A stretch of 64,000 nt of DNA from Fimicolochytrium jonesii. Lineage: Eukaryota. The notes beneath the pieces are model-generated. The model saw nothing but the letters and a program-made list of their open reading frames with translations, was not told where the DNA came from and did not search any database. The translations under genes were made by a program, and so were the position numbers. Every line of letters starts with the position of its first letter. Within the stretch, counting starts at the first letter, position 1. Of the stretch, positions 1 through 64,000 are shown one piece after another. Where the stretch lies: positions 62,001 to 126,000 of the forward strand of contig NW_026515672.1 of assembly GCF_025526975.1 (NCBI RefSeq), read 5' to 3'.

Positions 1-3000
1 CCGCAAGCACCGCATCCCACTGGTCAAGAAGGAGGACCCCATTGCGCTTGAACTGGTTGACGGACGTCCCAGCCATGCGGGCTCCATTACCCATCACACC
101 CAACCTTTGGGCATGTGGGTCAACGACCATTTTGAGGAGGTGGTATTCCATGTGACATGTTCCCCGCATGCGCCAATCATCCTGGGGCTTCCCTGGTTTG
201 AGCTCCATGATGTGGAGCTACATTGGAAGACTCGCACTCTTTCCGTCCGCTGCCATTGCGGTTTTAGGACAATACGCCTCCTGGGATGCCCTGCCAACAG
301 AACCTAGCCCGAAGCCCTCAAGAACCCCTGAACCTCTGATCCGTATCCATCAAGACGAGATTTCAGTCTCCCTAGCCCAGACACCCAACACACTGGACCC
401 AGCACCCACACCGATCCACGTATCGTTTATCAGCGCCCCAGCTTTCCGTGTGGCGGCAAGGCATGACCAGGCATTCATTGCCTACGCCAATCCGACCAAG
501 TCAGATTCCCAAGCCCTGGCGACCACTCCTCCAAAAGATCCGAAGGCCATCATTCCTGAAGAATACCAGGATTTTGCGGACGTCTTCGCCAAGAAGAACG
601 CGGATACCCTCCCAGAGCACCGACCCTACGACTGTCCCATCGACTTAGAAGAGGGCAAACAGCCACCGTTCGGCCCGATCTATAGTCTCAGCGAGCCTGA
701 AATGCAGGCACTCTGTGACTACCTTGAAGAGAACCTAGCTAAGGGGTTCATCAAGCACTCCAAGTCTCCCGCCGGTGCCCCAGTCCTCTTTGTCAAGAAA
801 AAGGACGGTTCCCTCCGTCTGTGCGTCGACTATCGTGGACTCAACAATATCACCATCAAGAATCGCTATCCCTTGCCCTTGATTAACAGCATCATGGATC
901 GTCTTCGAGGGGCACGCCGGCTCACCAAGATTGACCTCCGGGGAGCCTACAACCTTCTTCGGATCCGGCCAGGGGATGAATGGAAGACAGCGTTCCGATG
1001 TCGCTACGGCCTATTCGAGTATAATGTCATGCCGTTTGGGCTCACCAATGCCCCTGGAGTATTCCAACACCTCATGAACGACATATTCCGTGACATTCTC
1101 GACGTTTTTGTTGTGGTCTACCTTGACGACATTCTGATCTTCTCAAAAAACCCAGAAGACCACCCCACCCACGTCCGAGAGGTGCTCTCACGACTCCGCC
1201 AGCACGGGCTGTATGCGAAACCGGAAAAATGCGACTTCAACCGTGACTCTGTTGAGTTCCTGGGGTTTATCATCTCCCAGCAAGGCATTTCCATGGACCC
1301 AAAGAAGACGGCTGCCACTACCGAATGGGAATCCCCCGACGAATGTCAAAGGCATCCAGCGCTTCCTTGGTTTTGCCAACTTCTACCGGCGATTCATCAA
1401 AGGGTACTCTGCGATCGTTGCACCCCTGACCACGCTCACTCGCAAAGACTTGCCATTCAAATGGACCCACGCTGCACACCTAGCTTTTGAAACCCTCAAG
1501 AAAGCCTTCACCTCCGCACCTATCCTGACTCACCCCGACCCTGACAAGCCCTTCATTGTCGAATCCGATGCCTCCGACTTTGCCCTTGGCGCCGTCCTCC
1601 TTCAACCCGATGACACAGATCAACTCCACCCCGTGGCCTTTCACTCCCGCAAATTTACTCCTGAGGAAATCAACTATGAGATCTACGACAAGGAACTCCT
1701 GGCTATCCAAGACTCATTTGCTCAATGGCGACACCACCTCATTGGTGCCCGCCACAAGGTCATCGTTTACTGTGACCACAAGAACCTCCAGTACTTCATG
1801 ACTACCCGTACCCTCAACCGCCGCCAATCCCGCTGGTCAATCTTCTTTGCTGATTTCGACTTTGTCATCACATACCGCCCTGGTACCCAGCAACACCAAG
1901 CTGACGCCCTCTCTCGTCGCTCTGAATACGAGCTAAGGGAGGGGGAAGAAGCATTCCGCTCCCAGGAAACCACGATCCTCACCCCTGACCATCTCCGCCT
2001 GGCCGCCACTTATCTGACCCCACTGGACTCCTCGCTCCTTGACCAAATCAAAGCTGCCCTGGCATCCGATGTGTTTGCGCAAACCATCCGGCGACAGCTT
2101 AGGGCCCCCATTGCCCAGCAATCTCAAGAAGACCAAGAACGGATAAAGCGATTCTCCGAGGAAAATGGGGTTCTGCTGTACGACAACCTTGTCTACGTCC
2201 CCACCAACAAGCTCCGTGCTGAGATCTGCCGGGACATGCATGACACGCGTTTGGCAGGACACTACGGCATGTCAAAGACCCTGGAGCTCATCTCACGCAA
2301 CTACTGGTGGCCTAGCCAGTGGCGTTTTGTCAAGTCCTACATCAGGTCCTGCGACGTATGTGCTCAAGCCAAGACCAGCAGACACAAGCCCTACGGTCTC
2401 CTCCAACCCCTGCAGGTCCCTGACCGCCCCTGGGGGTCAATTTCCATGGACTTCATCACGGATCTACCCGCCAGTGATGGGGTTGATTCTGTGCTCGTTG
2501 TCATCTGCCGGTTCACCAAGATGGCGCACTTTGTACCGTGCAGGAAAACTGCCACCGCTGAGTCAACTGCAGATCTGATCTGGCACCATGTCATCCGGCT
2601 CCATGGACTCCCCGACGATATTGTATCTGACCGTGGCCCACAGTTCAACTCCCACTTCTGGAAACGTCTCTTCGCTCTCCTGGGAACCAAGGTCAACCTC
2701 TCATCGGCGTTCCATCCCCAGAGCGATGGACAAACCGAGCGGACCAATCAGATTCTTGAGCAATACCTTCGCTGCTTTTGCAACTATCAACAAGATAACT
2801 GGAAGGAACTCTTGTCTTCTGCTGAGTTCTCTTACAATAACACCATCCACTCCGCCACCCAGACAACCCCCTTCTACGCCAACTATGGGTTCCATCCTCG
2901 ATTCAGTCTGGCTTCCGCCACCACAACCGAATCCCTTAATCCTGCAGCCGAAGCTCGTGCCAACCATCTCAAGGAAATCCATGAACAGCTTGCCACTGAG

Positions 3001-3537
3001 CTCAAGGAGGCCCAAGGACGCATGAAGCGCTTTGCCGATGCTAAGAGGGCACCTGGCCCAGACATGAAACCCGGGGACAGTGTCTGGCTCTTACAGCGGA
3101 ATCTCAAGACTCTCCGACCTTCCCAGAAACTTGATCACCGTAAGATTGGCCCCTTCACAATCACGGAGAAGATCAACTCGGTCACATATCGCCTCAAGCT
3201 TCCCCCATCCTACAAAATTCACAACGTCTTCCATGTCTCCCTTCTTGAACCACGTTTCACCATTCCGGAGCGAACTGAGCCAGAACCCACCCCACCAGAA
3301 GAAGTCGAAGGACAGGAGGAATGGATTGTGGAAGACATTCTTGACTCCCGTATTCGACGCACGCACCTTCAGTACCTCATCAAGTGGCAGGGTTGGCCAA
3401 GCTCGGAGAACACATGGGAGCCAGTGGAACACCTTGCCCGATGTCAAGAGCTTGTTGCCCAGTTCCACCAAAAGTACCCCGACAAACCCCGACCAAAGCC
3501 TGCCAACATCAAAACAACATCCGGACGCCGTGGCTAA
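1..3537 (+). pseudogene. pol: Copy 1 PR (partial)-RT-RH-IN-chromodomain, frameshifted
   Basis: RT motifs LCVDYRGLN and YLDD; RNase H ESDASD; IN HHCC and SMDF/SDRG/TER; chromodomain. An extra T at ~1332 relative to copies 2/3 splits ORFs 168-1490 and 1213-3537. Confidence 0.93.
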
Positions 3538-3549
3538 AGGAGGGGGTGA

Positions 3550-4143
3550 TGTTATGGACGACGCGTCCATACCATGCGCTTACCTCATGACAGCATCCCA
3601 ACAGTCAGTCAATGTCAATTCCCTGTCAAAACCTGACATCTGCCAAACCTCGCAGCCGCACGCAGCCGCGCTACCCCACACCTGCCACTGCCTTCATTTC
3701 TCCAGGCAGCCGCACGTAGCCACACCTCCCAACACTCGGCGCTTACAAACCCTTCTCCATACTTCCCCACGTACCCGCCCACAGCTTCAGCGTAGCCACC
3801 CCATCCCCAGTCTTCTGTTTCCATACTTCCCCACGTACCCGCCCACAGCCTCAGCGTAGCCACCCCATCCCCAGTCTTCTGTTTCTATGCTTCCCCACCC
3901 TTGGCGCTTCTCTTGGCTTCCTTCTCATTCCGTACCCTTCTGCTTCCCCACGCTTCCCCAGCCTTCCCAGAAAAACATAAATAGCCGCCTCCCCTGAGCT
4001 CCCCACTTCCTGATCCCCCAGCAGATCAACACCAGTTCTTCCTAGTCTTGTTCTAGTTCTTGTTTCGGTCTGAATACTATTACCTGTCAACAACCTGCAC
4101 CACAAGTCGCCTCTATTTTCATCGGCTCCGCCCATTCATAACA
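3550..4143 (+). repeat. LTR-a (594 bp), shared between copies 1 and 2
   Basis: Termini TGTTATG...CATAACA; directly after the PPT; internal 64-bp tandem duplication 3756-3883; TATA-like ATAAATA at ~3977. Confidence 0.95.
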
Positions 4144-4194
4144 GTTTGATCTGCTCAACAACCCCCAGCCGCTGTACCTCCACGCCAAATCACC

Positions 4195-5123
4195 ATGTCC
4201 GACGCCCTTCCCCTCACGGCCGAAGCCTGGCAAGCCATGTGCAATGCGATTGACGAACTTCGAGCGCAGAATACCACCCTACAAGCCGAACTAGCGCAAA
4301 GCCAGACCACTGCCCCTGCCACCCACGCCCCCGAACCCAAAATCAGTCTCCCAGACAAATTTGATGGCACCCGAAGCAAGTTCCGTGGGTTCCTCAGTCA
4401 GATCCGGCTCATGTTCGCCCTCCAACCCAGGCGCTACCCCAACGATCAGACCAAGATACGAACTATTGGCACCTACCTCACTGGCACCGCCCAGGCCTGG
4501 CTGGCGCCCCTTGTCGAACAAGACCATCATTCCCTTACGAAACCTGGATGATTTCATCCAGCAAATGCAAGCAGCCTTTGGAGACAGTGACAGGATCCGC
4601 ATGTCCTGAAAACAAGCTCCAGAACCTTCGACAAACCCGTGCAGCAACAGAGTATGTAGCTGAATTCCGACAGCTGCAATGCGATGTGTCGTGGAATGAC
4701 CAGGCATTGATTGCCACCTTCCGTCGCGGCCTCAAAGAAGACGTCAAGGACTTAATGCTCACGATGCCCCCTACCGCCTCAATCGACACCGTGATGGAAC
4801 AGGCCATCCAATGTGACAACCGATTGTTTGAGCGCCGTCTAGAGCAAAGCAGGAACCGACAGCCATATGTGCCAGTTACCACTAGCCCCACCCTCATGAG
4901 CCCCGACAACCGCCCAGACGACCCTATGATCATTGACGCTGCTCGTCCGCGAGGACCCCTCACACCGCTAGAGCGCCAACACCGCATCACAAACAAACTT
5001 TGCCTCTACTGTGGTAAACCCGGCCACATAGCCAAACTCTGCCCGAACAAGATACGCACGGCGAATGTCGCGGTTAAGGAACCTGCACCCATCCAGGATT
5101 TTGCCCAAGTCCAGCTGCAGTAA
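4195..5123 (+). pseudogene. gag: Copy 2 Gag, frameshifted
   Basis: PDKFDG motif and CCHC knuckle CLYCGKPGHIAKLC. Two 1-nt insertions (~4540, ~4606) relative to the intact copy at 9612. Confidence 0.9.
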
Positions 5124-5722
5124 AGGCCGAGCAGCTGGGCAACACCTGTCCTGGGCCTTCTCACCACGCAAGTACTGCCAAGGGAGAAGCCACAAAACCT
5201 TGCTCCGATCCTGGCATCTCCAGCAACACCCTTCTCCTGACCACCAACAATGTCAATCTCCTATCTGAGATACCCTCACCCATGCGGACTTTGGGCCCAT
5301 CCTCACCATTCGAGTACCCTGTTACCCTGCAGATATCGGCCCAGCGAGCTCCAGTTCAGCTTTCAGCACTACTCGACACCGGTGCGATGTCGTGCTTCAT
5401 CGACGAAAGTTATGCCCGCAAGCACCGCATCCCACTGGTCAAGAAGGAGGACCCCATTGCGCTTGAACTGGTTGACGGACGTCCCAGCCATGCGGGCTCC
5501 ATTACCCATCACACCCAACCTTTGGGCATGTGGGTCAACGACCATTTTGAGGAGGTGGTATTCCATGTGACATGTTCCCCGCATGCGCCAATCATCCTGG
5601 GGCTTCCCTGGTTTGAGCTCCATGATGTGGAGCTACATTGGAAGACTCGCACTCTTTGCGTCCGCTGCCATTGCGGTTTTAGGACAATACGCCTCCTGGG
5701 ATGCCCTGCCAACAGAACCTAG
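5078..5722 (+). CDS. Copy 2 aspartic protease, in the -1 frame relative to gag
   Basis: LLDTGA active site and IILGLPW. The frame is open from 5078 and overlaps the gag 3' end. Confidence 0.88.
5096..5159 (+). promoter_or_regulatory. Predicted -1 ribosomal frameshift signal (G GAU UUU + H-type pseudoknot); identical copy at 10511-10574
   Basis: Heptamer phased to gag codons; stem CCAGCTGC/GCAGCTGG; loop AAGGCC complementary to downstream GGCCTT. Confidence 0.75.
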
Positions 5723-8700
5723 CCCGAAGCCCTCAAGAACCCCTGAACCTCTGATCCGTATCCATCAAGACGAGATTTCAGTCTCCCTAGCCCAGACACC
5801 CAACACACTGGACCCAGCACCCACACCGATCCACGTATCGTTTATCAGCGCCCCAGCTTTCCGTGTGGCGGCAAGGCATGACCAGGCATTCATTGCCTAC
5901 GCCAATGCGACCAAGTCAGATTCCCAAGCCCTGGCGACCACTCCTCCAAAAGATCCGAAGGCCATCATTCCTGAAGAATACCAAGATTTTGCGGACGTCT
6001 TCGCCAAGAAGAACGCGGATACCCTCCCAGAGCACCGACCCTACGACTGTCCCATCGACTTAGAAGAGGGCAAACAGCCACCGTTCGGCCCGATCTATAG
6101 TCTCAGCGAGCCTGAAATGCAGGCACTCTGTGACTACCTTGAAGAGAACCTAGCTAAGGGGTTCATCAAGCACTCCAAGTCTCCCGCCGGTGCCCCAGTC
6201 CTCTTTGTCAAGAAAAAGGACGGTTCCCTCCGTCTGTGCGTCGACTATCGTGGACTCAATAATATCACCATCAAGAATCGCTATCCCTTGCCCTTGATTA
6301 ACAGCATCATGGATCGTCTTCGAGGGGCACGCCGGCTCACCAAGATTGACCTCCGGGGAGCCTACAACCTTCTTCGGATCCGGCCAGGGGATGAATGGAA
6401 GACAGCGTTCCGATGTCGCTACGGCCTATTCGAATATAATGTCATGCCGTTTGGGCTCACCAATGCCCCTGGAGTATTCCAACACCTCATGAACGACATA
6501 TTCCGTGACATCCTCGACGTTTTTGTTGTGGTCTACCTTGACGACATTCTGATCTTATCAAAAAACCCAGAAGACCACCCCAACCACGTCCGAGAGGTGC
6601 TCTCACGACTCCGCCAGCACGGGCTGTACGCGAAACCGGAAAAATGCGAATTCAACCGTGACTCTGTTGAGTTCCTGGGGTTTATCATCTCCCAGCAAGG
6701 CATTTCCATGGACCCAAAGAAGACGGCTGCCATTACCGAATGGGAACCCCCGACGAATGTCAAAGGCATCCAGCGCTTCCTTGGTTTTGCCAACTTCTAC
6801 CGGCGATTCATCAAAGGGTACTCTGCGATCGTTGCACCCCTGACCACGCTCACTCGCAAAGACTTGCCATTCAAATGGACCCACGCTGCACACCTAGCTT
6901 TTGAAACCCTCAAGAAAGGCTTCACCTCCGCACCTATCCTGACTCACCCCGACCCTGACAAGCCCTTCATTGTCGAATCCGATGCCTCCGACTTTGCCCT
7001 TGGCGCCGTCCTCCTTCAACCCGATGACACAGATCAACTCCACCCCGTGGCCTTTCACTCCCGCAAATTTACTCCTGAGGAAATCAACTATGAGATCTAC
7101 GACAAGGAACTCCTGGCTATCCAAGACTCATTTGCTCAATGGCGACACCACCTCATTGGTGCCCGCCACAAGGTCATCGTTTACTGTGACCACAAGAACC
7201 TCCAGTACTTCATGACTACCCGTACCCTCAACCGCCGCCAATCCCGCTGGTCAATCTTCTTTGCTGATTTCGACTTTGTCATCACATACCGCCCTGGTAC
7301 CCAGCAACACCAAGCTGATGCCCTCTCTCGTCGCTCTGAATACGAGCTAAGGGAGGGGGAAGAAGCATTCCGCTCCCAGGAAACCACGATCCTCACCCCT
7401 GACCATCTCCGCCTGGCCGCCACTTATCTGACCCCACTGGACTCCTCGCTCCTTGACCAAATCAAAGCTGCCCTGGCATCCGATGTGTTTGCGCAAACCA
7501 TCCGGCGACAGCTTAGGGCCCCCATTGCCCAGCAATCTCAAGAAGACCAAGAACGGATAAAGCGATTCTCCGAGGAAAATGGGGTTCTGCTATACGACAA
7601 CCTTGTCTACGTCCCCACCAACAAGCTCCGTGCTGAGATCTGCCGGGACATGCATGACACGCGTTTGGCAGGACACTACGGCATGTCAAAGACCCTGGAG
7701 CTCATCTCACGCAACTACTGGTGGCCTAGCCAGTGGCGTTTTGTCAAGTCCTACATCAGGTCCTGCGACGTATGTGCTCAAGCCAAGACCAGCAGACACA
7801 AGCCCTACGGTCTCCTCCAACCCCTGCAGATCCCTGACCGCCCCTGGGGGTCAATTTCCATGGACTTCATCACGGATCTACCCGCCAGTGATGGGGTTGA
7901 TTCTGTGCTCGTTGTCATCTGCCGGTTCACCAAGATGGCGCACTTTGTACCGTGCAGGAAAACTGCCACCGCTGAGTCAACTGCAGATCTGATCTGGCAC
8001 CATGTCATCCGGCTCCATGGACTCCCCGACGATATTGTATCTGACCGTGGCCCACAGTTCAACTCCCACTTCTGGAAACGTCTCTTCGCTCTCCTGGGAA
8101 CCAAGGTCAACCTCTCATCGGCGTTCCATCCCCAGAGCGATGGACAAACCGAGCGGACCAATCAGATTCTTGAGCAATACCTTCGCTGCTTTTGCAACTA
8201 TCAACAAGATAACTGGAAGGAACTCTTGTCTTCTGCTGAGTTCTCTTACAATAACACCATCCACTCCGCCACCCAGACAACCCCCTTCTACGCCAACTAT
8301 GGGTTCCATCCTCGATTCAGTCTGGCTTCCGCCACCACAACCGAATCCCTTAATCCTGCAGCCGAAGCTCGTGCCAACCATCTCAAGGAAATCCATGAAC
8401 AGCTTGCCACTGAGCTCAAGGAGGCCCAAGGACGCATGAAGCGCTTTGCCGATGCTAAGAGGGCACCTGGCCCAGACATGAAACCCGGGGACAGTGTCTG
8501 GCTCTTACAGCGGAATCTCAAGACTCTCCGACCTTCCCAGAAACTTGATCACCGTAAGATTGGCCCCTTCACAATCACGGAGAAGATCAACTCGGTCACA
8601 TATCGCCTCAAGCTTCCCCCATCCTACAAAATTCACAACGTCTTCCATGTCTCCCTTCTTGAACCACGTTTCACCATTCCGGAGCGAACTGAGCTAGAAC

Positions 8701-8954
8701 CCACCCCACCACCAGAAGAAGTCGAAGGACAGGAGGAATGGATTGTGGAAGACATTCTTGACTCCCGTATTCGACGCACGCATCTTCAGTACCTCATCAA
8801 GTGGCAGGGTTGGCCAAGCTCGGAGAACACATGGGAGCCAGTGGAACACCTTGCCGGATGTCAAGAGCTTGTTGCCCAGTTCCACCAAAAGTACCCCGAC
8901 AAACCCCGACCAAAGCCTGCCAACATCAAAACAACATCCGGACGCCGTGGCTAA
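5583..8954 (+). CDS. pol: Copy 2 RT-RNaseH-integrase-chromodomain open frame
   Basis: 1123-aa uninterrupted ORF with YLDD, RNase H, HHCC, DDE, GPF module and chromodomain (YLIKWQGW...ENTWEP). Confidence 0.95.
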
Positions 8955-8966
8955 AGGAGGGGGTGA

Positions 8967-9560
8967 TGTTATGGACGACGCGTCCATACCATGCGCTTAC
9001 CTCATGACAGCATCCCAACAGTCAGTCAATGTCACTTCCCTGTCAAAACCTGACATCTGCCAAACCTCGCAGCCGCACGCAGCCGCGCTACCCCACACCT
9101 GCCACTGCCTTCATTTCTCCAGGCAGCCGCACGTAGCCACACCTCCCAACACTCGGCGCTTACAAACCCTTCTCCATACTTCCCCACGTACCCGCCCACA
9201 GCTTCAGCGTAGCCACCCCATCCCCAGTCTTCTGTTTCCATACTTCCCCACGTACCCGCCCACAGCCTCAGCGTAGCCACCCCATCCCCAGTCTTCTGTT
9301 TCTATGCTTCCCCACCCTTGGCGCTTCTCTTGGCTTCCTTCTCATTCCGTACCCTTCTGCTTCCCCACGCTTCCCCAGCCTTCCCAGAAAAACATAAATA
9401 GCCGCCTCCCCTGAGCTCCCCACTTCCTGATCCCCCAGCAGATCAACACCAGTTCTTCCTAGTCTTGTTCTAGTTCTTGTTTCGGTCTGAATACTATTAC
9501 CTGTCAACAACCTGCACCACAAGTCGCCTCTATTTTCATCGGCTCCGCCCATTCATAACA
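8967..9560 (+). repeat. LTR-b (594 bp), shared between copies 2 and 3
   Basis: Near-identical to LTR-a (one substitution seen), same TG...CA termini. Confidence 0.95.
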
Positions 9561-9611
9561 GTTTGATCTGCTCAACAACCCCCAGCCGCTGTACCTCCAC
9601 GCCAAATCACC

Positions 9612-10538
9612 ATGTCCGACGCCCTTCCCCTCACGGCCGAAGCCTGGCAAGCCATGTGCAATGCGATTGACGAACTTCGAGCGCAGAATACCACCCTACA
9701 AGCCGAACTAGCGCAAAGCCAGACCACTGCCCCTGCCACCCACGCCCCCGAACCCAAAATCAGTCTCCCAGACAAATTTGATGGCACCCGAAGCAAGTTC
9801 CGTGGGTTCCTCAGTCAGATCCGGCTCATGTTCGCCCTCCAACCCAGGCGCTACCCCAACGATCAGACCAAGATACGAACTATTGGCACCTACCTCACTG
9901 GCACCGCCCAGGCCTGGCTGGCGCCCCTTGTCGAACAAGACCATCATTCCCTTACGAACCTGGATGATTTCATCCAGCAAATGCAAGCAGCCTTTGGAGA
10001 CAGTGACAGGATCCGCATGTCTGAAAACAAGCTCCAGAACCTTCGACAAACCCGTGCAGCAACAGAGTATGTAGCTGAATTCCGACAGCTGCAATGCGAT
10101 GTGTCGTGGAATGACCAGGCATTGATTGCCACCTTCCGTCGCGGCCTCAAAGAAGACGTCAAGGACTTAATGCTCACGATGCCCCCTACCGCCTCAATCG
10201 ACACCGTGATGGAACAGGCCATCCAATGTGACAACCGATTGTTTGAGCGCCGTCTAGAGCAAAGCAGGAACCGACAGCCATATGTGCCAGTTACCACTAG
10301 CCCCACCCTCATGAGCCCCGACAACCGCCCAGACGACCCTATGATCATTGACGCTGCTCGTCCGCGAGGACCCCTCACACCGCTAGAGCGCCAACACCGC
10401 ATCACAAACAAACTTTGCCTCTACTGTGGTAAACCCGGCCACATAGCCAAACTCTGCCCGAACAAGATACGCACGGCGAATGTCGCGGTTAAGGAACCTG
10501 CACCCATCCAGGATTTTGCCCAAGTCCAGCTGCAGTAA
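9612..10538 (+). CDS. gag: Copy 3 Gag, intact (308 aa)
   Basis: Retrotransposon gag motifs (PDKFDG, EYVAEF, FRRGL) and CCHC knuckle. Confidence 0.93.
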   Translation: MSDALPLTAEAWQAMCNAIDELRAQNTTLQAELAQSQTTAPATHAPEPKISLPDKFDGTRSKFRGFLSQIRLMFALQPRRYPNDQTKIRTIGTYLTGTAQAWLAPLVEQDHHSLTNLDDFIQQMQAAFGDSDRIRMSENKLQNLRQTRAATEYVAEFRQLQCDVSWNDQALIATFRRGLKEDVKDLMLTMPPTASIDTVMEQAIQCDNRLFERRLEQSRNRQPYVPVTTSPTLMSPDNRPDDPMIIDAARPRGPLTPLERQHRITNKLCLYCGKPGHIAKLCPNKIRTANVAVKEPAPIQDFAQVQLQ

Positions 10539-13500
10539 AGGCCGAGCAGCTGGGCAACACCTGTCCTGGGCCTTCTCACCACGCAAGTACTGCCAAGGGA
10601 GAAGCCACAAAACCTTGCTCCGATCCTGGCATCTCCAGCAACACCCTTCTCCTGACCACCAACAATGTCAATCTCCTATCTGAGATACCCTCACCCATGC
10701 GGACTTTGGGCCCATCCTCACCATTCGAGTACCCTGTTACCCTGCAGATATCGGCCCAGCGAGCTCCAGTTCAGCTTTCAGCACTACTCGACACCGGTGC
10801 GATGTCGTGCTTCATCGACGAAAGTTATGCCCGCAAGCACCGCATCCCACTTGTCAAGAAGGAGGACCCCATTGCGCTTGAACTGGTTGACGGACGTCCC
10901 AGCCATGCGGGCTCCATTACCCATCACACCCAACCTTTGGGCATGTGGGTCAACGACCATTTTGAGGAGGTGGTATTCCATGTGACATGTTCCCCGCATG
11001 CGCCAATCATCCTGGGGCTTCCCTGGTTTGAGCTCCATGATGTGGAGCTACACTGGAAGACTCGCACTCTTTGCGTCCGCTGCCATTGCGGTTTTGGACA
11101 ATACGCCTCCTGGGATGCCCTGCCAACAGAACCTAGCCCGAAGCCCTCAAAACCCCTGAACCTCTGATCCGTATCCATCAAGACGAGATTTCAGTCTCCC
11201 TAGCCCAGACACCCAACACACTGGACCCAGCACCCACACCGATCCACGTATCGTTTATCAGCGCCCCAGCTTTCCGTGTGGCGGCAAGGCATGACCAGGC
11301 ATTCATTGCCTACGCCAATCCGACCAAGTCAGATTCCCAAGCCCTGGCGACCACTCCTCCAAAAGATCCGAAGGCCATCATTCCTGAAGAATACCAAGAT
11401 TTTGCGGACGTCTTCGCCAAGAAGAACGCGGATACCCTCCCAGAGCACCGACCCTACGACTGTCCCATCGACTTAGAAGAGGGCAAACAGCCACCGTTCG
11501 GCCCGATCTATAGTCTCAGCGAGCCTGAAATGCAGGCACTCTGTGACTACCTTGAAGAGAACCTAGCTAAGGGGTTCATCAAGCACTCCAAGTCTCCCGC
11601 CGGTGCCCCAGTCCTCTTTGTCAAGAAAAAGGACGGTTCCCTCCGTCTGTGCGTCGACTATCGTGGACTCAACAATATCACCATCAAGAATCGCTATCCC
11701 TTGCCCTTGATTAACAGCATCATGGATCGTCTTCGAGGGGCACGCCGGCTCACCAAGATTGACCTCCGGGGAGCCTACAACCTTCTTCGGATCCGGCCAG
11801 GGGATGAATGGAAGACAGCGTTCCGATGTCGCTACGGCCTATTCGAGTATAATGTCATGCCGTTTGGGCTCACCAATGCCCCTGGAGTATTCCAACACCT
11901 CATGAACGACATATTCCGTGACATTCTCGACGTTTTTGTTGTGGTCTACCTTGACGACATTCTGATCTTCTCAAAAAACCCAGAAGACCACCCCAACCAC
12001 GTCCGAGAGGTGCTCTCACGACTCCGCCAGCACGGGCTGTATGCGAAACCGGAAAAATGCGAATTCAACCGTGACTCTGTTGAGTTCCTGGGGTTTATCA
12101 TCTCCCAGCAAGGCATTTCCATGGACCCAAAGAAGACGGCTGCCATTACCGAATGGGAACCCCCGACGAATGTCAAAGGCATCCAGCGCTTCCTTGGTTT
12201 TGCCAACTTCTACCGGCGATTCATCAAAGGGTACTCTGCGATCGTTGCACCCCTGACCACGCTCACTCGCAAAGACTTGCCATTCAAATGGACCCACGCT
12301 GCACACCTAGCTTTTGAAACCCTCAAGAAAGCCTTCACCTCCGCACCTATCCTGACTCACCCCGACCCTGACAAGCCCTTCATTGTCGAATCCGATGCCT
12401 CCGACTTTGCCCTTGGCGCCGTCCTCCTTCAACCCGATGACACAGATCAACTCCACCCCGTGGCCTTTCACTCCCGCAAATTTACTCCTGAGGAAATCAA
12501 CTATGAGATCTACGACAAGGAACTCCTGGCTATCCAAGACTCATTTGCTCAATGGCGACACCACCTCATTGGTGCCCGCCACAAGGTCATCGTTTACTGT
12601 GACCACAAGAACCTCCAGTACTTCATGACTACCCGTACCCTCAACCGCCGCCAATCCCGCTGGTCAATCTTCTTTGCTGATTTCGACTTTGTCATCACAT
12701 ACCGCCCTGGTACCCAGCAACACCAAGCTGACGCCCTCTCTCGTCGCTCTGAATACGAGCTAAGGGAGGGGGAAGAAGCATTCCGCTCCCAGGAAACCAC
12801 GATCCTCACCCCTGACCATCTCCGCCTGGCCGCCACTTATCTGACCCCACTGGACTCCTCGCTCCTTGACCAAATCAAAGCTGCCCTGGCATCCGATGTG
12901 TTTGCGCAAACCATCCGGCGACAGCTTAGGGCCCCCATTGCCCAGCAATCTCAAGAAGACCAAGAACGGATAAAGCGATTCTCCGAGGAAAATGGGGTTC
13001 TGCTGTACGACAACCTTGTCTACGTCCCCACCAACAAGCTCCGTGCTGAGATCTGCCGGGACATGCATGACACGCGTTTGGCAGGACACTACGGCATGTC
13101 AAAGACCCTGGAGCTCATCTCACGCAACTACTGGTGGCCTAGCCAGTGGCGTTTTGTCAAGTCCTACATCAGGTCCTGCGACGTATGTGCTCAAGCCAAG
13201 ACCAGCAGACACAAGCCCTACGGTCTCCTCCAACCCCTGCAGGTCCCTGACCGCCCCTGGAGGTCAATTTCCATGGACTTCATCACGGATCTACCCGCCA
13301 GTGATGGGGTTGATTCTGTGCTCGTTGTCATCTGCCGGTTCACCAAGATGGCGCACTTTGTACCGTGCAGGAAAACTGCCACCGCTGAGTCAACTGCAGA
13401 TCTGATCTGGCACCATGTCATCCGGCTCCATGGACTCCCCGACGATATTGTATCTGACCGTGGCCCACAGTTCAACTCCCACTTCTGGAAACGTCTCTTC

Positions 13501-14364
13501 GCTCTCCTGGGAACCAAGGTCAACCTCTCATCGGCGTTCCATCCCCAGAGCGATGAACAAACCGAGCGGACCAATCAGATTCTTGAGCAATACCTTCGCT
13601 GCTTTTGCAACTATCAACAAGATAACTGGAAGGAACTCTTGTCTTCTGCTGAGTTCTCTTACAATAACACCATCCACTCCGCCACCCAGACAACCCCCTT
13701 CTACGCCAACTATGGGTTCCATCCTTGATTCAGTCTGGCTTCCGCCACCACAACCGAATCCCTTAATCCTGCAGCCGAAGCTCGTGCCAACCATCTCAAG
13801 GAAATCCACGAACAGCTTGCCAGTGAGCTCAAGGAGGCCCAAGGACGCATGAAGCGCTTTGCCGATGCTAAGAGGGCACCTGGCCCAGACATGAAACCCA
13901 GGGACAGTGTCTGGCTCTTACAGCGGAATCTCAAGACTCTCCGACCTTCCCAGAAACTTGATCACCGTAAGATTGGCCCCTTCACAATCACGGAGAAGAT
14001 CAACTCGGTCACATATCGCCTCAAGCTTCCCCCATCCTACAAAATTCACAACGTCTTCCATGTCTCCCTTCTTGAACCACGTTTCACCATTCCGGAGCGA
14101 ACTGAGCCAGAACCCACCCCACCAGAAGAAGTCGAAGGACAGGAGGAATGGATTGTGGAAGACATTCTTGACTCCCGTATTCGACGCACGCACCTTCAGT
14201 ACCTCATCAAGTGGCAGGGTTGGCCAAGCTCGGAGAACACATGGGAGCCAGTGGAACACCTTGCCCGATGTCAAGAGCTTGTTGCCCAGTTCCACCAAAA
14301 GTACCCCGACAAACCCCGACCAAAGCCTGCCAACATCAAAACAACATCCGGACGCCGTGGCTAA
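10493..14364 (+). pseudogene. pol: Copy 3 PR-Pol, disrupted
   Basis: Two 1-nt deletions (~11095, ~11150) relative to copies 1/2, and a CGA>TGA nonsense change at 13726-13728 in integrase. Confidence 0.92.
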
Positions 14365-14376
14365 AGGAGGGGGTGA

Positions 14377-14906
14377 TGTTATGGATGACGCGTCCATACC
14401 ATGCGCTTACCTCATGACAGCATCCCAACAGTCAGTCAATGTCAATTCCCTGTCAAAACCTGACATCTGCCAAACCTCGCAGCCGCACGCAGCCGCGCTA
14501 CCCCACACCTGCCACTGCCTTCATTTCTCCACGCAGCCGCACGTAGCCACACCTCCCAACACTCGGCGCTTACAAACCCTTCTCCATACTTCCCCACGTA
14601 CCCGCCCACAGCCTCAGCGTAGCCACCCCATCCCCAGTCTTCTGTTTCTATGCTTCCCCACCCTTGGCGCTTCTCTTGGCTTCCCTCTCATTCCGTACCC
14701 TTCTGCTTCCCCACGCTTCCCCAGCCTTCCCAGAAAAACATAAATAGCCGCCTCCCCTGAGCTCCCCACTTCCTGATTCCCCAGCAGATCAACACCAGTT
14801 CTTCCTAGTCTTGTTCTAGTTCTTGTTTTGGTCTGAATACCATTACCTGTCAACAACCTGCACCACAAGTCGCCTCTATTTCCATCGGCTCCGCCCATTC
14901 ATAACA
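14377..14906 (+). repeat. Terminal LTR-c (530 bp)
   Basis: Only one 64-bp unit and about 7 substitutions versus LTR-a/b; followed by non-element sequence GACAC. Confidence 0.95.
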
Positions 14907-15874
14907 GACACGCCGATAATACTGTTGGCGCTGCGCTCGGCTGATTCCGGCTCTACGGAGATGCAGTACGACTTGCTTCAAACCAAGCCTTTCATTGACA
15001 TAGCGCAGAAACATTTGCATAAAATGCTCCTGTATGTTGACTTTGAGGTTGGTGAAGATGCTCGTAGCTGTGTACGCTGCGGTCTGTTGGCTATTGCGCA
15101 TGCAGATGGGGGCAAATCCGTGAACATTACAGTACTCTTGAACCCGTGGACGCAACTCTTGCGTGATGGTCGGACTGCCATTGTGGCCGGGGTTGTTTAG
15201 CAGCTCAAATATCACACAAATGTGCTTGTCGGTAGTGTCCGGGAAATCGGGTAGAGGATGATCGGCTGCGGTGGGCACGTAGTAGTCAGGACATTATTTC
15301 ATGGGAACCATACAGTGTACCTCAAAAACTTACCAAGGTAGTACTTGAGAAAGAAGGTGGTGTGGCGCGCAAGGACGTGAACATTGCCGATGAACGTTGT
15401 CAGGCGCCCCCTTTGCACTTGATTGTGATTTTGGATTCAGTGAAGGGAAACCTTCGTGCTGGCATGCGTCTGCGGGCGGGGTCGTTGAACTGGTGGTGGA
15501 GGTGGGGCTTCAAGCACCAGGGATCCACCCGGTGTGCTGGGAAAACGGGAAGGGATGGGAGCGGGGAGGTTCAACGGACGCTGCAGACCCCTGTCGACGG
15601 GTGAAAGCCCTCGCTGCTGGTGCTGTTGCCCGTCTTCATCGCCAGAACTCTCGCTAACCATGTCTGCGATTGCTTGGGGCAAGTGGCGCTGGACAGATGG
15701 TGGGAACTCGAATCGAGGGCGCGGGGCCTGCAATGGCGTCTGTACGGCGGGTGGCAGACGTATGGGCAACCGCGGGGTAACTGGAGCAACCTTCCTCCTC
15801 TTCTGCCGTGGTGTGGTTGCTCCAGTAAATATGCCACACCACAGGTGCCCCTGGAGCGCTTGGTGTGATGACAT
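14907..15874 (-). pseudogene. N-terminal half of a Fanzor1 RNA-guided nuclease gene, interrupted by the LTR array
   Basis: Spliced translation (intron 15266-15333): ...THASTKVSLH*...VHVLARHTTFFLKYYL/ADHP...IFELLN...VQEYC...TNLKVNIQEHFMQMFLRYVNERL. This is colinear with SpuFz1 as recalled (TNLKVNVQEHFMQMLLRYIN). NLS-like PRQKRRK; in-frame TGA at 15437-15439. Confidence 0.85.
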
Positions 15875-16355
15875 GTTGGCTGTGCTGTGCTGTGCTGTGC
15901 AGGGAGGTTAGATTGATCTGTTCTAGGTAGTGTGAGGGATTGCTGTTGTTACCTGGAGGTGGTCGGCGGGATGTGTACTGTACAGAGGTGTTGGCAATTG
16001 CATTGGGAAGGAAGTAGGTTGGGAAGCAGGTGAGGAAGGAGAGATGGGCCTACGTCCGAGATCCATTTTTGGAGGTAAGAAGCTTGATATATTCCACGGC
16101 GTCTTTATATATGAATCTCCATGTTCTTGTGCGATACAGAGTGTGGCTTGGACCAGCGAAGAAAAAAGCCCAGCCATTGCTACGCTTGCTTATGGGAATG
16201 GGGGGAAGGGAATGGGGGGAAGCGGGGGGTATGGCACTGACAGCACTGGATATTCGACAGCTCAGCGGAGTATGTACGTACAGTCTACACATATTGCCGT
16301 GCTATGGGACTGGGGCCTAGGTCCTATTACAGGCGGTCCTCGACTGAAAATCAAC

Positions 16356-17071
16356 TGTAACGCGTCTATGGCCCGTTACTAACCGTTACTACCGCTACCT
16401 ATGGCCCGTTACTATGGAGCCGCTGGTTATTTACAGCCTTCACGCTCGGATTCACAGCCTTCACGCTCGGTTTTACAGCCTTCACACTCGGCCTCTTACA
16501 GCATTCTGGACCTGGCTTCCGTCGCTTCTATTAGAGCCGTGGCCAGCCTTGTACCCATAGCTGCAGGTTTTCTTCACCAGTTCTTCCACACCCACTCACC
16601 GCCATTGCCACCGCCATTGCCACCACCATTGCCATCGCCATTGCCATTGCTTGAGGCAGCTCGGAATAGGAGCAGCCTCGCGATACGCTACCTTCTCGAC
16701 TCGCGATCGCCCGAGGCAGCTCGGAATAGGAGGTGCGCACTCGCGGTACGCTCTCTCAACTTCCGCAATCGCTTGACTCGAGTGGTTTCCTCCAGCATCT
16801 CAGCGTTTCAAGACCAAGATTCCGTGGCCCAATCCCCAGATTCCGTTGCCCATTCCCCATTACACTACACTAGAAGAAGTTATGACCACTGCCGGCACGG
16901 CCAGGCGTGGTATTCACTGCCGGCACGGCCAGGCGTGATTGTTAACTATCTTCTGGTGTGCCTGGTGCCTGGTGAATGGTGAATGGTGAATGGTGAAGCG
17001 ACCTCGGCTCTCGCTCCACAACCGATGAACAGTTATGACCACTGCCGGCACGGCCAGGCGTGATTGTTAAC
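16356..17071. repeat. Cluster of short direct/tandem repeats, possibly a mobile-element remnant
   Basis: 21-bp x3 (16431-16492); GCCATTGCCACC runs; 20-bp x2 (16653, 16713); 23-bp CACTGCCGGCACGGCCAGGCGTG x3 (16887, 16915, 17040); GGTGAAT runs. Confidence 0.7.
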
Positions 17072-18391
17072 CCTACTTCTGTGTTGGAGGTGCTGTGTTC
17101 TGCGCTTGGGTCCGTCTGCATTTTGAGCTGTGCTGTACGGTCATGGACATCGGTGTCCACGTCGTCGCCGAAGAAGACGAAGAATATCGCAGATCCAGCG
17201 TTCCCGTATAGGCAGAACTAGACATCGTCACTCGTCCTTGACACTCATCCCTCTGCGTAGCACCTCACCCGGCAACCGTGATGCTTCACCCTTACCTGAA
17301 CCCATGGCCGATACTCCTACTACCTCGGTTCCCACGACTGAGCACGTCCCACAACTTTCCTAGACCATCGACGACACTTCCGTTGGCCGTACTACTCGCT
17401 CTACCCGACAACCCAAGGGCAAGGCCTCCGGCCCGTCGGCCACGGTCGCTTCTGCGTCCGCCACCGCTACGATCACTGCCACGGTTACTTCGACTGAGCC
17501 CCGGTCCGCGGTGACTGAGCCTACCAAAAACAAGGTCATTCGGGTCAGATCGGTTGCCCCTGCTACATCGGTCGAACTTCCTCCGGTTACCTCTGTTACC
17601 TCTATTTCTATTCCACTGCCTCTTTTTCCCACGTAGGTTCCGCCGCCTCCCCCCGGTTTTCCCCTGCCCTATCCGCCCCTCTTCCCGAACCCGTACGTCG
17701 CCGGCATTCCCACGCTTGGCGCTTCCGTCGCGCCCTTCCCCTGCAGCACCCAGGGAACCACCCGACCGCCCCGGCGTGCAGACCTACGGGCATACTCTCT
17801 CCGGCCGGCGTGTCCTCTGGGTCTGGGTAACGGACAGTCCAGCTTTCGTATCTATATACAAGACCTCCGTGATGCTCTCATTTTCTGTGATGTGAAAGTG
17901 AAATGTATAGCGCATCGGCCCTTTTGTCTTACTCTCTCGTCTGTTGGACGTCTGCATATGATATGCTGGAACTTGCCTGGAAGGGCAGTGGTGTGATGAA
18001 CCCTGCGAGTCATTATATATGTATCTATATACAAGACAAAGCATTTGATACGTACAATACATGCAATTGATACCGCACTAAGATAGCCACGCCAATATTG
18101 AACGGCATCCTACTCCGCCATCCTACTCTGCCTTCGTGGCCTTCATTGCATCCTCCAGCTTCATGGCATCAATAAACTTCCTGTCCTCCTCCTCAGATTT
18201 GATCTCCTCGAATTTTATCTCCAGTTTCATCTTCTTTGCCGGTTTTCTGTTCTCCTTCCAATTCTTACACTTCTTCTTTATCTTACAAAGCCCCTTCTCG
18301 TCCTGCATATGTATTCTATGTTATGTACAGGTGAATAGGTTTTCCGCCTTGCGTTGCGTGGGTATATGTGTACACAAGACAGTGTGATTTC

Positions 18392-19890
18392 TCAGTCGTC
18401 GTGATGCCGCTTGCGAGGGTTGTCGGGCGGTGGGAGTGATGGGGGGACGTCTCGCACGCCTTCGCTCTGTCAAAAGGAAAGGAGGAATCGAAGCGTGAGC
18501 ATGCGGTTGCCGCCCTACCCAATGCCCCCAGAATCAAGTTCGGAAACCCACCGTAATACAAAACCCCACAGTCCTCTCCGGCAAACTCGGACTCTTAACC
18601 AAACAAGCCCTCCGTACCCCCTGGTCCCAAAACAAAATTACCCGATTCGTACACGCATGCCCCCACGTCGCCCCCAGCGCCGGCACCAACACCGCATCGC
18701 CCTCCCCCGTCCCCATCTCCCCACCGACTTTCGTAGTCATCTGATTCATCACAACAACCGCGCACGTAAACTCCTCCGCACACCTGCGTAGAGTCTGGGC
18801 GGTTGTGTTTAATAAGCGGGCGCGGAGGGGCATATCAGCTTGGGAGAAGGCTTGGCGGAAGTGGAAGGCGATTGAGTCGATTATGATGAGTTTTATGTTG
18901 CGGTGGGTGGAGAGGAAGGAGGGGAGTTGGTGGGTGAGGGCGACTTGGGCGGTGGGGGAGTGAATGCGGAGGATGTGGATGCGGGAGAGGAGGGTTGAGA
19001 CGGGTGGGGGTGGGATGTCTGGAGGAGGATATAAATGAGCGGTCTGGCGGCATTGGAAGGAAGAGCGCGGAGGTGGAATCCCCTTTCCCGACTGCATACA
19101 TGCCATACCTGCCGCCCGAGGATCTGTCGCCATGAGCCGTTCCGCCGCCGCCGCAATCTCAGCCACGCGCTCAATAATGAAGCTTCCTTCCGTATCTAAA
19201 CCACGTTGTCGTGAGCGAATGAGTGCATTCCTGACGGGTCGAGCCCCACCCCAAGAATCAAAGCATACCAACATACAACGCCTCCCCCCCAGCCCCACCC
19301 AACACCTCCGGCAACTGCACATTCACACACGCCTGCATCCTAACCGTAGCCGCATCAGTCTCGCCCCATCCTTTTATACACCATGCAATATTACACATCA
19401 ACCCACCCAATTTGAGTCTTCCCCAACCCGGGCGGCCCACACACCTCCGTCACCTTCCCGGCCGAGAACCCGCCACCGCCGAGCATGTCGTCGAGCGCTT
19501 TGCAGGAGGTGGTGATGGAGGCGCGGCGGCGTTCGACAGAGAGGGCTTCGAGGGCTGATATAGATTTTGGTGGGTCTGGTTGAAACGACGGAGGCCTGTG
19601 GGTGAGTGAGGTGCAGTGCTGGTGGGAGATTGGTGATGTGGGGACGTACTACGTTGGATTTGTCGGTGAATACGAGCTGAATCTTCAAGCGTGCCTCCTA
19701 TCCCTATCACCAATCACCCGTATCAGATATGATTGTCATCAGGAACGGGGCACAACTTTTGCAGTAACATACGCTGAGCGAGCGGACCTGGCTGCAGACT
19801 CTCGACGTCTGAGGCGCTTCTGAGGCCTGCATTGTGGAGACGGACGCGCAGGTCTTGGTCTAGGTTGAAGGTTGCGAGGGGGCGGTGCAT
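18392..19890 (-). CDS. RAD51C: RAD51 paralog, RAD51C-like (multi-exon)
   Basis: Walker A CGPPGLGKTQ, YIDTEGSF-like, Walker B LIIIDSIAFHFR, NQMTT, PALGATWGH, KSP. Confidence 0.88.
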
Positions 19891-20140
19891 GGTCCGAGGG
19901 AGCTGCTGGGTGGAGGTGGTAGCGAACGAAGTGGGTGTTCTCCCATGCGCTGGGGACAAGATGGGCGCTGATCAACGAGCGGAAATTGAGCGGAAATGCC
20001 CATGTCGAGCATGTCGCGGAAAGAGCTCAGCGCGTTGTGCACTGCATAGGCAGATAGGCATTGCATAGGCGGTATCGGCTCGGAAACCACCCTGATTCCG
20101 TCCATATTCCCTCAAACAAAACACCCAACACCTAGCTGCA

Positions 20141-21205
20141 ATGAGCGACATTGCACACATAAAGTCCCTGCTCAAGGCCATCCCGGACTTTCCCAAGAAG
20201 GTATGTCCTTTCTGCCGCTCCCCGTCCGCCTTTGCCCACACCGCATTCGACTTACCACCTTCCCTTCGTGGGCGTCTTAGGGCATTCTCTTCCAGGGTGG
20301 GTATTGAGCTCAGCATACCGAGTAGTATCACGTTGGGTGCGGTGAACTCGAATTGATTGTCCCCTTGTTTTACTGGCTTGTAGATATCTTCCCTATCTTC
20401 CAGGACCCTCTCGCTGTCGAGGTAAGGGATTGTCATGCTTTGAAGTTGAGGTACGCTTTCTGGCGACGAAGTGATCTAACGAAAGGGGTGTTCCCTCTAT
20501 AGACCCTAGTAACGAACGTCGTGCATCATATCCTTTCGACGGGGTTGCCCAAGATTGATGTTATCGTCGGTACGTAAAACCATTCAATTTCGTGGAAGGC
20601 ACTTGAAGGCGACCGGCGTCTGCTTCAGGCCGTCGCACTTGAAGCCGACCGCGGGAAGACGCCAGGCCGGGGAACTCAAGCAACGGGGTTTGTTTTCTTA
20701 GGTCTCGATGCTCGTGGGTTCCTGCTAGGCCCATGGATAGCCAACCGCCTCGGCGCAGCGTTCGTTCCCGTCCGCAAAGCCGGCAAGCTGCCTGGAGAGA
20801 CTACAAGGGTCGCTTACGAGAAGGAATACGGAACTGTAAGAAAATCGTGATAACCTGAAGGTCACGGGGATGGAAAGGTTAACAACTCTTGGGATATCGC
20901 GGCAGGACTACTTTGAAATGCAAACAGGCGCAATCAAGAAGGGCCAGAATGTCGTTGTGTTCGATGATTTGATCGGTACGTCTCCCTTTCCCTCCCCCAC
21001 TCCTCTCCGTTCCGCTCTCACCCCGGTTTGACACCCATCTTCCCGACCAATAGCAACAGGCGGCTCAGCAAAAGCCGCGGGAGACCTAATCGCCCAAAAC
21101 GGCGGAAAGACGGTCGAATACATCTTCATTGTCGAGCTCACGGCACTTCAAGGGGTCACGAAGTTGGATGCGCCGGTTTATTCTTTGGTGCAGTTTGATG
21201 ATTAG
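20141..21205 (+). CDS. APT1: Adenine phosphoribosyltransferase (multi-exon)
   Basis: [49 protein letters not shown]. Confidence 0.95.
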
Positions 21206-21431
21206 AGGGTGGGGATCTGGGGGAACAGAGACATACGACACGAGCGTAGCACAGTAGCCAGTTCGAGTAGGGCGGCCCGATGGGATCCTTTTGCTTTCGG
21301 CCGTGTGTGATGTAGACAGACAGTGCGATGCAGACATTTTGTACATTGGATTATATAGCATAATAGACAGAAATGTATCAGATTGTGAAATGGTTGCGTG
21401 CGGAGTTGGGGCATGCGAGAAACCCAGCCCC

Positions 21432-23266
21432 TTATCGATGGAACTGAATCATCCCTGACAAAATCATTGATTATCAGCGACAACTTCACACTGCTAACGA
21501 CCATCAACACGAAAACTCACCCCACTTCCCATTAACCCTCCACTCCCCATCCTTGTTATCCAGCTGCCCCTCTTGCCCCTCGGCTAACCCAACCGCCGGA
21601 TCACTCTTACACGTCCTCAACAGCACCACCGGCGGCGTCTGCTTCCCCATCCCTTCGACCAACCCCCCCAACGCCACGCCCAATGCCGTGGTAGTCGGCC
21701 AAGTGAGGTCGTAAACCGCTTTCCGGTAGTTCAAATCCCCTTTAAGGATCCAGAGATGTGATGTGCACATATCGGTGTACATTTCGGTTGCACTGGGCGT
21801 TGTAGGCAGTGCCCAAATCGGCAGCGGGGTGGTCCAAAACCCATCATCCCGAACCACCCACCGCCCGTCGCGGATATACCCCCTCCACCGCTCCACCGTC
21901 GTCTCCATCTCCCTCGTCGGTGTGTAACTCCCCGAGGGTGATGATCCCGGCGACAGGTGGTGAAGGAGGTAGGTCAGGTCCGCGGGGGTGGTATCGCTGA
22001 CGAACCAGGGGATGTGTTTTGAGTGGAATGTGATTTGATGTGCGAGGGAGGTGGAGAGGAGGAGGTCGGCGAGGCAGAGGTCGGCGAAGAGTTCGAAGCC
22101 TAGAGAAAAATAGTCGTTCGGTTTGGCATCACCCCTGTCGTTGGATTCAAGTTGTTATCGGATGATGCAAGCATACCAGCGTTATCCAACACGATATCCA
22201 CGCGACGATGAGAAGGCGAGGAGGGTGGAGTGAGGAGATGATCGATGACGGCCGATGTGTGGTCGACGATGATATGCGCCCGCATGGCGTCGAGGCCGGT
22301 GGCGGAGGACGTCTGGAGGGTGTGCATGCTGCTGTGAGCAACATTTTGCAGGAGGGAGAGATCCGTTTGGTTGCCCCAGAGTGAGAACTGATGTCAAAGA
22401 GGGTTGGGAAAAGGTGGCGTTAGTGCGAAGGAAAGTTGGACTGGACTGGGCGTGTGATGAACGACAGATGACGTGAAACGACATCCCGCTCGCTCACGCT
22501 CGCGACAAGACTGTCGGGCGGCGGTGGGCGGGAGCGGGCTCGTTTCGCTCACGAAAGAAGCGACACTGGGTGGTGCCCACTACGAGCCGCTTTGAGGGAA
22601 GTATCCCGCTCGCTCCCGCCTGCGTCGACTCACCTGAATAAACTCCTCCAACACCGCCCTCACATCCCCGTCCCCAATGCCATTCCCCTTCCCCTTTCCA
22701 AGCCTCTCCCTAACCTCCTCCAAATATCCCGCCAACTCCGTCATCCCTTTTACGGACGCCCAAAACACCGGCTCCTTCTGCCCGGCCATAAACACATCAA
22801 ACTCCTTCCACTCGCTCCTCGTCCCAAAAATCTCGCGTAGTTTCCTATACATAGCGCACTCGACAAACAACCAGGGGGAGGTAAACCAAGTGGGTTGTCG
22901 ACCTTCTTGTTGCGTTAATTCGGTTAAGCAGGCGTTCCATAAGTCGACGTCGGGCTCGGAGTCAGTGAAGGGGGTTAAAGGGCGATCGCGTTGGAGCTCA
23001 TAGATCAGTTTGGAGATGTCGGAGATGACGGCTTTGCCTTGGGTGTGTTTGAGTGAGGAGGAGGAGGTTGGGGACGAAGAGGAGGACTCTGAGTGGAGTT
23101 GTTTTGAGACTGCGTCTACGCACTTTGTGAGAATGATGGGCAGGCGGTCTTTGACGGTTGGGTAGGCGAAGGAGGACTTTTGGGAGGCGCGGAGGGCGTC
23201 GATGGCGGGAGGGAATGGGGGGAGGAGGGGGTTGTCGGAGGAGGAGGAGGAGGAGTCTGCGGACAT
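21432..23266 (-). CDS. DUF89/ARMT1-like damage-control phosphatase (multi-exon)
   Basis: SFAYPTVKDRLPIILT, WFTSPWLFVECAMYR, LWGNQTDLS, DIVLDNAG, KHIPWFVSD, LKGDLNYRK, LRTCKSD. Confidence 0.9.
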
Positions 23267-23520
23267 CTTGAGAAGGCAGTATGTGCAACGGGAGCGTACG
23301 GAGTGTGCCGAGGGGGATGGGAGAGAGAGCGAGAAAAAAGCACACTTGGGGCAAAGTGAACACCTCGTCTCAGAGTCGTCTGCCCCTCCTCCAAGTTCCA
23401 TCCCGCAACCATCTTGAAAAACCGACAACCAGCAAGGAATATCGACAAGCGGCCTTCGGGACACACGCTTCTGGCCCTCGTCTCCTTACGTGCGGGGAAG
23501 CCCCTCCTGTGATACTCGAT

Positions 23521-25003
23521 ATGCGTCGAACAGCTCTCGCAACAGGCCGTAGGCTGCACTCAGCACACCTGTCAACTCGGCGACCTCAACCAAGTCATCT
23601 TGACCGTGTCCCGCCACTTTCCTCAAGCTTATTCTCCCGCACTCCCAAACGAGCCCTATACTCAACCCCCAACACCAACGCAGACTCACCCCGCTTCCCC
23701 TGCGTCGAACGAAACCAAGAACGCGAACGCTCCCTAGACGGCGGGCCCGAACCTGCCTACGAGAACGTCGTGTCCGGCTACAAGACCTTCCACTACCCGC
23801 ACCCCTTCACCTTCGTCCACGGGGGCAGCCTCCCTTCCTTCAACATCGCCTACGAAACATGGGGCACCCTCAACGAGTCCAAATCGAACGCCATTCTCCT
23901 TCATACAGGTTTGAGCGCCAGCAGCCACGCAAAGAGCCACGCGCGGAATACGAACGATGGGTGGTGGGAGAAGTTCATTGGGCCTGGATTGGCGATTGAT
24001 ACCGACAAGTTCTTTGTGATTTGCACAAATGTGCTTGGAGGGTGTTACGGGACAACCGGCCCGCATAGCGTCGACCCATCACGGCCGGGGCAGGAGCGCT
24101 ACGGGACGCGGTTCCCCATCATCACAATCTGGGATATGGTGCGCGCGCAGTTCAAGCTGCTGGACGCACTAGGGATCCGGAAACTGCACGCCAGCGTCGG
24201 CGCCTCAATGGGCGGCATGCAATCCCTCGCCGTCGCGGCCCTCCGTCCCGATCGCGTAGGGAGGGTGGTCAGCATCTCCGCCGCGGCGCGCTCCCACCCG
24301 TACTCCATCGCCCTCCGACATACGCAGCGCTCCGTCCTCATGTCCGACCCGAACTGGAAACAGGGGTTCTATTACGACTCCGTTCCGCCGCATGTGGGGA
24401 TGAAACTTGCGCGACAGATCGCGACCATTAGCTACCGATCGGGTCCCGAATGGGAGCAGAGGTTCGGTACCAAACGCGCGAAACCGGACGAACCGCCGGC
24501 TCTTTGTGCGGATTTCCTCATCGAGACGTATTTGGACCATCAAGGGGAGAGGTTCTGCTTGCAGTATGATCCGAACTCGTTGTTGTATATCTCTAAAGGT
24601 ACGTGGACGGGTCGATATCTCTCATTGCTTCGGTCCACCTCATCTTCCCGAATCCACAGCAATGGATATGTTTGACATGTCCCTCCTCCCCACCCTCCTC
24701 ACCCCCGACGAATGCCTCGCCGCACCCTCCTCCCCCTCTCCCGTCCCCTCCTCCTCCACCACCTCTCCGTCCCCGCTAACGCGCGCCCTAACCCGCCTGC
24801 AAATGCCCACCCTAGTTCTCGGCGTGCAATCCGACATCCTCTTCCCGCACTGGCAACAAAAAGAGATTGCAGCCTGCCTGAAAGACGCCGGGAACGCCCA
24901 CGTGACGTATTACGAGCTGGATGCGCTGTATGGGCATGATACGTTCTTGATTGATGTGAATGGGATTGGGGGGGCTGTTAAGGGGCATTTGGAGTTGGCT
25001 TGA
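23521..25003 (+). CDS. Serine O-succinyltransferase / homoserine O-acetyltransferase family (Cys2-like), probably mitochondrial
   Basis: [16 protein letters not shown] nucleophile, SDILFP, GHDTFL; Arg-rich N-terminus; intron 24599-24659. Confidence 0.9.
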
Positions 25004-25216
25004 GGGGAGGGGTGTGTGGGCAGTCGGTAGTCGCACACTTTTACCGGTAGATGCAGATACCTTTTCGTCCTTGAATCATGTAGAAACGTTTTTTTTGCTG
25101 CGGGATAGGCTCTTGGGTACGGTTTTGATCGGCAGATCTATGGTTTGCATATGTACATAGCCCCAAAAAGCCCCCATCATAAATACATCCCCCCCTCCTC
25201 CCGTCCCCCACACCAT

Positions 25217-39299: not shown

Positions 39300-39325
39300 T
39301 TAGGGCTGGGTTAGGGTTAGGGTTA
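39300..39325 (+). repeat. Short interstitial telomere-like TTAGGG tract
   Basis: TTAGGGCTGGGTTAGGGTTAGGGTTA. Confidence 0.6.
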
Positions 39326-39864
39326 CATAGGGGACTGCCGTAGGGTACTATTGTGGAGTTTCCTGAACCCTAGGGACTTCGAAATATTCGAGTTTGTTGG
39401 TTTTGGGTGTGTTCTACAGGTTAAAATTTCAACCCCAAGGGGTTTGGTGGTGTGGGGGTGTCGCATGCGGGCGAGTGGGGGCGTACTCGTCCCCATGGTC
39501 GCACGTTGCCAGCTCCCTGAGGCTGCCAAAGGCGTTTTGGTAAGCGGGATCGGTGGGTCCGGTTGGAAATCAGGTGTTAAGGCTGCCAGTCTCTCAGAAT
39601 ACAAGACGAAAGACTTCCGGTGAAGCTTCGAATTGCCACCGTAAGGTCCAGGTGCTTTGAGTGGAGGTCTTTACATTGAGTACCACGACAAAATTGGTAA
39701 TCTTTCTACAGCGAAGCTAGATATCATATGTACAAAAGCCCTCACGCCCAACGAGCTGTCGGCACCGCGGCTGTCCGCCTCGAAGTGTACATGTGGCATT
39801 AGATGGACCCGCCGGCGCCTTTTTCATCAGATGAAGCCTTTCCCTACCCCGTCAAATCTCCCCA

Positions 39865-40519
39865 TCAAGCAACCAACTCCAATGGCCCTTCCAAATGATC
39901 TTGTAATGCTTTCGTCTGCCCAACAACACGCAATGTAAGCGAATTTGACTCAAGTGGACTAACCCACGCATCACCCACATCAGACCGCACAGACCTTAGC
40001 ATTCAACAAGCCCCACTCAACATTCTCCTCGGCCACCAAGCACAGCAGCATCCGACTGATTTTCGAAAGCGCCAGTTTCCCATGCTACGGAAATCACCCC
40101 AAATCATCAATCCCAAATCCCATCCTCACAACCTCTCCTCCCCCCGTCACAGTGGCTGGCCCATACCTCGCACTCCAACACCAAACTCCTCATCCCCTCC
40201 CCTTGCCTCTGCGGCGGTTGCGCATGCGCGTTGTCCCCCCCAACGCGAGCCCCCCCGCTCGCAGGCTTCCCGTTGCGCTCGTACGCGAACCAGACATTGG
40301 AGGCGACGGCGGCGATGACTTTCGCTTCTTTTTCGGGCGCGCCGGCGAAGGAGATTAGCGAGCCGTCTTGTTGGAGGAGACTGTGGGGGGAGGGGAGATG
40401 AGATGGGGGGATGACGATGGGATGGGGGGGGCAGGTGGAGGTGTGACTTACAGGGCTGCCCGCACATCGTCGGTCGCTGCTTGCGCGAGGACTTGTGCTA
40501 TTGCTTTTGCTTTTAGCAT
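39865..40519 (-). CDS. LAMTOR2: Ragulator subunit LAMTOR2 (Roadblock fold), four exons
   Basis: Spliced MLKAKAIAQVLAQA...LLQQDGSLISFAG...VIAAVASNVWFAYERNG...LLCLVA...GLLNAKTKALQDHLEGPL. Not recovered by the ORF track. Confidence 0.88.
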
Positions 40520-40859
40520 CCCGAATGGGAGGGAGGTCGGGGGCTACGGTGACGGGAGCGCCGTGTCTTCACTCTGGGAGTCTGAGAGAAAGCCCGTGTC
40601 TGCACGTCAGGATTCCCGAACGACTCTGCGTGTGCCATTCGGGGCGCCGCCGGCCTTTTCACGCCCCATACGTCACCACTTGCGAAAAGTCTAAGCCGCG
40701 TCGTGGGAACTTCGAACTTTCAGAGGTGATCTCCAAATTTCAAAAACCCAACAGATATAAGGCCGCTTCATCCACTCTAGGCCCCCATTGAGCTGACATC
40801 GTGCTGTACATTGTATAGTCGTGATTGTATAGGCGGCCCATAGGCCAGGCTTCGACATC

Positions 40860-43800
40860 ATGTTCGAAAAGTTCATCGCGCCCGTTATTAACAAGGTATA
40901 TATGCCAACCCTAGCCGTCTGCGTCTTCCAATAACAGTCATTCTGACAAAGTATATGAAGATCCTAGGTGAATATGTGGGAAACCTGGAGAGCAAGCAAC
41001 TCAGTATCGGCATCTGGCAAGGTATGGACTATCTCTTTGTCGCGGGCCGCGTCGCTAAACTCACTCGAAAGGTTCTTTTCAGGGGATGTCGCCCTGCACA
41101 ACTTGAAGTTGAGGAAAGAAGCTTTGGACAAGTTCAACTTGCCTATTCAAGTGGAAGAAGGTGCTTTGTCATTTCTGCCAAGCAGCTACTCCGGGGCTCT
41201 AGTTCTAATCAATGGGAATGCATGCGCGGTTGTAGGATATCTCGGCGACCTGACCCTCAGCATACCATGGAACGATCTGAAGAACAAACCGGTGAAGATC
41301 TTCATCAACCATGTCTATTTGCTCGCCAAGCCGAAAGCAGGTGCAGACTACGACCCGGTCGAGGAGGAGGAGAGGCTGCAGAAGGCGAAGCTTGAGAAGC
41401 TGGAGACGGCTGACATGTTGCTCAATCGCGCGAAGGAACCCCATCTGGAGAACTCGGCGAATGATTCTGGATTCGTCACGCAGCTGGTGACGAAGATTGT
41501 GGATAATGTGCAGATTACCATGAAGAACATCCATATCCGCTATGAGGATGCCACCAGCTACCCGCAGCAACCTTTCTCAGTTGGTGTGACATTAGAGGAG
41601 TTGTCGGCCGTGTCTTGCGATGGCAACTGGAATGAAGCGTTCATTCATGATCAGGCGGAGGTCATTCGCAAGCTCTGCAAACTCAGGAGTCTTGCTATCT
41701 ACTTCAACACGCAGCCCGAGTCATTCTCCGGCAAACCGCATGAAGAGTTTATGAAGCTGTTCCGAGACTCGATCGCAACGGCCGACAATGCACCATCGTC
41801 CTACCAATACGTTCTGAAGCCGATATCTGGAAACGCCAAGATAAAGACGCATAAACATCAGCCAGCTGATGACGCGCGCCATACGGCGTTCCCGGAATTC
41901 GAGGATCTGGCCTTTGTCATCGACAGGGATCAATACACAAGCTCGATATCCTTGCTCGGCGCGTTCTCGTCGTACCTCAATTCGCAGAAGTATCGGAAGT
42001 TCCGACCTCCACGCACAATCACTCCAGCTTTGGATCCAATCGCGTGGTTCAAGTTTGCAGGCACAAGCGTACTATCTGACATACAGGAGAGAAACAGACG
42101 GTGGACTTGGGCGTACATGTCTGAGCGACGGGATGATCGCCGACAGTATATCAAGCTGTATAGCAAGCAGAAAGAAGGGCCGCTTACTCCTGAAGAGCTC
42201 TCTATATTGCAAGAGCTCGAGAGGAAGCTTTCATTTGATGACATCATGCTGTTCCGGTCCATGGCGTTGACCGAGATGCGAAAGTCACCCACCTTCCACA
42301 AGCCAGCGCCACCAAAGGAGCAGCTCAAGACATCGACATGGGGCGGAACTTTGAGCAATTGGTGGGCAGGAAAGGCGAAGGAAGAGTCGTCTGACAACGC
42401 GTACTTGACAGACGATCAGATGAAGCAACTGTACGACACTATCGAGTTTGACCCGAAGGTGTCGAAACCTGCCGTGGAACTCCCGAAAGACGCCGCTATC
42501 CTGAAAATCGAGTCGTCCCTGAAGAGTGGTTCACTTACGCTGAAAAGCTCCCGGGCTGCGAAAGCACCGCTGATATTGCTGCTGTTTGAGGACTTCAATG
42601 CGGGCGTGACGCAGTACCCGTCAGCTATCTCTGGGACAATCACACTGGCAAACATGAAGTTGGAGGATGGGTCTACGGTCAACACTCTATATCCGACTCT
42701 GATTCGGGCGAAGAAGGATACACATCACTTGACACAGACGTCCGAGACACCGTTCTTCAGCATGGGCTTTGAGCACAATCCGCTGGACGGTCGAGCAGAT
42801 GATGCAGTCTCAATCGTGATGCTGCCCCTCGAGGTCATTTACAACCCGACGGCTATCAAGTCCATTGTGACGTTCTTCACACCACCCGTCTCAGAATCGG
42901 CCACCGTGTATACGATCCAGGCTGCAGCACAAGAGACTTTCGAAGGGTTGACGCAACAGACGAAGGCGGGAGTGGAGCACGCAGTTACCGAGCACAGGAC
43001 GTTGGACCTGAAGGTGGACTTTGCCGCACCTATCTTCGTGTTCCCTCAGAGCTGCACGGATCGGGACTGCATGGTTATGTTGGTCGACGCCGGTCACTTC
43101 CTGGTTGAGAGCAATTATATCAACAAGGAACAGAAGAAGGAGTTACAGCAGAAGCATGGGGCGCTACGCTCGGCTGAAGATTTGGGAGAACTCCAGACGC
43201 TGTTATATGACCGGTTCACGTGTCAGCTGTCGTCCGTGCAGGTAAGGAAAGCATAAAACTGTGGCTCGCGGGGTTACGAGGCTAAGATTCAATCTGTTGT
43301 GCAGGTTCTTGTCGGCCCTTCTATGGAAGCATGCATGCAACAGATCGCCAAAGACACAGAGGAGGGACACCTTCACATGGTCGAGCGCGTGAATCTCAGC
43401 ATCAGCCTCGAACTTTGCATTTTGCCGAAATTGGTGGATCTGCCCGGGATGAGGGTCACAGGAAACGTCCCGAGGCTCCATCTGAACGTTTCCGATCGGA
43501 AGTACAAAACGATGATGAGCATCATTGACCTCGTTCTGGCGAATATGCCTGGAAACAAAAGCGACGCCGCAACGGAAGCAGTGGGGCCTGTAGATCAGGC
43601 GCAGCCTCATTGGTTGACGCCACAGGATAGGGGGACCTCCTACCACTTTCTGGATGCGGAAGACGAGGGCGAATCCTTCTACGACGCTCCAGAACAGCTC
43701 GTCCGAGACACCAGATCTGAAATGACGGACGATTCCATCAACCGTGTAGCGATGGAAGTGAAGTTCGAAGTCAGCCAGGTCTCTATTTCGGTCACGAAGT

Positions 43801-46800
43801 CGGACGCGAACGCTCAGGTCCCGGATCGCGTCCTGGCGGCGCTGAGCGTTGAGGGCTTTGGCATCAACGTTCGCAATACGACGCATGATATGGCGGTCAA
43901 GATCCGCATTCGCGCGGTGCAGGTGGAGGATCTGATGATGCAGGATCCCGAGTCGCAGTTCCACTATCTGTTCGCACCAACACCGGAGAAAGACACAGCA
44001 TCCGTCTCTAGCGAGAAGTCTTCGGTCGATCAGTTGATTCGAGTCAACTACCTCAGCGTGAAGCCAAGTTCGCCGGACTACAACGGCATCGACCAGTCCG
44101 TGGACATTTCGTTCGCAGCCGTCACATTGGTCTTGACTAGCAGCAGTGTTTTGACACTCTACGACTTCATCCTTGCAACCTTCACCAACCAAGCTGCTTC
44201 TGCCAACCAGTCCCGACTGGACCTGAGTGCTGAGAGCGAGGATGAGGATGCAGCCCAGGTCGCCGCGCCATCTGCCAACAAGGGCTCGCACATGGTGGTC
44301 CATGTGGTTATGAAGAGTATCGGCGTGGTAATCAATCAGGACGGCACTCACATCGCGACAATGGATTTCGGTGAACTGGAAACCAACGTCGATCTCATGC
44401 CTACTACCATGAAAATTACGGGAAGCATTGGCGATCTTGCAGTCCGTGATGAGATCCCGAGGGTGGAGAGCAGACACTTTGACCAACTGTTGCAGATTGA
44501 AGGCGAGGAAGTTGCCCATTTCACCTGGGAGACGTTTGACTCTTCATCCGCGCAGTACCCCGGCTACGACACCGCTCTGGTATTTCGAGCGTCTTCCTTC
44601 AAGCTGACGTACCTGGAAGCTCTCCTGCTGGAGCTCATCCGGTTCTTCAGCCAGTTTGCAAAGATGCACATGTTGTTGGAGACTGCACGCCGAGCCGCGA
44701 TCGAGTCCGCCCAGCAGATTCAGAAAGCGGCTGGGAAGTTCCACTACGATATCGAAATCGAGTCACCCGCTATCGTGTTCCCGCGCCTGAGCTTGCAATC
44801 TGTTGATACGATGACGCTGTATCCAGGAGGGGTGTCGGCCAGCAACCGCTTCCAGCAATCCGGTCCGGATGAGGTCTCGGATAAGATGACCGCCTCTATC
44901 CGCGCGATGAAGATTGTGACATACCTTGGTGATGAGTCGCACGTAAAAGAACGTCAGATGTTGGATGATGTTAATATTAGCGTCAGTGTGGACACGTTGT
45001 CGAAGGAGGAGGCATCGTCGGATATGACGGTATGTACACTGCATCGTGTGGTCTCCGATTGACATTCAGCAACTGACTATCCGTCCCCTACGTCTTCTAC
45101 AGGTACATGTAGAGGTTTCCGACGTCCATATGATATTGACTCCCGGGCAATTCGAATTCCTTCTCACACTTGCTGACTCGCTCGCGACGTTCAATGCGGG
45201 ACTCACCCCGGAATCGTCGATAGCTGAGATGGACGACGATGACAACCAATCTGAGCACAAAGCCGAGAGCGTCGCTTCGACGGCCTCGTCGCGTAAAGTG
45301 GATGTCAGCGTCTCCTCCATCTGTCTGGACATTCTTAGTGCGCACACGTTTCAGATTGGATCTGAAGATCAGAAATCGCTCTTGGATCAGTCGTCAACGG
45401 CGAAGTTGGGCCCTTTGGCAACTTTCGCGGCACATGGCGTTGGAGTTGTCATGGTTACGTCTTCGGATGGCTCCTCGGAAACCGACGTCTTGGTCCAATC
45501 ATTCGCGATCTTGGACGCCAGGGAGTCGGCAAAGAATCTGTTCAAGGAGATTATGCCCCTCGCCGGCCGTGACAAGAAGCATCAGCTCAAGATCCAGATG
45601 TCGACCTTCAACAAGACGACAACTACCATTGCTAGCTTGAGCGGCGCCACGTTGGTGTTGATACCAGACCATGTGTTCCTTGTCAGAGACTTCTTCACCG
45701 GGCCTATGACGCGACACGCGCAAACAAACGCCACTCGGTCCGCACACCAAGCGGCTGCGCCGAAAAACGCATCAGATGAGAAGATAGATCAACTGAACTC
45801 TTACCGCATGGAGCTACTCGACGTGGAGATCATTCTCCTGCAGAATGCTACAGCCAGCGCCACCGAGGCAATCGTCCTCAGCTCAAAGAACCTGTCTATT
45901 CAGCAGGATAAGGTCACAACGGTCACGATTGAGGACATGGGAATGTTCCTGTGCCAGATGGATAAACGGGAGGACACTTCGGTACCTTTCATTCAGAACT
46001 TCCAGCTGAAGCTTTCGTTGGACAGTCCGAAGCCCAACTCCACGAAGATCATTCTCGACATCTCTCCCATCATTTGGAGAGTCTCCTACCGCGATGGGCT
46101 CTTGATCATGGATATTGTCAACAACATCCACAATCTCTGGCTTGCCTCCAATAGTGCCGCCGACGTTGCCACTGAAAACAAGGGCCTGACCGCGTCCGCT
46201 TCCCTGTCGTCGTTCCAAGCGCCTGTAATGGATCAGGAGAGAATTCGAGCTACGATACAGGCATTCAGGCTGATTCTCATTGACGACTTGAATGACCTGC
46301 ATTTGCCGATGCTGGATTTGATGATGGATAAGCTGGTGGTTGATGCGGCTGACTGGTCCACTTCGTTGCGACTGGAGGCTGCACCGTCACTGCACTGCAA
46401 CTACTTCAACATTACCAACTCGCATTGGGAGCCGCTCATAGAACAGTGGCAATTCTTCGTAACGGTGGCGAAACGACCCAACAATGGCACATTCTCTCTG
46501 GACCTCTTTGCTCGCAAGAAGCTTGAGATCAACATTACCCACGCGTTTGTCAGGACTATTCTTCAGACGCAACATCTGTGGAGCAAACAAGATCAGCGTG
46601 TTGCCGCTCGGAGAGGTGCACATGCGCCGTACGTCCTTCGCAACAAGACCGGATACGACATGTATGTGTGGACGGATTCGAATGATGCTGACAGCGGTCT
46701 GGATACGGAGCTGAAGATGCTTCCGAACGGGGAAGACATCCCATGGCGGTTCGAGGACTGGAGGACTATGCGTGAAGGCACTTCTCCGGTCTCGCACCGG

Positions 46801-49800
46801 GTGTCGATGCAGCTCAACGGTCCATCCTGGGAGACCCTCAAGGGGATTTCCATCGATAGCGAAGGCGTGAAAGCCCATATTCTGCGGCCGCCCATCAACC
46901 GCGTCAGCTACAGGCTGGTGTGCGACGTCAAGCTGAAAGACAACGTGAAGGTGGTGACCTTCCATTCTACTGTCGGCTTCCAGAACAACACGACTGTCCC
47001 ATTAGAGGTCGTCGTCGTCAACCAACGGAAGCAACGCGTACCGGGGCACACAGCACTGGATCCTGGACAGGACTACTTCCTTCCGATCGAGTCATCTTAC
47101 AACGACCTTGTTCAGATACGTCCCGCAGAAGGGTTCGGCTACGATTGGTGCAGTGAACTGCTCAACTGGAGGGATTTGCAGAAGAAAGAGGCGTCGCTGG
47201 TGACCTGCCGATCGATGGACCCAAGCGCCCCTGCTTTCCGGTTCCAAGTGGGTCGGAAGCAGAATGACCCGAAGGCGACATCCTCGCCGATGATGATGAT
47301 CCAGATCATCGCGCCGCTCCAAATCGAAAATGGTTTGCCATACGACATCCGTTACAAGCTGTTTGACAGGACAGATCGCAACACTCGTCAGCAGTTCACA
47401 GAAGTTTTGAAGAAAGGGGAGTGTCATCCGGTTTACACTGTGAACCCAACGCATCTGATTGCCTTGAGCGGCGAGATTGTGGACTCGAACTACTCCGCCA
47501 GCGAACCCGCTATCATCACGAATTCGGACCTCGATTACCGTGACGAGTCGCTCCGGTTCACTGACAAGGAAGGTCAGCAACTGCAACTTCGCTTGAAGTA
47601 TCACGACAAATCCGATGGCGGTGGCCCAAGGATCAGTATTCTCAGTCCCTATGTCGTTCTGAACAAAACCGGAATGGACGTTGTCATAAGTACTCGGTCG
47701 TTGATGGGAGTGTCGCGGTACTCGTGCCCTGCCGCAATCAACGACTCCCTTCGTCCTCTCTTGTTCTCGTTCCCGAACTTTGAACCTCTCAAGTCTCGTG
47801 TGCAGGTGAAAGTCCCGGGCTCCGAATGGAGTAGACCCATCAGTTTCGATGCTGTTGGGAGCAGTTTTGACGTCGCTATTCAGAATGGCAAGAGCGGTAC
47901 CGTTTCCCACATCGGTGTGTCGGTGTCGGAGGGAGAGGGGAAGTTCTACATGACCAAGGTCATCACACTGGCGCCACGGTTCATCTTCAGGAACAACATG
48001 ACCGAAGACATCCAGTTCCGACAAAACGGCGCCACGGAAACGTTCACGCTGAAGTCCACGGAGTCTATGCCATTCCATACGTTGAAGCTCAACGACTCCG
48101 CTCCCAACGACTTCTGCATTCGGCTCTCGGGGTTGATGAACGAATGGTCAAGACCCTTCGACGTGAATCAAGTAGGAAGGGTGTACATCAAACTTGGACG
48201 TCTCAGTTCTGCCGAACAAGATCTGATCCGAGCGGAAGTACTGATCAAAGACGCTACCATCTTCATTGTGTTCACCGGAAAAGAGACCCGGTGGCCTTTC
48301 AAGATCAACAACAAGACTGATATCGACATCGACATCTGGCAGCAGGGATCGAGTCTCCGGTTCAAGATCCCCAAGGGCGAGTCGAGGCCTTATGCATGGG
48401 ATTACCCATCAGCACCGAGAAAGGGGCTCGTTTTGAATGCACAGGGAAGAGAACGTGAGATAGATGTTCTGGAGATTGGACAGCTGGTGCCTTTCAAGTA
48501 TCCTACGGGCATCATGTCGATACATGTCTTTGCTGAGGGTCCTACGATATGTGTCGATCTGGCTACATATTCCGAGGCGACTAGCGCTTTCAAGAACACG
48601 GGTGAAGTTGCCCGGAAATCGTCTGATCAGGACGCCGAAAACGGACCTTTCCGGATGAAAACGAAGAAAACGCAGCTCCTCATGGCGATACAAGTCCAGC
48701 TTGAAGGCATTGGGATTTCGTTGCTGAATTCCGCAATGCAGGAGCTTGTTTACCTGTCTGCAAGGCAAATGACCTTCATCTATACGGACACCAGCACGAA
48801 CAACGCTGTAACCTTCAGTATCAAGTGGCTTCAGATCGACAACCAGCTGTATGGCGGACTGGAACCCATCTTTGTGTATCCCAGTGTTATTCCGAAGGAA
48901 GGCGAGGGAGAAGAAGATAGGCCAGTTTTACTGGTGACTGTCTCTCGGTCCAAAGATCAATGTGAGTGGGCATTTGCCTCGACACTCGATGACTTTGTAC
49001 TAATTTAGCTCTCGCCTATCAGCTTACGGAGTGGACTACTATGATTGGTTTACGATCCTGCTCCAGGAGCTTTCCGTGGATATGGATGAGGAGTTTTTGA
49101 TGGCACTCTTAGACTTCTCAAAATTCAACATACCTGGATGGAACGAAGAAAAGAAGAGGTTTGCCAAAATCTGAAGCATCCAGTCAGCGGGTGGTACTGA
49201 GAACTTTTTTCGTGTAGTGAACTCATCGACGCCAGTGTTGCCATCGAACAGCCCCCAATCACTCAGGAGGAGCATAAGATGTACTTCGAGAAGTTCCTGC
49301 TTCAGCCTATTCAAATCAACGTGTCCTTTGTGAGAACACAGAACGCCAATATGGAAGAAGCAAGGCGCGACCGGACGGGAGTCCTCTCTTTCGTTGTCGA
49401 CGTGTTGACTATGACGCTGGGCAACATCCACGATGCTCCGATCCGTCTGAAGGCGTTAGAGTTGAGACACCCGAACGTCACCCCGAATCAATTAGCGGAT
49501 CTCATCTTCAAATTCTACACCCAAGAGTTGGTTGGCCAGGTAAGGTTGCTTCTTCTTGCTAACTTCCCTCAGATGGGCCCCCCCTAATCGCCACATAGGT
49601 TCACAAAGTGATCGGGTCAGCCGATTTCCTCGGGAATCCCGTCGGTCTCTTCAACAACGTCAGTTCTGGAGTAAGCGATTTGTTCTATGAACCTCTCCAA
49701 GGATTCGACATTACGCGACCGCAGGACTTTGGAATCGGTGTTGCCAAGGTTTGTCGCAACTTCCTGTACATCCGCATCTTCAATTGCACAGTTTCACCAA

Positions 49801-51181
49801 TGAAAATGACAGGGCGCCTCGAGTCTTTTCCGGAAAACGGTGTTTGGGGCGTCAGACACTTTCTCGAAGTTCACGGGCAGTGTGGGCAAAGGTTAGTTGT
49901 TTCACAGTGAGGTTTCTCTCCGGCATGGCACACATTGACTTACTACGCGTGGTTCAGGTCTGTCCGTCATCACGATGGACTCGGAATTCCAGGAAAGGAG
50001 GCGGCTTACCAGCATCAGGTACATTTTTGCTGTGGTCCTGTTCTCATGGCCCAGTTCTCACACTGTCTCAGGAATCGCCCACGGCATGCGGTGTACGGAG
50101 TGACAACTGGCGCTACGTCACTAGCGAGAAGTGTGGCGAGCGGCATTACAGGTCTTGTGGTACGTCCCAAGAGGCAGCTGCGTCGGCGTTATACGCGCAA
50201 ACCTAATTGCATTACTTGTGTAGTCGAAGCCTATCGAGGGAGCAGATGCTGAAGGCGTTGGCGGGTTCTTCAAGGGCATTGGGAAGGGCATAGTCGGGTA
50301 AGTGTTAGCGTAGCCGTTTCCGCTGTTCGTTGCTAATCATAGCCTTGCACAGAGTGGTCACGAAGCCTGTTGTTGGAGTGTTCGACTTGGCTACAAATGT
50401 TGGCGAGGGTAAGAATGGTGTAATCCACCGCACGGCATCTCCTTAGGCGTCCGCTAATGTGGGAGTTCCAGGTATTCGTAATACGACAACGGTCTTTGAC
50501 GCCGATCTGGATCGTACGCGGTTACCTCGATTTATTGGAAAAGACAGGGTCCTGGTGGTAAGACCGGTGTATGGGTTCCGAGTACCCAATATCAATTGGC
50601 TGACTGAGTCTGTGGCAGCCTTACAATCCGAGGGACGCTTTGGGTCTCAATTGGCTTAAGGGACTCGAAAATGGAAGGTTCTTCCATGAAGACTACATTG
50701 CACATCTGGGTACGACAGACGGTCATTTGCAACTTCCGTAACGTGCATAAACTTACACTACCTTCGAATAGAACTGCGGATAGAAGATCTGGTTGCCATT
50801 GTGACTGATCAGAGGATCGTCATGGCCCGCATCAAGCGACTGAAGATGGATTGGGACATTGGCTACGATGGTATGTCACAATTCGACGCGATTCGGTACG
50901 CACGCACTTTCTAATCCTCTCTTTCATGTCGTTACATAGAGGTTCAAAATGTGCGGGCGGAAGGCAACAGCGTCAACATTTTGCGGAAAGGACGATTGGA
51001 GTCCCGATTAAGGGTCATCCCGTGCCCTGATGTCGCTAGTGCGCAGGTGAGTCTCGCAGGTCCCCCTCAGGCATGACCAATGATTGTTTCTCTGAAAGGT
51101 CTTTCGGTTTCTCAGTGGTTGAGCGGCAAGATCGAGGGTGCCTTTGCGGCATACATCGACCAATTCCGCGGAATAGAATGA
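40860..51181 (+). CDS. VPS13: Vacuolar protein sorting 13 lipid-transfer protein (multi-exon)
   Basis: Chorein N-terminus (MFE..LGEYV..LSIGIWQGDV.L.NL..LTLSIPW), SHWEPLIE, VAB repeats, LQIDNQL, IGSADFLGNPVGL, ATG2-like C-terminal helices. Confidence 0.96.
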
Positions 51182-51312
51182 TTCGATATGTCACAAGGGT
51201 ACCTCTGTACATAGCAGCAACTCTGTACTGTATCTCATAGGTTTATAGTCCGTACTAGAAGAGCTTTAGGTCTAATGAAAATATATCCTCTGGTTCGCAA
51301 GGCTGAGTCCAT

Positions 51313-51555
51313 TTGTGGGGAAACGAGCATCTGGCTTCTCCATACCACGATACCCCGGTCTATCGCTGTCCGGAGCCCATCTCTGCAGGGAACAGGACCG
51401 TTTTCAAGACACTCAGTGGGCTCAGTCAGCATATCGAGACGGAGGTCTGCGGCGGTCGGGATACCTTTGCAGAACTCTTGACTTACGTCACAGAGAGGCT
51501 AAGGGCTGTCAACATTCAGATAGGCTTGTTAGTGTGTAGCAATGTAGCAATGTAG
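51313..51555 (+). pseudogene. Zinc-finger-like gene fragment
   Basis: YRCP...FKTLSGLSQHIETEVCG resembles the end of fungal C2H2/C2HC proteins; no clear start. Confidence 0.35.
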
Positions 51556-51593
51556 CAATATAGTATGTCGTCCCTTTGCAATTGTGCGTCTAA

Positions 51594-52046
51594 CTAAGGG
51601 GGAAAGTCCGGGTGCACACAGGTCTTGGGACGACCTCCCCAGGTGATGTTGGAATCTGCATAGTCCAGTAGCCCAAAGCTGTCCCCTGTGCCTCCTTGTG
51701 CTCGATGCTTAGCATTGAGGCGGTCCACCATAGCAGCTTCAAATCTCCAAATCTTGAACCGGTGCGCCTCCTCCTCCGCAGAGGGATAGACCTTATTGAA
51801 GCGAACTTTCCATTCCAGCCATCGTTGCCGTAGCGCTGGATCCTGATTTGACATGGTTGGTTAGCGAGAAAGGGTGCAATCTACTCTAGCCCACTTGAGA
51901 CTATACAAAGGAGCACTTACGTCTGGAGGTGCCTGGAGACGGAAGACGATCTCTCTATCCAAAATCTCTGTCAGCCGGGATGCTTCGCAGACTTCATTCA
52001 GCTCAGCATCTGAGAGGGTCTTTAGAAAGCTTTTAATCTTTTCCAT
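51594..52046 (-). CDS. Stand-alone cathepsin propeptide inhibitor (I29) domain protein, two exons
   Basis: WLEWKVRFNKVY..EEEAHRFKIW......N......FGL..YAD (ERFNIN/GNFD-like). Intron 51843-51920 (GTAAGT..CTAAC..CAG) fuses it in frame to ATG 52046. Confidence 0.75.
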
Positions 52047-52139
52047 TGACGATTGTTGAACTTGAGTCCGATACAAAAGAATCGCTCACAAATAGTCAAA
52101 ACTAACAAAGTAGAATCACGCGGGGGAGAAAAGGGACTT

Positions 52140-52261
52140 TGACTAGCTGAGCAGAGAGTGAGCAGACATCCTAAGGAGCTGTATCAACCCCATGATAACG
52201 AGAGTCTTGGGATGACGGAGCTCGTCCTCGTTCCAGTCGCAGAGCGCCACGTCGGAGAGGA
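52140..52261 (-). ncRNA. Candidate Fanzor omegaRNA scaffold region (ends uncertain)
   Basis: Directly 3' of the Fanzor2 stop; imperfect hairpin GAGCT-TCATCCCA...TGGGGTTGA-AGCTC at 52176-52223. Confidence 0.4.
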
Positions 52262-54087
52262 TCATGCGGTTGAAGAGCCTGAGGTTGCGGACGGGTTCGG
52301 TGACCGGCTTGTACCAGCGGCGGACGTTGTTGCAGTCGGCGTTGAAGTGTCTTGAGTGTCTTGCTCATCTTCAGAGTCCTCGACCCATTCGTACTTGCCG
52401 ACGCAATTCTTCAGACCATGGTTGCGAGCGCCATGGACGTCTCGATGCACTCGATGGCCGCAGTCTCTGCAGTGAAAGAGCTTGCCATTGACTTGGTCTT
52501 GAATGACCCCGCATCGGTTGCAAGTCTTGGTGGTGTATTCCTCTCCAAGGATCTCCACAAGGGACCCACGAAGTTCTTCCTCTCGCATTTGGAGCGCGCG
52601 GCGAAAGGGGGCGTGGCACCAGGTGAGGAGGTCTCTAGCTGTGCGGCGAGCGATGCGACGACGGCGACCGTTTTCATCCACTCGGCGAACCATTTGCTCG
52701 GTCTCAAAGGGCGAAGTGTGCACGTATTGAAAGTTGTGGGTCAGGTATTGAGCCACGCGGAGGTTGCCCTCTCTAACCCGATCCTGAATCCGTTCGTGGC
52801 ATAAGAACCGGTTGCGGCGCAGATAGCGTTTCTTCCATGGTGGATGGTATTCATTCGAGTCCATGACGGAGACAGTCGATCGATCCGCTCCTGATACCTT
52901 CGAAGGCGATTCAGGTCGTCCGCCGTCCCAAAAGAGCCGGCTTGCATCCGAGTGGGAGAGTAATAATTCACAAACGGGTTGGATCCGGGATCAAGGGCGG
53001 CCAAATGACCCCTCGCGTCGGGGTTCAAGTCCTCATAGGCTTGTAGATGGGGACGTGCATTACCCACTTGCCGGTGCCGCTGTGTGCACAATCTTGACTT
53101 CGCGATCGGGACCGTTAGGGTATCGATTGAGGACTCGTTTTTGATCCCTTGTTCGCACGCGTAGCTTGCCTTCGTCGGGGAGCTGGGTAATGTAGCATTG
53201 CCATCGCTTCCCCACCTTTTTCGACCAATTCTGAGGAGGGACGGTGATGGACCAATAAGGGTGCTTGACACTTCGGAAGCTCGGAGTAGTGAATTCCCCT
53301 GTTTCCCTGTATCGTTTGAATTGCGCCTTGTACGCTTCGGCCAATTCTTGCATGGTCGCTTCTCGCACCGAACATGGCGTGTCTTTGAGGTGGCGGAGCT
53401 TGCATGGGAACCGAGACATTTTGCATGTGACAAAGTTCTTTTTCAGTGCTTCAAAGTTGATGGGAATGATGGTCTTTCCGTGCTTTGCGTACTGCTTCCG
53501 AAGTACTCCGAGTACCCAGTTGTATGTCTTTCGGGCCGAGTGCATCCATTCCTTGAGTGTCTTCTTTTGTCCAGCCGTAGGAAAAATGCGGACGCGCCAT
53601 GTTCGCTGGACGTGACCCTCGGGAATCATTCTCTTGCTACGGCGTTGAACTTGTGTCCGTATGGAGTCCGTATCGGAGGAAGATCCCAAAGCAAGGAGCT
53701 GCAATGAGACATGGAAACGCTGAAAGTCACGTGATTCGCTCGCCCGATGTTTTTTCAACCGCCTATAAAAAGCAGCCAGTTCCATTTTCCGTCCGCCGCC
53801 AATCTGCGTATCAATCTCGATCCAGTACAGTGTGCTTGGTGCTTCCAACTAAGGCACACCCGTACGCTGCCAGGTTGTTGCCGGGTCGCTGCCGGGGCGT
53901 TGTCTATACTGGCGACACTGTTCTTGGTGCGCTGTATACACATCCCACCCCGGCTTCGACTGTTCAACAGGTGAGCATCCTCAATACGGCATGGAGGAGT
54001 TCGGACAGCAGAGGAAGTAGGGACGGGGGCCCTCACCTTGTTCAGTGACGATATATATGACCCAGTTAATGAGTCAGAACGCCCCAT
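52262..54087 (-). pseudogene. Fanzor2/TnpB-like RNA-guided endonuclease with frameshifts
   Basis: HTH RTWRVRIFPT..QKKTLKEW..ARKTYN; RuvC-I ALDPG; SPFETEQM; EEYTTKTCNRCG; FHCRDCG; RuvC-III RDVHGARN. About 3 frameshifts in 52860-53090; probable intron 53960-54036; in-frame TAG at 53849-53851. Confidence 0.88.
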
Positions 54088-55783
54088 GTCGAAACATTCA
54101 TCGCATTTAAGTTTCAGCCTTGACCGAGAACTATTTGGGCCCCACTACACTTCCTCTCTCTTCTCTCTCGAACGTTCCCTTTACATCGGCTGGGAGAATC
54201 GTTGGATTGTTAGGGGCTTCATTTGCTGATCGTCTTCTGTTTACTGTCCCACAAGATGTTTAGGTGACACTCCTTTCCGGGGCTGGTCCACTACACGACT
54301 GACCCTTCGTAGCTAACTACTGGTGAGTGCATTTGCCAATCCCCTGGTTACTGCGAGGAAGCAAAAGAGCCGGGATCGTTGGAAGGCAGCCGGGATTGAT
54401 GAAGCTATATTGACGGGCGGACAGAACTGTGTTAGTACAAACACTATTTACAATGTTGAACGTCAATGTGCTGACTCGTGCTAAGGCGAACGAGATGCGG
54501 AATGAACAAATTCACCCCGACAATGTCACTGACATCCTCTCTTTCGCAATCAGTTCTTGTAGGTCTTTTAGGAGCCGCTGCCGCCATATGACAGTTTATT
54601 TTTGCCGACTGTTTTTCATGGTAAGCATCACACCTCCCCATCCCGGAAAGGACGGGAGAGATGCCCCAGATTTCGAATGATTAATACTGTTAGTCTGCAA
54701 AGACAGACCACTTACCATGGTGATTCAAATAACGTTCGGTTCATCAATGACGAAATCTGGTGGCTCTCGTCCCTGTTCCTTCCCTCGAGTGTTGAATGTC
54801 ACACGTTGATATGCCATCCTAACTTTCGTAAAGTCTTCCTTAGGTCTTCGACGAATGCGTTCTCAAGGTTTCCGTCTCCTCAAGAATATCCCATTGGAAT
54901 CGGGTCGTTGATGAGAAGCGACTGGGACAAGAGGGTCTGTCAACGTATCAGCGCCAGCGGCACTCACGCCTCCACTCCAATGAGGGTCGCACAATGCGAG
55001 GCCGCTCACTCTTCAGATCACGTTGACTTGATACCGCCTGTTCCAGTCCCTCGCATTCAGGCCCCATAGCGCCGGAACAATCTCACTCTTTCTTAGTGGG
55101 GGGAAGTCCGCCGATTGCTCCGTTTGGCGTTGGCTTCCCTACGTGAGCGACCGGCAAGAGCATGTAAGAACGCAGATTCGCTAACACAGCGACTTTATTA
55201 TCCGTGTCCTGCGTTTGATAGTAGACTGCGGGACAAAACCCATATGATGTGTAGACTTGGTGCTTGAGGAATGAAAAAAAAATGAGAAAGATACTACTCA
55301 AGTGTTGCGTTGACGCTGGAAGGCGGATGCCTTTGGCACCTCGTTCATGTGCTGCTTCGAGTTTCCGCTCTTGGGCTCTTGCTCATTGGCGAATAACCCA
55401 TCAGGTTAACTTCGGAGATCGGACGGGATCCGGTCCTTTCTGGTGTGTATGGCCGTAGTTATCAAGTCCTGAGTTGTTGCGAGTTCTCAACGAACCGGTC
55501 TGTTCGCCATCATTATACTAGTCCGACAACGGGGGGCATGATTCCACATCCATCAACGGCAAGATTCAAACATGTCTCCATGAGTTGCTGATATATTACA
55601 CTTGACGTACATCAGGTGGTTTCTCTCAGTATTCACAAAAACATGAAATAGGAAGACCACAGAATCCTCTATATCCGTCCCCGTTTCCCAAAATCCCCTT
55701 TGTCGACTCCCACAAAATACGCGCATATGCAAACCCGGTGTGTACTAATAGAGGCGAGGGGGGTGAGTGAAGGGTCCGAACGC

Positions 55784-56879
55784 CTAACCTAACAGAGCGC
55801 GGCCCTCCTCAATTAGGGGTGAAGAAGAGTTTGCAGGATGCGCCGTCGATATTGATTGTTCAGGCGATGAAGTGCGCGGGCATGAAATCATTCTTGCGGT
55901 CGTGCCGGAGCGGAGCCCGGTCTTTCTAGCATATGGGCACAGCTTCCAAAAAGGTAGGTTGCATATCTTCCAATGTGGAGGTCGCACGAGGTTTCGTAAT
56001 GAGCCTCGCAGATAGGCGAGGGAGGTTATGTGCTGCGGACGATAATTGCGCCAAGGTTTTGTTGGGGACACCGAGATCTTGCGGCGAGAGCGATGCCGGG
56101 TATACTCCTCCACCGATGTGGCTGTGACTGGCGGGATATGGCGCCATGCTTCATGGTGGGCCGTCTAGGTTCGAGACTCGAATTTCAATTCATGGGTGCT
56201 CCATGTGGTGCCCTGACGCCATTCTGTAACTCCTTCATGTGGCGAGCGGGCTACGATGCTGAGCACCCGTTTGCAACTTCGCATTCACCCCAAAGAGTTT
56301 GTCGACGTCCTTCTTCAACCGGGCCATCTCAATCTTGACTTCCTGCTTCGGGGTCAATGCCACTCTCTATTGAACATAGATTTTGCCATGAAAAGTTAGT
56401 GTCAAAAGTATCTCAGCGCTGCGCCGGACCAAAGTGGAAAAAACAAAACGAACCTGATCGTTCATCTCCGAAAGAGCAGACCGTGCGAGATGATCGCCAA
56501 GGGTGTGGATAGCGTTATCGCGCGACATACTCCGCGCGCTGGGGAAATAGGTGTGTTTCCCACGCACAGAACCGTCTTCAGAGTCGGCCGTGTCAGAGAA
56601 AGCTTTGCGGCCAGTCAGTCCCTCATCGTCGCTCTGCGACCGGTCGGACCAAGGCGAGGTGGGTTCGTTCAGAACCATAGACTGCCGGACCTTCTCGTAC
56701 CGACCGTAACGATGCAGGAGTGTGGTGAAGCTGCCGTATGGCTTCGCGACAGGGTAGGAAGTGGGAGTTAGGAGCGTGGTGAACGGATCCCCACCACCAA
56801 AGCTGGAGACTGATCTGCCTTCTGAGATGACCGAAGGCGACGTTGCTGAAATTGGGGATGATCCGTACGGAGACGACAT
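55784..56879 (-). CDS. Hypothetical Ser-rich protein (exon structure and 3' end uncertain)
   Basis: 170-aa ATG-led ORF followed by plausible splice sites; no domain recognised. Confidence 0.35.
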
Positions 56880-57521
56880 GATGGTTTCGTAAGATGCAGA
56901 TTCCTATTTTCTCTTCGTACGGCGCTCCGCTCCCTGTCCTATCTTGCAAAGCGCCAACTCAGGCCTGTAGTATGCCTGAGTATGTGCGATCCAGCTCGAT
57001 ATCGCCACAAAATCCCACCCCGACTGTGCCGCGGAATTACGAAGAATACAGCTCTCTTGAAGCTGACTGCGCGAGATCACGGATTGTCGTATACACAGAT
57101 ACGAGATCTAATCCTGCTGGCCTGTATCGTAGTTAAATAGCGTTTGCGAACTGTATCGACTAATCGAACTGCTTCGGCTGTGGGATGTCGAGGAATCTCC
57201 TGAATCTCTCAAGGTGGTATGAAGAGCTATAAACTTTGATGTAGAGCACGTGGTTGTCCCGAGATTTATTAACTGACAGCACGACTTCTCCGCTCGCTGT
57301 CAAAGTTTAATCCCCGAACACTGAGGTCAGCACCGTTGCCCCCCCGCTCAGTATATTTCGCAGCACTGGAACTCTTCCAACGACAAACACCTTGCGGCAT
57401 TACGCAATACCATCTTACGACCATACTTCAAACTCCAAATCACAGATCCTCTGGGTGTCCTACCTCTCGCTTAACATTCCATTACAACTCATCACTTATA
57501 CTTTCAAACCACAAAACAATA

Positions 57522-58958
57522 ATGTCCCTCGGGTAAGGCCGTACTGCCTTCTACTGCCAGGTTCTCTTTCCGTATGCAGTTTTTCACATATTTCTTACAT
57601 CCAGCGCTCAATCATTGTTTGACGACTTCAATTCCTCCTCGGAGGACGAGGATTTCGCTCCTGCCTTTTCTTCCGATGATGGGGACTTCAGTCACTCTGA
57701 GCCCGACGCAAGTGACGGTAAGGCTTGCACCTTTTGGTGGTTGCAATTCTCGATAATTCCTCCATCGCTCCAATGCTCCTCCTGCTTTCGAATTGCGTCT
57801 GATACTTTTATGGCATTTTGCTCGGACTGACCACAATCAGACGACAACGAAGCTGCCAGTCCCATTTTGCCAGCTCACAATGGGAAAGCAGGCAAGCGCA
57901 AGCGAACGGACGGCAGCAAGTCCCCAACAAAATCCAAGAAAGCGAAAAAGCAACCCAAACCGACGAACAAAGCCAAAACCAACAAATCAAAGAAGCGAGC
58001 CGGCCAGTCAGATGCTTCCTCCGAGTCCTCAGCCAGTCGCGGCGTGACGCAGAAGCAAAACGTCAAAAGCGAAAAGCGAGCAGAGTCTGAGGTTTCCTCC
58101 GACTCCTTGACCAGCGGCGAAGCCGCCCCGAAGGAGAACGGAAAAGGAAAGAAGCGGGCCGCGGATTCGGAACCTTCATCGGACACCTCTGCTACCCGTC
58201 CATCCAAAAGACGCAAGGCCGGTGCACCCAACACTGACACAATGGCGCTTTTAAAGGCTTTGGAGGAGCAGGACGATTATGATGAGGAAGATGATGAGGA
58301 TTTCGTTCCGCGAGAGGACCTGGATGATGATGATGACGACGGGGACGATGATGAGCATACAAATGGAGAGGAATCAGGTGATGACGAGGAGGAGGATGGG
58401 AGTGATGCGGAAGAGGGGGATTTAGAGGAAAGCACTAAAGAGGGCATCACTGGGGGAGGTTTGACAGCCAGTGAGTATCTGCAAACCACCATCTTTCTCC
58501 TGGTTGAAGCACAGTCCTGACGCTCTCCTCCTCCCCCACCAGTGTCAGCACTCTTAGGCCCAGGGAACACGTACCAGCGCTTCCCAGTTGCTATCCCCAT
58601 TTTCTCGCCGGAGTTTAACGCATTCATGGACCGCAGAATTGAGCGTGAGGCGATAGCGTCGAAAGAACTGGCCGATGTCACTGCCACCCTCAAGACCATC
58701 CGTGCCCAATGCACCTCACTCACCAGCACGCGAAAGGAGCAGATCAAGCGAATCCAGGTAGCACAGGAGGATAGGGATGCAGGAATCCAATATATAACCT
58801 CCATCCAACGTGCTCTGGCAGATGCGTTGTATGAGGGCGTGTTGGGGTTGGTGGCAGGGGTTGGGAAAGACGCACAGCCGCTGGGGAAATTACAGGGTGC
58901 CCAAGTTGCTGCTTTTCTCAAAGCGTTCAAGGAGAAGGTGGCGGGGACGACTGAGTGA
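57522..58958 (+). CDS. Hypothetical protein with Lys-rich and acidic tracts and a C-terminal coiled coil (multi-exon)
   Basis: ORFs 57867-58520 and 58542-58958 linked by a GT-AG intron; short upstream exons. Confidence 0.6.
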
Positions 58959-59325
58959 TGGGGGGCGGGGGCGGGGGAGGGGAAGCGGGGAAGTCTTACA
59001 AGTCACTGGAAAGGCGCCAGGGCTCAGAAAGTTACTCGACATTCCACAATAGACAACATAGACAAACGTAGATTGCACAAGTAGGCTGTTTGAAACATAT
59101 ATTGATGTTTGAGTCAATACTGTAAGAAGGAACGAGGGAGCGAAGCGCGTACTGCGTGGTAGGTATAAAGAGTGGAGGGCACCACACGCCGCGGGGCGAA
59201 CCCATGAACGTCGGAAGGAGGTCCGGGAATCAGCTTTCGTCCGCGCCGAGCGTGTCGTATGACTTTGCCGGAGTCCGCTGTATGGTGTGAGCGGGTGGAA
59301 CAAGCGGAGAGCGGAACTGGGTGGT

Positions 59326-60294
59326 TTAGTGGTGATGATGTTCTTGCTGAAATTGGAGTCCACAGTAACCTGGAAGTCCAATCGAAGGAGGAGGAGAACG
59401 GGGATGTGAGCGAGGCGGCCGTACGTACGAGGGCAACATTCCAATCTGGTCCAGAGGCAGATGGCAGAAAAGCTCAAGAAGGGGTTCCTTCCCTTCTCTC
59501 ACGATTTTTGCCTAGACTACTTACCGCACGCTTGTGGCTCGTTCTTATCCTGCAGGTGACGATGGCAATTGCGTAAGGGGATAACAATAACGTTAGTGCA
59601 CGAAATGCCAAAAGTAGGACTCGGCCCAATCGCTCCTATCCACGCCCCTCTCCACAACGGCCTTTGCATGTGCATACCAGGTTCAAATACACTTTCGGGT
59701 GACCAAGAGCTCCGCCTCCTATGGAACACGGAAAAGGTGGCATGAGAATTACATGGTCAATGTAACATTTCCGAAAAGTGTGTGCTTACCTCCATCGCAA
59801 GACACTCTCCGTGCCTGCACGAACTTCACAGGGACCTTGGAAATCAGGTCTTGGGCGGACAGTGGGTTGGGCTGTGTACGGAAGGCGAGAAGAAGCAAAA
59901 GCCGATTGAGTGGGGTATCCAGACATACGAACGGCCAACTTCTCATCGACAACTCTAACAGCAGCACCAGCATTCCCGACTCGTCGCCTCCAAGGATTCG
60001 TCTCCGCGTCCGACTTTCTGCTCCCTTCCCCTCTGCGCCGAACCCCGCAAACTATACAGTCTTGAAATACATTCTTCATACCTGCAACGAGAGATCGGTT
60101 TGTTCGAAGCGTGGGCCGACCATAGCCGCACTCTTGTCTTGTTGGTGTTCACTCCATTTGGCGGCTCTGTTCGGCGCTTGGGTAATGCTGACGGATGCGG
60201 CGGCGAGTGGCGGTTTGGCTTGCAGGGCGGCGGAGGTGGACATCCGGCGAAGACCAGCAGCGGTCACCCTGTGGGAGGCCCGAAGAAACTGCAT
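59326..60294 (-). CDS. NDUFS6: NADH:ubiquinone oxidoreductase Zn-finger subunit (five exons)
   Basis: QAPNR..W..Q...AMVGPRFEQTD.SLQP.P; CDGGGGALGHPKVYLNLDK; CGYCGLQF. Confidence 0.93.
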
Positions 60295-60572
60295 GGTAGG
60301 GGTGTATGTACTGTAGGTGTTGCAGCTGTCTCGAGGGAGGATGGTGGACTTCTTCAACTGCGAGTTCCAACGCCACGCGACGTCTTTCGCAGAGGCTTTC
60401 AAGGGCTTCACATTCAGGAACAGACGACTTGCCAACGACTCCGAGTCCCAGAGACCTCAGGCCACATAAACCCGTCCAGCATCCCGCCTCCCAGCCCCAA
60501 GCCTGGTGGCCCCAAGCAACGCTTTCTCAACACCCAACAGCGTGTCCGTATCCCCCCTTACCGCGACACAAA

Positions 60573-61503
60573 ATGGAACCTCCAACTTCCCGCCTGCGTC
60601 CACCAACAACATCAGCCAACCCCTTCGGCGCAGGAGTACGCAGACCCATCCCTTCCCACTCCGGTCCCAACGTCCAAGACGACGACGAGGAAGGCGATGA
60701 AGTCGCTCAACTCGTAGCCCTGTCCAAAAGGACCCTGGAGGTGCAGGAGGAGAGCGCGGCGTCGACCGCAAGGGCATTGCAGACCGCGTTGCAGGCCCAG
60801 AGTGTTGGGGATGAAAGTTTGGTGTTGGTCCATGCTCAGGGTGGTTAGTATAGAGAGGGGCAGAGAGGGAATCAATCGATGCTTGGACGAATCTTCCCGA
60901 CCCAATCCTAATCTTGAAAACGCACTTCTCTCTCTCATAGAACAATTACAGTCCATCCTCAATAAAACAGACGAAACATCCCACGGCATCAAAGTCGCAA
61001 AAGCCCGCACGAACTTCCTCGACAAACTCTCCGACTCCTTCCTCAAACCCGTCTTTGGATCCGAGAAGCAAATCAAACCTTTCACGCCATCCAGCAACAC
61101 ATCTTCAAATACCCCACCATTAGGCCCGACAGGCCAGCCCTTGTGGGGAAAACGAGGCAGCAGCCTCGCCCCAGACTCATATCTTTCCCCCAACTCAAAC
61201 GCCATCTCTGCCAGCGCTGAACCAAACATCAACCGCAACAGCAGTGTAATCATTCCCAACGCCCTGGGTGACTGGGCATCGACAGAAGACCGCGCCCAAT
61301 CCAATGTATACGAACAGCAGATCGACGATAATTTGAGCCAGATTGGAAACGTCGTACGCGGGCTGAAGGAGCGGGCGCTGGCAGTGGGAGAGGAGGTGGG
61401 GCGGCATGGGGAGATAATAAGGAAGACCGAGGACAGTGTTAGCGCGCAGACGGAAACGCTTAGAGGGGTTAATCGGAAGCTGGGGAAGATTTTGAATAAA
61501 TGA
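60573..61503 (+). CDS. SNAP-25/Sec9-like Qbc t-SNARE
   Basis: Two SNARE helices (ESAASTARAL...L..QGEQL; EQQIDDNLSQI...LKERAL.VGEEV) with one intron. Confidence 0.8.
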
Positions 61504-61823
61504 GCGTTGATGTGGAACGAGCGAAAGGAGGGGCATTCGTGGTGTAGATAGTGTACATATATAGCGTAGCATACCATCTGGCATTTTCAATTATTAGTGC
61601 TTTCGTAAGAATATGGACCCAGGAGCGAGTTGCCAGGAGCGAGTTGCACGGATGCGAATTTTCCATTTTGGAAGCGGGGAGTCGACCGTTGGCCGCGAAA
61701 TATGTAAGGGAAGAGCGCGTTCAAGCCAGAAACCGTTCTGGTGAGCTCAGGGCAATTGTGCAATTGAACGACCTAACGCACGAAGCCCAGGAACATACTG
61801 AAAACCCCAACAGAGCTACCATA

Positions 61824-64000
61824 ATGGCAGCTACAACTACTTCAAAGGGAGCCGGTCGGCGGCGGGCACTGGGCTTCCTGATAGTCATAACCCAAACCCT
61901 CCTCCATGCAGTCCGAGGCGCAAAGTTCTGCGGCAAGTCCCCATTAACCCCCTTCCCATCCCCCCGCTCAACTCTAACACCACCCCCAAAACCTCCAGCC
62001 GCAGACTTCTACGTCCCAACCCTCCCAAACATGGAGCCCAACGTTACAGAAGTCTTCAAAATGCACGCTGGGTAAGCATGCTACCGGCGATGATCTTGGA
62101 ATTATTGCAACCGCGTTCTGAAGATACTTCATAGGAATTTGCCTGTCACGGAGGCTGAGGATCAGCAGTTGTTCTTCTGGCTTGTGCAGGCGAGGAATAA
62201 CTTGCCGAGGGATAAGTTGGTGAGCAGGGCGCGGTTGGAGGGAGGGGTGTCTGCTGAAGGAGTGGGGTTCTGAAATGTTGTGTGATTAGGTTATATGGAT
62301 GAATGGGGGCCCAGGATGGTAAGAACGGGGAGCACGGAGTTTGGTGGCTACCATCTCGATAAAAACGCTGAGGCACTCTACGGTCTCATGTCGCAACCGG
62401 ACGTGTAGTTCAAGGTAGGAGCTAACGATTGGTGAGGGTACGACAAACGTTTGATCTGACTCCCCCATCCCAAATATAGCATGGACGGAATGCTCCTAGA
62501 AAATGGCCCCTTCAAAATCTCCTCTTCCGGCACCGTGCATGTGAACCCATACAGCTGGGTGCACAACGCGAACATGATCTACGGCAAGTGGCATGCCTAA
62601 TGACCGCTAGCGCATGATAGGGACCCGAGGATAACCGTTGTGAACACAGTCGACCAGCCTGTAGGCACGGGGTTCTCCATAAGCAACGGCAAATTCGACG
62701 GGAGCTTGCCTGAGGTACGTTCCTGTGAATTCAAGGGGCACCGAGGGTGGTTGAGCTCAAGTCATCTTTCGATCCAGGCAGCATCACATTTCGTAAACTT
62801 CCTAGAGAACTTCTTCATAGCTTTTCCGGAGTACCAAAACAGCGAGGTACTCCAACGTGATCCCGCGTCCCCAAAACCGCCGGGCATCTATCTTATGATC
62901 CATTCCAGCTGTATCTTGCGGGAGAAAGCTATGCAGGGCAGTACATCCCATACACCGCGCAGGAGATCTTGAACCGGAATAAAGCGGGGCAGAAGGTGAT
63001 GGAAGGTGATTTGAGAAGCGGAGACGGGATGGGCATTGACACAGTGTATCGCCCCGCAGCCCAAGTTGGATCTTAAGGGCCTGATGATTGGGAATGGATG
63101 GATAGATCCATTACGGCAGGTGAGTGCATACACCCACGCTTTGAAACATAGACGAGGGTGATAGATAAATGGAAATTTGCGTTTAGTATGGGTCATACAT
63201 CAAGTTCGCCGAGCTTCACAATCTTCTCAAGATTCCAGAATATAAGGTACCGTCTTCGATCGATCCGACATTTTCGAGGCAACGTGATCGATCTGCTGAT
63301 GCGTTTGGGCATAGCAAGCAGCGGATGCGGACTGGGAGCTGTGCAAGAAGGCCTACGAAAAGGAGGATCGGCTCAAGACGCGTGTGTGTGAACGGATCAT
63401 GGACCATATTTTGGCCGAGTCGAGAGAAGGGTGAGGATAACCAGGACGGGACTCTGTTGGACCGGGGAGAATCTTTGAATTTGACTGTTTGAACAACCTC
63501 CAGCGGCCAAGTCTGTCTGAACATGTACGACATCCGCTACCGCGACGGGAACAGGTGCGGGCTCGGGTGGCCCAGCGATTTGGGTTTCGTTACCAACTAC
63601 CTTGCGGTACGCCCCCCTTCTCCCCACCCCCGCTTCCAAATCGGAAAGTTTCACTTACCTACTGGGTTATGTGTCCGCAGAAACCAGAACTCCGAAAAGC
63701 CCTCCATGCGGACCACGGAACCGGATGGCATGAATGCGATGGAAGCGTGTATGACGGATTTGACAATGATAAGAGTCCGCCTTCGTATACGGTGTGTTGC
63801 CGCCAATCAAGTTTGGGAAGGAGGATGACATGGTGGTCGCTTACCCCTCTTTTCCCTCTGGTTAGCTGCTTCCGGATCTGTTGAATGAAGTCCCAATCAC
63901 GTTGTTCAAGTAAGCGACCTGCGAAACCATGCCCACCCAAAAACACGATTGAGCTGCTCCCCCGAAACTCAAAACTCCCCACTCTCCCTTAGCGGCGACA
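61824..64000 (+). CDS. KEX1: Serine carboxypeptidase S10, Kex1-like (3' end beyond window)
   Basis: AADFYVP.LP, WMNGGPGCSSMDG...[41 protein letters not shown]. Confidence 0.9.

Follow-up and report, generated by a model that had tools for sequence, protein, structure and literature searches.

The minus strand of positions 14907 to 15874 in the 64,000-nt stretch of Fimicolochytrium jonesii DNA analyzed here (referred to as the window) holds, with high confidence, codons 1 to 300 of a Fanzor1 gene of the SpuFz1 type. A single 68-nt intron and a single in-frame TGA interrupt the coding sequence, which ends beside the terminal CA of the last long terminal repeat (LTR) of a retrotransposon array. 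We regard this copy as a nonfunctional relic, produced most likely by the insertion of a retrotransposon into a once complete gene. The original prediction had described the same locus as a Fanzor1 gene cut by the array, with one spliceosomal intron, a single readthrough TGA, a proline-rich N-terminal extension, and an NLS-like motif, and all of these features are present in the sequence; its estimate of the significance of the locus, on the other hand, was overstated, as the transposon family is known and the window copy is an ordinary fossil within it.

The assignment to Fanzor1 comes from protein searches. When the 147-aa open reading frame (ORF) was compared with the PDB, it matched SpuFz1 of Spizellomyces punctatus (8GKH, chain 8gkh_P) with an E value of 4.2e-14, and the only other match (E = 0.31) was due to chance. 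The part encoded by exon 2 corresponds to chain residues 500 to 562; the chain numbering of 8gkh_P is offset by 394, as checked on the TAM-reading residues Q129, Q130, and N133 (the Q-Q-x-x-N motif). In a collection of 5.8 billion proteins, all 18 matches were F. jonesii proteins annotated as "uncharacterized" (E values from 1e-19 to 1e-64, 58 to 93% identity). Because a host gene in the window (positions 23272 to 24672) matches an F. jonesii protein at 100% identity, we treat these proteins as paralogues, that is, as copies residing in the same genome as the window. Among these, the 732-aa P0006 matches SpuFz1 with an E value of 1.5e-133 over residues 138 to 713 and Parasitella PpFz1 with an E value of 1.9e-34. 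The spliced reading of the window copy is colinear over residues 1 to 300 with 11 of the 18 paralogues at 74.8 to 87.7% identity. Pfam detected no family in either piece of the window gene (there was one chance match, E = 0.2) and nothing at E ≤ 0.01 in the full-length paralogues; with E values of up to 5 allowed, the paralogues gave a weak match to the Cas12f1-like TNB domain alone (E = 0.16). Many of the matches from the N-terminal and C-terminal protein searches carry a precomputed Pfam label, PF26935.

Joining the two exons by script on the minus strand (15874 to 15334 and 15265 to 14907) gives 900 nt, or 300 codons with one TGA. Exon 1 (15334 to 15874) encodes codons 1 to 180 and the first base of codon 181. 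Its open stretch begins with the ATG at 15874 to 15872 and runs to the TGA, which is codon 146 (15437 to 15439), and past the TGA the frame reopens and continues to 15334; in tblastn searches with the paralogues, identity over 15874 to 15329 was 80 to 89%. Exon 2 (14907 to 15265), which is shortened at its 3' end, encodes codons 181 to 300, the first part of the REC domain, and its final codon is Val300 (14909 to 14907). The second open stretch, 15293 to 14850, contains the peptide TNLKVNIQEHFMQMFLRYVNERL at 15053 to 14985, the TNLKVN...NERL helix of exon 2, which lies 79 nt from the end of the LTR. Apart from the TGA, the 300 codons contain neither a frameshift nor a further stop.

The predicted spliceosomal intron (15266 to 15333, minus strand) has the expected landmarks: GTAAGT at 15333 to 15328, a CTGAC branch motif at 15289 to 15285, and CAG at 15268 to 15266, with the branch motif 20 nt ahead of the 3' CAG. 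Its length of 68 nt is not divisible by 3, and the unspliced frame reaches a stop after 11 more codons. Colinearity with the paralogues was obtained only once the intron was removed. The splice junction YYL|A|DHPL agrees in the alignment with the paralogue proteins, which read Y-Y-L-A-D-H-P at that place, and the junction stretch aligns through P0006 to the intronless SpuFz1 free of gaps; the position of the intron, as originally proposed, is therefore right, given that the spliced reading is colinear with the paralogues and, through them, with SpuFz1. Two automatic gene models show that the putative intron is a feature of the family: the model of P0170 reads through the homologous intron and then stops, and the model of P0004 uses a different 3' splice site.

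Upstream of the part shared with SpuFz1, family members have a proline-rich, NLS-like extension of about 115 to 135 aa (residues 1 to about 135 in the window copy). Proline accounts for 17.8% of residues 1 to 145 versus 4.6% of the remainder of the fragment. The NLS-like basic motif PRQKRRK (residues 22 to 28; positions 15791 to 15811, minus strand) lies inside the extension and is conserved as P-R-R/Q-K-R-R-K in 10 of 10 aligned paralogues; from the motif, it is predicted to direct nuclear import. When the extension was searched against 1.84 billion representatives, it retrieved four members of the F. jonesii Fanzor1 family (E values of 1e-37 or better) and one other protein, with a weak, low-complexity match; a search of the ESM Atlas returned no usable match to it. 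Gaertneriomyces and S. punctatus proteins, as annotated, have no such extension. Thus, the extension appears to be restricted to the F. jonesii Fanzor1 family among the 1.84 billion representatives, and we consider it mildly new.

The first 14,906 nt of the window are filled by head-to-tail retrotransposon units on the plus strand with a period of 5413 to 5417 nt, comprising at least three internal parts and, within the window, three LTRs. A partial internal part of unit 1 (1 to 3549), with the array continuing beyond the left end of the window, is followed by the first LTR (594 nt, 3550 to 4143), the internal part of unit 2 (4144 to 8966), the middle LTR common to units 2 and 3 (594 nt, 8967 to 9560), the internal part of unit 3 (9561 to 14376), and the last LTR (530 nt, 14377 to 14906). 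Unit 2 contains gag at 4365 to 5120 and an open 1127-aa pol frame at 5571 to 8951, which is unbroken in this unit only; the domains detected are Retrotrans_gag, RVT_1, RNase H, the integrase zinc-binding and core domains, SH3_Tf2-1, and a chromodomain. In unit 3, gag-pol is split over several frames, and the polypurine tract AAAGGAGGGGG stands at its end, directly before the LTR start TGTTATG; the LTR ends with CATAACA. With its TG..CA LTR ends, polypurine tract, gag, RT-RNase H-integrase order, and C-terminal chromodomain, the array is classified from its sequence as a tandem Ty3/Gypsy chromovirus, oriented opposite to the Fanzor gene. It resembles other chromodomain Ty3/Gypsy elements, including those in the Fz loci of S. 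punctatus, in its LTR ends, polypurine tract, and gag-pol order; it differs from known chromoviruses in being a tandem array with at least three internal parts that share LTRs.

Divergence within the array is low in the internal parts, which are 99.4 to 99.5% identical (99.4% between units 3 and 2), and between the first and middle LTRs, which differ at 1 position in 594. The last LTR lacks one 64-nt internal repeat unit and, relative to the first, shows 7 mismatches over 530 aligned bases in addition to this 64-nt indel. Two of the seven mismatches are CpG/TpG changes, four are other C/T transitions, and one is a transversion; the decay of the LTRs is not exclusive to CpG sites.

Alignment of the three repeat ends shows that the units part from the flank precisely after the terminal A at 14906. 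Coding homology to Fanzor1 breaks at this same LTR terminus, inside a run of conserved codons, which bears out the original claim that the gene is cut at the retrotransposon array. The first five flank bases past the LTR, GACAC (14907 to 14911), are a candidate half of a target-site duplication, whose second copy would fall beyond the window, and, read on the minus strand, form part of the last two intact Fanzor1 codons. We propose that a Fanzor1 element, complete until then, was hit at codon 300/301, which corresponds to roughly residue 186 of SpuFz1 in REC, by a chromovirus-type LTR element, and that this LTR element would then have grown into the LTR-internal-LTR-internal-LTR array by unequal LTR recombination. 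Under this scenario, the rest of REC, the WED domain, the RuvC D/E/D triad, the zinc finger, and the 3' omegaRNA end would be found to the left of the array; we infer that the missing nuclease half is likely to lie there, beyond the array and outside the window.

The alternative to insertion is that a Fanzor fragment and an LTR were brought together by some later rearrangement. In its explicit form, the C-terminal half was lost, either by ectopic recombination between two LTR elements or by deletion, so that the left flank of the array would be unrelated DNA and the window copy an orphan fragment. We consider this unlikely, though deserving of serious attention. It is consistent with the absence of C-terminal Fanzor sequence from the 64 kb: tblastn with 18 paralogues gave matches confined to 14892 to 15908, 13 of the 18 ending exactly at 14907, and none to a C-terminal Fanzor half anywhere in the window, even though many of these paralogues extend hundreds of residues beyond the break. 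It is also compatible with the annotation. The C-terminal half has 25 matches among F. jonesii proteins of 233 to 744 aa, of which P0003 alone is encoded on a contig of 1,222,081 nt, the size of the contig carrying the host gene. Since P0003 comes with an N-terminus of its own, the annotation in this size range shows no orphan C-terminal half on such a contig. The lack of such a protein is weak evidence, however, because pseudogene halves often go unannotated and because the search spanned proteins of 233 to 744 aa only. Finally, the seven mismatches and the 64-nt indel of the last LTR, set against the 1 difference in 594 of the inner LTRs, are compatible with different LTR histories. On the other side, the break coincides exactly with the LTR terminus and lies within conserved codons, as integration predicts, and tandem arrays that arise by unequal LTR exchange retain both original flanks. 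We therefore favor insertion into a complete gene.

Whichever way the break arose, the window copy is predicted to be a dead Fanzor1 relic, a pseudogene of a multicopy family inactivated by a stop codon and by truncation. We judge it dead because the TGA occupies an arginine column, because homology is lost at 14907, and because many of its residues are private. In the aligned paralogues, the TGA column holds Arg in 9 of 10 sequences and Gln in 1 of 10; the stop would thus be derived from CGA or AGA by a single base change, possibly from CGA to TGA at a CpG site. Residues private to the window copy number 15 of 297, the second highest count among 11 sequences. On the SpuFz1 sequence, the break falls in REC near residue 186, and everything after about this residue is missing from the window copy. 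By the residue assignments in the accessible part of PMC10432273, the loss includes the rest of REC (R260 and R268), the second part of WED (R291 and Y345), and the RuvC triad (SpuFz1 D383, E541, and D606); the CCCC zinc finger (NUC/TNB domain) is also missing. The 3' end of the gene, where the omegaRNA would be encoded, is not in the 64-kb window, over which Rfam gave 0 matches.

A living gene, whose TGA would be bypassed by readthrough or recoding and whose short N-terminal product (the extension and a portion of REC) would have been domesticated, would fit the fact that the TGA is the sole lesion in the 300 codons, but we find it highly improbable: the paralogues encode Arg where this copy has the TGA, the frame enters the LTR after codon 300 and stops 16 codons on, every catalytic and RNA-binding domain is missing from the fragment, and the share of private substitutions is high. 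That the likeness to Fanzor is accidental and the two ORFs have nothing to do with each other, as the failure of Pfam to find a family in either piece might suggest, has a negligible chance of being true and is refuted by the match to SpuFz1 at 4.2e-14, by that of P0006 to SpuFz1 at 1.5e-133, and by colinearity with 11 paralogues at 75 to 88% identity.

Of little weight in itself, the window copy indicates that F. jonesii harbors a large Fanzor1 family. The N-terminal and C-terminal searches combined yielded 29 F. jonesii protein clusters, all labeled "uncharacterized" and all apparently partial or mis-modeled; the paralogue proteins are automatic gene models. In a survey of motif landmarks, none of the 29 models held all landmarks together, and we therefore consider the annotation of this family fragmentary and unreliable. 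The three catalytic positions were found in 4 of the 29 models (P0013, P0140, P0142, and P0143), each of which begins inside or after REC, and the zinc finger was found in some paralogues. The longest models, P0006 and P0003, end in an apparent shifted reading of the second zinc-finger pair of P0014, and the N-R-D motif is missing from them. Many copies of the family have probably decayed. Outside F. jonesii, relatives of the C-terminal half come from Gaertneriomyces sp. (57% identity) and S. punctatus (46%), the others being 42 to 45% identical. A 466-aa protein related to the Fanzor1 C-terminal half at 37% identity (P0166) is labeled as belonging to a Bacteroidota metagenome bin; the 3277-nt contig that encodes it may be eukaryotic and mis-binned.

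Of the TAM-reading REC residues of SpuFz1 (R96, Q129, Q130, and N133), Q129 and Q130 are kept in the window copy and in P0006 as aligned, whereas N133 is replaced by Ala (window positions about 15120 to 15105). Since N133 is Ala in the family, its TAM is predicted to differ from that of SpuFz1, that is, it may be other than CATA. Intact family members would act like SpuFz1, which the window copy cannot do. Any such member would be closely related to the genome-editing enzyme SpuFz1, would bring an NLS-like N-terminus of its own, and would likely recognize another TAM. Its ORF is predicted to span about 768 aa, as estimated by adding the missing N-terminus to P0013.

F. jonesii and S. punctatus belong to one fungal order, and full-length F. 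jonesii paralogues are about 46 to 53% identical to SpuFz1, the protein of the SPu-1 element and a member of the same protein family. According to the available part of PMC10432273, SpuFz1 is an omegaRNA-guided, TAM-dependent double-strand DNA endonuclease encoded on a small transposon flanked by inverted repeats (IRs). As far as the accessible text of PMC10432273 and PMC3627910 describes it, SPu-1 is a 2.1-kb, single-ORF, IR-flanked element with terminal inverted repeats of 30 to 33 nt, and there are 42 Fz loci in S. punctatus. On the one hand, the two families are alike: in the portions of these two sources that could be consulted, the S. punctatus family, as in F. jonesii, is multicopy with many partial copies, and Ty3/Gypsy elements sit inside its Fz genes (PMC10432273), so the window copy adds one case to a published pattern of Ty3/Gypsy nesting in Fanzor elements. 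On the other hand, SPu-1 has, in the same partial sources, one intronless ORF of 633 to 638 aa, whereas the F. jonesii family has the 68-nt intron and the 115 to 135 or so extra N-terminal residues.

We are evenly divided on whether the F. jonesii Fanzor1 lineage gained the intron and the proline-rich, NLS-like extension of about 115 to 135 aa within one fungal order, once it had separated from the SPu-1 and Gaertneriomyces forms, which have neither intron nor extension, together with the change of the TAM-reading N133 to Ala and hence a predicted new TAM. If so, the gain of the intron and extension would mark a recent, datable step by which an RNA-guided nuclease became adapted to the eukaryotic cell. 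The accessible part of Jiang et al. 2023 (PMC10530073) reports, across Fanzors, the capture of introns and N-terminal regions with a functional NLS, and the Fanzors described there likewise combine a spliceosomal intron with a disordered-looking N-terminal extension bearing a basic motif; in contrast to them, the NLS of the F. jonesii family is predicted from its motif alone. Precedents thus exist in print for introns and N-terminal NLS extensions of Fanzor genes and for Ty3 insertions into them. A full-text literature search linked no publication on Fanzor with Fimicolochytrium, and neither this name nor the locus-tag prefix occurs in the supplementary text of PMC10530073 or PMC10432273 that is searchable, which in each case is a part of the whole. 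The F. jonesii Fanzor1 family, with its lineage-restricted extension and intron and its N133-to-Ala change, is therefore mildly novel, having no description in the searched literature.

The 5' boundary of the Fanzor element can be placed only roughly: compared with the upstream readthrough of the gene models P0016 and P0017, copy-to-copy similarity ends at about 15886 to 16010. Self-BLAST of 14907 to 18533 against the window returned local short repeats only, with no ghost element or IR partner, and a scan for promoters and terminators of the bacterial type, a model not applicable to eukaryotic DNA, found nothing. Two public sequencing runs were compared with 13500 to 18500. They gave no match to the Fanzor part of this interval; one 249-nt contig fell on the LTR, one 151-nt piece was identical to 16483 to 16633, and the remaining matches were short pieces of low likeness on simple repeats. 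The 151-nt piece is a soil-metagenome contig, and the intergenic stretch it matches bears 21-nt and 12-nt tandem repeats. The rest of the window includes ordinary host genes, among them those for a Rad51-family protein (18534 to 19319, minus strand), homoserine O-acetyltransferase (23272 to 24672, plus strand; the gene with 100% identity to an F. jonesii protein), a WW/FF-domain TCERG1-like protein (30039 to 32542, minus strand), and VPS13 (40968 to 49005, plus strand).

Follow-up and report, generated by a model that had tools for sequence, protein, structure and literature searches.

A solitary Fanzor2-type nuclease gene with three frame breaks, probably a recently dead relic, in Fimicolochytrium jonesii

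Introduction

The window analysed here, a 64,000-nt stretch of the Fimicolochytrium jonesii contig NW_026515672.1, carries on its minus strand near 52.4 kb a nuclease-like sequence that the initial annotation read as a decayed, non-autonomous Fanzor with a rearranged RuvC and a probable intron. This raises the question of which nuclease class the sequence belongs to, whether it still constitutes a gene, and how it came to lie on a fungal chromosome. The segment 52265..53638 (minus strand) is probably a solitary Fanzor2-type (TnpB-like) nuclease gene whose frame is broken three times, and hence a recently dead relic. Judging from its sequence, the intact ancestor likely encoded an RNA-guided DNA-cutting enzyme. 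The locus is likely a further member of the known Fanzor2 type, showing no sign of a working system.

Locus architecture

A 13-relative profile compared with the window's full set of 2620 six-frame segments gave four matches, all at the 52.4-kb locus, with E-values of 4e-71, 1e-61, 4e-24 and 0.015, a result far beyond chance. Relative P0001, used as a tblastn query, matched the locus at E 1e-131, and the read-through of the locus, with X placed at the breaks, shares 60% identity with P0001 across 421 positions. A six-frame motif scan of the window found its sole zinc finger at 52.4 kb. The features of the locus, all on the minus strand, are as follows.

52265..53638, minus strand: probable Fanzor2-type pseudogene; the homology block shared with intact relatives is 53638-52382
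53081..53638, minus strand: piece 1, 186 aa, SKRMIPEG...KIVHT, the HTH and WED/REC part (Pfam, profile)
53474-53611, minus strand: HTH_OrfB_IS605 domain in piece 1 (Pfam, E 9.4e-10)
53079..53080, minus strand: frame break 1, stray bases GC; relatives continue ...KIVHRAGKWYMHV over the site
53034..53078, minus strand: piece 2, 15 aa, GTGKWVMHVPIYKPM, second frame (profile match, hmm 245-261, E 0.015)
53032..53033, minus strand: frame break 2, stray bases AG
52870..53031, minus strand: piece 3, 54 aa, DLNPDARGHLAALDPG...IDRLS, third frame, containing the RuvC-I Asp of DPG
52990-52992, minus strand: RuvC-I Asp (D of ALDPG), piece 3
52868..52869, minus strand: frame break 3, stray bases CC
52265..52867, minus strand: piece 4, 201 aa, same frame as piece 1
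52712-52714 (Ser) and 52709-52711 (Pro), minus strand: canonical RuvC-II site without Glu, piece 4
52421-52576, minus strand: Cas12f1-like TNB domain in piece 4 (Pfam, E 1.3e-13)
52538-52543, minus strand: EE of GEEYTT, the alternative Glu being 52541-52543, piece 4
52511-52522 (CNRC) and 52460-52471 (CRDC), minus strand: zinc finger, piece 4
52439-52441, minus strand: RuvC-III Asp (D of HRDVHGARN), piece 4
52381-52265, minus strand: acidic/Ser/Thr-rich tail of 39 aa, specific to the window copy
52264-52262, minus strand: stop codon of the pseudogene

The domains accordingly run in the order HTH, WED/REC, RuvC-I (DPG), RuvC-II with the alternative Glu, CxxC..CxxC and RuvC-III (RD). The positions that the initial annotation gave for the RuvC-I Asp, the EE pair, the RuvC-III Asp and the GT and AG of a phase-0 intron all agree with the sequence.

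Assignment to Fanzor2

By sequence kinship, the locus protein is Fanzor2-type, as the initial annotation proposed. The assignment reaches the window copy itself through its identity to the family, the PDB-profile and fold comparisons having used as queries relatives 40-60% identical to the window copy rather than the broken gene. Against the PDB, the family profile placed ApmFz2 (TnpB-like protein L79 of Acanthamoeba polyphaga mimivirus, 9b0l) at the top over its full length (E 3.1e-29, profile 10-466 against chain 75-507), followed by TnpB and Cas12f entries at E 1e-11 to 1e-7, while SpuFz1 (8gkh) was absent at E<=1. The AlphaFold model of P0001 likewise found its best fold match in 9b0l (E 2.3e-17, TM 0.60), with SpuFz1 at rank 32 (TM 0.27). 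Among solved structures, ApmFz2 therefore comes closest to the family by both profile and fold, and the kinship with SpuFz1-type proteins that marks Fanzor1 is missing in sequence at E<=1 and weak in fold. The family is nearer to Fanzor2 than to Fanzor1, compact at about 500 aa, and carries HTH_OrfB_IS605, a domain found on the window piece itself.

The catalytic fingerprint is that of Fanzors, Fanzor1 and Fanzor2 alike. The read-through fits the Fanzor expression given in the available text of PMC10711439, DPG x(120,160) E x6 CxxC x(12,18) CxxC x(4,8) D, and has 147 residues from DPG to Glu, so the rearranged RuvC of the initial annotation stands. DPG, the alternative Glu and the RuvC-III Asp are each invariant in 13/13 relatives. 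At the canonical RuvC-II position the window has Ser (HTSPFE), and the 13 relatives have no conserved acidic residue. The initial annotation had put Pro at this position; the ApmFz2 profile alignment places Ser at the canonical site and Pro one residue later, and under both readings a conserved Glu is missing there. Canonical TnpB, defined by D-hydrophobic-G together with the canonical RuvC-II Glu, does not describe a protein with DPG and Ser at these sites. A rearranged Glu is usual throughout the Fanzors (PMC10530073 and PMC10711439, partial texts) and does not single out the window copy. The surrounding genome is eukaryotic, with VPS13, Rad51-like and WW/FF genes, Ty3/gypsy elements and spliceosomal introns in the same window.

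Frame breaks and degree of decay

The initial annotation reported frameshifts without placing them; they are indeed present, and lie at three sites (53079-80, 53032-33 and 52868-69), each leaving two stray bases and all falling inside 213 nt. The continuous ORF expected of a functional Fanzor2 nuclease is thus interrupted three times. Introns or programmed frameshifts are ruled out as explanations, each gap being 2 nt long and the relatives encoding residues straight across; the relatives' proteins are uninterrupted at all three sites. All three breaks shift the frame in one direction and add up to -3, which puts the N- and C-terminal pieces in a common frame. The common sign, clustering and -3 sum of the breaks are a little odd for independent events.

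Apart from these three breaks, there is no decay, which is therefore slight. The four homologous pieces contain no in-frame stop in about 420 homologous codons, and the window copy keeps 44 of the 48 family-invariant residues, with the catalytic D/E/D and the zinc finger intact. The four losses are all conservative (one N>D and three K>R), and a leave-one-out count gives intact family members scores similar to that of the window copy on invariant columns.

Decay this minimal, with no stops, an intact triad and 44/48 invariant residues, also fits a gene that is intact in the organism and broken only by assembly errors, in which case it would encode a potentially active, predicted Fanzor2 nuclease of about 460-510 aa. 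The presence of every catalytic and zinc-binding residue, an invariant-column score comparable to that of intact relatives, and the clustering of breaks that are each one base short and sum to -3 all speak for such a gene, which nevertheless appears unlikely on four counts. The VPS13 exons of the same window, about 8 kb joined by canonical 63-nt and 73-nt introns, are unbroken, where the rate at the Fanzor locus would predict about 19 breaks by an arithmetic estimate; the breaks are for this reason probably real. Long-read errors concentrate in runs of identical bases, and 0/3 break sites lie in a run of >=3 identical bases. ORF continuity varies among the three Ty3 copies, so the assembly seems to resolve indels specific to a copy. 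Additionally, the terminal branch of the window copy is roughly double the length of the branch to its intact sister (0.43 vs 0.22). For a recently dead relic, the preferred reading, the three breaks would be genuine one-base deletions rather than assembly errors.

The 5' end and the annotated gene model

Three features, all on the minus strand, bear on where the gene begins.

53960..54036, minus strand: proposed 77-nt intron, GTGAGG...CTCAC...AACAG, intron-like but without support
53849..53851, minus strand: in-frame TAG, separating the proposed exon 2 from the HTH piece
53783..53785, minus strand: ATG, the first after the TAG in the frame of the HTH piece (MELAAFYRRL...), candidate start

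The initial annotation started the protein at ATG 54087 and spliced a 51-nt exon 1, in phase 0, across an intron with GT at 54036-54035 and AG at 53961-53960. Its GT-AG borders and phase hold, the spliced frame is that of the HTH piece, the length and signals resemble those of the window's real VPS13 introns (63 and 73 nt), and many Fanzor genes have gained introns (PMC10530073, partial text). For this structure to be real, TAG 53851-53849 would have to be a further decay mutation, and on the balance of the evidence that is improbable. The TAG lies 36 codons past the splice and leaves no continuous ORF; the N-terminal regions of 20 relatives match nothing upstream of 53645 (E>=0.05, 900-nt database); the NCBI model has another start (ATG ~53947) and other splice sites; and GT..AG pairs of such length are common by chance. 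ATG 53785, in the right frame and needing no intron, is the simplest candidate start as read from the sequence. A possible counterpart of the relatives' 'SWFHH' motif, 'LSWKHQAH' in the frame of ORF 53755-54144, was dropped at BLASTP E>=2, the profile falling short of it.

The NCBI protein XP_052927417.1 of F. jonesii (P0012) is identical to the window wherever the model's exons follow the window frames. From its start at ATG ~53947, the model places a 28-nt "intron" over one break and a second "intron" of about 195 nt, and ends out of frame. These introns were rejected, one being 28 nt against the real 63 and 73 nt, and both removing conserved coding sequence; the model appears to be a prediction artefact over the Fanzor2 pseudogene. 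Since it derives from the same assembly, it is no independent check of the breaks. In the family, the three remaining named chytrid models lack either a TNB match or full coverage, and with models so artefactual or partial, Fanzor counts from annotated chytrid proteomes are probably too low.

A different fate for the 5' part, its survival as a truncated host DNA- or RNA-binding factor with HTH and WED/REC but no nuclease, is very unlikely: the 262-codon frame 53848-53063 is long and open, and the N-terminal half is well conserved (profile E 4e-71), but the downstream pieces are equally conserved (E 1e-61 and 4e-24), which favours a recent loss of the whole gene over selection on the 5' part alone.

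Comparison with known systems

ApmFz2 resembles the window family in domain order, in DPG, in lacking the canonical RuvC-II Glu, in the alternative Glu six residues before CxxC and in RD, at an identity of only about 19%. In ApmFNuc, the D324A and E467A substitutions abolished cleavage (PMC10530073, partial text). From the ApmFz2 literature, the intact ancestor of the window gene would have bound an ωRNA from its own 3' end and would have cut matching DNA beside a TAM through its D/E(alt)/D triad. ApmFz2 is a giant-virus protein encoded in IS607-type elements together with a serine recombinase (available text of PMC3627910), whereas the window copy lies on a fungal chromosome, has no partner gene that could be found, is frame-broken and bears the additional acidic/Ser/Thr tail of 39 aa.

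Fanzor2* denotes Fanzor2 captured by non-IS607 eukaryotic transposons (PMC10711439, partial text). It shares with the window copy a Fanzor2-type protein, a eukaryotic genome and no IS607 TnpA nearby. Fanzor2* is, however, defined in that text by the TIRs and TSDs of cut-and-paste transposons, and the window gene has no flanking inverted repeats and only a marginal 16-nt direct repeat.

SpuFz1, an RNA-guided RuvC nuclease, comes from Spizellomyces punctatus, a fungus of the same order as F. jonesii. It belongs to the same DPG and alternative-Glu fingerprint class, and Fanzor1 proteins are described as larger, with extra REC insertions (both from the available text of PMC10711439); its missing profile match and weak fold match set it apart from the window family.

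The bacterial TnpB of ISDra2 (IS200/IS605; 8h1j, 8exa) has the same core fold (TM 0.51-0.56 to the P0001 model) and has HTH_OrfB_IS605 and TNB domains in common with the window gene, but in canonical TnpB the motif is D-hydrophobic-G and the Glu precedes the finger by about 50 residues (PMC10711439, partial text), and the window gene has DPG and a shifted Glu. That the locus is a bacterial TnpB, present through contamination or very recent transfer, deserves practically no credence: its Pfam domains are those of prokaryotic TnpB, and no other Fanzor class stands as near to bacterial IS607 TnpB as Fanzor2 (PMC10711439, partial text), but the locus sits between VPS13 and an I29-domain gene that both have spliceosomal introns, on DNA with Ty3/gypsy, its named close relatives are all chytrids, a pattern scan of limited sensitivity across 185,579 prokaryote species genomes returned no relative, and the DPG and alternative-Glu fingerprint is present.

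Genomic context and search for element components

The initial annotation saw no transposase or serine recombinase nearby, and the searches bear this out. Transposase and resolvase families matched 0 of 126 six-frame segments (>=45 aa) in 49.2-58.2 kb at E<=0.01, no Resolvase or transposase match appeared in the six segments adjoining the gene at E<=1, and no recombinase or transposase was found within about 4 kb of the gene. The adjacent IS607-type serine recombinase TnpA of a classical Fanzor2 element is thus missing. Solo TnpB or Fanzor2 copies are known, so the missing TnpA lowers the case for an autonomous IS607 element and not that for a Fanzor2 protein. No inverted repeats were found flanking the gene, which is compatible with an IS607-type element. 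One direct repeat was considered.

53644..53659, minus strand: 16-nt direct repeat, upstream copy, 15/16 bases matching, 6 nt ahead of the first homologous codon
52055..52070, minus strand: 16-nt direct repeat, downstream copy, 192 nt past the stop, with the start codon (ATG) of the next gene, the I29-inhibitor-domain gene, 9 nt further on

An alignment score at least as high occurs in 0.15% of shuffles and in 3/294 real window pairs at equal spacing, the flanks having been picked after the repeat was seen. Its 9-mer core is not enriched (13 matches against 20.4 expected), and the metagenome loci L001 and L002 have no corresponding direct repeat. With a marginal score, an unenriched core and no counterpart at these loci, the repeat was not taken as evidence of element ends.

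The region 3' of the gene was examined for an ωRNA-like signal. The segment 52420-52060 (minus strand) folds no more stably than its shuffles (z +1.0), and its DNA resembles none of the 3' flanks at L001-L005, the few relatives with DNA; Rfam returned nothing above threshold on 51000-55000, with only three sub-threshold snoRNA-like matches. The missing ωRNA-like signal fits decay, and the RNA part of the mechanism is unsupported at this locus.

A mobile element, IS607-like or of another kind, may have brought the gene in, its partner gene and ends having since been lost or altered past recognition. As for the description of the locus as a decayed non-autonomous element, the gene is indeed broken, but with three breaks only its decay is mild, and 'non-autonomous' is overstated, no element ends having been found.

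A second Fanzor in the window

The neighbours of the Fanzor2 locus are VPS13 on one side and the I29-inhibitor-domain gene on the other, both containing introns. At a distance of 37 kb lies a fragment of the other Fanzor class.

14970..15158, minus strand: SpuFz1-like (Fanzor1) N-terminal fragment beside a Ty3/gypsy array (8gkh_P, E 4.2e-14)

In a PDB sequence search, the SpuFz1 match covers aa 46-108 of ORF 14850-15293 (minus strand), and the six-frame motif scan found no zinc-finger/RuvC-III part of this fragment in the window. The earlier proposal of two Fanzor classes some 37 kb apart is thereby upheld.

Relatives and the chytrid lineage

In a 21-row tree of the family and distant relatives, the read-through, P0001 and a protein of Geranomyces variabilis form one group (support 99/98). 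Full-length relatives measure 480-546 aa, P0001 itself being 480 aa, and all four organism-named clusters among the 20 close or related clusters looked up are chytrids. Scans with two short peptide patterns gave 33 pattern matches in prokaryote species genomes and 15 in viral contigs, none of them relatives, and metagenome contigs yielded five family loci (L001-L005). On a 28.6-kb metagenome contig, the genes next to one relative are those for PIF1 helicase, dNMP kinase, ribonucleotide reductase and Fic.

Fanzor2 has already been reported as widespread among fungi (available text of PMC10432273). The names Fimicolochytrium and Geranomyces and the prefix EV422DRAFT are absent from nine supplementary files of that paper, and the compact intact relatives of 480-546 aa seem to be unlisted so far. 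A tentative further reading, for which the odds are rather against than for, is that the window copy died only recently and belongs to a chytrid Fanzor2 lineage not described before, one that moves without an IS607 recombinase and has intact compact members left, such as P0001. This lineage would be spread over Spizellomycetales, Rhizophlyctidales and environmental sequences, with possible host-to-host transfer on giant viruses of zoosporic fungi.

Significance

With Fanzor2 already known broadly in fungi and the window copy broken, the single locus carries little weight. The nearly undecayed Fanzor2 relic, together with the Fanzor1 fragment, shows past activity of both Fanzor classes in this fungal lineage. 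The intact relatives of 480-546 aa are candidates for assay as small RNA-guided nucleases.

Homology and classification of the locus

The minus-strand block at 53638-52382 is homologous along its whole length to P0001, an intact 480-aa relative (tblastn E 1e-131), and the read-through translation, with X at its three breaks, shares 60% identity with it over 421 positions. Pfam recognises two domains: HTH_OrfB_IS605 (E 9.4e-10), within the 5' open frame, and a zinc ribbon of the Cas12f1-like TNB type (E 1.3e-13), within the 3' one. A family profile built from alignment A1 of 13 relatives was searched with all filters off against the complete six-frame translation of the 64-kb window (2620 segments), matching four, every one at this locus and jointly tiling profile positions 54-479.

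In the PDB, the same profile matches the mimivirus Fanzor2 ApmFz2 (9b0l) over its full length at E 3.1e-29, followed by TnpB and Cas12f at E 1e-11 to 1e-7, with the Spizellomyces punctatus Fanzor1 (SpuFz1, 8gkh) absent at E<=1. For P0001, the AlphaFold prediction (mean pLDDT 69.8) likewise has 9b0l as its best fold match (TM 0.60), with SpuFz1 at rank 32 (TM 0.27). A passage of PMC3627910 names a recognisable HTH_OrfB_IS605 domain among the features of TnpB and Fz2. The relatives' profile, the predicted fold of P0001 and the HTH domain together place the gene in Fanzor2, bearing out the Fz2/TnpB-type call of the initial annotation.

The catalytic-residue coordinates proposed earlier all agree with the window sequence. 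One published Fanzor fingerprint, as worded in the relevant part of PMC10711439, combines the RuvC-I DPG with a Glu six residues ahead of the first CxxC, and the read-through matches this regular expression. Excerpts of PMC10530073 describe replacement of the canonical Glu by Pro or Gly and an essential role in ApmFNuc for an alternative Glu located some 45 residues from it. The claimed rearrangement of RuvC is therefore real, yet it is the norm among Fanzors; both sources describe the same pattern. The Pro said to occupy the usual RuvC-II site is present, but alignment with ApmFz2 puts the canonical position at the Ser of HTSPFE, one residue earlier.

Frame breaks and extent of decay

The coding path uses three frames, its pieces being separated by breaks at 53079-80, 53032-33 and 52868-69.

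Coding pieces and tail of the Fanzor2 gene
53638-53081, minus strand: piece 1, first frame
53078-53034, minus strand: piece 2, second frame
53031-52870, minus strand: piece 3, third frame
52867-52265, minus strand: piece 4, first frame again
52265-52381, minus strand: C-terminal tail after the last conserved residues, 39 aa, rich in Asp/Glu/Ser/Thr

Each junction holds exactly two stray bases (GC, AG, CC), and intact relatives encode residues without a gap across all three. By this comparison, a stretch of 213 nt seems to have lost a single base at each of three points; introns and programmed shifts are ruled out because only 2 nt lie at each junction and the relatives code straight across. 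None of the three breaks falls inside a run of at least three identical bases. Assembly error is an improbable source of the breaks: the VPS13 exons in the window, about 8 kb (762 + 601 + 1326 codons), contain no break where about 19 would be expected at the break density of the Fanzor gene, and for this reason we take the three breaks to be real. The VPS13 introns are canonical, at 63 and 73 nt (GTAAGG or GTATGT ... CTRAY ... CAG).

The locus has not decayed far. The four pieces contain no in-frame stop, and every catalytic and zinc-binding residue survives: the Asp of DPG, the alternative Glu, the Cys of the two CxxC motifs and the Asp of RD. Among columns invariant across the 13 relatives, 44 of 48 are kept, the four losses being one N>D and three K>R; intact relatives retain 48 of 48 to 57 invariant columns in a leave-one-out count. 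In a 21-row maximum-likelihood tree, the end branch measures 0.43 for the window copy versus 0.22 for its intact sister P0001. The acidic, Ser/Thr-rich tail is unique to the window copy, relatives ending 0-15 residues past the last conserved motif; the original stop codon has apparently disappeared or moved.

Start, proposed intron and public gene model

A start at ATG 54087 with a phase-0 intron at 53960-54036 had been proposed. The GT and AG lie as placed, exon 1 would span 17 codons, and the 77-nt length and signals resemble those of real introns in the window; even so, this structure is very unlikely to be correct. Its spliced frame reaches a TAG at 53851-53849, the sequence upstream of 53645 matches no relative's N-terminus, the NCBI model starts elsewhere, and ATG 53785, which shares the HTH piece's frame, makes an intron unnecessary.

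Two sub-threshold Rfam matches to C/D-box snoRNA families lie just upstream of the gene, overlapping the proposed exon 1: snR41 at 54039-54132(+), scoring 27.7 bits where the gathering cutoff is 50, and SNORD43 at 54391-54478(+), scoring 22.7 where it is 45. Both are probably chance.

The NCBI model of this locus, XP_052927417.1 (52262-54000, minus), is named 'uncharacterized protein EV422DRAFT_576950 [Fimicolochytrium jonesii]' and agrees with the window residue for residue in every stretch where its exons keep the window's frames. It spans break 1 by a 28-nt 'intron', deleting the conserved GKWVMHVPIYK, then treats roughly 195 nt of conserved RuvC coding sequence as another 'intron', and its remainder runs in the wrong frame, losing the zinc finger. 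Judged against the conserved sequence, the model is a prediction artefact.

Relatives

In the 21-row tree, the read-through, P0001 and a protein of Geranomyces variabilis form one group (support 99/98). An organism is named for four of the 20 clusters looked up, all chytrids (F. jonesii, G. variabilis and two Borealophlyctis nickersoniae), the other 16 being metagenome proteins. The three named chytrid models from G. variabilis and B. nickersoniae are without a TNB match or full coverage. The wider family is large: 10,982 representatives match at E<=1e-3, and 1227 of them reach E<=1e-30.

Genomic surroundings

On one side, the gene is bordered by VPS13, which ends at about 50.9 kb, and by a small I29-inhibitor-domain gene of the same orientation, whose ATG follows the Fanzor stop after only some 216 nt. 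The Fanzor gene's other flank is unassigned sequence.

Features around the Fanzor2 gene and elsewhere in the window
156-14743, plus strand: three tandem Ty3/gypsy (chromodomain) retroelement copies, strongly negative GC skew
14970-15158, minus strand: SpuFz1-like (Fanzor1) N-terminal fragment, aa 46-108 of ORF 14850-15293, 8gkh E 4.2e-14
51594-52085, minus strand: I29 (cathepsin-propeptide inhibitor) domain gene with one intron-like gap
53659-53644 and 52070-52055: 16-nt direct repeat, 15/16 bases identical, bracketing the homology block

The gene stands solo: none of 126 six-frame segments of at least 45 aa from 49.2-58.2 kb matches a recombinase or transposase family, confirming the earlier view that no transposase or serine recombinase lies nearby. 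No inverted repeats were found flanking the gene, and no ωRNA signal in its 3' region. The 16-nt repeat, chosen after the fact, is marginally out of the ordinary, its alignment score being reached by 0.15% of shuffles, and no counterpart was seen at two relatives' loci. A near-duplicate 9-mer (TACGGACTC / TACGGACAC) precedes its upstream copy.

The claim that the window carries two Fanzor classes some 37 kb from each other stands, both being relics. Because the window has no second zinc-finger/RuvC-III motif, the SpuFz1-like match is an N-terminal fragment; it directly adjoins the Ty3/gypsy array, and the rest of its gene was probably cut off by retroelement insertion. The middle retroelement copy keeps an unbroken pol frame of 1127 codons (5571-8954), and the outer two are split among several frames.

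Predicted ancestral activity, possible origin and significance

Following the Fz2 literature, ApmFz2 included (parts of PMC10530073, PMC10432273 and PMC11832414), the gene in its intact state would have encoded a nuclease that binds an ωRNA made from the gene's own 3' end and uses the D/E(alt)/D triad to cleave matching DNA beside a TAM, which would have helped its element to persist. Any present product would be without nuclease, since the breaks flank the RuvC-I Asp, ahead of it and just past it.

An N-terminally shortened relative lies on a 28.6-kb metagenome contig (L003, region 1-11047), neighboured by genes for PIF1 helicase, dNMP kinase/NT5C, ribonucleotide reductase large subunit (in two frames) and Fic, a set resembling that of a large DNA virus. 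At L003 4213-4551 there is a 45-nt tandem repeat. Viral delivery of the Fanzor2 gene is possible, given this virus-like context and the lone giant-virus capsid gene reported in an F. jonesii strain in a section of PMC12247965.

The locus holds a solo Fanzor2 gene that was inactivated recently, an ordinary example of an already known kind. Its value lies in correcting the annotation and in drawing attention to an Fz2 lineage of chytrids that is so far unsampled and includes compact members with intact genes.
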